A stretch of 64,000 nucleotides of DNA. Source: Carcharhinus amblyrhynchos. Its lineage: Eukaryota. The DNA is taken from contig OZ336875.1 in assembly GCA_965287045.1 (NCBI GenBank), positions 41,788,001 through 41,852,000 on the forward strand. The letters are read 5' to 3'. This document shows, piece after piece, positions 1 through 64,000 of this stretch. A model generated the notes under the pieces. The model made no database searches and had not been told where the DNA came from. It saw only the letters and a list, made by a program, of their open reading frames with translations. Within the stretch, counting starts at the first letter, position 1. Each line of letters begins with the position of its first letter. The position numbers were made by a program, and so were the translations under genes.

Positions 1-189
1 TCATGCCACACTAATGCCAAATAATGAATATCTTCAATGAGAGGGTCCAACCCCCTCCCCTTGACATTGCCAGTTGCATTGCCACCATCTTATTCCCCAG
101 TATCATCATTCTGGAGGAAATGTTTGGTGGCTGGGTGGGGGAGAGGGGAATGCGTGGGAGCATTGACTAGAAACTTAACTGGATCAGCC

Positions 190-560
190 ATATAAATACA
201 GTGATTACAACAGTAGATCGGGGGTTGAGAGTTCTGCAACAAGGAACTCACTTCCTGACACCACAAAGTCTTCCCACCACCTACAAGGCACAAGTCAGAA
301 ATGTGATGGAATACTTGCCTGGCCTGGTTGAGTGTAGCTCCAACAAAACTCAAAAAGCTGAACACCATGCAAAAACAAAGCAGGCAGATTGATTACCTCA
401 TCCTCCATCCTAAACATTCACACCCACCATAGTGTATCATGGTTGTAGCCTGTAACATATAAGTTGTACTGCAACTCGCTAAAGTTCCTCCAAAACGTGT
501 GACTTCTACCACAAGGATAACAGATGCAAGAGAATGCCACCATCTTCACCACACAGATTA
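190..560 (+). mobile_element. Degenerate CR1/L2-clade LINE 3' fragment
   Basis: TTYKAQVRNVMEY is RT C-terminal-like. Confidence 0.55.
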
Positions 561-869
561 CAATAGGTCAGGAAAGCAGAATGCTTATCAGCTTCTCAAC
601 AGCACTTTGGAAAGGACTTTATCAAAGCTGCCCACATCCTAGGAATTAATAAATATTAGTGTACACAGAATATGTGTGTGTGCAGACTGCTTGTTTCCAT
701 TCAGAATGATTACCCCAGACATATAAAAAAAAACAACTAATTTAACAGTACACAGCTTAAGTGAAGGTATATATCAGCAATGCACTGAACACTTCTAATT
801 CCCATCCTAGATTTCTTCCTTCTGCATGGAAGTCACAATTCCTGCGAATAGCTGACTGATTACATCAAA

Positions 870-1275
870 AATAGAAGCAGGATAGGTCATTTGGTCCTTT
901 GAGCCTGCTCTGCCATTTTGTACGATCATGGCTAATCATCCAACACTAACCTATTCCTGCTTTCCCCTGTCTAGTCCTGTTAGAATTTTATAGGCTGCTA
1001 TGAGATCCTCCCCTCATTCTTCTAAACTCCAGTCAATATAATCTTCACCAATTCAACCTCTCCTCCCATGTCAGTCCCACAATTCCAGGAATCAGTCTGG
1101 TAAGCCTTCTCTGCATTCCTTCCATAGCAAGAACATGTTCCTCAGATGAGGAGACTAAAACTGAACACAATATTCCAGGTGTGGTCTCACTAAGGCCCTG
1201 TATAATTGCAGCAAGACATCCCTACTCCCTGTATTAGAATCCTCTCATGAAGGCCAACCTACCATTTGACTTTTT
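870..1275 (-). mobile_element. CR1-type LINE 3' fragment
   Basis: Reverse-complement similarity to the element at 43440-44370 (gcagcaagacatccctact, ttccaggtgtggtctcac). Confidence 0.75.
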
Positions 1276-3389
1276 AGAACAGGTAATGATGAATAGCAAA
1301 GGATACAAGATGGGATAGAAAGGTTCAATGCAGCCATACGCTATTGGATACCAGTGTCAGCAACAATATAAGACAGTTCACATTTTCCATCCTAAACTTT
1401 GGAGAATCAGACCACTACCACTCATTCCGAATGTGTCTGTTTGACACACTTCTCAATCTATTAGTTACAGTCAGTTGCCCAAAGCTATACTTTTGACTTT
1501 GTGAACCAACTGGGAAATTATGTTTTTATTACTTAACAGAAGGCGTTTCATTGTTACAATGCTGACCGATAATAAGAACACTGCCCGTGTATCTGAGGTT
1601 AAAAGGGAGAGGATGTATCAATGACACTGGCTGGATTCCAATTTGCATATGGAACTGTAATGTATTTCAGGCAAGAAAGTTATCCCTCACGTCAGCATTT
1701 CTTTTGCAAAACTGAGGTATGCAACTAGCAAAATGCACCGCACATAATAAGTGTAAATACATTATAAATTCAGGTAGGAATACTACCTAAGTTACTTGTC
1801 CTATTGCAATATTATATATCTAAAATCATATTAAGTGGTGCAGTTGGCATTTTATGGTTAGTTTTCAAATCTCAGATAAAAGACTGCAAGACTACTTGAT
1901 TGATTCTCCTTTAACAAACTGCAATTTAAATTAGCTATTAAGCTAAGACATTATATAATAGTGTCTTAAATGTTGAAAAACATATTGGTGCAAAGCACTT
2001 TCGAAGAACTAACAATCTATAGATTTGTGAGTCACTTTTATACTGGTCTCATTTAATTAAATCAGGTTCTAATCTGCATTTACAGTGCATTAACTGTACT
2101 GGCTTTGTCTTATTTCTGGCCTTTCACAGACCAAATTAGATTCACTTATTAAATTACATTAACACCACACAAATTTCCCTTGGGCTTTCTCTTCCTCCAC
2201 ATTCCAATCTTGATTTTTGTTGTTGTTGCTGTATAACTTACAAGGCTAAAGTAAACGCCATTTACCTGCAGTTTTGCAGAGAGGGTTTGAGGTGCTTGCT
2301 GCAGCTTGCAGAGATCCCTTGTTCGCTCAGTGAGATTTGTTGCTCATACCCTCGGACTGCAGGTTGGGAGAGTTCATCCTGCACTGACCCTGTACCCTCC
2401 TGCATCCAACTCAACAGCTTGATCCCGTTAAACCTCTGCCTAAAATAAAAAAAAATCGCCCGTGGTGTTTAGTTAGGCATTAACTAAAGTGTCTTTACTC
2501 CATACAGGGTTGGTATGCCGTCTCTCTAATTCGGGGCGTGTTTCCACTCCCTCCCTTCCCCCTCTTAATTTTGTAACATCACCTAGAGACAACGAGTTTC
2601 TTTTAACTCTGTTCAGGGAAGACTGACTCCTATTGGCCTGGGACTTGGCATTACACCATCACCGCTTCGTGTGTCTGTGTGCGTGCGTGTGTGTGCTGGT
2701 GGGAAGGGGGCTGCTATTAATATGTAGGAGGGGGCTGTTCTAGCGAATGGGGGTAATAATGGAGGAGAAGGGGTTGTGTCTATGTGTGTGTGGGGGGGGG
2801 GGGTGGGCATCAGATCTTATGGAATTAACTCAGGGGATCGAGCTTATCACTTTGCATTACTTACAGCCAGACTGAAGCTAACGCGGTACAGTCAAGTTAA
2901 TGATCGTGAATGCATTGAAGGTTGATTCTGCCGCTGGGTGAAGTTCAACTTATTAAGGAACAGTTACTGAAAAGCTTTTTTGAAAGGTTCTAATACATGG
3001 AGAAGTGTGTCAAACTGAAACATTCTGAATGAGGGACACTGACATTCATTCCCTATTGTAAAAATACATTTTTGGATGGAAAATGTGAGCGGTCTTACAT
3101 TGCTGCTGATCTCGGTATCCAGTCATAGCAATGGGGCCATTTACCCCACCTGTTCTATTCGCAGCCCATTCACAGGAATTGGCGAATTCGGTGCAGAACA
3201 AGGAAATCCAGGATGTCAATGGGAAGTAAAATCCGAAATAAAAACAAAAGAAAAATGCTGGATAAAGGTCAGAGCTGCTGAGTTTATCCGGCATTTTCTG
3301 CAGAAATGGGAAATATTTGGTGGAAATGCTGACACATATAGCAATGTCCTGACTGGCATGCAGAATGTTAGTGTTAACACCGGGAACAG

Positions 3390-3900
3390 AACTTACTGCA
3401 ATAAAAACAAGACTGCGGATGCTGGAAATCTGAAACAAAAACAGAGAATGTTGCAAAATCTCAGCAGATCTGACAGCATCTGTAGAGAGAGTAAGGATAG
3501 AGCCAACGTTTCAGTTCAGGATGGCTTTTCTTACTGCAACTTTCATTTCAAATAATCATTAAATACTTTCTAAATTCAAAAGGAAACTCTTCCAATGTCG
3601 TCTTTGGATAAATGAGTTAGTAGTGGGTACAGTTTATTAACAGTTTAACAGTTTAACGTTGACAGTTTATTGACTCCCCATATACAGATTGCACATGTAT
3701 TTAATAAAAATATAATCTACTGGGATAAACTCAGCAGGTCCGTTAACATCTCCGGAGACAGAATCGGAGTAGACGTTTGGAGTCCAAAATGATTGCAGAA
3801 AGATCATTTAGATCCCAAAATTTAAGTGTCTTTCTCTCTCCACAGATGCTGCCAGATCTGCTGAGTTTATCCAGCTTTTTTTGTTTTTATTTCAAAATGA
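3390..3900. mobile_element. Short Penelope-derived non-autonomous repeats (also ~4730-4815, ~7370-7525, ~42055-42150, ~54660-54745)
   Basis: Recurrent gatgctggaaat...ctcagcaggtctggcagcatctg motif in both orientations. Confidence 0.6.
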
Positions 3901-4179
3901 CTTCTTCAGAATTCCGTGTGTACAGTCAAAATTATAACCGGAAAACTGAACAAAAGGCGCGGAAAATCACCGGGGCTGTGCACAGCAGCTCAATCAGCCT
4001 CTGCAGGGAAGTGACTTCTACAAGCAGCAGAGATAAGAATGGAACATGTCCTGCTCGCTGCTGCCTTTTCTTCAGGGTCTGCACCCCGCCCTCCCCCCTT
4101 CCCAAATCCAGCAGATATTTCTGCTTGCTTAGCTTCCACAAATAACCAAATGAGCGGCTCCTCGCTTGCCGCTTCTCTT

Positions 4180-4300
4180 CTCGTCCTGCTAAAATTAGAA
4201 ACGTTTTTTTTTCTCCCTTCCCGGTGTTCTTCAAGTGGTCGGGACCAATCGGGCTTCCCGGCGGCTCGGGTTTCACTATAAGACCTGGACTAATCATCTT
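4180..4300 (+). promoter_or_regulatory. Probable TNNT3 core promoter
   Basis: CpG-rich segment with a MEF2 consensus CTAAAATTAG (4189-4198), CCAAT (4245-4249), MEF3/Six-like TCGGGTTTC (4266-4274) and a TATA-like CTATAGA (~4276), followed ~100 nt later by a donor GTG|gtaaga at 4380/4381. Confidence 0.6.
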
Positions 4301-4304
4301 GTGG

Positions 4305-4380
4305 AGTGCAGCAGGACCGACAGCCTGGCTAAAGCCCACCAGGGATCCTCCCTCCACCCGTCAGTCCGCTTCGCTTTGTG
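4305..4380 (+). other. TNNT3: Probable non-coding exon 1 of TNNT3 (5' end approximate)
   Basis: Lies ~30 nt after the TATA-like element, has no ATG and ends at GTG|gtaaga. TNNT3 has an untranslated first exon in other vertebrates. Confidence 0.55.
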
Positions 4381-5679
4381 GTAAGATCCGACATAGCGCG
4401 CTCTCTGGGCGAATTTTCTTAAAATCACGGCCAACCTTGACAGCGAATGGGTTGAGCAGTAATGTGCTTTGACATACACGATGGTATTCATAATGTTTAG
4501 ATAGTTTCCAATCAGAGCAGATCAACCAACAGTAGCTGCTACTCTCTAAACCATTCTTCATGTGCATCCTCCAGTTGGGCACTTTCTGGATGTAATGTTA
4601 CCTTGATCAGGAGAATGCAGGGAAACTGTTAAATCACTGGCTGTGGAATATTCAGTCTAATGTGGGAACCCCTTTTTGCGTTTGGCTCGTTTGGAAACCT
4701 CCAAACATGACTGAATCAGGTTTCAAGAGAGAAAATACTGGAAAATCTCAGCAGGTCTGGCAGCATCTGTAAGGGGAGAAGACAGCTGACGTTTCAATTC
4801 CAGATTACCCCTTTTTTATGGCGGTAGATAACAGGGGAATGATTTTAATGATGATGTTTAAATTAGATCGGAAGGCTCCGCTGTGAGACGGACTGTCTCA
4901 GTGTGATGGGTTTTTCTAAACTAAAGGGTTATTTCTGTAACAATGACTTTAGAGAATCGGAAACAATCACAGTTAGATGAAAGAAATAGCTGGTCTGTAT
5001 GGTTGACAGTGAGTGGAGTGTAGAATGTGGATACCTGCTGACGAGGAGGGTTCGGCAGCAATGGCTTTTTTCCTGTTTGCATGCAAGGCTCCTGAGTTAA
5101 AGGGGGAAAAAAAGCTCATTATGGAGAATATGGCACAGGGTCAGATAGTAGGTTTGAAAGAACCCTGATTCTGACAATCTTATTCATAAGATTCCACATG
5201 ACTGGGCCACACGTGTGGGGTGCTGGGGGGGGGGGGTGAACTAGGAACATAGAGAGATTTGGAAAAGAGAGGAAACTGAACTGGAAAGATGGAGATCGAG
5301 TGAGAGAGAATGGGATTGAGAGAGTGAGGTAAATAACCACAAGAGACTCATTAGAGGGAAAGATGAAAGTTCCCAGCGAGAATGCAGGGAAACTGTTAAA
5401 TCACTAGCTGGTCTTCTGCCCTAGAACAACGAATCAGATTGTATTCAACTCTGCAAGCCATGTGATAGAGAAGCACAGCAATATGGCAAAGTCCATAAGG
5501 CAAAGAATAAATTACACTGGCATCAATACGTCTCTGGAAAGGGCTTGTTGGCGTCGTGGGTATCTGATGATGATTAATTTAATGTTCTTGCTCGAAATAA
5601 CCCGAATGTGTGGCGTTTAATTGAATTGATTGAACTGAATGTTACTTTAGCTAAGGAAATTAGATTTACTCGGCAGCCA

Positions 5680-5860
5680 GTGAAGCGGCTAGCAGCTGCA
5701 GCCGAGCCGTGTCCCAGTCGCGCAGGATTACTTTAACTGGACACTGAGAAGACATCGCCTAATTAGGAAGGAGAATACTCGAGTGATCCTTGCAAGCTGA
5801 AGACGTCGAAATAGGATCTTGCGAGTGCACGGGGTTGCGCATTCCCAGCTGTTGGATCTG
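5680..5860. promoter_or_regulatory. Candidate intron-1 muscle enhancer
   Basis: E-box CAGCTG (~5693), perfect CArG box CCTAATTAGG (5758-5767), and M-CAT CATTCC (5840-5845) abutting E-box CAGCTG (5846-5851) in a CpG-containing segment. An exact MEF3 TCAGGTTTC occurs at 4716-4724. Confidence 0.5.
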
Positions 5861-6157
5861 CCTTCTCGTCTCCTGCTGAACTTTTCATAAAAGACATTTC
5901 TAAATGAAACTGTCCACTCACTTTGCTCTCTCCACCTCAGTTCTGGATCAGCTTCTGCGTGTCTTCGAAATTTGTGCATTAACCCTTCCCCACACAAGTC
6001 AGTGTCTGAATCTAGAACGACACGAAATATATATTTAACTTTAAAAAAAATCACAACCACAGCAGGTGTCAAAACATTTTATAGCCAATTAAGTAATTTT
6101 GAAGATTAGTCATTGTCCTAATATAGGGAATCAGGATGAGTGGAGAGGAAAGGATTT

Positions 6158-6600
6158 TTAAGTTTATTTATTAGTATCATAAGTAGGCTTATATTAACAC
6201 TGCAATGAAATTACTGTGAAAATCCCATAGTAGCCACACTTCGGTGCCTGTTTGGGTACACTGAGGGAGAACTTAGCATGGCCAATGCACCTAACCAGCA
6301 CATCTTTCGGAGTGTTTTTTTTTAAAAAGTAAAGTTTATTTATTAGTCGCAAATAGACTTACATTAACACTGCAATGAAGTTACTGTACTCGCCACACTC
6401 CGGTGCCTGTTTGAGTACATTGAAGGAGAATTTAGCATACCTAACCCACACACCTTTGGACTGTGGGAGGAAACCACACCCAGAGGAAACCCACGCAGAC
6501 ATGGGGACAATGTGCAAACTCGGCACAGACAGTGACCCAAACTGGGAATCGAACCCAGGTCCCTAGTGCTATGAGGCAGCAATGCTGACCACTGTGTCAC
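6158..6600 (-). mobile_element. Two adjacent tRNA-derived shark SINEs (HE1/V-SINE-like), one truncated
   Basis: Reverse complement of the gcacagtggttagcactgctgcctca...gggttcgattccc head and the ggtttcctcccacagtcc body. Confidence 0.8.
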
Positions 6601-7689
6601 CTGCAATTTTATGCATATTTCCATATCAGTATTAGTCATTGCTATATGTGGGTCTGTGTTTTTCTACAGCAGTACAATCAAGAAAATACGCAGTTAAAAC
6701 AAGTAATATGAGACATTCACATTTTGAAATATTTTCTTTTGGGGGTGGGAAGTGAATGTGAAACAGTTGCCTCACAATATCAGAAATCGTTTTCTTTCGG
6801 TCTAGCTCACCTCGGTTCTGTACGTGGAGCACACAGGGACCAGTAGGTGCCAATGTCTGCGGTCACAGTCAGTGCTTGGTTGTGATGGTACTCCAGTTAA
6901 ATAGCCCCTCATTCACACCTCACTACAACAAACACTGGTGCAAGATTCCACAGGCAGGTCCTGGAGCTCTGCCTTCAGGAAGAAAGGAATAGACAGCAAT
7001 ACAAAAGGAAAATAATTATTGCGCGACAGTCTGGTGAGGATCCTTATTTTTTGAAAAAGGAGATTGCTGCAATATTTTAAATGAAGGAGTTTGCAGCATG
7101 AATGCGAAAGCACAATTTCGTTGTCACTGAAAGTGAACTTTCACAGAAATTTCCATTCCATGGCCACGGGAAGATGTAAAGCCCTTTACGTAGAGCTTCC
7201 CACAGCTTTTCCACCCAGGTTACAGCAGAAAAAAGTGCAAGATTCTCGGTGTAAAATCAGCAGCACAGACCGGGGAAGGGGAGGGGTTCGGTTGCAGGCC
7301 ACTTTAGCCGGATAGTGCATCTGAACTTTCCTTGCTGCCTCGACTGTTTAAAGTGAATCAGGAAATCTTACTGCGGACGCTGGAATACTGCACAAAACCC
7401 TGGGGAAACCTAGCAGATCTGGCAGCACCGGTGGGGAAAGAAACAGAAACATTTAACTCTGTTTCTCTCTCCGCAGATGCTGCCAGACCTGCTGAGTTTA
7501 TTCAGCACTTTCTGTTTTGATTTTTTAATCAAGAATCTTACTGGGATCGGGGGCTGGGGGGGAGACTTCCTTTTCAGCATTGCTTCAATGTTTTATTTTT
7601 AGATTGAACCTAAGGGAAAGATTGAAGCTCTTTATTGAATAGATTCCCACGTTTGCATCACTATAGCCTCTTCCATCCAGTGTGTTAGT

Positions 7690-7990
7690 TAAAGTTAATT
7701 TATTTGTGTCACAAGTAAGCTTAAATTCACCCTGCAATGAAGTTACTGTGAAAATCCTCTAGTCACCACCTGTTTGAATACACTGATACTTGAGGGAGAA
7801 TTTAGCATGGCCAATGCACCGAACTAGCACCTCCTTCAGACTGTGGGAGGAAACCAGAGCACTTGGACGAAACCCACACAGACACTGGGAGAATGTGTAG
7901 ACGCCGCACAGGCAGTTACCCAAGCCGGGAATCGAACCTGAATCCCTTACACCATGAGACAACAGTGCTAATGACTGTGGCACTGTGCTA
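7690..7990 (-). mobile_element. tRNA-derived shark SINE
   Basis: Same family as 6330-6600. Confidence 0.8.
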
Positions 7991-8610
7991 TATCAAGAAG
8001 TGAAGGTGCTACCCTTCACCCTAGGGTTGGGGGACAGGTTCTGTCTATTAAAATTAAATGAAATGTTTTTGTTGACTTTGCACTTCTAAGGCCAGGTGCC
8101 TAGCCCACTTGACCATGTTTGTTGGAAATCTAGGCGCCTGCTACAACTACTTTCAAAGGTAGCAATATTGTGTATCCATATTCCTGGCATTCAAAGCTGA
8201 TGGACGAGACTCTTCTGGCAGTGACAGAACAAATTTGCCTGCCATTCCTAAATGATTCCCAAGTGGGTTGTGTGGGAAGGGTGGGTTGGCATATGACAGA
8301 TAGTCAGGAATATGTAGAAAATATAAATCGATAATCCCATTGGCGTGTGAATAAATCAGGAAATGACAGTGTGACAGCTCACCATGTCTGTATGGACAGC
8401 TGATCTACAGACTCCTGTATGGCGACAGTGCTATCTCCCCTGCATTTTGGTGACTGTATCAAGAAGGCGACATTAGTTCTGCACTGTTAATCAGGCTATT
8501 TCTGGTGGATGGTTTTCATTACATGTTTGCATACTTCAAATGGCAAGACTGAAGGCGATGGCCCTTGTCTCGGATGTAACATGCTGATAGAGATTCCTTT
8601 TTTTTTGCAG

Positions 8611-8651
8611 ACCCAAGGGGCCCAGCTCAAAATGTCTGACACTGAAGAAGT
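8611..8651 (+). CDS. TNNT3: TNNT3 exon 2 (ATG at 8632; MSDTEEV)
   Basis: (T)n-gcag acceptor, AAAATGTCTGACACTGAAGAAGT, gtaagt donor. Confidence 0.93.
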
Positions 8652-11600
8652 GTAAGTATTTATTTGAAGTATTATTAGTCATAACTTTGGTTAACCAATG
8701 CTTGGGATGACTCAGTTAAAGTAGATGAGCACCATCTCAGTTTTGCATTTTAAAGTCATTAAACGAATCAATGTTGATGTGATGCTGGATTATTTTATCT
8801 GTGAGTAACCCCCTGTTCTTTTCTCTTCTTGCAGGTATGAAGGTAAATGACAGCATCATTTGGCTGACATGCAGAAATGGAGTGAATCCAATCTTTTTAC
8901 ACACACGTATTGTAATCCTTGTAATAATCTCTTGGTTGTGTAGCATGAGGATTCTATCACATTCTAATGTCTAGTTGTTCACAATTCTTCATTTTTTATC
9001 TTAAGTTTTGGCCAATATTATTGTGTAATATTTAAGATAATTTTGATTTCAACATAAACCCTTGTGGGTTAATTTGAAGTTATGGAGCATGCCAGCGCCA
9101 CACTGGTTCCAATAGTGAAGCAGCCAGAACTATTCTGAGACTGTCTTTACTTAAATAGAACCAGGGCCAATGGGGTATCCAGATTCAGCTCACTTTATCC
9201 AAATTGACTCAATGTCAAGTGCTCTGGGAGAAAGGTGATGGGAGTTGTAGCCCTAGTGGGTAGTGGCCCAGTTAATTTTGTGGAGATTGATGTAGTACCC
9301 TGTTCTTCCCATCCCATAGTTAATAACTTCAAACTTACCTTTCCAATGAATGGTTACAGGCACAGAAGGAGGCTATTTGGCTCCAGTTGTCCGTTCTGGC
9401 TCTCTGCAAGAGTTATTCAGTTAACACCCCTCCATATTGCCCATTTTTCCCCATATTGCCATTGGTTCTTTTGCCATTCACCTTAATCCAATATCCTCTG
9501 GTCCTTGATCTTTCTGTGTCGATCCCCCATGATTTTGGATGCTTCTATCCAATCTCCTCTCATCCTACTTAAAGGAGCCATGATGTGGAGATGCCGGCGT
9601 CGGACTGGGATGAGCACAGCAAGAAGTCTCACAACACCAAGTTAAAGTTCAACAAGTTTCTTTGGAATCACAAACTTTCAGAGCGCCACTCCTTCTCCCA
9701 ATGAAGGAGCAGCGCTCTGAAAGTCCATGATTCCAAATAAACCTGTTGATCTTTAACCCGGTGTTGTGAGACTTCTTACTACTCAAAGGAAAATGTTCCA
9801 GCTTCTCTAATCTATCCTTAAAACTGAAATTCTTCATCATTGGAACCTCAGAAATCTTCTCTGCACACTATCTGAAGCCTAAAATGTAATAACCAAATTT
9901 GGGTACAATATTCCAACTGAAGTCAAAGCAATGTTTTAGAAAGATTCATCATGACTTATTTGCTTTTATAATCTTACACTTCTTTTTATAAAGCTGAAGA
10001 TCACATATTCCTTTTGAATCACTTTCTCAACTTGTCCTGCCACTTGTGCAGATATACCTCTCAGTCTCTCAATTTCTACACTTTCTTTGTAATTATACCC
10101 ATTATTTTATATTGCCTTTTCCTCATTCTTCTGATTGAAATGTATCACTTTTCACTTCTCTGTATTAAATTTAACATGTCCATCCCTTCCACCAACCTAC
10201 CCGTAGCTTCCTGAAGTCAATCATTATCCTCTTCACAGATTGCAATACTTCAAAATCTTATGCCATTTGCAAATTTTGAGACTTGTGCACCCAAATTTAG
10301 CTCATTAATGTAGATCATTAATGTAGATCAAGGAAAGCTGATGCCCCTTCAGTATATTCTTCCAATCCAAAAAATGTACATTCATCATTACTTTCTGTTT
10401 CCTGTCACATCACATTTGTTCCCATCTATTCCATGGATTTCAACATATCAAATGCTTTAGGCAGCCCAAATACACCACATTACCCTCCACAACTCTATCT
10501 CTTACCTCGTCACAAAACTCAATTAAGTTAGTTAATCATGATTTGACTTTAAGAAATCTTTGCTGCACTAATCCACATTTACCCAAGAGACTGTTAATTT
10601 TGTCCTGGTTTATCATTTCTCAATGTCTTCCTACCAACCAATAATAAACTGAATGGCCTTGCTGAGTTTATCCTTTACCCATCTTTTTGAACAAGGGTGT
10701 AACACTTGCCATTCTCCAGTCCTCTGTCATTATCCTTGAACTATGGATGATTGGAAAATTATAGTCAGTCCCTCTGCAATTTACATCTGTACATCTTAGT
10801 ATCACTGGATATATTCCATCTGGTCCTGGTATTAGAAAGACTGGTTGCAATGTATAGTTTAAATTATAAAGATAGCAAAAATAATGGCAGAGGGTGTGGC
10901 AAGAATCCAGAGTGATGCTTTTATATTATTTACAATTGAATCACAATTTTTTGTTTTACAAAAATGTCAGTACTTAAAAATCAAACTTTTAATGAAACAA
11001 AATAGAAAACTGTTCAGGGAGCATAATGGTCAGCAGATTCAACCCACTTGTTTTATGTCCCTGCCATTGGTAAAGGTGCTGGTGTATTTCTTTATAGTAG
11101 GAAGTCTCACAACACCAGGTTAAAGTCCAACAGATTTATTTGGTAGCAAAAGCCACCAGCTTTTGGAGCACTGCTCCTTTGTCAGGTAAGTGGGAGTTCT
11201 GTTCACAAACAGGGCATATAAAGGCACAAAACTCAATTTACAAAGTAATGGTTGGAATGCGATCTTTACAGGTAATCAAGTCTTAAAGGTGCAGACAATG
11301 TGAGTGGAGAGAGGGTTAAGCACAGGTCAAAGAGATGTGTATTGTCTCCAGCCAGGACGGTTAGTGAGATCTTGCAAGTCCAGGCAAGGTGTGGGGGTTA
11401 CAGATAGTGTGACATGAACCCAGTTGAGGCTGTCCTCATATGTGCGGAACTTGGCTATCAGTCTCTGCTCAGTGACTCTGCGTTGTCCTGTGTTGTGAAG
11501 GCCACTTTGGAGAACGCTTACCTGAAGATCAGAGGCCAAATGCTCGTGACTGCTGAAGTGTTCCCCAACAGGAAGTGATCACTCTTGCCTGGTGAGCAGT

Positions 11601-14600
11601 GTTCATTCATCCATTGTCGTTGCATCTGCGTGGTCTCCCCAATGTACCATGCCTTGAGACATCCTTTCCTGCAGGGTATCGTGTAGATAACGTTGGCCGA
11701 GTTGCAAAAGTATGTACTGTGTACCTGGTGGATGGTGTTCTCATGTGAGATGATGACATCCATGTCGATGATCCGGCACGTCTTGCAGAGGTTGCTGTGG
11801 CAGGCTTGTGTGGTGTTGTGATCACTATTCTCCTGAAGGCTGGGTAGTTTGCTGCGGACAATGGTCTGTTTGAGGTTGTGCAGTTGTTTGAAGGCAAGAA
11901 GTGGGGGTATGGGAATGGCCTTGGCAAGATGTTTGTCTTCATCAATGACATGTTGAAGGCTCCAGAGAAGATGTCATAGCTTCTCTGCTCCAGGGAAGTA
12001 CTGGATGACGAAGGGTACTTTATCCACCATGTCCCGTGTTTGTCTTCTGAGGAGGTCAGTGCCGTTTTTCGCTGTGGTGCATTGGAACTGTTGATTGATG
12101 AGTCAAGTGCCATATCCTGTTCTTATGAGGGCATCTTTCAGTGTCGGGAGGTGTCTGTTGTGATCCTCCTCATCTGAGCAGATTCTGTGTATATGGAGGG
12201 CTTGTCCATAGGGGATGGTTTCTTTAATGTATTTAGGGTGGAAGCTGGAGAAGTGGAGCATTGTGAGATTATCTGTGGGCTTGTGGTACAGTGAGGTGCT
12301 GAGGTGACTGTCCTTAATGGAGATGTGTGTGTCCAAGAATGCAACCGATTCCAGAGAGTAGTCTATGGTGAGTCTGATAGTGGACCTTGACGATGTCATC
12401 ATATAGTTGTTCCAGTGATTGCTCACCATGAGTCCAAAGGAAAAAAATGTCATTGATGTATCTAGTGTATAGCATCAGCTGAAGGTCCTGTGCAGTGAAG
12501 AGGTCTTGTTTGAATATGTGCATGGAGATGTTGGCATATTGAAGTTCGAATTTGGTCCCTATGGCTGTTCCGTTTGTAAGGATGAAATACTGGTTGTTGA
12601 AGGTGAAGACATTGTGGTCCGGATGTAGTGGATGAGTTGTAAAATTGCATTGGGAAACTGGCAGTTGTCGGCATTGAGTACTGAGGCAGTTGCAGCAATG
12701 CCATTGTCGTGGGGGATGCTGGTGTAGAGTGCCAAGACATCCATTGTGACGAGGCGTGCTCCTGGTTCAACTGCTCCATATGTGCTGAGTTTCTGTAGTG
12801 TTGTGACAAAAGCTGGGGGTTCTTTGTACAATGGGTTTCAGGATGTCCTCAACATAGCTGGAGAGGTTCTCACACAGGATCCCATTGCCCGATACGATGG
12901 GACAGCCGGGTATGTTTGCCTTATGTATCTTCAGGAGTATTTCTTTATACCAGTTGACTGCTGTGTTGTCAATCAAGACTGTGGCATCAAATGAGTGATT
13001 ACAGTCATTGATTGTGTTGTGGTTGATAGAACTCCTTACCTTTTGATTGCCCACACTGTGCATCTGTATGCCTATGTGACTAATATTTGTGAACTATGGG
13101 AAGAATCAATACAATTTTTATTAAGTTGCTTAGTTGCAATGGCAAAGCTCTATATAAAAATCTTGTATCTTAAATAAATATTTGATTCAATTGTTCTTTA
13201 TATTCTAGTATGTAAATGTATCAATTTTTACATGTTGACATAGAGATGGCATCTATACGTATTTGAACTGCTTCAACAATTATTTCAAAGCACTCTTGTT
13301 CAGGGTTCTCTTAGTTTATATGTTTCCATTTATACTTTCAGAAATTCCTTTCCCAGTTTAATGTTGATTTATTTAATATTTTAGTCTATAATTATATTGA
13401 TTTGGAATTAATATAATTGTCAATTTTCCAAAAATACTTCTACATTTTTTTATTTTATAATTTTTATTAAACATATTGCAGTATTTTGTACAGCATTTCT
13501 CTGAGGTTGGAAGCATCAGTCGCTGAACTTCAACCTCAGTTTGGATCTGATGGTTGTTCTGTGAACCTGGTTGAAGTCTGCACATCTGCCATTATGATTA
13601 GAGAGATATTCTGGTTCATGGAAATTTTCTGTTTTCCCTTTCCCCTTTCCCTCTGCGATACTTTTTGAGTTGAGTTCTATTGGTCTGCACAAGTGGCGTC
13701 TTGTAGCTTGTTAGATATTGTTTTGTGGATTGGATGTCTAAAATCTAAGAATTGTTTTTTTTTAAAAATGGTCTCCCCCAGTTTTCTCTCTGTGTCAGAA
13801 AGTGTCAACTCCTTGCAATGATGTTTGAAGCCATTCTTCAACTCAAGCCTCGCCAGTGAGTGATAGCAGACTATTTGAACATATCTTTTTAACCAGACCC
13901 CGTGAGTACTGGCAGGCCTCTGGAACATTGCCTGAGTGGCCATTCTTCTTACTTGAACCTGAGTGGTGAGTGTTGGCAGGTCAGACAAAGCATCACAACC
14001 ATATCTAATCCTTTTTTGACTTGATTTTCCTATGTGTCCACTCTCAAGCTGAAGTCACTGAACGAGATTTCTGGATGATTCCTTTGCTCTGCCTACTTTA
14101 GGATGCTCTGGTCAATTGTGTCCCAAATTGTGCCCTAACTGAGAGCCATTAATTCACCCCAGAGTAGAGGTGAAAGCCTGGGCCTTCTAGTTAGAGCCAA
14201 TTGATTTCTTCAATTTACAGCTGGCTAATGGTTCAGGATTTTTCCTATGGATCCTGTGGTTGATATCCATGGTGAAGGCATTGTAAAGAATGAAGACTGA
14301 GTTTGCTGCAAATAATCACCATCTGTTATCTCTGGTGTTGGATTATAGAACATGAAGAACATGGAGAACATGAAGAGGGAGGTAATGATAATGATTCCCA
14401 ATTTCTCTTTGTATTGCCCCTGCCATCTTTTACTTATATATAACTTAACAATACAAAACAATTCCAGCACTCTTAATGTTGTAATATCATGAAGGGCAAG
14501 CATTTCAGCATTTTTTGAACTATGGCTGCACAGGGCTAATTTGTACTTCTGTACCTTGCCCAAGCAACCAAGGTATGTTGACAGATGATCTGACTTTGGA

Positions 14601-17600
14601 AGCATCACAGCAGAACCTAATCTTGTCCTCACCCAGCATCTACACATGGAGTTACAGCAGAGTATATCGATAGGGATCGTTAAGTGGGAAGTGATGTTTT
14701 TCCTATGCCTGGCTCAAAGCCATTGGGAACAACCGTAATGCTGCCACCAACATCCTGTCTGAATCCTGGCTGACTAAGCAAGGACTAAGGATTCAGCCTG
14801 GAGCCTTCCAGTAACATCTCACTTACCTACTGGGGTTTTCCCCTCGTTTTCTTTTATTGTTAGTCATTTCTTACCATACACCATCTGAGAAAATTTTGAT
14901 TTAAGTATTTCCCCTTACCTAGCTTAGCTCAGCGATGGAACTCATCCAAGGGCACAAACACTGCTCCTTACCAGTTTATAACATACACACATGATTACTA
15001 AATAACAACTGCAATGGAACTCACTTGGATCTTAATTGCTTGTTGAAAAAGTAGGTGTATGTTTTCACTGGGTGCCGAAAAGAACAAACAAATATGTGAC
15101 ATGATGTGCCAACTTTTAAATCAAATCACAGCATGAGTAGTACTGAGGGCTAGTAAGTGTCTAATATCTGCCTTCACCTAACATCAATAAAAATAATAGA
15201 TAACTTTTAAGAATAGGCTATTGGATAAATGTATTTACAATTTGATTTGGCTAACAAAAGAATGTGAAATTCTGATATATGCAATTGGTTAAAGTTTTTA
15301 AGTTTATATATTAGTGTCGCAAATGGCTTATGTTAACACTGTAATGAAGTTAGTGTGAAAATTCCCTAGTCACCACACTCTGGCACCTTTTGGGTACACT
15401 GAGGGAGAATTTAGCATGGCTAATGCACCCAACAAGCATGTCTTTCAGACTGTGAGAAGAAACTAGAGTATCCAGACGAAACCCACATGGGAGAATATGC
15501 AGACTCTGCACAGACAGTGACCTCAGCCAGGAATCAAACCTGAGTCCCTAGCATTGTGAGGCAGCAGTGCTAACCACTGTGCCGTTGTGTTAGTTAGGTG
15601 ATAGGTCAGCCTCACCCATATTAATTTCAAGAAGAAATGTTTACATTGGTTTCTTGGTATAAACTTAGCTCTGTGTGTTTAGGATGTCACCTGGACAAAG
15701 AAATTGGTTATAAAAGTGCAGTGTCAGAACAAATTAAACTTAAATATCTAACTACTTATAGAAAGTGTTTGCATATATCACGATTTCATGTTGATTTGAA
15801 TTTGGAAATGTAAATAAAATTGCAAATGAGTACTGAGTGAACTTGTAGCTCGAATGACATTTCAATTGTAAGCAAGTTTTGATGTCATGGAATTGATCTT
15901 AATTGTGGTAACAGTGAATTAAAATGTTTTTGATCTGTTAGAAAAGTTTGATCTTGAGCATGGTATGGACTTCTTTGTAGGTGCAATTATCAAAACCAAT
16001 TTTAAGTGGGTTCCATTCTACCTGTAATAATTCACAATCCTTATTCTTAAAAATCTGTCAACCCTACAAATCTCAGATTTCCAAAATCCATTTTGACATT
16101 TAATAATCACTACTTCCTCATTCATCCAACATTTTCTACTATTCTTTTCAACATTACTTGTGTCATTCAATGTGGACTTTTATCTTTCACGCTGTTCTCC
16201 TAAATCAAAGACAATGAAGGAAAAGGTTGTACTGTAACCTGACCAAGGATGGTGCAGACTAATGTGCACCTGATCAAATATCATTTCATGTGTCTACAAC
16301 GATGAACAGATTTTTTGGTTGAGAAATTTCTGCAATAAAAGGTTCAATGTTAATCTTAATATTAGTGAAAAGGGAAAATGTTCTGCATTCTTTAAAAAAT
16401 GCGATTTAGGGTGAGTTGATTGCCTTTAGCAAAGGGATAAGCCTGAAATGTCAGGAATTTAAGAGTGTTGGAATGATACTTGTGATTTTTTTGTTTGGGT
16501 TCATGTGTAACAAAGTTGTCCTTTATTTCAACTATCAGATGGTTTTTCTGCATGCTGAAGTGAATTGCGGTGAAAGTTGTATTAATGGTGTCAGGGTGTG
16601 ATGTTTTGTTCTTGTGCAGATTTTAAATTGTATACTGGTGTCTCCTGATGTAACTTATAACATATTGATGTCAATATTGTTCCTTTTCTGCTTTTCCACC
16701 TTGTGCTTTTCAATTGTCTGCACTGCTGCTTTTCTGCTTGCTGCATGCTAACGCCATCTTCAGAAGAAGGTATGTGGTATAAGTTAATTTTATCCCTACC
16801 TTTTCCTTATTCATTAATTTTTCCCTCACACTCCTTTGTCCTTTCCTTCGCCCTGAGCATTTCTTAGTTTTAGTTAGTTTTAGCATTTCTCTTTTTCCTT
16901 CTTTCTCCCTTATCTTTCCATTGCTCTGCTGTGCCCTGATTTTTTTCTTCATTCTACTGTTTAACCCTTATCTTGTTTTCTCTTGTTTACCTTTTCTCTT
17001 TCCATCATCGTTTCCTCTTGTATTGGTTTCCCTTTCTTCTCCAGCTTCATTTTCTTTTCTTTTCTTGTTTATTCTAGAATCCTGTATTTTCCTTTAATTG
17101 CAATGTTGTGAATCCTCTAGTTTTCCCAATAATTGCATATCCTCCCTGTTATAACTGTGTACGCTTCATTATCCCCAACACTTGTGTATCCTAGACTATC
17201 CCAAATATTCTATTTCCTTCATTATTACGATATTTCTGTATCCTCCATTTTCCCCTATAATTATGTATCCTACATTATCCCTAATAATTGTCTACTCTAC
17301 ACTATCCCCAATAATCCTGATTCCTACATTATCCCAATAATATCCTTCGTTATCCTCAATAATTTTGTTCATTATCCCTAATCATTCTACATCCCCCATT
17401 ACCAATTATTGTGCACCCTTCCATAGCTCTAATCCTTTTGCATCTATTCCTTCCTTTTCAGTTCGTATGTATTCTTCTTTCCCATTCAATTTCCATGGTT
17501 ATCCCCAAAAAGTGTATATCACTCATTACCCCAATCATCATGTGATATCTTGAAATTTCCCTTGTTATTATTACTACTTATAGAAATTCAGGAATTTTTA

Positions 17601-20600
17601 ATTGGGATAATTTGAGCAGCTTTTGATTGGGAGAGATATGATAAATACTTAACTATTGGGCTATTAATTGTTCTGAGGCTAGACAACCTTTGTGTTAAGT
17701 TAGTGATGCTGAAAAGTGACCCTTGTTGCTTTTTGTTAATTTATTGGTTCATTTTGATGTTGTTCTGTTTCTGGCATGTTCTTGTCTTTTGCTTTTCAAT
17801 GCTCAGTATTAAAACAAATTTTGCTTCTTTGTATTTGCTACTTGTTGTATGTACCTGGCATTTCCCAGAAGCGTACGCTGAAGAAGGTATGTCGCTGTCT
17901 GTTATTCCAAGTCACCTTTCCTGGAAACATTTTAGACCAGTTATATTTTGGAACTGTCAGACTCTCTGATAATGGGAATAGTTTTATCCCGCCCTGCTTG
18001 GTGAACACAGTTAAAGTAGCTGTGCAAAGACCTTCCCACTAAATACTATCTTAACTGGGCCCTTCATACATGTCTGAGATGTCTGCCTGATTCATTTGGG
18101 ATATCATTAGTGACTTTCTTCCTCTTCCCGTACCTCGTGGTGCACAAAGGCAAACTTTTGTCTGTTTCCACAGCAAATTATTCCTGCGATAGGTCACTCA
18201 CTAATTTATTGTCAGCGGCTTATAGCTTGAGAGGTGCCACTCTGCATCAATCCTGGCTGACCAGTTGTCTCTCCATTCCTACTCCCTGCCATTGGCACGT
18301 TGAAATGATTTTGCAGGCTGAAACTCAACTTGTTTGTCCGCGTTTTGAGCGCACTTTCCATAGCTCTCAGATCCTGGGCTTGGACTCGAACCCTGAGCTT
18401 CTAGCTCAGAGGTAGCGATACTATTCACTGTGTCCCAAGACCTCATCATTACTGATATCTAGAATATTATTTGGGCTCAATAGCTTATTGAGCAGGGTGC
18501 TCATGTGAACCACCTGTTCTTCAAAATGTGGAAGGAAAGTGAAGGAACAAGTCCTCTAATTCGAGTGGCCATCTGGAGGAGAAGGGCTGGCGCGATTCAA
18601 AAGATGTGAATCAGCTGGATGGATTAAAATGGAAAGGAGAATTTACTACTGTGGACAAACGTTTTCCTACAAAATATAACCCAAATTCGCGCTGACATCT
18701 CTTTGCCAAGTCCAAATCAAAATGGAAGGGGTTTTGGAAAAGATATGCATAGGTCATAACTGGAGTTGTGATGTTGCATGGGAACATAGAAACAGGAGTG
18801 GATTATCGTTAAGGCAGTCACTGTACTCGCACCTACCTTCTTCAAACCCTGGAATGGGAACCATGTGGCCCTGGTTACCGTCACTTTTTTCATGCCATTC
18901 ATTTATCCATTACTGTTATCTTGTTTCTGCTAATGTTGCTTCAATTCTTTGCCTGATTCAATGGGTTTCCTTGGGATATCTAAAATGCTGACCTCTTTCT
19001 CTAAGTGCAAAAGTAAGCCAATTATTCAACATGCCAGATATTTCCTTATTACCCTTACTGATGATTGTGTCAACATTATCAGTTTTTAAGAGGCCAACAT
19101 TGCTTCTGAGCACCCTTTTCTCCCCCTGATTGTAATTGTGAGTTGTTTTATGTTAATTTGTTTTCATCCTCCCTTTTTGTGGCTTTGTAGTCCCTTATTG
19201 TTCTTTGTATCTCTCCCAGCTGCCAGGGTCTGTGTTTTATATCCTCTTTCTTTTAATTTTTGTGTTGATTCTTACCTCTTTAGTTGTCCCTAGCTGCTTA
19301 TTTGGCAAGCAGAAACACTTGTCTTTTAGAAGTATAGACTGTTCTGTATCACAAATTCATTACTTAACACCTCTCACCAACCTTCTACTTAACCCATTTA
19401 CACATTTGCCCCTTTTGTTGCGAAGCATTTCTGCCTCATTTCATTGAAGTCAGCCTTACCTAAAATCTAGAGTCTTAATAGCTATTCCCTTCAAACTCAG
19501 TTTGGATCTGATGGTTGTTCTGTGAACCTGATTAAAGTCTGCACATCTGCCATTATGATTAGAGAGATATTCTGGTTCATGGAAATTTTCTGTTTTCCCT
19601 TTCCCCTTTCCCTCTGCGATACTTTTTGAGTTGAGTTCTATTGGTCTGCACAAGTGGCGTCTTGTAGCTTGTTAGATATTGTTTTGTGGATTGGATGTCT
19701 AAAATCTAAGAATTGTTTTTTTTTAAAAATGGTCTCCCCCAGTTTTCTCTCTGTGTCAGGAAGTGTCAACTCCTTGCAATGATGTTTGAAGCCATTCTTC
19801 AACTCAAGCCTTGCCAGTGAGTGATAGCAGACTATTTGAACATATCTTTTTAACCAGACCCCGTGAGTACTGGCAGGCCTCTGGAACATTGCCTGAGTGG
19901 CCATTCTTCTTACTTGAACCTGAGTGGTGAGTGTTGGCAGGTCAGACAAAGCATCACAACCATATCTAATCCTTTTTTGACTTGATTTTCCTATGTGTCC
20001 ACTCTCGAGCTGAAGTCACTGAACGAGATTTCTGGATGATTCCTTTGCTCTGCCTACTTTAGGATGCTCTGGTCAATTGTGTCCCAAATTGTGCCCTAAC
20101 TGAGAGCCATTAATTCACCCCAGAGTAGAGGTGAAAGCCTGGGCCTTCTAGTTAGAGCCAATTGATTTCTTCAATTTACAGCTGGCTAATGGTTCAGGAT
20201 TTTTCCTATGGATCCTGTGGTTGATATCCATGGTGAAGGCAGTGTAAAGAATGAAGACTGAGTTTGCTGCAAATAATCACCATCTGTTATCTCTGGTGTT
20301 GGATTATAGAACATGAAGAACATGGAGAACATGAAGAGGGAGGTAATGATAATGATTCCCAATTTCTCTTTGTATTGCCCCTGCCATCTTTTACTTATAT
20401 ATAACTTAACAATACAAACAATTCCAGCACTCTTAATGTTGTAATATCATGAAGGGCAAGCATTTCAGCATTTTTTGAACTATGGCTGCACAGGGCTAAT
20501 TTGTACTTCTGTACCTTGCCCAAGCAACCAAGGTATGTTGACAGATGATCTGACTTTGGAAGCATCACAGCAGAACCTAATCTTGTCCTCACCCAGCATC

Positions 20601-23600
20601 TACACATGGAGTTACAGCAGAGTATATCGATAGGGATCGTTAAGTGGGAAGTGATGTTTTTCCTATGCCTGGCTCAAAGCCATTGGGAACAACCGTAATG
20701 CTGCCACCAACATCCTGTCTGAATCCTGGCTGACTAAGCAAGGACTAAGGATTCAGCCTGGAGCCTTCCAGTAACATCTCACTTACCTACTGGGGTTTTC
20801 CCCTCGTTTTCTTTTATTGTTAGTCATTTCTTACCATACACCATCTGAGAAAATTTTGATTTAAGTATTTCCCCTTACCTAGCTTAGCTCAGCGATGGAA
20901 CTCATCCAAGGGCACAAACACTGCTCCTTACCAGTTTATAACACACACACATGATTACTAAATAACAACTGCAATGGAACTCACTTGGATCTTAATTGCT
21001 TGTTGAAAAAGTAGGTGTATGTTTTCACTGGGTGCAGAAAAGAACAAACAAATATGTGACATGATGTGCCAACTTTTAAATCAAATCACAGCATGAGTAG
21101 TACTGAGGGCTAGTAAGTGTCTAATATCTGCCTTCACCTAACATCAATAAAAATAATAGATAACTTTTAAGAATAGGCTATTGGATAAATGTATTTACAA
21201 TTTGATTTGGCTAACAAAAGAATGTGAAATTCTGATATATGCAATTGGTTAAAGTTTTTAAGTTTATATATTAGTGTCGCAAATGGCTTATGTTAACACT
21301 GTAATGAAGTTAGTGTGAAAATTCCCTAGTCACCACACTCTGGCACCTTTTGGGTACACTGAGGGAGAATTTAGCATGGCTAATGCACCCAACAAGCATG
21401 TCTTTCAGACTGTGAGAAGAAACTAGAGTATCCAGACGAAACCCACATGGGAGAATATGCAGACTCTGCACAGACAGTGACCTCAGCCAGGAATCAAACC
21501 TGAGTCCCTAGCATTGTGAGGCAGCAGTGCTAACCACTGTGCCGTTGTGTTAGTTAGGTGATAGGTCAGCCTCACCCATATTAATTTCAAGAAGAAATGT
21601 TTACATTGGTTTCTTGGTATAAACTTAGCTCTGTGTGTTTAGGATGTCACCTGGACAAAGAAATTGGTTATAAAAGTGCAGTGTCAGAACAAATTAAACT
21701 TAAATATCTAACTACTTATAGAAAGTGTTTGCATATATCACGATTTCATGTTGATTTGAATTTGGAAATGTAAATAAAATTGCAAATGAGTACTGAGTGA
21801 ATTTGTAGCTCGAATGACATTTCAATTGTAAGCAAGTTTTGATGTCATGGAATTGATCTTAATTGTGGTAACAGTGAATTAAAATGTTTTTGATCTGTTA
21901 GAAAAGTTTGATCTTCAGCATGGTATGGACTTCTTTGTAGGTGCAATTATCAAAACCAATTTTAAGTGGGTTCCATTCTACCTGTAATAATTCACAATCC
22001 TTATTCTTAAAAATCTGTCAACCCTACAAATCTCAGATTTCCAAAATCCATTTTGACATTTAATAATCACTACTTCCTCATTCATCCAACATTTTCTACT
22101 ATTCTTTTCAACATTACTTGTGTCATTCAATGTGGACTTTTATCTTTCACGCTGTTCTCCTAAATCAAAGACAATGAAGAAAAAGGTTGTACTGTAACCT
22201 GACCAAGGATGGTGCAGACTAATGTGCACCTGATCAAATATCATTTCATGTGTCTACAACGATGAACAGATTTTTTGGTTGAGAAATTTCTGCAATAAAA
22301 GGTTCAATGTTAATCTTAATATTAGTGAAAAGGGAAAATGTTCTGCATTCTTTAAAAAATGCGATTTAGGGTGAGTTGATTGCCTTTAGCAAAGGGATAA
22401 GCCTGAAATGTCAGGAATTTAAGAGTGTTGGAATGATACTTGTGATTTTTTTGATTGGGTTCATGTGTAACAAGGTTGTCCTTTATTTCAACTATCAGAT
22501 GGTTTTTCTGCATGCTGAAGTGAATTGCGGTGAAAGTTGTATTAATGGTGTCAGGGTGTGATGTTTTGTTCTTGTGCAGATTTTAAATTGTATACTGGTG
22601 TCTCCTGATATAACTTATAACATATTGATGTCAATATTGTTCCTTTTCTGCTTTTCCACCTTGTGCTTTTCAATTGTCTGCACTGCTGCTTTTCTGCTTG
22701 CTGCATGCTAATGCCATCTTCAGAAGAAGGTATGTGGTATAAGCTAATTTTATCCCTACCTTTTCCTTATTCATTAATTTTTCCCTCCCACTCCTTTGTC
22801 CTTTCCTTCACCCTGAGCATTTCTTAGTTTTAGTTAGTTTTAGCATTTCTCTTTTTCCTTCTTTCTCCCTTATCTTTCCACTGCTCTGCTGTGCCCTGAT
22901 TTTTTTCTTCATTCTACTGTTTAACCCTTATCTTGTTTTCTCTTGTTTACCTTTTCTCTTTCCATCATCGTTTCCTCTTGTATTGGTTTCCCTTTCTTCT
23001 CCAGCTTCATTTTCTTTTCTTGTTTATTCTAGAATCCTGTATTTTCCTTTAATTGCAATGTTGTGAATCCTCTAGTTTTCCCAATAATTACATATCCTCC
23101 CTGTTATAACTGTGTACGCTTCATTATCCCCAACACTTGTGTATCCTAGACTATCCCAAATATTCTGTTTCCTTCATTATTACAATATTTCTGTATCCTC
23201 CATTTTCCCCTATAATTATGTATCCTACATTATCCCTAATAATTGTCTACTCTACACTATCCCCAATAATCCTGATTCCTACATTATCCCAATAATATCC
23301 TTCGTTATCCTCAATAATTTTGTTCATTATCCCTAATCATTCTACATCCCCCATTACCAATTATTGTGCACCCTTCCATAGCTCTAATCCTTTTGCATCT
23401 ATTCCTTCCTTTTCAGTTCGTATGTATTCTTCTTTCCCATTCAATTTCCATGGTTATCCCCAAAAAGTGTATATCACTCATTACCCCAATCATCATGTGA
23501 TGTCTTGAAATTTCCCTTGTTATTATTACTACTTATAGAAATTCAGGAATTTTTAATTGGGATAATTTGAGCAGCTTTTGATTGGGAGAGATATGATAAA

Positions 23601-26600
23601 TACTTAACTATTGGGCTATTAATTGTTCTGAGGCTAGACAACCTTTGTGTTAAGTTAGTGATGCTGAAAAGTGACCCTTGTTGCTTTTTGTTAATTTATT
23701 GGTTCATTTTGATGTTGTTCTGTTTCTGGCATGTTCTTGTCTTTTGCTTTTCAATGCTCAGTATTAAAACAAATTTTGCTTCTTTGTATTTGCTACTTGT
23801 TGTATGTACCTGGCATTTCCCAGAAGCGTACGCTGAAGAAGGTATGTCGCTGTCTGTTATTCCAAGTCACCTTTCCTGGAAACATTTTAGACCAGTTACA
23901 TTTTGGAACTGTCAGACTCTCTGATAATGGGAATAGTTTTATCCCGCCCTGCTTGGTGAACACAGTTAAAGTAGCTGTGCAAAGACCTTCCCACTAAATA
24001 CTATCTTAACTGGGCCCTTCATACATGTCTGAGATGTCTGCCTGATTCATTTGGGATATCATTAGTGACTTTCTTCCTCTTCCCGTACCTCGTGGTGCAC
24101 AAAGGCAAACTTTTGTCTGTTTCCACAGCAAATTATTCCTGCGATAGGTCACTCACTAATTTATTGTCAGCGGCTTATAGCTTGAGAGGTGCCACTCTGC
24201 ATCAATCCTGGCTGACCAGTTGTCTCTCCATTCCTACTCCCTGCCATTGGCACGTTGAAATGATTTTGCAGGCTGAAACTCAACTTGTTTGTCCGCGTTT
24301 TGAGCGCACTTTCCATAGCTCTCAGATCCTGGGCTTGGACTCGAACCCTGAGCTTCTAGCTCAGAGGTAGCGATACTATTCACTGCGTCCCAAGACCTCA
24401 TCATTACTGATATCTAGAATATTATTTGGGCTCAATAGCTTATTGAGCAGGATGCTCATGTGAACCACCTGTTCTTCAAAATGTGGAAGGAAAGTGAAGG
24501 AACAAGTCCTCTAATTCGAGTGGCCATCTGGAGGAGAAGGGCTGGCGCGATTCAAAAGATGTGAATCAGCTGGATGGATTAAAATGGAAAGGAGAATTTA
24601 CTACTGTGGACAAACGTTTTCCTACAAAATATAACCCAAATTCGCGCTGACATCTCTTTGCCAAGTCCAAATCAAAATGGAAGGGGTTTTGGAAAAGATA
24701 TGCATAGGTCATAACTGGAGTTGTGATGTTGCATGGGAACATAGAAACAGGAGTGGATTATCGTTAAGGCAGTCACTGTACTCGCACCTACCTTCTTCAA
24801 ACCCTGGAATGGGAACCATGTGGCCCTGGTTACCGTCACTTTTTTCATGCCATTCATTTATCCATTACTGTTATCTTGTTTCTGCTAATGTTGCTTCAAT
24901 TCTTTGCCTGATTCAATGGGTTTCCTTGGGATATCTAAAATGCTGACCTCTTTCTCTAAGTGCAAAAGTAAGCCAATTATTCAACATGCCAGATATTTCC
25001 TTATTACCCTTACTGATGATTGTGTCAACATTATCAGTTTTTAAGAGGCCAACATTGCTTCTGAGCACCCTTTTCTCCCCCTGATTGTAATTGTGAGTTG
25101 TTTTATGTTAATTTGTTTTCATCCTCCCTTTTTGTGGCTTTGTAGTCCCTTATTGTTCTTTGTATCTCTCCCAGCTGCCAGGGTCTGTGTTTTATATCCT
25201 CTTTCTTTTAATTTTTGTGTTGATTCTTACCTCTTTAGTTGTCCCTAGCTGCTTATTTGGCAAGCAGAAACACTTGTCTTTTAGAAGTATAGACTGTTCT
25301 GTATCACAAATTCATTACTGAACACCTCTCACCAACCTTCTACTTAACCCATTTACACATTTGCCCCTTTTGTTGCGAAGCATTTCTGCCTCATTTCATT
25401 GAAGTCAGCCTTACCTAAAATCTAGAGTCTTAATAGCTATTCCCTTTCAAACACCATGTTGAACTCTGTCACATTAGGTAAATGCTTATGCATTTTTAGG
25501 GGTGTTAACTAAACCTATCTCATTACTTAATCTAATTTGCTCCCTTGTTGGTTCTTGGGCATGCATTGCAGAACACACTCAAGAAATTCATCACCTTTCT
25601 GACATATCTGCCTATCCCAATTGATATGAGAGTTACAATCCTCCATTAAAACCACTCTACCATTGCTAGACACTTGTCTATTCTCAGTGTTTATACAAGG
25701 CACCATAAACACCTTGTGCCAGGAGACGTATGCACAACTCTCACAAGTCTTAAATCTTTTTTTATTTCTTATTTCTACCCATAAAGTCTCCACCTCCCAT
25801 TATATACTCTGAAAGTGGACTGTCCAATGTGAAAAATAAGACCAGTGACAACCAAAAAAATCTGTTGGTTTGGTTTATATTCTAAACAGCAATCTTTTGT
25901 TGTTTTGAGTAAAAGACATATTATTAAATCTACAATTCATGATGTTGGTCATATCAAAACCTAATATAATTGTTTGAGTGTGAATGTTATACGTTATGTT
26001 ACCTTCTATATGTTTTGCCACCATCCAATATTTATGATACAGCTGAAGATTTGTCAGTGGCTTAGTATTTGTTCACGGACAGTTTATTAAACATAGCTTT
26101 GAATGCTACGTAACCCGGCTTCATATTTATGATGATGGATGAAGAATGTTTGAACACTGACAAAGGACAAATATGGAGACTGTTTATCCCTGTTGGTGTG
26201 AAAGATTTTTATTCCTGACGTTCAGGAATATAAGGGTGATTGAATGATATCTATCATGTTTTTATTTTGGGTTCATGTCTGTCGAAGTGCGCTTTGTTGT
26301 AACAATTAATTGGTGTATGTTACCTAAGTAAGTTTGGAGTGAATGTATGTGAAGGAGGAGACTTTTGCTTCTGTGTATATTTCTCTTTATTCTTATACTA
26401 GTTTTTACTGCTAACAAATATAAGTAAAAGTCAATATTGTTCCTTTTATGCTTTTCTGTCTTGTCCCTTTCAATCCCTGCATTGCTTCTTTTCTGCTTGC
26501 TGTACATTAACACCATTTTCAGAAGAGATTGCTGAAGAAGGTATGTAATGCAATATCCATTTACGCTCCCTTTTTTTTCTTTTTTCCTCTTATTGTCCTT

Positions 26601-29600
26601 TTAGTTTCCTTCATTTTTATTTTCCCTCTTGTTTTTCCTTTTATCCTTATATTTTGTCATTTCATTTTCTTCTTCATTCCCCCTTTCCTTTTCATCGAAT
26701 GTTATGTTCTGATCCTTTTTTTATTTCAGTCCTCTGTTTTACCTTCATTCTCTTTTTCTCTCATTTGCTTTTTTTCTCTTCTAATTTTCATTTGCATGTT
26801 ACTGTTTTTCCCTTGTTTTATTACCTCCTCATGTTCATTTACTTATCCTCAATCATTCCACTTCATTATCAATTCCAATGATGTCGTATCCTTCATTTTG
26901 CCCATTATTTTGCATTAATCATCCCAATCATTCTGTATCCATCATAGTTCCTAATTATTCTGTGTTCATCTGCATCCTCAATGCTTATGTATCACCCATC
27001 ATCACCATTTATTAGTGAGATATTATAATTTCCTTCATTACTCCTTAGTTTCTGTTTCTATTAGATAAAATTTAATCAGCTTTTGATAACATGAGTGATG
27101 GAGGCATTGCCAATATGTAATTATAGGGCTATTAATTGTTCTGGGAATAGCTAAACTAAGTTGGTAATCTATGCTGAAAAGGTAACCCTCTTGCATTTAG
27201 TTTAATGATTTGTTAGTTCTTCTTGGGGCAGCCCTGCGTCTGCTGCATTGACATCTTTTGCTCTTCAACGCTTAGTATTAACATGTATTTTGCTTCTTTG
27301 TATTTGCTGCTCACTGCATGTACCTGACTTCTCCCAGAAGTGCACCATGAAGAAGGTATGTTGCTCTTTGCTGTTTTTTATAAATCATGCATGGGATTCC
27401 AAGTTATTTCAAATCTCTTTTTCAGGGAATGCTTTGGACAAGTTATATTGTCCCTTTCCAGCCAGTGTGTAGCTAATATTGCTGTGCAAAGAATTTCCAC
27501 CTATTACCACTTGATTCTGCTTGCTACCTCTTAACTGAGGCCTTGTAGAGGTTGCCAAGGTGCATGTTTGACTCAGGAGGGTACCACATTTAATTAGATC
27601 CTTATCTTGGCATTCAAATTCAGATTGCATTTTAATGGCCTATTGCATATCTGCTCATCTTGATTATCCTGCTCAATAAAACCTGTTGGGGAAGAAGTGC
27701 CTTTAGTTTTGTTTTGTGTAATTTTACATTTTAAACCATATTTTTTGGGTGTTTCATCGAAGGATGTGTCATTTAATCTACAATTCATTTACTTGATCAT
27801 CTTCAAAACACAATGTATGTCCTGACCGTGAAAGTTCTACATTTATATGTCACCCTCTGTATATTATGTCATCAACTAATAATTGTGACACAATAGAAGA
27901 CTTGTGGATAGAGTTTGCTCATGGATAGTCCATAGACACAACTGTGTCTGGCACATATCCTAATTTCATATTTATGGTTAGGGAATGGATAATTGAGAGC
28001 ATTAGCTAAGAATTAAAGAAAGAAATATGCTATGAATCTGTTATTCTGAGTAATTTTATGTGCATCTAGAAACATTTAATTTTATTTACATATAGCTATA
28101 AAGTAATGCATATAAATGAACACATGAGGTTAGAATTAGCCTTGATTATGCCAAAACCATAACCTAAGCAGAGGATTGAATCCATGTTGGCAGTCAAGGT
28201 GTAGTTAGCTATACTCACGTTGTTGATTCTCACCGAGCGCAATCACTGCTCAATTTAATACAATTCCACGTGTGATTCTGGACTCCAAGTAATTGTCCGA
28301 ATAGGGCCAGGTGATGTACGACAGAGGGTTTTAATTGTTAGCAAGATGGTCAAATGAGTGTCAAGCAGCCTGCAAAATAGGCCCCATCTGACAGAGTTGG
28401 TTCAGTTTAATCCTGAGAAAGAAGTCAGAGCACAAACACATCTGACTGAAATCAGGCTTTGATACACATCAAACTATTCTGACCTCCAATCAATAGTGCA
28501 AGCAAGGTGTTCCATATCCTGAGTGAATCTTTAGCGCAGAATGAATCAGTGCAAGCCCACAGTCAGTCTACAAATTTCACTAAGTCGAATAACGATCCTG
28601 AACACATTGACTTAATCTTGTTTTACTCTGTTGTGTTTTTTTCATTGCAATGGACAGTTTATGGAAACGAAGATGAAGACGGTATTTTTGCTTTATCACC
28701 AACATAAATTTACCCCACTGAATTCTAACTGTTTTCTCCTTCCCCCTAATTCTCTGGGGTTAATTCTTCTAAACGTGTGGCTTGAGGTGATCCAGTAGCA
28801 GTCTATATATAACACATTATATAGCTGCGAGATTCAGCTAGTACTTCGACTAACAGATTTCAATTTCGTGTTCACTACATGTACTATGACCTGATTATTT
28901 TTGGTTTAATTCACAGTGCTGGTTGCTAAAATATTAATGTTTTGTCTGTTACACTGTCAGTTTCATAATCGTGTCTTCATTTCATAATTCAACTTAATTT
29001 CTTGGAGGATTAGTGTGTGTGCTTTGGCTGATAACATTGGTAGCATAATGTGCCAAATTAGAAAGTGGTGTAAATATGAGTTGGGTGACATGGCTGGACT
29101 GTGAGAGTATTAACAAGAGGTCCTGACTCGAAGCTGTGCATCAGCTTCTCTGCTGCAGAAAGGTCAGGCTAAAATGGATGCAAAGGTTATAAATTGGGTG
29201 AGGATAGTGTGACAGATTTAATCTTCACACTGCCCACTCCCGCAAAACAACTTTTTTTTTCAAAAGACTGGCAAAATTCTAAAATGGAAGCGTTAATTTT
29301 CAAACTGTTGAAAATCATGCAGGATTTTGTATCACCCCCTTTAACTGTTTTTTTAAAATCACATTTTGTTACCTGATTTCCTCTAAAGGGAAATGCAACA
29401 TTTAATGAATCAGAAGTGGGGACAATCTAAGGCTATAAGTACCTTGATTGGCTTTAATGGCACTGTGATCTGTCACTGAGGAGAGCAATTGCATTGTGTT
29501 TATATGTGTGGCGCCACTTTTTCGGAAATAACCCCACACATTGGTGAATCAATAGATCAGTTGGCCTCGTTCGCTGGCATTCACTCAGTGGTATGCTGAT

Positions 29601-32600
29601 GGGCAGAGGGCTGGAAGAAGGAGCCAATAAACAGGCCAGTGGGTGAGCCACCATCAACTTGGTGAGTTAAGCTGGTTGCTCAAGTAGGCACCTGCAGGAG
29701 CACACAACTAAACACTGTCCTGGACTGCGAATTGCTGCTATAAATCGAACATTGAAAGCTGAGCTATTGAAAGCCACTTCTTTGCAAACATTTTGTTTCC
29801 TTTGGGGGGCACAGTTGTGTGTAGTTTTCCTCACAGTGAAGTCATGTGTGAATAAAGTAATGTTGCATTTCAGTGTGGTTTAGGGCAGTGCCCTGTGTGT
29901 TTGTGAGCAAACAGGAAACAATATTTGCTATTTCCCCTGAAGGCGGTGTGTTTCAAAGATGAGATGATGTTTTCTATTTATTTTTAATGATCTACTGTAC
30001 TTCAATGAAAGTCCAGTTCCCATACCCCATTGATAAAACAATAGTAGCAATAAAATTGCATTTCCTTTACCTCCACCTTCCCCTCCCCAGTCTTTTCTGT
30101 ACAGAGATATTTAAGGCAACCTGCAATAAAACATTAATATTCAGATGTTCATTTTGTTGGTTATATTGTCAAGATGGTGCTGACCGACATCATCAGTTTA
30201 GATGGTCAGCAATCCTGACTGAAGAAGACACTTGAATGTGTATAAATAGGGGTTAAATTAGGCAGTTAAGTCAAAATCGCTATTTTCATGTCAGTCATTG
30301 CTACCATTGTATCTTCCTCAACCTTTTCAAAATCATGGACAGTACAAGTTGTGATGAGCCAGTTCCGCTGTTAATTATAAGGATCATTATGTGTTGTGAG
30401 GGAAAGCTGGAAATCGGTCTGACCCTCATTGCTATTTGATTTTCTGGGTGGGGTTTTGAGCCTTAAGTGCCTTCTTAACTTCAACCCTTTGCTTTAACTT
30501 CTGATGTTGAAATCAACCTCCTCATTGACCGTCTGATCTTTCTAAACCTCCCCTTGAAGGTACGTGATCAATGTCCACCTCACTGGGATTTCTTGCCTTC
30601 CTAAATAGCGAGCTGCCTAGAAGCAGCGTGATTGCCAAGTGGAGCCTTGCCCACTCAACACCAGTGAGGTCCCACCATGAAAATGGACCTGGCATTCTGC
30701 CAGCATTACTGAGTTGTAGATACCCCACCCATTGCTTTTGGACAATCATCAATGCATTTTTATTTGACGCAAAATTGTCTCCACCACCTGAGTGGTGCCT
30801 TTTGTTGACCTTGCCTCATTATAATTCCATTGAAAATGATGGAAGCCGTGAATCTCTCCACAACTTTTTTTCAATTTGCTGCTATTTTTGGAAAACATTC
30901 ATGGATTTGTTGGCCCATATACACCCTGCTTCCCCTCAGAATAACCAGGATAACGGCCAAGTCAATGAGCCTAATACTTTGCTTTGTTGTTCCATATACA
31001 TTGCCTGAGGCTTGGAAGTAGAAAGATTTATTTCAAGCTGCAAGAACTGGTCAGCTGCAGAGAAAAGAGACTAAGGGCGGTGGATCCTCAGCACAATATA
31101 CAAAATATTAAATAATTGGACGAAGTAAACACAAAATATGACTTCAAGAAATCAGACTATTCAAAGTATGCCTACTTAAAATAAGGAAAAACATCTAAAA
31201 TCAATAACATCTTTTAAACTTGATGATTGTTGAAAGTTTGAATTCTTCTACAAGGCAGGACTGTGGAGTTAAAGCTCTGAAGAGGAAGAGTTCATGTGTA
31301 GTTGATTGCTGTGTTAAAGATTAGCCTGCAGAAAGGTAGAGATTTAATGGTTCATGGGGTTTTACTCCACCCAATATTGTTAACTGAACAGATTCATTTC
31401 CCTGCATTAACAGATAGTCAGAGTACTATGGTTAATATTAATTTTAAAAAGTTAGTTTCTTTGAAAACTTAACAGTTAGTTGATCCTTGAATCACTGTTC
31501 TCCTGCTGAGAACTTAACAAAATACAGCACCCTTTGAAAAAAATGATCAGATCTGTGAAGTGCCTCACTCCCTGTAAATCATTAATAAAAATCAGTTTCT
31601 TTTACTTTACTGTGTAATTATCAAAGTACCTGGCCGTACCAGACAAGCCAGAAGCACAAACACTCTTTAACTCTTAGAACCTCAGGCATGTTAATTTTGA
31701 CTTTATTGAAAATGATAGATGGGAGGTAATTTGTAGCAGTTTTTTTTTAGATTGCTCTATTTTGTTATTATTATCTTCTTTGATCATTTTCACTTTTTAT
31801 TGTTCCTTTTTTCTCCCCTCACCTATTTGGTCTTAAGGTATTAACACATGTTGAGGAACTGTTCCCCAAGTGCTGGATCCCTCATGGTTAGAAGAGTGGG
31901 GGGCGGGGGAAATGATTGACTAGATTCCTGGTTTCTGACTGGTATTCCAGAAACATTTGGCTGAAATATCTGTGGCCAAGGATCATGTGTACACAGGAGC
32001 AGGCTCACCTGTGATGGTTTCCATGACTGAACAGCCTGACAGCATTCATAGCGTCATAGAGTCACAGAGGTTCATTTATAGCATGGAACAGGCTCTTCAG
32101 CCCAACTTGTCCATGCTGCCCTTTTTTTTAAACCCCTAAGCTAATCCCAATTGCCTGCATTTGGCCCATATCCCTCTATATCCATCTTATCCATGTCACT
32201 GTCTAAATGCTTTTTAAAAGACAAAATTGCATCTGCCTTTACTGGTATCTCTAGCAACTTGTTCCAGACACTCACCACAGCCTCTGTGTGAAAAAATTGC
32301 CCTTCTGGACATTTTTGTATCTCCCCCCTCTTACCTTAACCCAATGCCCTGTACTTTTAGACTCCCCTACCTTTGGGAAAAGATATTGACTATCTAGCTG
32401 ATCTGTGCCCCTCATTATTTTAAAAGATCTCTATAAGATCACCCCTCAGCCTTCTACACTCCAGAGAAAAACTTCCCAGTCTATCCAGCCTCTCCTTATA
32501 ACTCAAACCATCAAGTCCCGGTAGAACCCTAGTAAATCTTTCCTGCACTCTTTCTAGTTGAATAATATCCTTTCTATAATAGGGTGACCAGAACTACACA

Positions 32601-35600
32601 GGATTCCATGTATGGCTTTACCAATGTCATGTACAACTTCAACTAGACATCCCAACTCCTGTATTCAATGTTCTGACCGATGAAACCAAGCATGCTGAAT
32701 GCCTTCTTCATCACTCTGTCCATCTGTGACTTCACTTTCAAGAAGGTGTTTACACGATGTTCTTTGTTCTGTAACTCTCCCCAATGTCCTACCATTAACT
32801 GAGTAAGTCCTGCCCTGGTTCAATTCACTGATAAATGATCACATAGGAATAATGCACATTTGAATGAGATACTGAACAATGACCACCACCTGTAGAACCG
32901 TTCCTAACATGGAGTCAACACCTTCAGGGAAAAAAAAAATTTAACCTGTAATGTGGCAGATTGTACTTTTTTTTCCAGAAAAAAAAGCTACAATATTTTG
33001 ATGTCATTTATGTGGTACTTTGTCTTTAATTTTGTATGAAATGGCTAATTTCATTTTTATTTTTTGTTTTGTTTTGTTTTACTACAGAGGAGGAAAAGCC
33101 AAGGATGAAGTGAGTAGCGATTTGAAGATTTATTTAACACAGGAACACTTCTAAAATGTTAATTCGCCAAAGGCTTTCATCAGCTCCATTGCTTTGTTTG
33201 GCTCTGGGACTCCAGTCATAACTCGCTGAGGAGCAGAATATTAATTGAGCCTGGGTTTTATCATTTTTCCTCTGCTCCTTTTTCTTTCCCAATAGGAGAA
33301 AGCAAAGAGAAACTCACCTGCAGGTGGTGTTGTCCTAGCACCTAAATTGTTTTGCAAAACTATAAAATGCATTGTTTTGCACTCCTGTCTAATTCTATGG
33401 AGAAACTTCTGGCTACAAATGCAACCATTGTGGGACTGGAATGTTAGAAGTTGAATATTCTGTACTGCAGCAGATTAGTAGATGACGGAGAGTGATCCAT
33501 GTATAAATTGCTGTTCAGATTTGGCAATCCCAGTAAAAGGTTAGTGGAACAATGATACTGTAATGGGCAGGAGGATAGGTAATCAGAGGATGCAGATTTA
33601 AGACGATTGCCCCATATAGGAGGCAGATGAGTAAACATTTTTATGTGGCCAGTTAAGATCCGTGTGAGAGGGTGGTGGAAGCGTACTCTTACTCAAAATG
33701 AAAACATTTACAAGGTGATGGAGAAAGAACAGAATAAATTGGGTAGGAATTTCAAAGGGCCAGTACAGGCACAATGGGGGGAATGGATGCTGCATCATTC
33801 CCTTGTTTTTGTACGATACAATCCAAAAGAAGACAATGTGAGTGTAAAATTTGCTCCTATAAGCAATCAGTTTCAGTGTTTCCAGTTTCTGTCTATGGAT
33901 TCTGCTCTTAGAGCTAAGCTCCCAGCCTGACTATGGGATGAATAGAGATAGAGGCTAGATTATTTGCACCATTCTCAAAAGTTGCAGGTTGCAGATAGAA
34001 TGACAAAATTGTAGCTCTAATTTGACAGCCCACATTGCCATCAAATGCAGTTTTTTTTTGGCATTTAGGGTCATGGCATTACCCTGTGATCTGTATGGGA
34101 ATGTATATTTAAAAAAGCTGACTGAATAAATAATGTAATCTGTATACGTTATTGCAAATCTTGCAGAGCTTGCAAACTTTCTATCCATATACCTTGCTTT
34201 CCATTGATAGAAAAACATGCCAAAAACATTGTGACAACATGTATCATTGTTCATTGCTATGTCAATATTTTCAACTTGTGCAACATGGTATCCCTGATGA
34301 TAAATATTGTTCTTTTCCTGTCCATGCCTTTCCAAGTTGTGTCTTGTTCCCCATTTCTTTTTTTTCATGAATTCCCATCTACTTCCCTCCAGCTTTTCCT
34401 CTGTGCATCTCTTTTTCTCTCACCTTCACTGTCTTTCTATTTCTCTCCTTTTCTGCCTGTCTCTCCTGTTCTGTCATGTTTTTCTCTTTTGACTCCCTCA
34501 TCATGTGTGCTATTTTCTAAATTTTCTGTTCCCCTCCCTGACCTTTCTTTCTGTGTGTCTGTGTGTGTGTTTCTCTATTCCTAATTTCCTTCTCATTCTT
34601 CTTCCCATGTGGTTCTCTCCTTCCCTTCTGCCTGCCTTATCCTTCTGTATTTACCCCCTTTCGATCCATTTGTCCCACCTCTGTTCTATCCTGGTTCTTT
34701 CCCTCTCCTCCACTTCCATTTCTGTCTTTCTATTGCTTTTTTTCTGCCCATGTGTTTCTTCTTCCCTTCTTGTCCCTTATTTCTTTGTCATCCATCTTTT
34801 GTTTGTTGCATTCTCTCTGTTGCTGTTCTCTAACTTGTGTTCCTTTCTCTTGTCATTTGTAGATATCTCTTTCTAAGTTGTTTGTCCAGGGTAATTCAGG
34901 GATCCCATTCTCTCTAATTTGAACTTTTGTTCAAAGGAACTAACCCTAATTCTCTGATGCATGTTTCCATTGAGTGTGACTCAATGCTTGGAGGGCAAGA
35001 GGTGCTAAATTTTATCCATTCTTCTACTTTGCTGTATTCACTTTCCCTTTTTGTTACCTTCCCCTGGTCAGCTTGCCATGGGAAGATTGGGGAATGAGAG
35101 GGAAGTGAGCAGTCTAGACAACTGACACGGGTCATGAGAGTTTATTGGGGTTACCACGCTACTATGGGGAACAGGAAAGAGCTGACCAGGATCATTACAA
35201 CAGTGCAAGGTGCAACAAGAGCTTTTAAGTAGTGGTGATGATAGTCCGTTGTGGCAACTGTGGAAAAAGAATGGCCCTGGAAAGGACAGTGTAATGGGTG
35301 GATAATCCACCAATATATCCACCAATGTTTAGAGTGAAAATTGCTGCAGTGTCTTTAACTGAAAAAAAATTGTGGAGGCGGATACGTGATGCAGAGCAGT
35401 AGAGATAGCGATTAGGGTATTGAAATTGAAAATGTTTCATTTCCCAGAGTGCACACAGCCTTCATCAGAGTGAAGAAGCAATTCACAGAGAAAGCTCCAA
35501 AAACTATCACAACCTGTTTACAGTTCTAGCTGTCATTAATTCTTGTTCCATTATTACAGAATGTCTGCTCCCAAAATCCCAGAGGGAGAGAAAGTTGACT

Positions 35601-38600
35601 TTGATGTGAGTACAGAGTTATCAAACAGACTATTTATTGTTCAATAAGCATGTTTTTTGTTGGTGGCTTCATGAGCTTTCGTTCTTTAATATGTAAGATC
35701 AAAGTTAGTAACAATTGTAAAATCATTAATGATGGTCATTTCTATTCCAAGTAGGATTCAATGAGGAAGTTAATCCAGAACTTTTGCTATTTTTCTCTTT
35801 TCCCAAAGTAGTCTCTTTTTCTGTTCCCATAGAGAGGTACTGAAAATCGTACAAGGTTCCAGAGGCACTGGCAATTCTCTAGAACTTATTTAAGTGGCAA
35901 TGCTTTTATGTGTGGGACCAGAAAATTAACATCAGTGCACCATATAATCATATAGCGATCACAGCTGCTTCTGGATGTACCATTCAATCATATCACAAAG
36001 TGCATTCCCAGAAAAGATACTAAGATAAGGGGGTGGGGGGAATGAATTTAACCATGACTGTGTGGTTAAGACCATTACTGCGGTACATTTGGTATAATTA
36101 GCCATTTGCTTAGTCCAAGTAGAGAAAACTACTGATGGATGTTTCCTTAGATCAGCAGATACTTGTAAATTAATGGCTCATGTACCAAGAAATGTTATCA
36201 GGGTCTGCAAAACCAGCAGGAAATTGTTGCCTTATTTCCAAAAAATTGCTTTGATGGCACATTGATCTGTGAATTTTGAATTATGTCAGATGCATACCTG
36301 GTTCAAGGTGTCCTTATCCTGTTTGATTAGTGTTTATTTAATATAATACAGCTATCACAGTTGCTCAGTCACAACTTGCACTCAGTATGATTCCTTTTAC
36401 ATCTGCATTATTTAGGATGCTGCCTCTGACTCAAACCTTATTGTATTTAGCAGAGGAATATCAGTTGGGTGAAATCATAGTTTACCCTCGCTGGCGCTGT
36501 GTCCTCCTGATTTGTATGAATCTGTTCACTTGTGCTGTATGAACTAGCTATGGATATGATATTTCTTCTACTACTCTGATGCTTCTGTGTTTGTGTAATG
36601 TTCAGGACATCCAGAAGAAGCGGCAGAACAAAGATCTGGTTGAGCTGCAAGCCCTGATTGACCTTCATTTTGAGAATAGGAAGAAGGAGGAAGAGGAACT
36701 GATTGCCCTGAAAGAGAGGATTGTGAGTGTTACATGAATATTAAAACAACAAATTGAATCCTGACCAAGGTGTGTCACCCCCATACTGTAATTATCATCT
36801 CAGACTGAATCCATGGTATTTTGCTAAGTCAGCTGTGTCACTGTGCACAGTAGAGTTGTGCTGCTGCTGTGCATTGCAACAGTAAAGATACATTCTGACT
36901 AGTAACAATGATGGAGCTATGCTCACTGTAATGAGATATCACTTACTTCTGAACCTATATGAATTGACCGTGGACATGGGGGCACCATGGTTAGCGCTGC
37001 TGCCTTACCATATCAGGGACCCGGGTTCAACTCTGCTCTCGGATCACTGTCTGTGTGGTGTCTGCATGTTCTTCTCGTGTCTGTGTAGATTTCCTCCGGA
37101 TACTCCGGTTTCCTCCCACACTCTAAAAGATATGTGGGTTAGGTTGATTGGCCATGCTAAGTTGCCCCTTAGTGTCAGGGGGACTAGCAGGGTAAATACA
37201 TAGGGTTACAGAGATAGGACTTGGGTGGGATAGTTGTCAGTGCAGGCTCGCTGGGCTGCATGGCCTCCTTCTGCACTGTAGGGATTCTATGATTCTAAAC
37301 AAGGCAAACACACTGCCACCCTTTACATATTTTTTTCTGCACTCCACAGGAGAAGCGTAGAGCTGAAAGAGCTGAACAGCAAAGAATTCGCGCTGAAAAG
37401 GAGAAGGAGCGTCAGGCCAGGCAGGCGGTAAGTCACTCAACAATAGTGGGTTTGACTTGTTCAGCTTTTCATCAACCCTACTGATACAAAATAAAGGCGC
37501 AAACTCAGACATGTCAAAAAATGTAACAAGGTGAAACCACAGCTGTCAAAACTGGGATAATGTTAGAGATGAGATTTATCATCGATAAGAAGTTGCAAAC
37601 TCATTCCCCCACCATCTCTCTGCCCTGCTAAGACACATTGTGGATCATTGTTTTAAGAGCATTAGCTGTTACCTGATGCTTCCCTCAAATGAATGTTTTT
37701 CATCTGCAAAACCTAAGACGTGTCAGAATGCACTTTTAACTGATTCACAGTGGCACAGTGGTTAGCACTGCTGCCTCATAGCGCCAGGGACCCAAGTCTG
37801 ACTCCTGGTTTGGATCACTGTCTGTGTGGAGTCTGCATGTTCTCCCCTAGGGTGCACATTCTCCACATAGGGTATCTATGTGGGTTTCCTCCAGGTGCTC
37901 CGGTTTCCTCCCACAGTCCAAAGATGTGCGGGTTACGTGGATTGACCATGCTAAATTGCCCCTTAGTGTCAGGAGGACTAGCTAGGGTAAATTCATGGGG
38001 TTATGGGAATAGGGCCTGGGTGGGATTGTGGTCACTTCAGACTCAATGGGCCAAATTGCCTCCTTCTGCACTGCAGGGATTCTATGATTCTCTGTGAATG
38101 ACTTTGGAACTTATCTGAGTGATGAAATGTGAATAAATGCAAGTTTCTTTGTCCCACTTGGGGTGGAAGTTTATCATTCTTTGATCTAACTGTCAACTTG
38201 GGCGGGAAAAGCGGTGTGTAGCCCCAGCAAGGTGATAACAAGGGGAAAGAGAAATCTCGTCGGTGTAGATGCTATCTCGGGGACTCTATTGGATTCTCTG
38301 ACCCCCAGTAGCTTTCCCAACCACCGAAAACTGGGGCAGAGAATCCCAGCCCTTGAGTTTGAAAATTTGATATGTCTCCGGTTCTGTGCTAACCTCAATT
38401 TCTTGCCCATCATATTTCATAATCTCTTATTCATTCAATAGGAGGAAAAAGCTAGACGGGAGGAGGATGATGCCAGGAGGAGGGCTGATGATGATGCCAA
38501 GAAGAAGAAGGCTCTAACCAGCATGGGTGCTCAATACAGCAGCTACCTTGCCAGGGTAAAATGCCAGCATATGTGTCAACGTGTGAATTCATGATAATAT

Positions 38601-41600
38601 AGGCCCCACATTGCCTCCTGTCACATGGGGAATGTTGAGGTCACAGCCCCTACTTTGGTTACACTGCGGCTGTCCAAAGCTCAGGCAAGGAATGGAGCTG
38701 AATATTGGCTCCATTTTTAAATTGGGATAGCCTAAAAGGTGGATGTGTTCATTCATGGGCTCCATTATTGACTATGATCAGGAGATGTGTCTCTTGGTGC
38801 TCCCTATCTTAGCTGAAAAGCATAAACATAACCCATAAACCTAGCATCCTTGGTACATACTGGGGATAGCTGTGAGCGCCAATGTCACTGGACTAGTAAT
38901 CCAGAGGCCCAGACTAATGCTCTGGAAACATGGTAGCTGGTGGAATGTAAATTAAGTTAACAAAATCTGGCAGTACAGTGGCACAGTGGTTAGCACTGCT
39001 GTCTCACAGCACCAAGGGCTCCATGTTCAATTCCGACTTTGGGTAACAAACAGTGTGGAGTTTGCATATACTCCCCGTGTCTGCGTGGGCTTCCTCTGGG
39101 TGCTCTGGTTTCCTCTCACAGAACAAAGATGTGCAGGTTAGATTGATTGGCCGTAGTAAATTGCCTGTCTTAGGTCCCGAGATGTGTAGGTTCGGGGGAT
39201 TAGTGGGATAAATACGTGGATTTATGGTGCTTGGGCCTGGGTAAGATGTTCTGTTGGAGAGTCAATGCAGATACAATGGCCAGAACTCTACCACCTCGCC
39301 TGCCATGGAATCGGTGCGAATGAGGGTCCAACAACAGAAATCTCTGTTGACCTCCAGCAGGAATTTCTGGTCTTGCCCGAGCAAGGCTGTAAAATCCCGC
39401 CCAGTGAGCCTATTGGCCTCCTTCTGTACTATAAGGATTTTATGATCTCTAATTAGGGTCTAATCATAGTAATAGTAACCATGAAATAGTTGTCGATTTT
39501 CATTAAAAACTTATCTGGTTCACTAATATCCCTACAGGGAAAGAAATCTGCTATCCTTACCTAGTTTGGCCTATATTTGACTCCAAACCCAAAGCAATGT
39601 CCTTAACTCTTAATTATCTTCTGAAATGGTCTAGTAAGCCACTCAGTTCAAGGCTAATTAGGAATGACCAAAAAATGCTGGCTTTATCAGTGACACCCAC
39701 ATAGCATGTCAGAACAAAATGATTAGGCTCATATTACACACTTGCCCAAACAACAATATTCTGACTATTAAAACAAATAACATGTTGACATATACTAACA
39801 GCATGCACAAGGAATGCTGAAGCTGAAAATACCAGGCAATTCTGGAAAGTAGAAATTGGCTCGAATAAACTCGTTGAAAAATTGGTAGAACTGTAAACTC
39901 ACTCGTGCATCCCTAAATTTTAAAATTAAAAGTCAAATTGATTTTCTTACATTTAAATTTGATTGTAAAATCAGGCTGACCAGAAGAGAGGCAAGAAGCA
40001 GACTGAAAGGGAAAAGAAGAGGAAAATCCTAGCAGAGAGGCGCAAGCCACTCAACATTGACCATCTTAATGAAGACAAGCTTAAGTGAGTACTTACAAAC
40101 GTGTCACTGTTTAATGTTTGATGAATGCATCCCTCTCTTTCGTACTTGCACTTTAAAGAAGTTAATGACCATATTAAAGGAAAATGTGTTAAGTTTTGGA
40201 CAAAGATTTTCACTGAACTCAGCTTTTGCATAACTTAATTGTTTGCATTCCCAAGACCACCATCATAATTAGTTAGTTCTCAATCAGTTTGTATCTTTAA
40301 AAATGAAACAAGATTTATATATATTCAGAAAGACAATAGTGGATCCTCATTTTATGGACTGTGTGATTATGAAGATCCACTTTCACAGATTTCATTAGAA
40401 ACACAAAAGGATTTACTGATAAGAAGAACAGTACAGCAGCCAAATGACTGCATTTAGTCCTCTATGTGTCCCCCTGAGGTAATTACCCACTCTGACTTGC
40501 AATTGGTCCCCTAAGCCAGGTGACCCTTTTCTGTTTTAATGCCCTTAAAGGGCATTCATCACAAAAATCATTGCATTTTACAGCACAGGAAGTGGTTCCT
40601 CACAGATATGCTGGGTCTCTGAAAGAGTTATCCACTTTACCTCAATTCTCTACCAAATTTAGAGGCATTAGGAAAGAAAGTATAGAGATATTGGCATGTG
40701 TGATGGGAGACATTTGGGGCCATAGTGCAGGGGTATTCAACCTGAGGTCTTGCATGGTCTGCAAAAGGAGTAGATTTTATGATTGTGGATGGCATGTTGT
40801 TGCAGTGATTAGCACTGCTACCTTGCAGTGCCAGGAACCGGGTTCAGTTCCTGACTCAGGTCACTGTGTAGAGTTTGCACATTCTCCCTTTATCTGTGTG
40901 GGTTTCCTCCAGGTGTTTCAGTTTTCTCCCACACTCCAAAGATGTGCTAAACTGCCCATTAGTGTCAGAGGTTTAGCAGGATAAATGTGCGCGGTTATGG
41001 GAATAGGATCTGGGTGGGATTGTTGTCACTGTAGGCTCCATGAGCCAAATGTACTCCTTCTGCACTGTAGGGATTCTATGATTATCCTTTTCAATTTCAA
41101 ACTTTCTTATTCAGCCTCCAATTCTGATTTTTTTTGTCTCTGATATTAACAAACTCAGGGTTTATCCCTCAGATCGGCCTTACTTTGAAACATCTTGAAA
41201 TGGATTTTGCTCTTTGAAACCACCAGAATTTGTGTGATGTAGGGATGGAAAGTAGAGGACAACTGGGCAATGATGCCTCCTGCTGCATTCCTAATCCTAA
41301 AAGCTTGATTTCCCTTTTACTCCACTGCAATTTGCTCCTCCCTCATATGTAAATGTAGTTGAGGCCTGGGGCCCGATCTAATTTCCCTCCATTCTGTCCT
41401 TCCAATACCAAGCTCTGTTTGAAGTTACCAATGTAAAACCAATACCTTGCTTTTTTAAACAATCAGGGAAAAAGCCAAGGAACTCCACGAATGGCTGTGC
41501 CACCTAGAATCTGAAAAATTTGATATGGGTGAGAAACTGAAGAGGCAGAAGTATGAGGTATGTACCCAATTTGTGAGCTGGTTCATTAAAGTTAATCATT

Positions 41601-44600
41601 TTAAAAAATTACTCATGGAGATGATGAAAGATACAGTTCCTCCTTGTTTCGATGTACATTGTTGATACTAAATACTATAACAGACTTTTTAAAACTTTTC
41701 ACTATGAGATAGGCATTGCACTTACGTGTGTTAAAAGCGAAAACACTAAATTGGAATTTAGTTGAACACATCACCTATATATTTCACTCGGTCCCTCTTG
41801 TAGCTTGTTCTCAGATTGTCAGCTCAATTCAATGCTTGAAATATACTCTTCAATTTCCAGTGCAATTGGATGAAGAATGCATACTTCAGTTGGAATGAAT
41901 GTATTTCCACTCAATAATTTGTGCTTCAATATTTTTAAATACAGTTATTTTAATCTATACCTGTAGTGCTCAGATTCACTTATGGTCCTCAGAGGATATG
42001 TTGCCTCAATGTCTCTGAGCTATTGCCCAAAGTATTCCCAATGGCACTCCTAGTTCTGAGGAAGGGTCACCTTGCTGAATGGTTAACAACTGCTTCTCTC
42101 CACAGATGCTGCAAGATCTACTGAGTGTTTTCAATATTTTCTGTTTTCAGGTCCGACTACATGATTTTGGTTTTGTGACTCTTGACAGTTTGTAACACGG
42201 ATCCATACAAATGCTAATTGATTTACACTACACAACAGACTCTTTGCTTCATGTATAAAGATTTACTTCATTGATTCTTGATTAGTAACTCCAAGCCTCC
42301 AAGCCCTTGAAGAGGTTTAGAATTCCTTTGGTTTCCAGTTAGCTGGGAGATCAGGAGTGCAGAGTCAGCGCTATAATGTATAGATGACATAATTTCTCCT
42401 GTATAGTTAATCAACTTTTGATAATAAATACAATCACTTGCTCCCATTTCTATTAAACACAAGAAATTAGGATTAATCAGTTAACAATGAATTGGTGTTT
42501 AATTTCTGACATGCGTTATTGTAGATCCTTAGAGCTGTATACATATTACTATAACAGAGTAATGTGAAACATTTTCAAGTTTTGAGGAACAATATTAAGT
42601 GAATGCTTTTACTTTATGTCTGTTGTGAATCATGGTAGATGGAGTTGAGATCACTGTGCATAAATACAGGGCTGAGAAAAGATATCTTCTAGAATTGTTA
42701 CAGTGCTGCCAGAAATTGCGTTTTGCATGGATACCAGTAATGTTACTGAACTTTTCATCGTCATTTCTCCATTTCAGATCTAGCAGTTAATAACGTTTCA
42801 AAAAGCAGTAAGTTAAACTATAAAACATCTTTAATGGACCACAGTAATCCTGTTTTAAAAGGGAATGAAATACAATTGATTAACTACTATATTTTCAAAC
42901 TTCTTGAAGAGCAAACTGTTCTTGATTACTGGAGCAGTGATTTGCCTAAGAGCAGACCCTCTGCCTATTTCTCCATGCCTGCAGTCTTCCTCTTTCCTCT
43001 TATATGGCTTGTAGGAGACTTCCACTTTCAATTTCAGGTTGTTTAACATCATCATTCTTTTCCACTCTTTTGGTCAACAGCCTTCTATTCTCCCCTCGAT
43101 TGCCTCCTTCAGCAAATTCCCTTGACTTAGTATATGGCCAATCCAACCTTGCTGCCATTTCTTGTTGACATTCATTAACAATCTTTCTTCTTCCACCATC
43201 CTGAGAATTTCTTTATTGTTCTTGTGTTCTCTCCAACTGACCTGCTCCATCCTTCTCCAGATCCATGTTTCATAACTTTCCAAATGTGGATTGTCAGCAA
43301 TTGCAATGGCATGTTCTAATATGTCTAGTAATCAGCATATCACGTGTTTAGCAGAGAATTCTTTGTTGGTCAGAAACACATGTTCGCATGTTAAAAAAGT
43401 GTGAATTGAAGAAAGGCCATTGAGCCCTTCAAGCTTGTTTCTGCAAAGCAAATACACGAGGATGAGTGGAAAAGCAAATTGCGTGGAAGGTGTGGAAAGT
43501 CTGCAGAGAGATCTGGATAGGCTGAGTGAGTGGGCGAAGCCCTGGCAGATGGAGTATAATGTTAGCAAATGTGAGGTTATCCACTTTGGTAGAAATAATA
43601 GTAGGAGGGATTAATATTTAAAAGACGAAAAGCTGCAGCATGCTACGGTGCAGAGGGACCTGGGGGTCCTTGTGCACGAGTCACAAAAACCCAATCTGCA
43701 GGTGCAGCAGGTGATCAAGAAGGCGAATGGAATGTTGGCCTTTATAGCGAGGGGGATAGAATATAAAAGCAGGGAGGTCTTGCTGCAACTGTACAGGGTA
43801 CAGGTGAGGCCGCAGCTGGAGTACCGTGTGCAGTTTTGGTCGCCGCAGCTGCGGAAGGATATATTGGCCTTGGAGGGAGTGCAGAGAAGGTTCACTAGGC
43901 TGATACTGGAGATGAGGGGCTTAGCTTATGAGGAGAGATTGAATAGACTGGGTCTGTACTCATTGGAATTTAGAAGGCTGAGGGGGGATCTTATAGAGAC
44001 ATATAAGATAATGAAGGGGATGGATAGGGTAGAGGTAGAGAGATTCTTCCCGCATAGAAAGGACAGCAGAACTGGAGTGCACAGCCTCAAGATAAGGGGG
44101 GGGCAGTTCAGATTGGAGTTGAGGAGGAACTTCTTCACTCAAAGGGTGGTGAGTCTCTGGAACTCTCTGCCCATTGAAGTGGTGGAGGCTACCTCGCTGA
44201 ATATATTTAAGTCATGGGTAGATAGGTTTCTGATAGACAAGGGAATTAAGGGTTATGGGAGAAAGCGGGAAAGTGGATCCACTTCAGATCAGCCATGATC
44301 TTGTTGAATGGTGGGGCAGGCTCGAAGGACTAGATGGCCTACTCCTGCTCCTATTTCTTATGTTCTTATGTATTCATCCTATCATGGATTCTGTGATACC
44401 CATGCCCAATGAATGATTTTAAAAAAGGATTTAGTCTCTTGCATTCATGTTCATACAAGTACTTCTTCTGCAAGAGTAAACAAGTGAAATCCCAAATAGT
44501 CATCCATTTCCTATTTCTCCTACTCCACCCTGAGCTACTGCCTTTCATAGACTGCAGCCTTGTCATCTCTGACACCACAGAAAGACTACGGAGCGAATTT

Positions 44601-47600
44601 TTCCATTCCGCCTACCACAGGAATCATAGTGGGTGAGGGGCAGACCATGGAAAAGCCCATTGGCCTTGGGTGGGATTTTCCGGTTTTGGGGTGAGCGCAG
44701 CCAGAAAATCCAGCTTTACAATGTTCAATTGAGTGCCAGATCATTTTAATCTATACTTTTATAATTTCCAACGTCTCTCCAGCCTCTTTATGAAAGACAT
44801 ACTTGCTTTTAAAATTAATTGCTTTTAAAAAGCTGGCTAACACTTTTGTTACTCTGGGGAGAAAAGGCCAAGTTATCTCATCTGACCTGAGGCTTTTTCT
44901 CCTGTTTAGTGCAGTGCTGAACTCCGAAGCACTGATTGAATAGTACTCATGGGACTCTGCCTATACTGTACTGAAGACTGAAGCAGAACAAACTAATTGA
45001 AGAATCCCAACTGGAATGTCATCTTTCAGAATTCTACATCCCCAATTGCCCTGATACAAATATGTACAAGTAGCCATTATAAATGGACGATCCCTTGGAA
45101 CATGTAGTGAACTGATATGTTGTTCTTGTTGTCATTTGGCAAAAGAAGTAGAAAGACAGAGGTGGTGTTGTGTTAAATAAAACTGAACGGCCAGAACTCT
45201 ACCATCTCACCTGCCACAGAATCGGCGCAGAGGAGGGTCCGATAACAAAAATCTCTGTTGACCACGGTCTGGAATTTCCAGCCTTGCCTGAGCGAGACTG
45301 TAAAATCTCACCCAGTTTTTCTCTAGCAATCATGGTCAAATAGGATGTCAGAACTGCCAATGAGAGATTAAAGGAGATAACAAGCCTTGTCCCAATTTAG
45401 CACAATGTTTCACACATGCTGTGAAAATGAAAACATTATTAAAACATTACTATGTCTCATAATACATACTTAATATAAGCACAGAATTGCAAATGTTTCT
45501 GTTCAGGACAATATTTTTACAGAATATTCCACGTAATTTTAAACTTGACATTTTCAAAAAGCACATTGTACAGGTTACTTCCTGACCTCATCCATGATTT
45601 TATTGTTCCACTGAAATGCATATTGCTGTATTTCTTTTAGATAACATCACTGCGTAAAAGATTGGAGCTGCTGGCTAAGTTGTAAGTACTAAACAGAGTC
45701 ATTGTTAGCGCTGCAGCTATAAGGGTCCTGCCTGAAATATGCATGGGCCGGCTGCATGGTAAGCCAAGGAACCATCAAACATCCAGAGAGGAGGTAGCAG
45801 GTAAAAATTCTGCTTAAAACCCAGGATTTTACTTTTAACTTCATCCAAGTGAAACTGACCACCCAGTGACAAAACCAATGATCCCTTTGCTATCTATTTG
45901 ACTTTATCACTACTCATTGAGTTCAAAATGCTTCTCTCTCACTTAATTTCAACAGGACTATTTTACTGATCATCTGATCAAACTGTGTTTGGCCAGTCCA
46001 TTTCATTACAAGAATGCAATTACCATTGAAAAATAATCCAATGCTAGAACCCTTTTGGATTAAGGTAATAGGTAGCACCAGCCATGGCATTATTTACCTT
46101 ACAACAGGAATTCCCTTCATTGTTCTCTAACTTATTTTAATCTTAAGTGTGCATGAAGGGAATAGACCTGGTCTTTTTCAATTTGGACAATATTCATAAA
46201 TATTGCACAATATTTGTGAAATTCTAACAATTTGCACCAGTTAAGGGACTTTTTAGTTGCTTCGAAAATATTAAACAGTTATTGTCAGGGACATCTGTTT
46301 TGTCATTATTGCGATACAAAAAGCATTTAGCAAAATTTACTTAAAATGCATTCACCCATTATTTAGGTAATAGGTCACAATTAATTATATTTAAAAATTA
46401 AAGCACCTTTTCAACAAAAAATATTTTGTTTCCTCCTAAGCCATTAGTTGTGGTGCGCTTAGTATGTGATATTTGACCCCTTTACAAAACAATAGTACAG
46501 ATGTTTTTCTTTACTCCTGCCTTGTAGATCCAATATATTTTTAAACATTTAATTGGTCTCCAGTTTAACCTGCTGCCTCTTCAAAAAGCTTTCAGGCTAG
46601 CTGCAACAGTCCAGTACAGTTCCTGAGCCAGGTCTACAGGCTGTCATAAGTCTGGAGACCTCCACTTTTCCTAGAGTGCCTTCCTGCAGGATTGAAGCAG
46701 GAACAAGAAGAAGACCCAGTAAGTGTCAGTCTTGATGTACGCAATATGCAATTTTCAAAATTTTATCTGACAGGTCACTCTGTGGCTTTCCTTGAGCACT
46801 TCCACAGGAACCAGACATTCAGCAGTTAAGTGGTCCAAACCTCCAACCGCAGGTAACTGTGTCAGTCTTCAGCGAAATGTACTAATGAGCATATGTTATT
46901 TACAGATTACTACAGCCAGAAATCGCATTGATGAACTTCAGAAGCAGTAAGTACATTGCTATCCATTTTCCCAGCAAAAGGAACATAGGCACATGTCCAT
47001 CTAATTTATCTACTGTGGACAAAGCTAACAGAAATTCAATTCAAACAGGCATGGCACAGAGCTGCAAGTGAAAATAATTTGTGCATTGATATCCGGAATT
47101 GTGATCATTCATTAATCATCTAGTGCCTGGTGGAATTCAATTTCTTTTTTATGAAATGCACACCCTAGTGTTCGAAACGTTTAAAGAAATGTCAGTCTCC
47201 ACACAACTGGGCTGGCTACCAGCAAAACCGGTCCTTCTTAATTCAAAGATTTGTTGGGGACTTAAGATAACTTGTAGATCAAACATCTTACTTGCATTAG
47301 ACCATCCTACAAACAGTAGAGACACTTAACAACCAATTCCTCCTGTCTTTTCAGTCTTGGTGATAACCTAAACTATGATTCCTTCTAGCAGTCTCAACAT
47401 GCAAAATTGGTTTAGTTTGAGAAAGTCTAGAAAGAAAAAAACTAATGCAATCAAATTTTTGAGGGACCATGTTGCTAATCTGCCAAAAAAGGCCATTTGA
47501 TCAGGTCTTGTGTCCAATAATAGTGAATGTCAGCAGAGTGCTGGAATGCTACATTTGTAATGGATATGTGTTTTTTTCAGTGTAGATTATATGATCCCTC

Positions 47601-50600
47601 TCAAAAGGCTACATTTCCCTTTTGGGGTACGAGGCAATGCAGGCAAGAAAGGTCCAGATATGATCCCTGCTCTGTCCTGAGATAACTTGGCATAATTCAC
47701 AAAGTTGTCGGGTATTACAGTTGTATCTGATGTTCTTGGGCTTGGGATGAAAGAACGCCACTGCAGTTCCTGCCTGCTATTTGGCGACAGTAATGGAAAT
47801 TTAGTAGTCATCTGTTGAGGATAGGATTGAGCACAGCTGTAATGCCCCTCAGAGTCGAATAGTCTGCCAACACTCGGCACTTAGAGTCATGTAAGGGATG
47901 GTTTAAAGTACTGCAGAACTTTGTATTTATCCGTAACTGTGTCTCTACACCTACCATCATCTTCAAGTTCCATTTCACTTTTGATACTTTATAAACAAAA
48001 ACTGGACTGGTTTGAAATCCAGTTGTATGGAAACTTCATTATCTTTAACCAAACTAAATGATTTCCTGTTTAGTTTAAATCCCATATTGACATATGACAT
48101 GCTGGTATGTTCCTTTTTGTTTAATCCCTCTTTCATTTCACTTAGTACCCTCATTTCCTCTATAGGGTATTCTCTTAACTTGTGCAGAGTACTAATTGGA
48201 TACTGAGTACTGTCTAACTTCATGTTGTCTTTATGGGGCCTGACAAACCGTGGCACAGAGCATTGTGAATAAATCCCATACACGCACTTTCTTTAAACCT
48301 TTCTCCAGTGTAATCACAGAGTGAAAGCTGCACATATACTTGTAGAAAGAACACACTTGTTTTTAGTTTACTATAACTGGATTGAACTTTTTCTTTAAAG
48401 AAAACTGTTTCTGAAAATAGGGAAGGCGAAATCTTACAGCACTTCAAAGACATTTTACATGTATTTTTGTTGCAAAGAATGAAATATTGGTAAGAATTTT
48501 AAGTCAAAGTAAGATTGTATAATCCCAAACAGTTGTTACTTGATGAGTTGTTTCTTGTGTGAATATGGTTCAGTAATTCTGTACTGATTGCTTCACAAAT
48601 TTAACTCGTTTATTCACAACTAGTGTATTAAGTCTTTAACATCTACCAGTGCAAATAGCATCCTTAAAAACCAACTTGAATAATTAAATATTTTTCTTGA
48701 GAATGAAGACTGAATATTAAAATGCATTCACCTGGAATGATGGCATGACTACAATGCCCTCTTGGATGACAATTGTCAACTGCTTGAATATGGCAAATTG
48801 GCCAAGTCTCCATAATGAAATAGTTGTTTGGAATGCTTACCAGCCAAAAATTGTTAAGTGTAACAAGGTTTAGGTTATTGGTGTATCAAAAAAAGCTGTT
48901 GACTGGACCAAGTTAGAATCAAGTCCTCTTTATGGGCCTTGTTGTTAATAATACTGTGTGGTATCATACTTTGAGCACTCACCTATTTTAAGTTGTCCAC
49001 AATGCTTTGTGCCAGGATTCTTTCATTTGTGCGACTACTTCTACTGTTTGTTCAACTACATGGTGCCCTGTCTGTGTTCATGTTGTATGATTGATGCATC
49101 ATGGATAATAACCTGCACCCAAAGATTTTGGTTAAAGATTCTTCTTAACAGTTGACACAAAGTGGGGATCTTGAGGAATCTTTTACAAACATGACCTGAA
49201 TGACAGACTCTCTGGTATTTATTGTAGTTTACAGAGCAATAAATTCCAGTGTTTAAATAAACCACCCTTGATTCCCAACAGGGATCGAACATTAGGAAAT
49301 GGGCTGGACTGCACGATACGTAAAGAAATCATTTCTTCATGAGTTAAATTAAGAAAACAATTTTGCTTTTGTTCATTTTAAAGTTATACGTGAAGTGTTT
49401 CCACAGGGATATTTCAATTGGTGCTGTACAAAATTCCTATTAGGATTATCAGAATCGCAACTAAATTGAAAGATCAACACTTATTGGGAAGATATCTGTG
49501 GTGAATCAGGACGAAGTCTTAAAGTAAGGTCCTCCTTAGTAGCACTTATTTTTACATTTAATTCCATTATGGTTTTTTTATAATACTCGGGAGATGGGCT
49601 GTAGGCCAACTCACCTGGTACTCAATGTAAGTAATTTGTTAATCTACATTAAAGGCTGCCAAGGCTAAGAATGGTATGTAAAGCATGTCTTTCTCCTTCA
49701 ATTACATATCCATGCTGGCATGCTAACTTTTAGGTTTTAGATGCAAAGAATAGCATGCAAAATTTGAAAATAAGGCTTAGAAAGAGTATTGAAGCCTAGG
49801 GTTATTCAGGTAAGTGAAATAAAAAGGATGCATGACATGCATTTTACTTTGGTCAAGTTCGACCATTCTTCAATCTGTTGAATTTCCTTTTATTATTAAT
49901 GCTCTGCCTTTCAAATGCTGCTAACACTGTGACTGTACCAGGACAAGCGGCAGGCTGGTAGGTAGCGGCTTCCCTAATCTCTGTCATCTTGCTTTCTTCC
50001 AAGATGTACAAGAAAGATTCCTAGAGTGACATTGGCATGAATGTATTTAGAAACATGGGAATAGAAATAGGCCACTCATACCGTTTGAACTGTTCTCCGT
50101 TCCACTACAGATCTCATCTGATCTATAATTTAACTCCGTCTGTGCTTTGATTCTGCAACCCATGTTACCTTTTTCTGACAACTATTGATCAATTGCAGTT
50201 TTGAAATTTTCAATTGACCTAGTATCAATTGACCTACCATTTTGAGGGGAAAGATTCCAAATTTGTACAACCCCCTGTGTCTACCCCAGAATGGTCTAGC
50301 TCTGATTTTTAAGGATCTGTCCTTTGTTTAGCACTATCCGACAAAAGGTAAGTTTATCCATTCTATCAACTCCCTTAATCAACTTAAACACTTTGATTAG
50401 ATTACCTTTTAATCTTCCCCACTCAGGAGAATACAAATCTGCCTTTGCAATCTGACCTGACAATGAAGGCCTTTTAGCATCTGTCACCTCTGACTTTCCT
50501 TTATCCCCTCCCCCCCACCCCGTCCCACCACCATCCCTACCCCACCATTTCTACTTCCCCAGAGCAATTTTTCCAAAGCCATTGGTCACAAATCAGAATT

Positions 50601-52041
50601 TACTTTGGTAATTGTGTACATTAAACCAAATCCTGTCACCCCGATGGCACAGCTCAATGGTACAACCGGGTGAATCTTTACCTGGGTAAATTAGTCATGT
50701 TAAATACTGCCACCTGGATCAACTGCAAGATAAGCCAGGATGGTGAGCAAACAAATACATGAAGAAAATTAGCATAATATAACCATAAAGGAGAAGCAAA
50801 TGTCATGCTAGCTTATTGCCTGGTAGTTAGAGTGCTAATATTAAAACCATGTATATCTGTAAAACATATACAAGTTTCACTACCCATGAGGGAGCTGTAA
50901 CACTTCTTAAAAATAAAAAAAATTATCATTTATTTCACCTTCAGCTTACGGGTAAGTACAAAAATGGCAGTGTCTGGGCCAGAAGGAATCACTGCTCATC
51001 TATTCCTGACTGATTTAAATTTAAACATTCCCACACTACTGAAGTTAACTCTGACGCTGGGGAAGGGGAGGATGTATATGAATGGTCAAGTAATTGAGAG
51101 TATTTATAACTTTGGGAACAACATAAAATGGATGAACGCAATTCAACTGCTCTAGACACATATCTCCCAATTTTAATTTTTGTTAACATCAGTGGAAATT
51201 AAAATCGCGAAAGATGTATAAAGAGCAGCTGATCTGATATTGACCATTTATCCACAGCCACCCCTTCCCCTGCAACATCACAATTAACCCCAACGCTGTG
51301 GGAACGCTTAAATTTAAATCATTTGCCATCGATGGACCAAAAGCTTGGTAGTTATTGTAAAGATTTCTGTGATAAGAAACGATTGGTTAGTCATTAATAA
51401 ATATCCCAGAGCTGCAAGACACATGTTTTCACTCTCTAGTGAGGACGGTTTTCATCAGCCCTTTCCTAGGCCATTAGAAGGATCAGTTGGCAATGGAAAT
51501 TGGTTACTCCAGTGTCACCAAAATAAAAAGCCTAATAAGAAGTGTCCAATTTTTAGTAAGGCATATCTAATAAAGCATTTAAAAATGAAGGCAACTTGTA
51601 AGTTAAAATTATAAAATATTCCCTATCCACAAACACTGCTGTGTCCAGTTGCAGAAGGCCTCATGCTCCTTCTCCAGTGCTATCCATTTGAGGACAAGGC
51701 TGGGGAAGACAGTCAGTGAGACCACCTTCACAGGTTGCCTCCAACAAGGATGCTGCTTGTTAGTGGATTGCCGAAGCAGTTTGGGACAGTCACAGCAAAG
51801 ATCCCCCAACCTATTCCCTTACATCTTCCAACAAGTCCCAGCCACAAAATACATGAGCAACAGTGGGGTTCCTTATTTATCTGGGCTTTGCATCCACAGC
51901 CTGTTTAGTTTGTCACTCAAGAGAGGGTCAATGTTTGACATTAAGATATGGAGGGTGACAACTCTTTCTCTTTTTTTGCTTGTGATCTGCAGCAGCAAGA
52001 AGGGTGCTGGCAAGGGCAAGGTTGGTGGCCGCTGGAAGTAA
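8632..52041 (+). CDS. TNNT3: Troponin T, fast skeletal muscle (spliced CDS, ~267 aa with all N-terminal exons and one of exon alpha/beta)
   Basis: Manually spliced GT-AG exons translate to MSDTEEVYE...[193 protein letters not shown]-[alpha/beta][15 protein letters not shown]. [11 protein letters not shown], the exon sizes 46/117/78/114/110/91/41 and the mutually exclusive penultimate exons are TNNT3 hallmarks. Confidence 0.96.
8835..8842 (+). CDS. TNNT3: TNNT3 8-nt microexon (phase 2 to 1; V-Y-E)
   Basis: Strong polypyrimidine tract ...ttcttttctcttcttgcag|GTATGAAG|gtaaat. An exon of length 3n+2 is needed to reach the phase-1 exons that follow. Confidence 0.8.
9350..10830 (-). mobile_element. 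Fragmented old CR1 LINE with a nested Penelope-type hairpin
   Basis: RT remnants PGPDGIYP and [15 protein letters not shown]; FKDRLEKL at the 3' end. Confidence 0.75.
9577..9780. mobile_element. Palindromic Penelope pLTR-derived element
   Basis: Arms aagaagtctcacaacacc... (9621) and ...ggtgttgtgagacttctt (9777) are inverted and match the end of the element at 11100. Confidence 0.75.
11100..12935 (-). mobile_element. Penelope-like retroelement (degenerate RT + GIY-YIG endonuclease)
   Basis: Frameshifted ORFs with [35 protein letters not shown]...LYHKPTD, and NVIYTIPC...WYIGET (GIY-YIG). Confidence 0.92.
15290..15590 (-). mobile_element. tRNA-derived shark SINE (duplicated copy at ~21250-21550)
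   Basis: Same family; predates the 5.96-kb duplication. Confidence 0.8.
16764..16769 (+). CDS. TNNT3: TNNT3 6-nt microexon A1 (EE)
   Basis: gctaac branch point, cttcag|AAGAAG|gtatgt, upstream YGCY cluster and TGCATG. Confidence 0.7.
17090..17570. repeat. Degenerate low-complexity tandem repeat (tatccc.aataatt-like), also at ~23050-23520 and ~26850-27050
   Basis: Recurrent TATCCC/CCAATAAT motifs between the A and B microexons. Confidence 0.6.
17869..17886 (+). CDS. TNNT3: TNNT3 18-nt microexon B1 (EAYAEE)
   Basis: tttcccag|AAGCGTACGCTGAAGAAG|gtatgt; symmetric phase 1; acidic peptide. Confidence 0.8.
22724..22729 (+). CDS. TNNT3: TNNT3 6-nt microexon A2 (EE), duplicate copy
   Basis: Same context as A1 in the second duplication unit; branch point reads gctaat. 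Confidence 0.62.
23824..23841 (+). CDS. TNNT3: TNNT3 18-nt microexon B2 (EAYAEE), duplicate copy
   Basis: Identical exon and splice sites to B1. Confidence 0.72.
26523..26540 (+). CDS. TNNT3: TNNT3 18-nt microexon A3 (EEIAEE)
   Basis: cattaac branch point, ttttcag|AAGAGATTGCTGAAGAAG|gtatgt. Confidence 0.82.
27338..27355 (+). CDS. TNNT3: TNNT3 18-nt microexon B3 (EVHHEE)
   Basis: cctgac branch point, ttctcccag|AAGTGCACCATGAAGAAG|gtatgt; resembles EVHEE-type TNNT3 exons. Confidence 0.85.
28658..28681 (+). CDS. TNNT3: TNNT3 24-nt exon (VYGNEDED)
   Basis: T-rich tract ...ggacag|TTTATGGAAACGAAGATGAAGACG|gtattt; phase 1 symmetric and acidic; weaker donor. Confidence 0.7.
32045..32825 (-). mobile_element. 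CR1/HER1-type LINE 3' fragment
   Basis: (tcatagag)-type tail and a CR1 RT 3' end on the reverse strand. Confidence 0.8.
33088..33109 (+). CDS. TNNT3: TNNT3 exon (EEEKPRMK)
   Basis: tacag|AGGAGGAAAAGCCAAGGATGAA|gtgagt; matches the EEKPRPK exon of TNNT3. Confidence 0.92.
34300..34880 (+). repeat. ~600-nt pyrimidine-rich low-complexity tract
   Basis: Almost purely C/T on the + strand. Confidence 0.8.
35560..35605 (+). CDS. TNNT3: TNNT3 46-nt exon ([15 protein letters not shown])
   Basis: Canonical TnT motif; tacag|...|gtgagt. Confidence 0.96.
36606..36722 (+). CDS. TNNT3: TNNT3 117-nt exon ([11 protein letters not shown]...ALKERI)
   Basis: Tropomyosin-binding T1 helix; ttcag|...|gtgagt. Confidence 0.97.
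36975..37295 (+). mobile_element. HE1-like SINE (further + copies at ~37745-38092, ~38970-39280, ~40785-41085)
   Basis: tRNA-like head and a tail ending gcactgtagggattctatgatt (the ~38970 copy is interrupted by a MITE before the tail). Confidence 0.85.
37350..37427 (+). CDS. TNNT3: TNNT3 78-nt exon ([14 protein letters not shown]...RQA)
   Basis: Canonical TnT motif; cacag|...|gtaagt. Confidence 0.97.
38442..38555 (+). CDS. TNNT3: TNNT3 114-nt exon (EEKARREE...SSYLAR)
   Basis: aatag|...|gtaaaa; [18 protein letters not shown] motif. Confidence 0.96.
38860..39710 (+). mobile_element. Older SINE interrupted by a nested HE1-like SINE and a MITE (family also at ~57080-57385 and ~59170-59355, minus strand)
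   Basis: Head gtcactggactagtaatccagagg; body resumes ~39450 with ggttcactaat...aaatctgc...cactcagttcaagg. Confidence 0.6.
39279..39403. mobile_element. Short MITE-like element (relatives at ~44589-44715, ~45189-45313, ~53415-53540, ~38200-38350)
   Basis: Shared ggccagaactctacc...aaaatcccgccc sequence with imperfect inverted ends. Confidence 0.6.
39975..40084 (+). CDS. TNNT3: TNNT3 110-nt exon ([10 protein letters not shown]...EDKL)
   Basis: atcag|...|gtgagt; [13 protein letters not shown] motif. Confidence 0.97.
41467..41557 (+). CDS. TNNT3: TNNT3 91-nt exon ([10 protein letters not shown]...KRQKYE)
   Basis: atcag|...|gtatgt; IT-arm helix. Confidence 0.96.
43060..43290 (-). mobile_element. 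RTE-clade LINE 3' fragment
   Basis: [23 protein letters not shown]...WIGHILS...[12 protein letters not shown] is typical of the RTE ORF C-terminus. Confidence 0.8.
43440..44372 (+). mobile_element. Young 5'-truncated CR1/HER1 LINE
   Basis: [24 protein letters not shown], then a 216-aa open frame (RDLGVLV...RPQLEY...[16 protein letters not shown]); (ttcttatg) tail. Confidence 0.93.
45641..45681 (+). CDS. TNNT3: TNNT3 mutually exclusive exon alpha (exon-16-like; [14 protein letters not shown])
   Basis: 41 nt, ttttag|...|gtaagt; ends LAKF like tetrapod exon 16. Confidence 0.9.
46906..46946 (+). CDS. TNNT3: TNNT3 mutually exclusive exon beta (exon-17-like; [14 protein letters not shown])
   Basis: 41 nt, tactaat branch point, tacag|...|gtaagt; resembles ITTLRSRIDQAQKH. 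Confidence 0.93.
50050..50470 (-). mobile_element. Old CR1 LINE 3' fragment
   Basis: [18 protein letters not shown] remnant. Confidence 0.65.
51993..52041 (+). CDS. TNNT3: TNNT3 last coding exon ([15 protein letters not shown])
   Basis: Canonical TnT C-terminus; TAA at 52039-52041. Confidence 0.96.
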
Positions 52042-52294
52042 GCGGTTGAAGCAGGAGCCTCCACTGCAGCATGACCTGACTGCATTGCCTCGAGCTTGGA
52101 TTCTTACAAGGCATATCTCAAGTGGCAAACAATCTATAGCACTATTAGGTCCAAGGCTTGGCAACAATCCACTGAGCTATCTTACTCTGCGTTGCACATT
52201 GGATTCACAACAATTACCCTCTTCATTTACCATGTTAATATAGAGCCTATCCTCCTCTATTACAAACAACTGTCTTAACATTCTTGTTTTTGTA

Positions 52295-52300
52295 AATAAA
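52295..52300 (+). terminator. TNNT3 polyadenylation signal
   Basis: AATAAA ~255 nt after the stop codon, followed by T-rich sequence. Confidence 0.75.
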
Positions 52301-52379
52301 GCATGGCATCTAATTTATTTTCCTTCCGATTTGAATATTTGTTCATATCTCAAGCTCCATGAAAAAGAGAATCCTGACC

Positions 52380-52810
52380 ACAGCTATTTGAAAGATTAAA
52401 AGGTCTGAACCTGTTCAGTCTAAAAAGGAGAAGATTTAGAGGAGGTGATGGAAGTCTTTAAAATAATGACTGGCTTTTGGACAGGGTAGATGTAGAAAGA
52501 ATGTTTTCACTTTTGGAAAATCCACAAATACAGGATAGTTACTACTAAATCCAGCAAGGAAATAGAAATGTCTTCACTCTGAGTGTAGTTAGAATGCGGA
52601 ACTTACTATCAGAGGAGGCAGTAGAGGCAAATAGTTTAGACCCTTTCAAAAAGAAACTAGCTAAAGTACATGAGGGGAAAGGGAATAAAAGTCTTTGCTG
52701 AAAGGTTGAGAGGAGGTAGATGGAATGGGAGATTTGTGAGATGCATAAGAACTGACTAGTTGGGCCAAATTGGCTATTTTTATTTGCTGTATTTTCTTAT
52801 GTATGTGTCT
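52380..52810 (+). mobile_element. Old CR1 LINE 3' fragment
   Basis: Degenerate similarity to 43920-44370. Confidence 0.65.
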
Positions 52811-53759
52811 ATATATGTATCTACAGTGTATTAAAAATGGTATGTCAAATATACAGATACAAATATCAGCCATGGCTGATCGCACTCTTACCTGAGCCAG
52901 AATGTTGTGGATCGTACATTAATCTGGAGATTCATGGGTATAATCCATGATTATGTATCAGTGTACAGTAACTCCTCCTTTAAAGTTGCAATTGTTCCTG
53001 AAAAATCATGACAAAGTGAAACAACTTTATGTGAATCGTAAGTTCCCATAGAACTCAATGTTAAAGCCAGAGTTAGATTCCTACAGTCATTTCTTACCCG
53101 GAATAAAAAGTACAAGTACAAATATTGTATCACATGTCTGAGCACTGCGCATTTTTAGTTGAATAAACTTGCAAAATAAATCATTCAACAAAAAAGAAAT
53201 ACAATATTAAATTATTTTTTAAAATTACAGCACTCCATAATTCTCACCTCAATAAACAGTGATCTTAGAGTGAATAGGCTCTTACTAGTGGTAGAAGTTG
53301 GCTGGTGCAGTTAGCAGATGATGTCCTGACCTAAAGCGAGTTCTGATGTGAAGCCAGAAGTCAAGAGCTATTGAAGAACAGACCCCCAAGCGCTCTAGTA
53401 AGAACAGATACTGCGGGCAGGATTTTCCAGCCGCGCTCGTCCCAAGGCCGGAAATTCCCGCCCAAGGTCAATGGACCTTTGCATGGTCAGCTCCCACCCG
53501 CTACGATTCCTCTGGCGGGCGGGAACAGAAACATCCCACCCTAGGAGCCAGCAAGGCTATAATTAACAGAAAGGGCATCAGCAACTGGAGAGAGAGTCGG
53601 CAACAGCAGGAGTAGGAGGAAGAGGGACTGAGAGTGAGGGTAAATGACAAGCCATAGAAGAGGAAGTTGAGTGAAACTGCCAACGTTAATCAGATATATA
53701 TTATATTAATGGTGTTAAACTGAACCTCCATTTGGTGAGTCGACATTTAGTGAAGACTC

Positions 53760-53950
53760 ACGCTTAGCTGCGTGAGTGTTACTCATTGCTATGCAAGGAC
53801 TGCCCTACCATTAGTTTTGGATAAAATGTTAAATTTAAGCCCCTCTCTAGGTGACTACAAAAAATAGGTCATACTATTCAAAGAGAAGGAATTTTCCTAC
53901 TGTATTGACCAATTATTTACCCTCAGTCAACACCACCAGACACTATTACT
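53760..53950 (+). mobile_element. Deu-domain-like SINE remnant (another at ~62030-62310, minus strand)
   Basis: atactattcaaagagaagg...gaccaattatttaccctca resembles the DeuSINE central domain. Confidence 0.45.
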
Positions 53951-54959
53951 TCCAGGTCAGATATATCCCATTTCCTTGACCTGTCAGTTCAATATGCCTC
54001 AGTTCCCAATCTCAGAAAAACACACTTTACTGTATCAATGTTAAACATTTTCAATGCTCCACCTGCATTTTCCAAGGGTATGATGAGGGAGGGCTGGCCA
54101 AGGTGAATAAGTTCAAGTTTATGGAGGATGAAAGACGGGAGGCTGACCAGGAGTGCATTGGAATAAAGGTAATAAAGGCATGAACCAGGCTTTCAGCAGA
54201 TGAGCTGAGATAGGGCAAAGTCTGGCAAAGTTACAGAGCTGGAAATAAAGTAGACTTTGTGTTTTCCAGCTCTCTGCCAATGTTCCTACAGCACCATTCA
54301 TTAGATTCACGCACTCCCAAGCCTCTTTCAAGACCTCAACACTCGCATCACAAAGAGATCACCCAGGAGCTTTCTGTTTGTGTAAAAACATGGAACTCTT
54401 AAATAACCAACATTTTCTGATGAATCTCCACCATCCATTCCCCATGAATAATAGAAATTTTACACTACATGGTCTGAGTGATAACACAGTTTTTAGAAAA
54501 GAGATTCAGGAAAGAACACAAAGGAAAATAGAAACCATCAGAAACACTCAGTGCACCATTAAGTATCTGTGGTGAGAACAGATCAGTTAATGTTTTAGGT
54601 GTGGATCATTTTGCAGACCTGAAAGATATTACAGATGAGCAATATCTAAAAAGAGCAGAAATTATTAATGCTGAAAATCTGAAAATAAATCCTGAAAATA
54701 CTCAATAGATCAAGCAGCATTTTTATAAAGAGAAAGAAAGTTAGCGGGCTGAATTTTCAGTCCTGTCAGGGACGAGAATGCAGGCAGGGTTGGGGGGAAT
54801 GAGAATATCAGTTCCCCAAAACCCTTCCTGCGTCAGGGAAACCCACCAAGGTGAGACGAAGTGGCCTCAAGATCCCATCTAATCCAAGATTAAACATTGT
54901 TAGAGTGCTCATTGAAAGCTCATTAAGAGACAGTTTCTGATGTTGACAGGGACACACAG

Positions 54960-55270
54960 GTTGGGGCAGCCCAGGTAAATGCAAATGGAATTTAATCCTG
55001 AGAGTGTGAGGTGATGCATTTTGGAAAGATTAACAGGGCAAGGGAATGCACAATGAATGGTAGGATACTAGGAGCTATAGAGGACAAGAGAAGTCTTGGG
55101 CACAAGTCCAAAAATCCCCGAAGGCAGCAGGTAGACAAGATAGTTAAGAAGGCATGTGGGATACTTGCCTTTGTTAACTGAGGTACAGAATATACGATGT
55201 AACTGTATAAAGTGCTTATTAGAATACAACTAGAGATTGTGTACAATTCTGGGTCATAAAGCTTGCAATG
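54960..55270 (+). mobile_element. CR1 LINE fragment
   Basis: atggaatttaatcctgagagtgtgaggtgatgcattttgg is a CR1 RT motif. Confidence 0.7.
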
Positions 55271-55489
55271 GGGCACACATCTCAGATTTCAGTTGAAGCT
55301 GTGAATGGGGGAACACCATTCTGCATGAAGCGCAAGAGGCCAGAACTCCTCAGGAAAGGGACAAGAGGCAGGAAGTGCATGAAGGTCATACCGTCAGCAT
55401 TGTACTTACCGATGAATCAAGAACTACCTTGACATGACTGAGAGTTAATGCGGCAAGAAATTATGTCTCTCCAGGGAATTGGTCTTTTT

Positions 55490-55740
55490 TTCAAGTTTAC
55501 TTATTTGTCACAAGTAGGCTTACATTAACACTGCAATGAAGTTACTGTGAAAATCCCCTAGTCACTACACTCCAGCGCCTGTTTGGGTACACTGAGGGAG
55601 AATTTAGTTTGGCCAATGCACCTAACCAGCACATCTTTGTATTGTGAAAGGAAATTGGAGCACCCGGAGGAAGCTCACGCACAGGGAGAACATGCAAACT
55701 CCACACTAACAGTGACCCAAGCTGGGAATGGAACCAGCCA
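55490..55740 (-). mobile_element. tRNA-derived shark SINE (5'-truncated)
   Basis: Same tail as 6330-6600. Confidence 0.8.
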
Positions 55741-55899
55741 GCATTTTCCCTCATCTCCGAGAACTCACACCTTGTAGTGCAACTCACTATATCCTGCCAG
55801 TAGCTGCTAGTCATTACAGCCATGAACTTTTTTTGCTTCTGGCTCCTTTCAAGTATCAGACTGGACCCTGGTGTTGTCAAGAGCAAACCTGCATTATTT

Positions 55900-56300
55900 T
55901 GCTGTTAAACCCTTAGTTGTCCATAGCTCTCCTCAGTCAATAAATCTTTTAGTTTGTTACTTGCAAATGGCTGCACATCATTACTTCTTGCTGGCCCTGT
56001 TTGTGAGAGCTGGGCAGTACATTCAATTCCAGAGAGGCATGGCCTCACAGGGACAAAGAGTAGTGAATTTCACTGCCAAGGCTGGATTCCCCCAGGAAGC
56101 GAGCATCATTGATCATACCAATATGGCTAAAAAGGCATCCAGTGAGGGGCCAGTCAAATTTAACAACAGGAAAGGCTTTCACTTCCTCAGTGTTCAGCTG
56201 TCCGTGACAACAATAATGTCTTCCATGTCTGTGCTGGTTTTCATGACAGCTGCCATCCAGGCAGCTTCATCCTTCAGTCATCCAGGCTGTCACAATTCTA
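55900..56300 (+). mobile_element. PIF/Harbinger transposase remnant
   Basis: AGFPQEASIIDHTNMAKKASSEGPVKFNNRKGFHFLSVQL matches the HARBI1-like GFP...IDCTH...NRKGFHS.NVQ DDE motif. Confidence 0.75.
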
Positions 56301-57829
56301 CACCCTGACCATTCCAGACCCCACCCTGCTGAGAAAATGTCCAGGGCAGCCATGATACACTCAGTTTAATTAAGACACTGATTCATAACAGGCCATTAAT
56401 GTCAAGGATCATCTGATTTAGGCTCTGTTTTGAGAGGACCCAGGAGGAAAAACATGGTCAGGAAGGCACACATACCTCCCATTCCCAGCATACACCCTGA
56501 GGCTCCTCAGCCCATATGTCTGCTGGAGGATGAATACCCAAAGGCCTGTCCTGAGGGGTGGGGGTTGCACTCACCTTGCCCGAACATCACTGTACCACTG
56601 TGCCTCCTGACACTGGGTCCAAGTTCAGCAGTAATAAATAACACTTTCTTTAATATTCATAAAAAGCTGTAACTAATAAAGACACATCCAGCATACCAAA
56701 TTTGCTGAGCAGCAATCTATCAGTACAAGTCATGTGGCCTCAAAGCAATGCTTCACAAACAGGAGTTTCATTGGTTTCTGGAATTTTCCCATTGTCAACA
56801 GTGTAGTATTCGAGGCAACTTGATGTGGCAAGTAATAAACTAAATGATTTATTGACTGAGAAGAACTATGTACAACTTGGGATTTGAGGTTTACTCTCGA
56901 CAACAGCCCAACTCCAACTGAAGCCTACCAGCCCCTGGAATGTGAGCCTTTACTACCAATTTGCCCTGGTTCATTCACTTGCACTCCATTGGTTCCAGCT
57001 TGGTCAACTGGCCACGAAAGATTGCCCATTAAAGGGGTCATACTATCACAATCTGCTTCGGACTTCTTAAAAAATTCATTCATATGATGACAAGGTGAGC
57101 TTTTGTTTGCCATCCCTAATCGCCCTTAAACTGCGTCTGGTTGGGCCACTTCTCAGAGTCAACCATCCTGCAGTGGATTTGGAATCATATGTCAGTCAGG
57201 CCTAGAAAGCCTGGCAGATTTCCTTCTCTAAAGAACATTAGAGAACCAAATGAGTGTTTATGACAATCAACATTAGACTTTTAATTCCAGATTTTTATTG
57301 CCATGGTGGATTCAAATTTATCCAGATATGACCTGAGTCTCCGGATTACAATCCATCGATAATGTCACTACACCACTGCCTCCCCTGTATATCCTAATAT
57401 TATCAATTTTATCTTATAATCATATTTAACAAGAAAATGTGTAGGCATTTTGGAGTTTGTGAGGGAAAATATCCCTGCATTCTGTTTTTGTGCAGAAAAC
57501 CTACAGAAATATGTACTGGGGCAGGAGTATGGGCCACTCGGACCATTCAATAAGATCATAGTTGATCTGATTGTAACCTCAATCCATCATTCCTGGCTAA
57601 CCAGGTAACTTTTTATCCCCTTGTTAATCACAAAACTGTCTGGCTGTGCTTTATAAACATTCAAAGACCCTGCTTCCACTGCTTTTAGAGAAGTGAGTTC
57701 AAGAGACTCAAAACCTAAAGCTGAATCTTGCCAACAGTGGAATTCAGATGGAAATTTAAATTTAAGGCTAAATACCAAATGATTAATAATAATCCTGTAA
57801 TGATGGAGGCAGTGGCATGGTGATATTAT

Positions 57830-58295
57830 TATTACCAGGATGATGCCTGGTTTGGAGGGTAGGTCTTATGAGGAAAGGTTGAGGGAGCTAGGGCTTTTCT
57901 CTTTAGACTGGAGGAGGATGAGAGGCGACTTAATATATGTTTATAAGATGATGAGGGGGATAGATACAGTAGACATTCAGAGACTATTTCCTCTGGTGGA
58001 TATGTTACTAGGGGCATAACTATCCTAACTATCCATAACTAAGGCTCATGGTGGGAGATATAGGAGGGATGTCCGAGATAGGTTCTTTACTCAGAGAGTG
58101 GTTGGAGTGTGGAATGGACTGTCTGTTGTGATAGTGGAGTCAGACACTTTAGGAACTTTCAAGCGGTTATTGGATAGGCACGTGGAGCACTCCAGAATGA
58201 CAGGGAGTGGGATAACTTGATCTTGGTTTTGGACAAAGCTCAGCACAACATCGAGGGTTGAAGGGCCTGTACTATGCTGTACTGTTCTATGATCC
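57830..58295 (+). mobile_element. CR1 LINE 3' fragment
   Basis: YEERLRELGLFSL...FFTQRVVGVWNGL; ttctatg tail. Confidence 0.85.
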
Positions 58296-58577
58296 ATATG
58301 TTTAGTATTCTCACTGAATGTTTTAAAAACTGATGCAGATTTCTTTGTGTTTCTCAGATACAGAGCATGGAGAAAAATCAGGTGAGGTGAATCACATATC
58401 CAAAAGGGAGCCAGGCAATTTCCCAGCCTAATTTTAATCTTTGTGGCTGTGTCCAGGCATAGCAGAAGCAGGAACATGAAAATCTGCCCTATTGTTCTTT
58501 AAAGTGAACTTGAAGTCTTCAGTTCTATGTTCATGCTCACTTGTTCGAAATGGATGACATAGAAAATGTTAAAGCTT

Positions 58578-59030
58578 TTGATTTGATTTATTATTGTCAT
58601 ATTATTGGTATACAATGAAAAGTATTGTACCTTGTGCATTATACAGATAAAGCATATAGTTCATAGGCTACATAGGGGAGGAGAGTGCAAAATTTAGTGT
58701 TAGTCAGGGTGTAGAGGAAGATCAACTTAATATGAAATAAGTCCATTCAAAAGTCTGATGGCAGCAGGGAGGAAGCTGTTCTTGAGTCTGTTAGTACGTG
58801 ACCTTGGACTTCTGTACCTTTTTCCCAACGGAAGGTGGAAGAGAGTATATTCGGGGTGCGTGGGGTCCCTGGTTATTCTGGCTGATTATGCTGGCTGCTT
58901 TTCCAAGGCAGCGATAAGTGTAGGTGGAGTCAATGGAGGGGAGGCTGGTTTGCACAATGTACTGGGCCACATTAACAACCCTTTGTAGTTTCTTGTGTTG
59001 GGCAGAACAAGGACTATACCAAGCTGTGAC
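58578..59030 (-). mobile_element. Rex1/Babar-type LINE 3' fragment
   Basis: SAQHKKLQRVVNVAQYIVQTSLPSIDSTYTYRCLGKAASII motif; (tttga)n tail. Confidence 0.75.
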
Positions 59031-59552
59031 ACCTAGGTGAAAATGAATGTTTTTTTCCTGAATAACTATTTTTGGTTCTAAAATCCTAAAAGAAGCAATT
59101 AAATGGGGGAAGCTGATCAATACCACGACAGAGTGAGGCAGCACACGTGAGGCATTGGCAGCAACTACCTTTTGTTTATTTGTTCATGGGGCTTGGGCAT
59201 CTCAGCATTCATTGCCCATCCGTAACAAACTAAGCTTTCATGAATTAGCCACATTCAAATTTCACCTTTTGACAAGGTGGGATTGTGAAACCATTCCCCA
59301 AAGCATTACTCCGGATTACTAGCCCAGTGACAATACCACCATGCCACTGCCTCTCTCATTTCAGATGTGGTCGTTTCCTTTTGTAATTGTTTTAACTTAA
59401 CTCGGTTAACATATTATCCCTCTGAAAATAAAATAAATCAACGGGGTGAAGCGGTGGGGACTGTGGGCGAGAAGTGAATAAAAGTTGGAATAATGAGCTT
59501 GAGTCACGAATGCAGGACGCCTGGGTCAAAACAAGCAACTCCGGCGGACGAA

Positions 59553-59878
59553 TTTGGGCGGTGCACCAGGTGGCGGGGCAGGGTTTGGCCGGTGCACCAG
59601 GTGGCGGGGAAGGGTTTGGCCGGTGCACCAGGTGGCGGGGAAGGGTTTGGCCGGTGCACCAGGTGGCGGGGAAGGGTTTGGCCGGTGCACCAGGTGGCGG
59701 GGAACTGTTTGGGCGGTGCACCGTTTGGCGGGGAAGTATTTGGGGGGTGCACCATATGGCGGGGAAGTGTTTGGGCGGTGCACCAGGTGGCGGGGAAGTG
59801 TTTGGGCGGTGCACCAGGTGGCGGGGAAGTGTTTGGGCGGTGCACCAGGTGGCGGGGAAGTGTTTGGGCGGTGCACCA
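59553..59878 (+). repeat. 31-bp GC-rich minisatellite, ~10.5 copies, core GCACCAGGTGGCG (CTCF-like)
   Basis: GTGCACC recurs exactly every 31 nt from 59561 to 59871. Confidence 0.95.
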
Positions 59879-59879
59879 T

Positions 59880-60060
59880 CCCCTACTCTGGGTGGGTCAG
59901 GCTGGTGCCCTTGTATTTTATTCCTGGTTCTCGGCACCGAGTCTTATGTCTGCGAAACCCAGCCTCCTGGTTGTCCTCAGCGCTGCTGCTGAAGGTAGGT
60001 CGGTTCAAACCTGCCTCTGAACTCGGAGAGGTATTAAACCCGAGTGTCTTCGCCGGTGTT
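59880..60060 (+). promoter_or_regulatory. CpG-rich promoter/first-exon-like segment of an unidentified downstream gene
   Basis: CpG-rich; donor GAAG|gtaggt at 59994/59995; good acceptor tttcccag at ~60494. Confidence 0.35.
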
Positions 60061-60639
60061 TGGTTCATTCCAATCTGTTGCCAACTCCATTGTAAGGAAA
60101 TAAATTGCATTTGCTAATCCTGATATCATTGAGTAACATCGTCCAAATATGAAAAAGGGGGCCGGAATATATTTCTGAATAAGCTGTCCTTGTCCTTTTT
60201 GAAATACAATGTTAAGTGCCCGGTCTAAATTAATTTTATTATATGATGTTGGGCAGTGAGTGTTGCCAGGCTGTGGAAGGTATTGGACTCCTGCAACACA
60301 GAAGGAGGTCATTAAGTCCTGTACCAGCTGAAGTTGTCCAATTAGTTCCAAACTTTCACCATAGCCCTGTAAACATTTACTTGCATTTAAGTAGCTAGCT
60401 CATTTTGTTGGTACCCAACATTTGGAAGTATGAACTTTCAAATAAGGGATAGTAACTAGTCAAAGACTGATTGCTTTTTATTTTTATTTCCCAGGCACCG
60501 CTGTAGACCAGGAGTGCTGATGCCAATTTGTAATTTTCTTACTCCTCGTTTTTGCCATCAGCTAATTTGGACTCCATGAATGATTAATTCCATGCTGAAT
60601 GGCTCATGTATTGACTGAGCTGTTCTTTTGTTGTTAAGG

Positions 60640-61200
60640 ATATAGGAACAAGAGTTGGCCATTTAGCCCCTCAAGTCACATCCACCATTCAGTGAAATCA
60701 GTACTGATCTGTGACCAAACTCCATTTAACTGTCTTTGTCTCTATCTCTTATAAGCCATTTGTTAGCAAATTATCAATCTCCATTTGAAAATTAGCAATT
60801 AATCTAACTTTAAGTCCTATTTTCAGAAGCGTTTCAAACTTCTCCCACCTTTTCTGTGTAGAGATGTTCCCTAACTTCACACCTGAAAGTTTGATTGCAA
60901 TTTTAAATCTCTACCTCCCAGTCCTAAATTCTTCAACAGTAGGAGATTGTTGTTCTCCATCTATCCTACCTATTCCCATTAATGGCTTAAAGCTCAATGA
61001 ATTCACCTTACTAGGGGATTTTCACTAATAAGTAAACTTTAGTCTAACTTTCTAAATTCAAGAGAATGCAAGTCAAGATTATGTAATCCTTCTTTAAGGC
61101 CAGTACTGTATATTCTTCCGAAAGTGTGGTGCATAGTTATTCACAGTATTCCAAATATAATCCAGCCTAGGCTTTTGTATATCTGAAGCCTGACTTCTAT
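60640..61200 (-). mobile_element. Old CR1 LINE 3' fragment
   Basis: ataggaacaagagttggccatttagcccctcaag is a reverse CR1 tail. Confidence 0.55.
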
Positions 61201-62844
61201 TGTATTCCTTCTACTCTGCTTCTCTGATAATGTTGTGATCAATATAAAAGGCATTGTTTCAAACACTAAAGGAGACATTTGGAGTTCATGTGTTAGTTAG
61301 ATCCCAGTATTTGTTTTTAAAGATTCTCCTATTTTCATTTATTCATTTATAAAATAATCACTTTATAAAATTCATTATCAAAAATAAATGTTTGCAGGTG
61401 TGCACCAATTTTTGGAATGCAAAGGTTCCACCATTCTGCCTTTGTCTCTTCAGTTCATTGGCAAGTTTTTTTTTTGTTTTTTAGTACTTGAGGGTGCATT
61501 CTTCTTTCATTTCTCCAAGGAATTGTTATGCTTTATATTTGTTTATTACTAGATAGTTTTGTTTGGTTCAGTACATTCACAGAATGGTTATAGCATTGAA
61601 GGAGGCCACTTGACTCATTGCATCAGCGTTGGCTCTATGTAGTGCCCTTCCTTTATTGGGCTGCTTCCATAGGCAAGACTCCATTTCCTATCTACTGCAT
61701 TGCGTCTTTAATTGCTCAGTATGTAGATAACTGTGGTCCTGAGGATTGAATAAGTTTTTACCCTTTTCTCTGTATTAGTGACATGTATCATGGACTGTAT
61801 CTTGATTTTGAAAGATAATGGGAATATATATGCTGCTTAATTGTGTCTTAGATTATAAATGGTAGAACTGCTTCATTAAATCAAAGCAATGACCTTCCTT
61901 GCAGTTTTGAATAAGATGTCTCTCTTTTGTAAAACAGAAAGTAATAGCTGTACTAGACCGAAGGAAAGGAAAGATTTTCTGTTTTGCACTTTATAATTAG
62001 CTAAGTACTTTTGAATTCACTAATTTAGGGAGATGCAGCAGCCTATTTGTCCTTAGGAAGGTTTGACAAAGAGCAACAAAATAACAGAGTAGATCAACTA
62101 TTTTCAGTGTTTACAGGGATAAACGTTGACCAGGGAGATCTGCCCTACTCTTCCTTGAATAGTGCTGTGGGATCCTTGACATCCATGGAGTAGAGGGACC
62201 CTCTTTTTTACATCTCATCTGAAAGATCGCACCTCCAATATTGCACTCAGCTTACAACATGTACTCGAGGCTCCAGAATGGAATTTGGGTTCAGTCTTCT
62301 GAGGCACAGCCAAGACAAACTATCTAAACTGGACTTGAGACAGACTTCCTGAACATTAACCATTATGTATGAGTTTGTTGCTGATTGGCCTATCAATCTC
62401 TCTCTATTTACTGGCGTCAGCTGAAATTCTCACTGGGGGCAAGGAAAATTTAAGTAAGGATCTCTTACACTTAGACTGTAAATAAAACCCATGGACAATT
62501 CCGAGTAAATCATAGTAGATTATATCACCATACAATACCTGTTATTTTATTTTCCAGTAGTATGTTAAAATCTTTCTTGTTTATAACCATGTACTTGTCG
62601 GATCGTCACCCTGTTGCCCCTTGGATATTTGTCTCACTGTTGTTATGATGACAGCAGATGTTAAACACTGAACCAACCGAATCCCAAAGGGGGAAGCCTT
62701 GGCTTATGGGCCATTCCTATTTTTTGTATTTTGAAAATGACAAGCGGATGTACTGATCCAGGCAGCAAGAAGTTCAGTAATGTTTTTGGGGTTTTAAAAA
62801 TTAAAGATAATTTATTAACTAGAAAAGAGAACCTCAGTGTGCAA

Positions 62845-63381
62845 GATTACAGTTATGCAGCTAAAATAGTCTTACAAACATTCTCCCAAAGGACTCCCTA
62901 TTTGGTCAGATCCACAAGTAAAGATCTTCCAGGTAGTACTCCATATAGATGTTTGGCTATAAAAATCCCAATATTATTACCCAAGACAACTGCACAACCT
63001 CTTAAGCATTCTTCTAATCTACTGTGGAAATCCAAAAAGCCTTCAGAAACAAGACTACTTTTCAAAGCCTGGGATTTTTCTGGCTTGAATGGGTGGCTGA
63101 TGCAAAGTGCACCTTCTCCCAATCTGGAGCTGTTTTTCTGAGATATTCCTCATGCAGCCAACACCAAATCAACTCAACATTTCTCCTTAAAGAGCCTTTT
63201 GTCTATGATTCCATTGTCCTCACAACTTCTCCACTTTCATGTAAAAACTTTCATGTTTTCTTGTGTCTTTATCTATGTGGGAGTGCTACCTGGAAGATCT
63301 TTACTTGTGGATCTGACCAAATAGGGAGTCCTTTGGGAGGACTCATCTTTCTAAGACTATTTTAGCTGCATAACTGTAATC
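62845..63381. mobile_element. Foldback/MITE-like element with ~105-110-bp inverted arms
   Basis: 62845-62950 is the reverse complement of 63271-63381, including a ~50-nt perfect core. Confidence 0.8.
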
Positions 63382-64000
63382 AGCATCAAAATTCCTTTTG
63401 CATTCAGAGTAATGAGCATCTTAAATTGTAGAAGAAAAGGATGTGAGTGCCTTCAAAGACTATACTGATTTAAATGATAATGTGAACGTGATGTATTGTA
63501 ATTACAATAAATGTTTTACACAGCATTCCATATCATTTCGCACATATTTCTGTAGCTAATAAGGAGAGTGCAGTTTGTTGCCCAAGTATTCCAGTTTTAC
63601 ATGAAAAAATCTCAAGCAGACTGAGGAAGAGTGAACACACTTTCGGGTCAAATAAAATTTAATAGTTTACTCATTAAATATTTACAAGTTGTAAAAGTTT
63701 CTTACTTCCTTTGAAATTAAACAGCTGTGGCAGAAAAAGTCCCTATATATTTTGTAATGCAAATAATCGATCTATTTACCTGCACCCCAAACCCACTGTA
63801 AAATCTTATTACAAATGTACAAACCTCACATTTCTATCATTTCATGCCTTAAATTTCCCAGGGAATCTATCTCTAGTAACTTTTCCCAGCTTAATTAAAT
63901 CATTTGCGCACTCAGTCGTTTTCAGACAGTAACAAATATTCCCAAACATATTTTCAAAAACATCCATTCTCATGCTATGCTCACACCCCTGTGAGAAGTG

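What the first reader, a model, noticed from the sequence alone, without database searches (positions are those of the whole stretch)
13535..28681. Expanding microexon array building the acidic N-terminus of shark fast troponin T
Seen: seven symmetric phase-1 cassette exons (6, 18, 6, 18, 18, 18, 24 nt: [36 protein letters not shown]). Six end in AAGAAG|gtatgt and sit in three paralogous A+B units. Known: the TNNT3 N-terminal variable region tunes Ca2+ sensitivity via alternatively spliced miniexons, and birds expanded P/Tx exons. Inference: this lineage independently generates new microexons by repeated tandem duplication of an intron-exon-intron cassette, giving up to 2^7 exon combinations that act as a charge dial.
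Basis: partly seen in the sequence, partly recalled or inferred. Interest (0 to 1): 0.85.

Follow-up and report, generated by a model that had tools for sequence, protein, structure and literature searches.

The report
Doubled histidine exon in shark troponin
A recent 6-kb tandem duplication in this shark's fast-muscle troponin T gene doubled a small histidine-rich exon, which close relatives splice in twice; this likely echoes the metal-binding tail of chicken breast muscle, whereas the other tiny exons are old and shared with rays.

Summary
The seven phase-1 microexons are real, and the gene is TNNT3. Only one event is lineage-specific: a 5.96-kb tandem duplication of H+A+B (99.4% identical). 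It is not an assembly artefact: DNA depth is 2.1x in a possible source run and 2.5x in an independent, ~0.7%-diverged relative, against 1.05x in a ~6%-diverged shark. The A/B/C exons and the older A+B pairing occur in catshark, skate, electric ray and sawshark proteins, so they predate the lineage. RNA contigs from two close relatives (one study) join exon 3-H-H at about 1:1 depth and skip A1 and B1; in one of them the contig lengths fit H-H-exon 9. The visible product of the duplication is therefore a doubled His exon (3 to 6 His), not a 2^7 charge dial. A/B acceptors carry YGCY clusters, consistent with MBNL-type silencing (inferred). White and basking shark models show 5-6 His units, paralleling avian P/Tx exons. 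Metal binding and function are untested. This is a new instance of a known mechanism, of moderate interest.

The parts
8611..8651 (+). TNNT3 exon 2 (ATG at 8632; MSDTEE)
   Evidence: spliced to exon 3 in RNA contigs
8835..8842 (+). exon 3, 8 nt, ends in phase 1
   Evidence: RNA loose ends show exon 2-exon 3-H
13528..19496 (+). copy 1 of the 5.96-kb tandem duplication (H+A+B)
   Evidence: single copy in organism G
14349..14381 (+).
   Evidence: in RNA contigs
16644..16763 (+). YGCY cluster upstream of A1 (8 motifs; same in A2); candidate MBNL-type silencer
   Evidence: function inferred
16764..16769 (+). A1: 6-nt cassette (EE); likely an 18-nt A exon shortened by 12 nt
   Evidence: its own splicing not shown
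17869..17886 (+). B1: 18-nt cassette (EAYAEE)
   Evidence: same peptide in the electric-ray model
19489..19496 (+). duplication junction with about 7-8 nt of microhomology, no N
   Evidence: DNA contigs of two studies start or stop here
19489..25452 (+). copy 2 of the duplication (28 substitutions, 3 indels against copy 1)
   Evidence: depth ratios 2.14 and 2.50
20310..20342 (+). H2: identical copy of H
   Evidence: H-H junction contigs
22724..22729 (+). A2: 6-nt cassette (EE)
23824..23841 (+). B2: 18-nt cassette (EAYAEE)
26523..26540 (+). A3: 18-nt cassette (EEIAEE), old paralog of A1
   Evidence: same peptide in catshark
27338..27355 (+). B3: 18-nt cassette (EVHHEE), old paralog of B1; exon and upstream intron conserved in sharks and rays
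28658..28681 (+). C: 24-nt cassette (VYGNEDED) with a weak donor
   Evidence: VYGNEEED in catshark models
33088..33109 (+). exon 9 (EEEKPRM), end of the variable region
45641..45681 (+). alternative 41-nt C-terminal exon (one of the TNNT3 16/17 pair)
46906..46946 (+). the other 41-nt C-terminal exon of the pair

Best explanation
[quoted passage not shown] Shown: nine phase-1 cassettes; a real, clade-restricted duplication; an exon 3-H-H junction at about 1:1 depth. Inferred: the duplication arose by microhomology-mediated repair or unequal exchange; because every cassette is 3n and phase 1-1, the copy stays in frame and carries its own splicing signals; H lacks upstream YGCY clusters and is included, while A and B carry them and are probably repressed by MBNL in mature muscle and used in developing muscle. 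The predicted dominant protein has 19 acidic residues and 6 His before the conserved core (13 and 3 with one H), plus a new HExxxH motif at the H-H junction. This would shift tropomyosin affinity, and pH or Zn2+ responsiveness, modestly, as the avian Tx segment does (untested).
For: Duplication real: contig depth inside versus outside is 27.3/12.8 = 2.14 in run X1 (may be the source, not independent) and 21.7/8.7 = 2.50 in run X8 (another study, 62 differences in 8724 flank bases); both runs break contigs at the duplication ends. Absent in organism G (about 5.7% diverged): ratio 1.05 and one contig crosses 13528 unbroken. Transitions outnumber transversions 21 to 7; clean junction. RNA: X5 and X6 hold spliced exon 2-3-H contigs (depth 49.1, 48.5) and H-H contigs (43.6, 45.1); X6's shared 36-nt piece has depth 103.3. 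Of 9 simulated transcript sets, only H-H-exon 9 reproduces X6's pieces (36 nt at 2x, 57 nt at 1x, no others), and only 'second H differs at base 29' gives X5's 63-nt piece at 1x. The H-H junction does not exist contiguously in the window. Array ancestral: including 5 of 5 unnamed skate-like proteins from ~1.1-1.2-kb sequencing-run contigs with different exon combinations. YGCY in about 120 nt upstream: A1 8, B1 4, A3 5, B3 6 against shuffle means 1.3-2.6 (p <0.001, 0.05, 0.004, 0.03); none of the other 12 distinct acceptors reached p<0.1. Upstream MBNL binding generally favours skipping (PMC4176163 passages).
Against: No RNA from the window's own organism was identified; the H-H evidence is from two relatives in one study, tissue unknown, contigs not reads. 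RNA run X17 (organism H) had similar bin depth at H, A1 and B1 (8.6, 7.5, 7.3), which may mean co-inclusion of H, A and B in some tissue; the pieces were not displayed. The B-exon YGCY enrichment is marginal and uncorrected for multiple tests, and A/B acceptors are paralogs, so not independent. Shark and ray isoform lists are mostly predicted models whose RNA support I did not see. No binding or contractile data exist here.
Confidence: 0.75

Rival explanations
1. One reading: the lineage built the array by repeated duplication and uses the seven acidic microexons combinatorially as a charge dial.
For: All cassettes are 3n, phase 1-1, with intact sites; catshark and skate models show many combinations; possible H/A/B co-cover in X17.
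Against: A/B/C-type exons exist in rays and distant sharks; only one duplication is clade-specific; the dominant RNA contigs join H to H across A1 and B1. In mouse and chicken only 13 and 11 N-terminal variants are detectably expressed (PMC11016001 passage).
Confidence: 0.1
2. The duplication is real but nearly neutral: an in-frame copy tolerated in a disordered, non-binding region, with no selected His or metal function.
For: The N-terminal variable region binds no known myofilament protein and is hypervariable (PMC5062619 passages); organism G does with one copy; the copies are too young (0.47% apart) to show selection. This rival disputes the functional step only and is compatible with the anatomy and splicing described.
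Against: Both H copies are intact and spliced in at about 1:1 in two organisms; His units also expanded in white and basking shark and in galliform birds, which suggests a recurrent bias.
Confidence: 0.4
3. The 99.4% duplication is an assembly artefact (two haplotypes placed in tandem).
For: 0.47% divergence is of the size that alleles could show (own knowledge).
Against: Depth ratios 2.14 and 2.50 in two studies, contig breaks at both ends, no N at the junction, and H-H spliced contigs in two further organisms.
Confidence: 0.02

Closest known systems
Mammalian TNNT3 alternative exons 4-8 and fetal exon
   Same: Same gene and position (between exons 3 and 9), small same-phase alternative exons, acidic peptides, 16/17 pair present (PMC2447309 abstract; PMC5062619 passage).
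   Different: Nine cassettes here, three of them exact recent copies; one-to-one orthology with exons 4-8 was not tested.
Avian P exons / Tx segment of galliform breast-muscle fast TnT
   Same: Repeated His/Glu units in the TNNT3 variable region, built from small repeated exons and spliced in together (PMC11016001 passages and part 2 of section 11; PMC7581897 passages).
   Different: Unit is 11 residues with His spaced by 3, not a 5-residue HExxH unit; two copies, not seven; made by one 6-kb three-exon duplication; metal binding untested. The reviews call P exons avian-specific.
White and basking shark TNNT3 His-rich repeats (database models)
   Same: Same position after exon 3; white shark isoforms step by 8 residues (238-278 aa) as separate cassettes would.
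   Different: 5-6 eight-residue units with HExxH motifs (3 and 6); likely an independent expansion, since catshark, skate, sevengill-type and organism G have one H. Their genomic structure was not seen.

Membership tests
TNNT3 (fast skeletal troponin T) | closest named relatives are TNNT3 | tested here: met
   All named troponin hits among the best 120 are fast/type 3; shark hits 90-97% over the exon 11 query. No tree with TNNT1/2/4 was built.
TNNT3 (fast skeletal troponin T) | [quoted passage not shown] | tested here: met
   Two 41-nt exons at 45641-45681 and 46906-46946, each matching a different shark isoform.
TNNT3 (fast skeletal troponin T) | synteny with fast troponin I and an LSP1/caldesmon-family gene | tested here: met
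   A TnI exon closest to fast TnI chains about 414 kb upstream and a caldesmon-family gene between, all on the same strand of C6 (PMC9825255 passages).
TNNT3 N-terminal alternative microexons | 3n length, same phase, between exons 3 and 9 | tested here: met
   All 512 combinations of nine cassettes are stop-free.
TNNT3 N-terminal alternative microexons | actually spliced alternatively | tested here: inconclusive
   H included and A1/B1 skipped in relatives; A/B-type use shown only in other elasmobranchs; the 6-nt A exons were never seen spliced.
TNNT3 N-terminal alternative microexons | developmental regulation (MBNL-type) | not testable with these tools
   Only motif enrichment; no staged RNA.
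Avian P exon / Tx segment | 4-7 tandem HExxH pentapeptides | tested here: not met
   0 HExxH and 1 HExxxH in the two-H form. White and basking shark models have 3 and 6 HExxH.
Avian P exon / Tx segment | high-affinity transition-metal binding | not testable with these tools
   Needs a binding assay.
Avian P exon / Tx segment | adult, fast-glycolytic-muscle-specific inclusion | tested here: inconclusive
   H-H is dominant in two RNA runs of unknown tissue and stage.
Avian P exon / Tx segment | common origin with avian P exons | not tested
   Different unit length and patchy distribution suggest convergence (inference).

The most novel reading that the evidence does not exclude
Sharks have evolved a Tx-like, His-rich metal- or pH-sensing tail on fast troponin T at least twice by duplicating one His exon (two copies in this clade, caught soon after the event; five to six in white and basking sharks), convergently with galliform birds, whose P exons are described as avian-specific. 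The duplicated cassette brings its own splicing code, so only the His exon is amplified in mature muscle. One-, two- and six-unit natural variants would make the open question of what Tx does directly testable.
Probability: 0.3. Interest if true: 0.65.

Novelty: new member of a known kind. Interest (0 to 1): 0.4.

Why it matters
The function of the hypervariable TnT N-terminus, and of the avian Tx segment in particular, is described as unresolved (PMC11016001, PMC7581897 passages). This locus gives a young duplication with a known ancestral state (one H in organism G), derived state (two H) and a larger parallel expansion in two other sharks, so dose effects of His units can be compared in one protein background. 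It also shows how a multi-exon cassette duplication can change only one exon's output. These exons are often mis-annotated: several shark and ray models read through the intron or start downstream.

Tried and rejected
Assembly artefact: rejected. A generic polypyrimidine-based scan found only 1 of the 7 exons, because their acceptors score weakly; a composition-based scan found 6 of 7 plus both H copies and missed C for its weak donor. In X11 (organism G) bin depth was 32706 at H against 46.6 at B1 and 5.2 at A1 over about 9.5 intronic background; contig depth cannot rank parts of a gene, so this is not counted. X5's 60-nt contig at exon 11 differs at 3 bases and in its loose end and may be another paralog. 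Gene conversion between the copies: paralog divergence 28/5960 is below ortholog divergence 62/8724, but Fisher p = 0.068, so not established. A search for short N-terminal fragments found nothing (9 candidates, none scored). A search of the own genome with the A3-B3 stretch found only the window's copies. One search used exon 3 shifted by one base; its peptide counts were redone, whose values are used. Earlier scan findings: none. Seven literature searches listed no paper on shark TNNT3 variable exons; subscription journals are not covered, and no supplements were read.
Full report
Gene. The window holds a complete fast troponin T gene on the + strand, from the ATG at 8632 to the last exon at 51993. 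The named hits of an exon-11 search are fast/type 3 troponin T. Both alternative 41-nt C-terminal exons are present. A troponin I exon closest to fast TnI and a caldesmon-family gene lie upstream on the same strand, as expected for the TNNI2-LSP1-TNNT3 locus (PMC9825255, passages seen).

Observation. The list misses a 33-nt exon encoding [11 protein letters not shown] at 14349-14381, with an identical copy at 20310-20342. The 6-nt A exon aligns as an 18-nt A exon that lost 12 nt.

Two ages of duplication. 13528-19496 and 19489-25452 are 99.4% identical (28 substitutions, 21 of them transitions; 3 indels), with a short microhomology at a junction free of N. The A3-B3 unit is 64-72% identical to A-B, and A and B acceptors resemble each other more weakly.

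The recent duplication is real and clade-restricted. Laid on one copy plus the flank, contigs of DNA run X1 (possibly the source) give a length-weighted depth ratio of 2.14, and those of X8 (another study; 62 differences in 8724 flank bases) 2.50. Both break at the duplication ends. In organism G, about 5.7% diverged, one contig crosses the left breakpoint and the ratio is 1.05. I laid 8 of the 24 runs listed. No date in years is given, because no rate was measured.

The rest of the array is old. Catshark models contain H, EEIAEE, DANAEE, EEVVQE, EVHHEE and VYGNEEED; the electric-ray model has EEFAEE, EAYAEE and EVHHEE; thorny skate and sawshark have equivalents. Five of five unnamed skate-like proteins from ~1.1-1.2-kb sequencing-run contigs carry these exons in different combinations. 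Several shark and ray models read through the intron before EVHHEE, and that read-through matches the window's intron at 14 of 18 codons, so the upstream intron is conserved too. The A-B-A'-B' layout therefore predates the shark-ray split (inference from distribution; exact orthology of A3 is unresolved).

What is spliced. Runs X5 and X6 (organisms A and B, one study, tissue unknown) hold spliced exon 2-exon 3-H contigs at depth 49.1 and 48.5 and contigs in which H follows H at 43.6 and 45.1; X6's shared 36-nt piece is at 103.3. This junction skips A1 and B1 and is not contiguous in the DNA. Simulated contig graphs for 9 transcript sets show that only H-H-exon 9 gives X6's 36 nt at 2x and 57 nt at 1x without further pieces; exits to A3, B3 or C give 37/56 or 35/58; three H give 3x/2x. 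X5's 63-nt piece at 1x fits a second H that differs at base 29, a synonymous position (inference). Against a simple picture, X17 had similar bin depth at H, A1 and B1, an undisplayed hint of co-inclusion in some tissue.

Mechanism. A and B acceptors have 4-8 YGCY motifs in about 120 nt against shuffle means of 1.3-2.6; H, C and the other acceptors do not. MBNL binds YGCY, and upstream binding generally favours skipping (PMC4176163, passages). In mammals the acidic N-terminal exons decline towards adulthood (PMC11016001, passages). The likely reading is that the duplicated block carried one included exon and two repressed ones. The predicted main product goes from 13 to 19 acidic residues and from 3 to 6 His, with one new HExxxH motif. 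The N-terminal region binds no known filament protein but modulates tropomyosin affinity at a distance (PMC5062619, passages). A functional effect is inferred, not shown, and neutrality remains a serious rival.

Comparison. Human TNNT3 has same-phase alternative exons 4-8 and a fetal exon (PMC2447309, abstract only). Galliform birds add seven P exons encoding the metal-binding Tx repeats. One review notes a putative zinc-binding motif in a few cartilaginous-fish isoforms, without exon analysis. The two-H form fails the Tx motif test but may work like a short Tx. White shark models have six 8-residue His units, with isoforms stepping by 8 residues, and a partial basking shark model has five; these are closer to Tx and probably a separate expansion. 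Seven searches of the held library listed no paper on these shark exons.

Verdict. A real feature and a new, well-supported instance of a known way of building troponin T variable regions. Interest 0.4.

Noticed in passing
window 11084-12936: A 1.85-kb degraded element on the - strand with a 13-bp flanking direct repeat, absent in organism G; weak GIY-YIG hit (E 0.009, below cut-off), so possibly Penelope-like (label recalled)..
   Followed up: partly
P0147, P0125, P0142 (white and basking shark models): Five to six tandem 8-residue His-rich units in the TNNT3 N-terminus, up to 22 His, resembling avian Tx.
   Followed up: partly
window 14349-14381: H is built from 9-nt repeats; unit number differs among elasmobranchs (7-11 residues), so it also grows by internal slippage.
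   Followed up: partly
window 16764, 17869, 26523, 27338: A and B exons begin with a tandem acceptor (CAG AAG); catshark isoforms differ by one Glu at such a site, adding single-residue variants.
   Followed up: no
window 25874-26147 vs 27723-27993: 67%-identical intronic pair upstream of A3 and upstream of C, a possible remnant of another old duplication.
   Followed up: no
window 8835-10830, 12937-13160 in run X11: Intronic RNA contigs at depth 115-699 downstream of exon 3 in organism G, probably unspliced or partly spliced precursor.
   Followed up: no
window 59546-59879: Tandem repeat of about 62-nt period downstream of the gene.
   Followed up: no
P0025, P0090, P0102, P0145, P0150, P0152: Several public shark and ray TNNT3 models are mis-spliced at these microexons or join both 16/17 exons out of frame.
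   Followed up: no

Follow-up and report, generated by a model that had tools for sequence, protein, structure and literature searches.

A 5.96-kb tandem duplication with in-frame mini-exons in the fast-muscle troponin T gene of a shark

Why should almost 6 kb of DNA stand twice, head to tail and nearly unchanged, inside a shark muscle gene? The repeat could be an error of assembly, a very recent and still variable event, or an older one whose copies have been kept alike. In the window (the whole stretch of 64,000 nucleotides analysed), the two copies of the unit lie at 13528..19488 (5961 bp, with ends that may slide by 3 bp) and 19489..25443 (5955 bp); exons and unit copies are all given here on the plus strand. 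The segments 13528-19496 and 19489-25452 form a single blastn match of 5970 columns at 99.4% identity. The copies differ by 27 internal substitutions (27/5953, or 0.45%), by internal indels of 1 bp and 5 bp, and by a C/A difference at the end (13534/19495). The match and the difference count bear out an earlier note on this DNA, which described a tandem duplication of about 5.96 kb with copies differing at a few dozen positions; the three boundary strings it quoted match the sequence. The duplication is a real tandem event in the shark fast-muscle troponin T gene and carries in-frame mini-exons. We prefer the view, which we hold at a probability of about 0.7 as a whole, that a single non-homologous duplication, apparently fixed, was later homogenised and offers the gene a wider menu of isoforms.

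By sequence comparison the gene is TNNT3, fast skeletal troponin T. Its constant part has 89-96% identity with 12 named TNNT3 proteins from sharks and rays, and with one unnamed, and the named matches are of TNNT3 types. Fast TnT stood above cardiac in a PDB comparison (30.5 vs. 27.2 bits), and Pfam PF00992 scored 34.8 bits against a cut-off of 26.2, on one exon. TNNI2, LSP1 and PRR33 are given as syntenic with TNNT3 in the accessible portion of PMC9825255. The first coding exon (8611..8651, start codon at 8632) is followed by an 8-nt exon (8835..8842) that, from the frame, sets phase 1. Seven constant exons (33088..41557) were placed by tblastn with shark proteins and by frame, at 33088-33109, 35560-35605, 36606-36722, 37350-37427, 38442-38555, 39975-40084 and 41467-41557; they are also backed by Pfam Troponin and by joints and loose ends in the spliced run X6 (see below). 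The alpha-type and beta-type exons, 41 nt each, lie at 45641..45681 and 46906..46946, as placed by frame and shark models; each keeps the frame, and shark models end in two C-terminal versions that match them. The last coding exon, with the stop, is at 51993..52041 by frame.

The duplicated unit lies between the 8-nt exon and the constant part, where nine phase-1 exons with lengths divisible by three occur between 14349 and 28681. Exon H (14349..14381 and 20310..20342) has 33 nt, framed by AG..GT, and encodes 11 residues of His/Glu character in phase 1 and in frame; its copies are identical, its acceptor is pyrimidine-poor, and relatives have a single exon of this type. Exon A (16764..16769 and 22724..22729) has only 6 nt (EE, phase 1, AG..GT), 12 nt less than its old paralog at 26523. 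Exon B (17869..17886 and 23824..23841) has 18 nt (EAYAEE, phase 1, AG..GT). Downstream of the unit, exon C (26523..26540, 18 nt, EEIAEE) is an ancient paralog of exon A, with flanks 69% alike (z 18.8 vs. shuffles), and exon D (27338..27355, 18 nt, EVHHEE) is an ancient paralog of exon B, with flanks 72% alike (z 28.0). The peptide of exon D occurs in 27 of the 283 proteins fetched. Exon F (28658..28681, 24 nt, VYGNEDED) takes the place of the mammalian foetal exon, by position only, and its VYGNE is also found in catshark models. A lenient rescan of 8843-33087 gave no further convincing exon.

The content of the unit alters what the event can add to the protein. The earlier note counted two copied exons, both multiples of three and in phase 1, and a gain of EEEAYAEE in frame. 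The 6-nt and 18-nt exons are real and the gain is in frame, but exon H is copied as well, so that up to 57 nt and 19 residues may be gained rather than 24 nt and 8. Since all three are phase-1 cassettes with splice signals, any choice among them keeps the frame. The note also saw exon birth in progress. These are instead copies of old exons, because the peptide of the 18-nt exon occurs also in a ray (Narcine model P0090).

Is the second copy present in the animals? Of 22 listed runs, four from three studies were compared: X1, X4 and X5 are DNA-type, and X6, under another organism label, is spliced and taken as RNA solely from its GT..AG joints, no listed holder of the stretch being recorded as RNA. 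A further 16 holders, with shares of 0.17-0.94, do not enter the evidence. Depths of contigs served solely as within-run ratios of long pieces, and not as copy number; in these terms unit and flank stood at 39.9/21.2 in X1, 27.7/14.8 in X4 and 21.7/8.7 in X5 (1.9, 1.9 and 2.5x). In all three, unit contigs stop at 25446; they begin at 19489 in X4 and X5, and at 19496 in X1. The junction is bridged by X6 record 24 (19425-20337, no gaps), X6 being the sole run with a bridging record listed. The same run shows both exits from the unit end, record 24 passing over the junction and record 27 into the right flank, and the two records begin on the same 30 bases. X1 has no differences from the window over 10.7 kb of flank and is probably the source of the assembly itself; as X4 comes from the same study, the independent support is that of X5 and X6.

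An assembler that split two haplotypes could in principle have produced the repeat, and a distance of 0.45% is comparable in size to the nucleotide diversity of sharks (0.002 in the epaulette shark; PMC10587355). Half the depth and nothing over the junction were named in the earlier note as the signs of such a false duplication. The opposite was seen, with about double the depth in three of three DNA-type runs and a contig over the junction in X6, an unrelated run. With contigs also breaking precisely where the unit ends, the chance of a split haplotype becomes negligible, and an assembly artefact is rejected. All four runs carry the duplication, which thus seems to be fixed among these samples.

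The junction says little about the pathway. The exact overlap is CTT at 19489..19491, 3 bp common to 13528-13530 and 25444-25446, which accounts for the join without any additional change. The earlier note read a TTCAA(A/C)C microhomology at this place; its boundary strings stand, but the overlap is hardly above chance, as three or more shared bases occur in 6.1% of 200,000 random joins. TTCAA as a meaningful homology is rejected, since an equally good local match, in 21-base windows round both ends, arises in 43.5% of 20,000 random pairs. Non-allelic homologous recombination is likewise rejected: the breakpoints have no shared repeat, and their scores (22-24) are equalled by 18-39% of random 500-bp pairs. 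A single non-homologous event, be it a template switch or end-joining at the 3-bp overlap, would account for the duplication of 5.96 kb, presumably in an ancestor of closely related sharks and within TNNT3's N-terminal variable region. In the accessible accounts of intragenic tandem duplications attributed to MMBIR, FoSTeS or MMEJ, the unit is also head to tail, with repeat-free ends and a short overlap at the join; here, however, 3 bp are too short to separate such a pathway from plain end-joining.

How old is the event? Against the window, X5 differs at 56/5741 positions in the unit and 62/8724 in the flank, and X6 at 55/5876 and 75/10670, that is, 0.94-0.98% in the unit and 0.70-0.71% in the flank, vs. 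0.45% between the copies. By Fisher tests of copy-copy against ortholog distance, p is 0.0009 (X5) and 0.0018 (X6) in the unit, and 0.051 and 0.049 in the flank; the flank test is borderline, unequal lineage rates could inflate the ortholog distance, and polishing could even out the copies. The event is older than the split of these two carriers from the lineage of the window, since both have the duplication at such a divergence from the window.

It follows that "very recent", as the earlier note had it, is not supported. A still polymorphic copy-number variant, the note's further suggestion, would suit the 99.4% identity, and the ratio of 2.5 in X5 leaves room for further change in copy number. 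But the duplication is in all four runs, including two that stand 0.7% away from the window and bear different organism labels, and each DNA-type ratio is at least 1.9x, compared with 1.5x for a heterozygote. The copy-copy distance is also twice the 0.21% that separates X1 from X4 in the flank (p 0.007). We therefore consider a recent variant very improbable, small as the sample is.

The copies have probably been homogenised by gene conversion. Their exchange, whether by conversion or by unequal crossing-over, would explain why they look younger than they are, and is suggested by the divergence and by shared variants. At 21132, at 23971 and at a 1-bp indel at 22335, the assembled copies have in common a state that is missing from the contigs of X4, X5 and X6. 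At two of these sites X1 carries the other state at about a quarter of its depth (12/49 at 21132 and 9.6/48.1 at 23971, unphased and in one individual). Shared polymorphism between copies is a strong sign of conversion in the accessible text of PMC3924837. Of the 26 covered sites, the collapsed contigs of X1 agree with copy 2 at 22 (binomial p 0.0005), and those of X4 agree with copy 1 at 18 of 27 among the rows listed. These preferences hint that copy types have moved from one position to the other, but do not amount to proof, since contig tie-breaking is not known to be random. It should be noted that both copies are merged in these Logan contigs, from which rare variants are also lost; hence the relatives' copies are not seen apart.

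Alternatively, a real and shared duplication may have copies that evolve independently, their low distance reflecting a slow lineage, chance or assembly polishing. The flank-based test, at p of about 0.05, would tolerate this, and seven copy-1 states found in X4 are missing from the X5 and X6 contigs, as would be the case had copy 1 retained a separate history for some time. The differences are also not significantly non-uniform along the unit overall (KS p 0.23), although 12 of the 27 crowd into one 1-kb stretch (p 0.028, the width having been chosen after looking). Against independence stand the in-unit test (p 0.001-0.002) and the 3:1 ratio at two sites in the data of X1 itself, a pattern that polishing could not create. 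Independent copies thus seem unlikely to us, and homogenisation remains our preferred reading.

What do the extra exons do? In X6, exon H is spliced to the acceptors of B, C and F, and exon skipping is seen. GT..AG joints lead from the donor of the second H copy to the acceptors at 26523 and 28658, and a loose end before 23822 fits the end of exon H; in each case the copy used is indistinguishable. Another loose end, before 26521, is formed by 2 contigs (agreement 0.78); a mixture of the ends of exons B and A would account for it, which hints weakly that mRNA includes the 6-nt exon A. With all exons included the frame is open over 289 residues, and the N-terminal segment goes from 29 to 40 acidic residues and from 5 to 8 His. 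Each copy holds three optional phase-1 exons, and the likely effect is a wider isoform menu with up to 19 residues more. By analogy with birds and mammals, a longer acidic N-terminus would adjust the thin filament in its Ca2+ sensitivity, its tolerance of acid and its binding of metal, leaving the binding core untouched.

The second copy may instead be redundant, each transcript taking one H, A or B and harmless drift having brought an old duplication to fixation. Such redundancy concerns function and is compatible with the proposed history. No joint linking exons of both copies in one transcript is seen among the 15 of 413 X6 joints listed, but contigs show presence, not absence. The window's H peptide is in none of the 283 fetched proteins, among which there is also no doubled unit and no protein of the window's species, so that no doubled form is in evidence there. 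The 57 nt of exon, identical between copies, have no power to show selection. On the other side, every splice site and branch region is kept in both copies, with the 150 bases upstream differing at 0-3 positions, and the models of the white shark join as many as five exons of this kind. We regard redundancy as possible but would not favor it; were it true, this would be an ordinary tolerated duplication. The locus illustrates, cleanly and in a form that can be dated, the growth of troponin T's hypervariable end, by a block of same-phase mini-exons with their introns, usable at once. Moreover, 99.4% identity in sharks need not mean a recent event, as the unit is common across organism labels and probably homogenised.

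We found no published account of this duplication in a search confined largely to papers free of subscription; the words 'exon' and 'histidine' are absent from the main text of PMC9825255. Known systems offer partial likenesses. In the concerted evolution of tandem duplicates, as the accessible text of PMC3924837 presents it, paralogs are also nearer than orthologs, variants are common to the copies and the duplicates look too young, whereas the unit here is intragenic and mostly intronic rather than made of whole genes. Vertebrate TNNT3 (human exons 4-8 and the foetal exon), as far as the accessible portions of PMC2447309 and PMC11016001 describe it, is the same gene and region, with short acidic cassette exons of the same phase and a 3' alpha/beta pair; in the shark, by comparison, a three-exon block and its introns stand twice at 99.4% identity with a readable genomic junction.

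The avian P exons, which encode Tx of fast TnT, are likewise tandem His/Glu mini-exons in the same gene region. As given in the accessible portions of PMC11016001 and PMC7581897, Tx has four to seven P-exon pentapeptide repeats, is pectoral-specific and has had its metal binding measured. The shark has two 11-residue H copies and two copies each of two Glu-rich exons, with at most 8 His in the N-terminal segment, all known from sequence alone, and no test made gave homology between its exons and the avian P exons. Its duplication resembles the first step of an expansion of the P-exon kind. It is doubtful, but worth stating, that sharks repeatedly and independently built a Tx-like, metal- or proton-binding His/Glu tip, seen here at its first doubling, fixed by selection and with conversion keeping both copies working. 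A tip described as avian-specific would then occur in sharks too, and the window would show that process near its beginning, with its breakpoint still readable.

A further parallel is in other sharks. In white shark RefSeq TNNT3 models (XP_041053846.1, P0147) and a basking shark model (P0142), the His/Glu exon stands several times at this same position. The white shark models, which are predicted, have five 8-residue repeats and 22 His, with only the His/Glu exon repeated, unlike the block seen here; the basking shark model has about six His/Glu repeats. Mini-exon duplication is an old habit of this gene, as the ancient pair in the window, the avian P exons and the white shark repeats attest, and a recognised means of extending its acidic end. 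Together with the white shark repeats, the present duplication provides a natural comparison for the role of His/Glu expansion in fast TnT, so far studied in birds.

The duplication lies within a troponin T gene on the + strand, of which 21 exons were found between 8611 and 52041. All internal exons are bounded by AG..GT, and with every N-terminal exon counted in, the reading frame is open for 289 residues. The constant part has 89-96% identity with TNNT3 (fast skeletal troponin T) proteins of sharks and rays, the protein matches Pfam Troponin, fast TnT ranks above cardiac TnT among PDB entries, and the alpha/beta exon pair is present. Two features point to a carcharhiniform shark: the MKMSAPK stretch, shared with Scyliorhinus canicula and Mustelus, and exons VYGNE and EIAEE, confined to catshark models among 283 fetched proteins. 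Upstream, a CpG-rich stretch (4232-4365) matches the spurious N-terminus of a bamboo shark model, P0140 (E 8e-9), and is possibly a conserved element, a neighbor's promoter or exon. That model fuses TNNT3 to a tail whose source name is DJ-1/PfpI; tblastn of the tail against the window gave no match. A CpG-rich spot at 59946-59994 likely contains the opening coding exon of the following gene, presumably resembling GATD1. The window also holds a GC-rich minisatellite (59553-59878; 31-bp unit, 10.5 copies, 94% matches) and an imperfect inverted repeat (9618-9780; 163 bp, 82%), likely what remains of a small transposon.

Aligned with itself, the window yields a single long match, 13528-19496 against 19489-25452 (5970 columns, 99.4%). 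Between the copies there are 27 internal substitutions, two indels of 1 bp and 5 bp, and a C/A difference at 13534/19495. The three boundary strings of the earlier note recur unchanged in the sequence; its TTCAA(A/C)C microhomology register requires a lost T in addition. The join is most simply read as a 3-bp overlap, CTT (13528-30, 19489-91, 25444-46), the unit running through CTT at its end and then past CTT at its start, with zero further changes. Among 200,000 random joins, 6.1% share at least three bases, and among 20,000 random window pairs, 43.5% reach a local match of TTCAA grade. Comparison of the breakpoints found no repeat common to both, so the event reads as non-homologous; 3 bp is too short to name the pathway. 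The unit contig starts at 19489 in X4 and X5 (DNA-type runs), so that in these runs the junction matches the left end from that base onward; the C/A difference appears to be a later change in the lineage of the window. A decayed minus-strand retroelement (11327-13093) lies outside the unit, 435 bases to its left; by eye it is Penelope-like, with a weak GIY-YIG match below cut-off (E 0.009).

Two phase-1, 3n exons had been described as copied. Both are present once per unit copy, A (6 nt) and B (18 nt), and a third of the same kind, H (33 nt, + strand; 14349-14381 and 20310-20342), had been overlooked. It is revealed by splice joints of the spliced run X6, from donor 20342 to acceptors 26523 and 28658, and X6 also shows a loose end before exon B that agrees with the final bases of H. 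None of the three exons differs between copies. Counting both units, the N-terminal segment lengthens from 51 to 70 residues, its acidic residues rise from 29 to 40 and its His from 5 to 8. The intron between A and B carries a degenerate 27-bp tandem array (17167-17378 and 23122-23333).

Of 22 runs listed, 20 had part of the stretch and four were compared over 19400-36800, depth being length-weighted contig depth, unit over flank, within one run. The ratio is 39.9/21.2 (1.88) in X1, probably the source of the assembly, 27.7/14.8 (1.88) in X4, another sample from the same study (flank difference 0.21%), and 21.7/8.7 (2.5) in X5. The last value (19489-25446), rather than 1.9, may reflect low-coverage noise or a haplotype carrying a third copy. 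Unit contigs stop at 25446 in these three runs, where the junction and exit paths part. In X6, which we infer to be RNA from its spliced joints, the kind being absent from the run record, record 24 covers 19425-20337 gap-free, beginning 64 bases to the left of the junction; record 27 starts on 30 bases shared with it and exits into the flank on the right. The unit is thus raised in depth, not halved, and its junction is crossed, the two checks proposed earlier; assembly false duplication is ruled out on both grounds, its probability being negligible. The earlier view of a very recent, polymorphic copy-number variant fares little better and is most improbable, since X5 and X6, from two further studies under two different organism labels, carry the unit although their flank distances to the window are 62/8724 and 75/10670 (~0.7%). 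At 7e-10 mutations per generation (epaulette shark, 95% CI 1.4-14.1e-10; PMC10587355), 0.7% corresponds to about 5 million generations, or to 2.5 million if the upper bound is used; the rate is borrowed and gives the order of magnitude only. The duplication is real; it is its content and age that are corrected.

Should the event be older than the divergence from X5 and X6, its copies are expected to be no closer to each other than orthologs are. Their distance is 27/5953 (0.45%), against 56/5741 (X5, p 0.0009) and 55/5876 (X6, p 0.0018) for the unit and ~0.70% for the flank (p 0.051 and 0.049), in a comparison where contigs collapse the copies, lineage rates may differ and polishing may even out the assembly. 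At 21132, 23971 and the indel at 22335, both assembled copies have a state absent from the X4, X5 and X6 contigs, the alternative making up about a quarter of depth at the first two in X1, in unphased data of one individual. Low copy distance and shared states are described in PMC3924837 as marks of gene conversion, which makes duplicates look too young. That the copies evolved independently is unlikely: unequal rates or polishing may lower their distance, and X4 shares with the window seven copy-1 states lacking in the X5 and X6 contigs, but the in-unit tests and the two X1 sites with a minority state speak against it. The seven states do make conversion patchy at most. We prefer, at a probability of about 0.7, a duplication that would have been shared with related sharks, then homogenized by gene conversion, and that offers optional longer isoforms.

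Older duplications underlie the region. The introns upstream of A and B match those of C and D (69%, z 18.8; 72%, z 28.0), in block pairs 16451-16769/26222-26540 and 17644-17896/27112-27365 with flanks 69-72% alike, from which A-B and C-D read as products of an earlier two-exon block duplication. In catshark, skate and Narcine models, four exons occupy these positions after a single H, which would place that event before the shark-ray split. The intron before D (27338-27355), mis-translated in ray and horn shark models, retains ~80% match, and such conservation suggests splicing elements. Exon A (16764-16769), now 6 nt, has lost 12 nt in comparison with C (26523-26540). C reads EEIAEE, the catshark peptide at position A, where other species have EEVV-type or EEVA-type at C; conversion of C by A, predating the shrinkage of A, might account for this. 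A 68% match between the introns before C and F (25923-26139/27771-27984) is perhaps another old duplication, though the 450 bases adjoining C and F (28658-28681) failed to align.

The N-terminal cassette exons keep frame in any mix, and splice sites of H, B, C and F are in use in one relative (X6). Inclusion of both units would yield optional isoforms with up to a 70-residue N-terminal segment. According to PMC11016001 and PMC7581897, a more acidic TnT N-terminus increases both Ca2+ sensitivity and tolerance of acid, and the His/Glu Tx segment of birds binds Zn2+ and Ca2+; by analogy, the longer segment here would tune these properties. No joint putting two copies in one mRNA occurs among the 15 of 413 X6 joints listed, as expected were the second exon set redundant, a possible but less favored view that concerns function only.

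The case belongs to TNNT3 and to intragenic tandem exon duplications. Our search found no published account of it or of His-rich shark TnT, supplements, which could hold shark alignments, being outside that search; PMC9825255, in its main text, covers shark troponin genes without their exons. Predicted white shark models (e.g., XP_041053846.1; P0147, P0026 and P0125) have up to five 8-residue His/Glu repeats in varying numbers and reach 22 His, equaling the longest of the turkey isoforms retrieved (P0275); a predicted basking shark model (P0142) has about six looser ones. These lamniform repeats look like an independent Tx-like expansion. The present unit failed the test for Tx membership, with two copies against four to seven repeats in birds, but it works like an early step towards such a segment.

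What the first reader, a model, noticed from the sequence alone, without database searches (positions are those of the whole stretch)
59553..59878. Minisatellite made of tandem, co-oriented CTCF-like motifs just 3' of TNNT3
Seen: eight of ~10.5 31-bp units carry GCACCAGGTGGCG; two central units have mutated cores (CCGTTTGGCG, CCATATGGCG). Known: the CTCF core is CCASYAGRKGGCRS, binding is CpG-methylation sensitive, and in mammals TNNT3 lies beside MRPL23-H19-IGF2, a domain organised by clustered CTCF sites. Inference: a copy-number-variable, potentially methylation-sensitive insulator separating the muscle gene from its neighbour. The first base is G instead of C, and the unit also contains E-box CAGGTG and G-runs able to form G-quadruplexes.
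Basis: partly seen in the sequence, partly recalled or inferred. Interest (0 to 1): 0.72.

Follow-up and report, generated by a model that had tools for sequence, protein, structure and literature searches.

The report
Promoter minisatellite with CTCF-like motifs
A short DNA repeat in a shark carries eight look-alike binding sites for the genome-folding protein CTCF, but it sits at the start of a neighbouring gene (probably GATD1), so it is best read as a promoter repeat of a kind known from mammals and not as an imprinting-type insulator.

Summary
The array is real: 31 bp x 10.5 at 59553-59878. Eight units carry a same-strand CTCF-like site (12.3 bits with a recalled JASPAR matrix), and two central units have lost it. 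The eight are copies of one site, and 0.7-1.1% of shuffled units score as well.

The window is from a shark, and the array lies 7.5 kb past the TNNT3 stop. It ends 67 bp before the ATG of another gene, inside that gene's CpG island. Contigs from two RNA-like runs of relatives leave the genome at a GT donor (59995) and continue in frame. The residues resemble the start of GATD1 (recalled, not confirmed by a tool). These contigs reach into the array's last unit, and tandem units exist in three related organisms.

The core has CpA at the position where CpG methylation blocks CTCF, so the H19-ICR analogy fails. Best reading: a slippage-amplified promoter/5'-leader CTCF and GC-box platform, like mouse DXPas34 or the TYMS leader repeat. 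Binding, insulation and copy-number variation are untested.

The parts
59549..59878 (+). 31-bp minisatellite, 10 full units plus a partial one (TRF limits 59553-59878)
59560..59857 (+). Eight co-oriented CTCF-like 19-mers (starts 59560, 59591, 59622, 59653, 59684, 59777, 59808, 59839), each holding an E-box CAGGTG; spacing 31 bp = 2.95 helical turns
   Evidence: matrix recalled
59580..59704 (+). Homogeneous block A, four identical units
59704..59765 (+). Two diverged central units (4-8 differences from the others) that have lost the CTCF-like core; unit 7 holds an out-of-frame ATG (59756) and a YY1-like match (59754)
   Evidence: YY1 consensus recalled
59766..59878 (+). Homogeneous block B, 3.65 identical units; this unit type is seen without differences in contigs of two RNA-like runs of relatives
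59400..60060 (.). CpG island (661 bp, GC 0.595, CpG o/e 0.74; window o/e 0.27); both flanks are CpG-rich without the array (o/e 1.16 and 0.64)
59879..59945 (+). Unique 5' leader of the downstream gene
   Evidence: covered by the spliced contigs of X14 and X21
59946..59994 (+). First coding exon of a GATD1-like gene (16 codons MSAKPSLLVVLSAAAE plus one base)
   Evidence: loose end in two RNA-like runs; gene name from recall, synteny support
59995..60000 (+). Phase-1 splice donor GTAGGT; exon 2 was not found in the window
8632..52041 (+). TNNT3 coding span (first ATG to stop), upstream neighbour, same strand
52295..52300 (+). AATAAA, likely TNNT3 polyadenylation signal, 7.25 kb before the array

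Best explanation
The array is the core of the CpG-island promoter and 5' leader of the gene after TNNT3, most likely GATD1 (FERRY subunit Fy-5). Inferred history: a 31-bp promoter segment with one CTCF-like site and a GC box was amplified by slippage or unequal exchange, leaving two homogenised blocks around two older, decayed units. Inferred working: the island is unmethylated, and CTCF binds the core-only sites (ZF3-7) on one helical face together with GC-box factors. This keeps the promoter open and anchors its contacts; transcription starts within or at the 3' end of the array. Any shielding from TNNT3 enhancers would be a side effect, constitutive and not methylation-switched. Shown: position, exon, splice donor, leader overlap, motif match, tandem units in relatives. 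Inferred: gene name, CTCF occupancy, methylation state, function. Location about 0.95, name GATD1 about 0.9, CTCF bound in vivo about 0.6.
For: ATG 67 bp after the array, with a GTAGGT donor. In 2 of 2 RNA-like runs laid (two studies, organisms F and C) a contig ends its match at 59996 with the same 30-letter loose end, in frame without a stop, while both DNA runs continue into the intron. Those contigs begin at 59849 and 59848, exactly where 31-mers stop being unique, so they hold the last 30-31 nt of the array. The DNA contigs of organisms A and C also begin at 59848, and 61-nt contigs, the length of one closed 31-bp cycle, lie on the unit in both RNA-like runs. CpG island. Motif score 12.3 bits, the top site in 64 kb. 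GATD1 lies within TNNI-TNNT clusters in lamprey and hagfish (PMC9825255). CTCF motif conserved from lamprey to human (PMC5504073). Promoter-bound CTCF can support enhancer contacts (abstract of 10.1101/2020.03.21.001693).
Against: No binding data. The score is in the weakest 13.5% of sites sampled from the matrix, and the ZF9-11 upstream bases are absent (by inspection). About 1% of shuffled units score as well. The two decayed units are hit at the most informative motif columns; 3 of 19 motif columns and 7 of 12 other columns vary, which shows no clear selection on the motif. No tool confirmed the name GATD1. The runs are only guessed to be RNA, and the 61-nt contigs could come from contaminating DNA or from another locus.
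Confidence: 0.45

Rival explanations
1. Same location, but the CTCF likeness is incidental: a G-rich, slippage-prone promoter minisatellite that is neutral or acts only through GC boxes and leader length.
For: 0.7-1.1% of dinucleotide shuffles score as well, and many repeats are read in a genome scan; the mismatch costs 5.2 bits; two units lost the core; block structure is typical of minisatellite turnover. GGCGGGG is invariant in 10 of 10 units, the CTCF core in only 8.
Against: 13 consecutive core positions fit the matrix, and it is the best site in the window. Tandem units persist in relatives 2-3% diverged, though identity of one 31-mer at that distance is unremarkable.
Confidence: 0.3
2. 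The main job is a constitutive, one-sided CTCF barrier that shields the GATD1-like promoter from strong TNNT3 muscle enhancers 7-50 kb upstream; copy number tunes barrier strength.
For: The array lies between TNNT3 and the next ATG; tandem CTCF sites insulate in mammalian tests (PMC7087399); skate TAD borders carry oriented CTCF motifs.
Against: The array overlaps the transcript leader. Sites are all in one orientation; by the recalled convention they face the GATD1 side, with no divergent partner of 12.3 bits in the window. Sites 31 bp apart span one point for loop extrusion.
Confidence: 0.15
3. The functional word is the E-box CAGGTG, forming a homotypic array for MyoD/E-proteins or ZEB/Snail that acts as a TNNT3 downstream enhancer or represses GATD1.
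For: CAGGTG in 8 of 10 units; a fast-muscle gene upstream; factor preferences recalled.
Against: The E-box is nested in the CTCF core, so it is no separate evidence; the element sits in a CpG-island promoter.
Confidence: 0.07
4. [quoted passage not shown]
For: Clustered, co-oriented CTCF-like sites; 21 CpG in the array, so regional methylation could still close it indirectly.
Against: CpA at core positions 2-3; the only core CpG is at 12-13, which does not block binding. Shark genome. The neighbour is a coding gene whose start does not resemble MRPL23 (recalled); 0 of 56 frames scanned between 52300 and 64000 hit any Pfam family (insensitive to short exons).
Confidence: 0.03

Closest known systems
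DXPas34 minisatellite beside the mouse Tsix major promoter
   Same: CpG-rich minisatellite with 30-34 bp monomers, described as having a CTCF site per monomer, next to a promoter, with site content varying between related species (PMC3149622 passages).
   Different: DXPas34 is rodent-specific and tied to X inactivation and a non-coding antisense gene. This array sits at a coding gene in a shark, is 326 bp long, is unrelated in origin, and has no shown binding or function.
TYMS 28-bp 5'-UTR tandem repeat (TSER)
   Same: Short GC-rich tandem repeat in a 5' leader with a factor site per unit (USF-1), where a substitution in one unit removes the site (PMC4504634 passages).
   Different: TYMS has mostly 2-3 copies, known polymorphism and reporter effects; here 10.5 copies, a CTCF-like rather than USF site, and polymorphism untested.
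H19/Igf2 imprinting control region
   Same: Several CTCF sites in repeats; the mammalian locus lies near TNNT3 (recalled).
   Different: Its methylation switch uses a CpG at core positions 2-3, which this unit lacks; different position, different neighbour gene, non-therian genome.
Promoter-proximal CTCF sites and tandem CTCF arrays (Pcdh, Igh)
   Same: CTCF at a promoter, several sites in one orientation.
   Different: Those sites are spread over kilobases and were shown by ChIP and editing; these are 31 bp apart and only predicted.

Membership tests
CTCF binding site | Match to the core matrix above a usual threshold | tested here: met
   12.3 bits, p 1.6e-5, recalled MA0139.1 counts; threshold 8 used for skate
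CTCF binding site | Upstream ZF9-11 motif (T at -12, C at -10), found in a subset of sites | tested here: not met
   By inspection of unit columns against PMC10484683: -10 is T in all units
CTCF binding site | Occupancy in vivo or in vitro | not testable with these tools
   No library type on record for the 22 runs listed
H19-ICR-type methylation-sensitive insulator | CpG at core positions 2-3 | tested here: not met
   Core reads CpA at 2-3 and CpG at 12-13
H19-ICR-type methylation-sensitive insulator | Position between IGF2 and H19 in a therian imprinted domain | tested here: not met
   Chondrichthyan TNNT3; array at the start of a spliced coding gene. What lies beyond 64000 is unknown.
DXPas34-like CTCF minisatellite | About 30-bp CpG-rich monomers each with a CTCF-like site, next to a promoter | tested here: met
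   8 of 10 full units
DXPas34-like CTCF minisatellite | Shown CTCF binding and regulatory effect | not testable with these tools
   needs ChIP and deletion
Promoter/5'-UTR VNTR (TYMS type) | Repeat lies in the promoter or leader | tested here: met
   Spliced contigs hold the last 31 (X21) and 30 (X14) nt of the array; how far the leader reaches upstream is not shown
Promoter/5'-UTR VNTR (TYMS type) | Copy number varies between alleles or individuals | not tested
CpG island (criteria recalled: >200 bp, GC >0.5, o/e >0.6) | Length, GC, CpG o/e | tested here: met
   661 bp, 0.595, 0.74
G-quadruplex motif | Four G3+ runs with short loops | tested here: not met
   0 matches with loops up to 7 or 12 nt, 3 with loops up to 20; G4Hunter mean 1.03, max 1.8, so weak G4 potential remains
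GATD1 (FERRY Fy-5, DJ-1/PfpI fold) | Sequence match of the downstream gene | tested here: inconclusive
   Only 17 codons lie in the window: PDB 0 hits, Pfam 0, 17 candidates and none at E<=10. The name rests on recalled likeness over about 27 residues, a recalled shared phase-1 intron, and cyclostome synteny.

The most novel reading that the evidence does not exclude
Cartilaginous fishes repeatedly amplify a single promoter CTCF site into a helically phased minisatellite at the start of broadly expressed genes. The array would work as a copy-number-tunable promoter anchor and one-sided shield against a strong tissue-specific neighbour.
Probability: 0.12. Interest if true: 0.65.

Novelty: new member of a known kind. 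Interest (0 to 1): 0.3.

Why it matters
If CTCF binds, the array is a natural dose series: identical sites in phase, two built-in dead units, and probably different copy numbers among sharks. It would allow a test of how site number at a promoter changes expression and insulation in a lineage with little functional genomics. If not, it is an ordinary promoter minisatellite and perhaps a useful marker. Either way the finding corrects the local gene order: the gene after shark TNNT3 here looks like GATD1, not MRPL23, which fits the GATD1-troponin linkage reported in lamprey and hagfish.

Tried and rejected
No whole genome is held, so no genome-wide count of similar arrays. No RNA holder is listed on record among 22 runs; 4 of the 22 were laid, and the other 18 are not used as evidence. 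The lack of cover over most of the intron in the two RNA-like runs, and all contig depths, are not used to place the start site, rank expression or count copies.

Confirming the gene name failed: PDB (one search was in the wrong frame), Pfam, protein collection, ESM Atlas unavailable, published FERRY structure paper not held, no paper for PDDC1 + DJ-1 + superfamily, and no GATD1, MRPL23, IGF2 or PRR33 in the troponin paper's one held supplement.

A protein-coding reading of the array was rejected: the frames are open because the unit has no stop codons, and the in-frame ORF from 59493 has no Pfam match above cut-off. No special RNA fold: z = 0.90 and -0.12. No Rfam family in the window. No TATA or CCAAT box in 59300-60060. 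The sigma-70 scan is irrelevant to a vertebrate. Five mobile-element-like frames gave no Pfam hit. Earlier-findings look-ups by place, relatives and sequence were empty.

Full report
Observation. Tandem Repeats Finder gives one array at 59553-59878, period 31, 10.5 copies, 94% matches and no indels. In register from 59549 there are ten full units and a partial one. Units 2-5 are identical (block A), units 8-10 are identical (block B, two differences from A), and units 6 and 7 differ from the rest at 4-8 positions.

How CTCF-like is it? I scored the window with JASPAR MA0139.1 counts typed from recall, so scores are approximate. The eight intact units score 12.3 bits (uniform background, p 1.6e-5; 16.1 bits against window GC), and units 6 and 7 score -6.5 and 3.4. 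Outside the array 0 sites reach 12.3 bits and 4 reach 8.3. The skate genome paper mined CTCF motifs with this matrix at a score of 8 and found them oriented at TAD borders (PMC10115646, passages). The motif is nearly the same in lamprey, chicken and human (PMC5504073, passages), and shark CTCF has eleven zinc fingers (PMC7471279, passages). The site is a modest one, however. It falls in the weakest 13.5% of sites sampled from the matrix, and the G at core position 1 costs 5.2 bits. Structure softens that: Val454 of ZF7 makes no direct contact with position 1 (PMC10484683, passages). The upstream ZF9-11 bases named in that paper are absent. The eight copies descend from one site, so the fair null is one unit. 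Dinucleotide-preserving shuffles reach the score in 227 and 132 of 20000 trials, mononucleotide shuffles in 45 and 32 of 20000. Variation among units gives no sign of selection on the motif: 3 of 19 motif columns vary, all at informative positions, against 7 of 12 other columns.

Methylation. PMC10484683 states that methylation of a CpG at core positions 2-3 inhibits binding, while methylation at 12-13 slightly raises affinity. Here positions 2-3 are CpA and the only core CpG is at 12-13. The direct mechanism behind the H19 switch is therefore missing. Regional silencing of the 21 CpG in the array could still act indirectly.

Organism and upstream gene. The upstream gene is TNNT3. One exon matches fast skeletal troponin T best (E 1.7e-16, against 1.6e-11 for cardiac) and Pfam Troponin. 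Its exons run from an ATG at 8632 to a stop at 52041. In the supplement of PMC9825255 (search hits only), the named skate and catshark TNNT3 rows share the window's motif LHFENRKK, and the skate row ends like the window's last exon, whereas reedfish and zebrafish end differently. The window is thus from a cartilaginous fish, most likely a shark (interspersed repeats recognised from recall). The abstract start of PMC9937046 places animal imprinting in therian mammals; a 2026 listing reports an independent origin in placental fish (search listing). The array lies 7,512 bp after the stop and 7.25 kb after the AATAAA at 52295.

An ATG at 59946, 67 bp after the array, opens 16 codons (MSAKPSLLVVLSAAAE) plus one base, followed by GTAGGT at 59995. 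The region 59400-60060 is a CpG island (GC 0.595, o/e 0.74, against 0.27 for the window), and both flanks are CpG-rich without the array. A search for sequencing runs listed 22 holders in 12 studies. I laid 4 of them on 59828-60900: two guessed to be RNA (X14, organism F; X21, organism C) and two DNA (X7, organism C; X5, organism A). In both RNA-like runs one contig matches up to 59996 and then goes on with the same 30 loose letters, while the DNA contigs run on through the intron. Read by hand in the continuing frame, the loose letters give V-S-A-H-S-F-Y-H-S-Y with no stop. This is a spliced coding gene on the same strand as TNNT3. Over about 27 residues it resembles the N-terminus of vertebrate GATD1 as I recall it, including the intron phase, and it does not resemble the MRPL23 start as I recall it. 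No tool could confirm the name from so short a piece. Independent support: GATD1 lies between the TNNI and TNNT genes of one lamprey and one hagfish cluster (PMC9825255, passages; its synteny figure could not be seen). GATD1 is Fy-5 of the FERRY complex, with a DJ-1/PfpI-like fold (10.1101/2021.06.21.449265, passages; its supplements could not be seen and might hold the sequence). Exon 2 was not found before 64000. Of 62 stop-to-stop frames of 55 aa or more between 52300 and 64000, 56 were scanned against Pfam and 0 hit; the 6 left out overlap the array. Whether MRPL23 and IGF2 lie further on cannot be told from this window.

The array in transcripts and relatives. The spliced contigs begin at 59849 (X14) and 59848 (X21), and the long DNA contigs of X5 and X7 begin at 59848. 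The first unique 31-mer of the window starts at 59849; in runs with another letter at 59878 (X21, X7, X5) it starts at 59848. So all four contigs stop exactly where a tandem repeat would branch the assembly graph. Both RNA-like runs also hold a 61-nt contig on the unit with no differences, the length of one closed 31-bp cycle. Two things follow. Tandem units are present in organisms A, C and F; the DNA contigs of A and C differ from the window at 19 of 851 and 27 of 1053 letters. And the leader includes at least the last 30-31 nt of the array. The 61-nt contigs suggest two or more units in RNA, but contaminating DNA or another locus could supply a multi-copy unit. Contigs cannot give the start site, strand, level or copy number, so 'VNTR' remains unproven.

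How it most likely works. Shown: a minisatellite in the CpG island and leader of a GATD1-like gene. Inferred: a promoter segment with one CTCF-like site and GC boxes (GGCGGGG in 10 units, GGGCGG at 6 places) was amplified by slippage. Most start sites of intermediately and highly expressed genes are unmethylated in elephant shark (PMC5437953, passages), so the sites are probably accessible. With a 31-bp period (2.95 turns), core-bound CTCF molecules would sit on one face. The likely role is promoter-local: keeping the promoter open and anchoring contacts, as described for promoter-bound CTCF (abstract). By the recalled orientation convention the sites face the GATD1 side. A barrier against TNNT3 enhancers is possible, since tandem sites insulate in mammalian tests (PMC7087399, passages), but it would be constitutive. 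I give this reading 0.45, a neutral or GC-box-only repeat 0.30, a mainly insulating role 0.15, an E-box array 0.07 and an H19-like switch 0.03.

Comparison and novelty. The closest known element is mouse DXPas34: 30-34 bp CpG-rich monomers described with a CTCF site each, next to the Tsix promoter (PMC3149622, passages). The TYMS 28-bp leader repeat is the model for a 5'-UTR array with one factor site per unit (PMC4504634, passages). The element works like these at best and is homologous to neither. I saw no description of this array in the listings of searches on CTCF + minisatellite + VNTR + promoter (25 of 38 listed), TNNT3/PDDC1/GATD1/synteny (23 of 25), minisatellite/cartilaginous/CTCF/shark/GATD1 (15 of 50) and CTCF + ChIP-seq + shark (15 of 104); subscription papers are not covered. 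An earlier scan note (e1-7791257) describes an 11-copy CTCF-motif minisatellite upstream of XPA in a chimaera-like fish. It is unchecked and only a lead, but it suggested the DXPas34 comparison and the novel case.

Verdict. Real repeat, fair CTCF motif, wrong context. New member of a known kind; interest 0.3.

Noticed in passing
window 13528-19496 and 19489-25452: A 5.96-kb tandem duplication, 99.4% identical, inside the 5' part of TNNT3 where small alternative exons are expected: either a recent duplication or an uncollapsed haplotype in the assembly.
   Followed up: no
window 59493-59948: An upstream ATG at 59493 is in frame with the main ATG through the whole array (151 extra codons); this depends on copy number modulo 3. 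No Pfam match above cut-off.
   Followed up: partly
window 59754-59992: Decayed unit 7 has gained an ATG (59756) that opens an out-of-frame ORF overlapping the main start (stop at 59990), and a YY1-like match at 59754 (consensus recalled). It could damp translation if transcripts start upstream of it.
   Followed up: partly
window 59946-59994: No substitution listed in the coding exon in any of the 4 runs laid, against 5 in the 98 nt before it in organism C; fits coding constraint but the numbers are too small to be significant.
   Followed up: partly
window about 4000-4400 and 5500-5900: Two further CpG-rich patches upstream of the TNNT3 ATG, possible promoters or first exons.
   Followed up: no
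window 62845-62950 and 63271-63381: An inverted pair of about 111 bp, 91% alike, in the first intron of the GATD1-like gene; may be the ends of a small DNA transposon.
   Followed up: no
window 17167-17341 and 23122-23296: A decayed 27-bp AT-rich minisatellite, present twice because of the duplication.
   Followed up: no
window 11518-13093 (minus) and 43615-44298 (plus): Broken frames that look like a Penelope-type retroelement and a CR1-type LINE end (recognised from recall; no Pfam hit).
   Followed up: partly
window 33314-33332 and 6837-6855: The next-best single CTCF-like sites (11.9 and 11.0 bits), both on the + strand, in a TNNT3 intron and upstream of its ATG.
   Followed up: no
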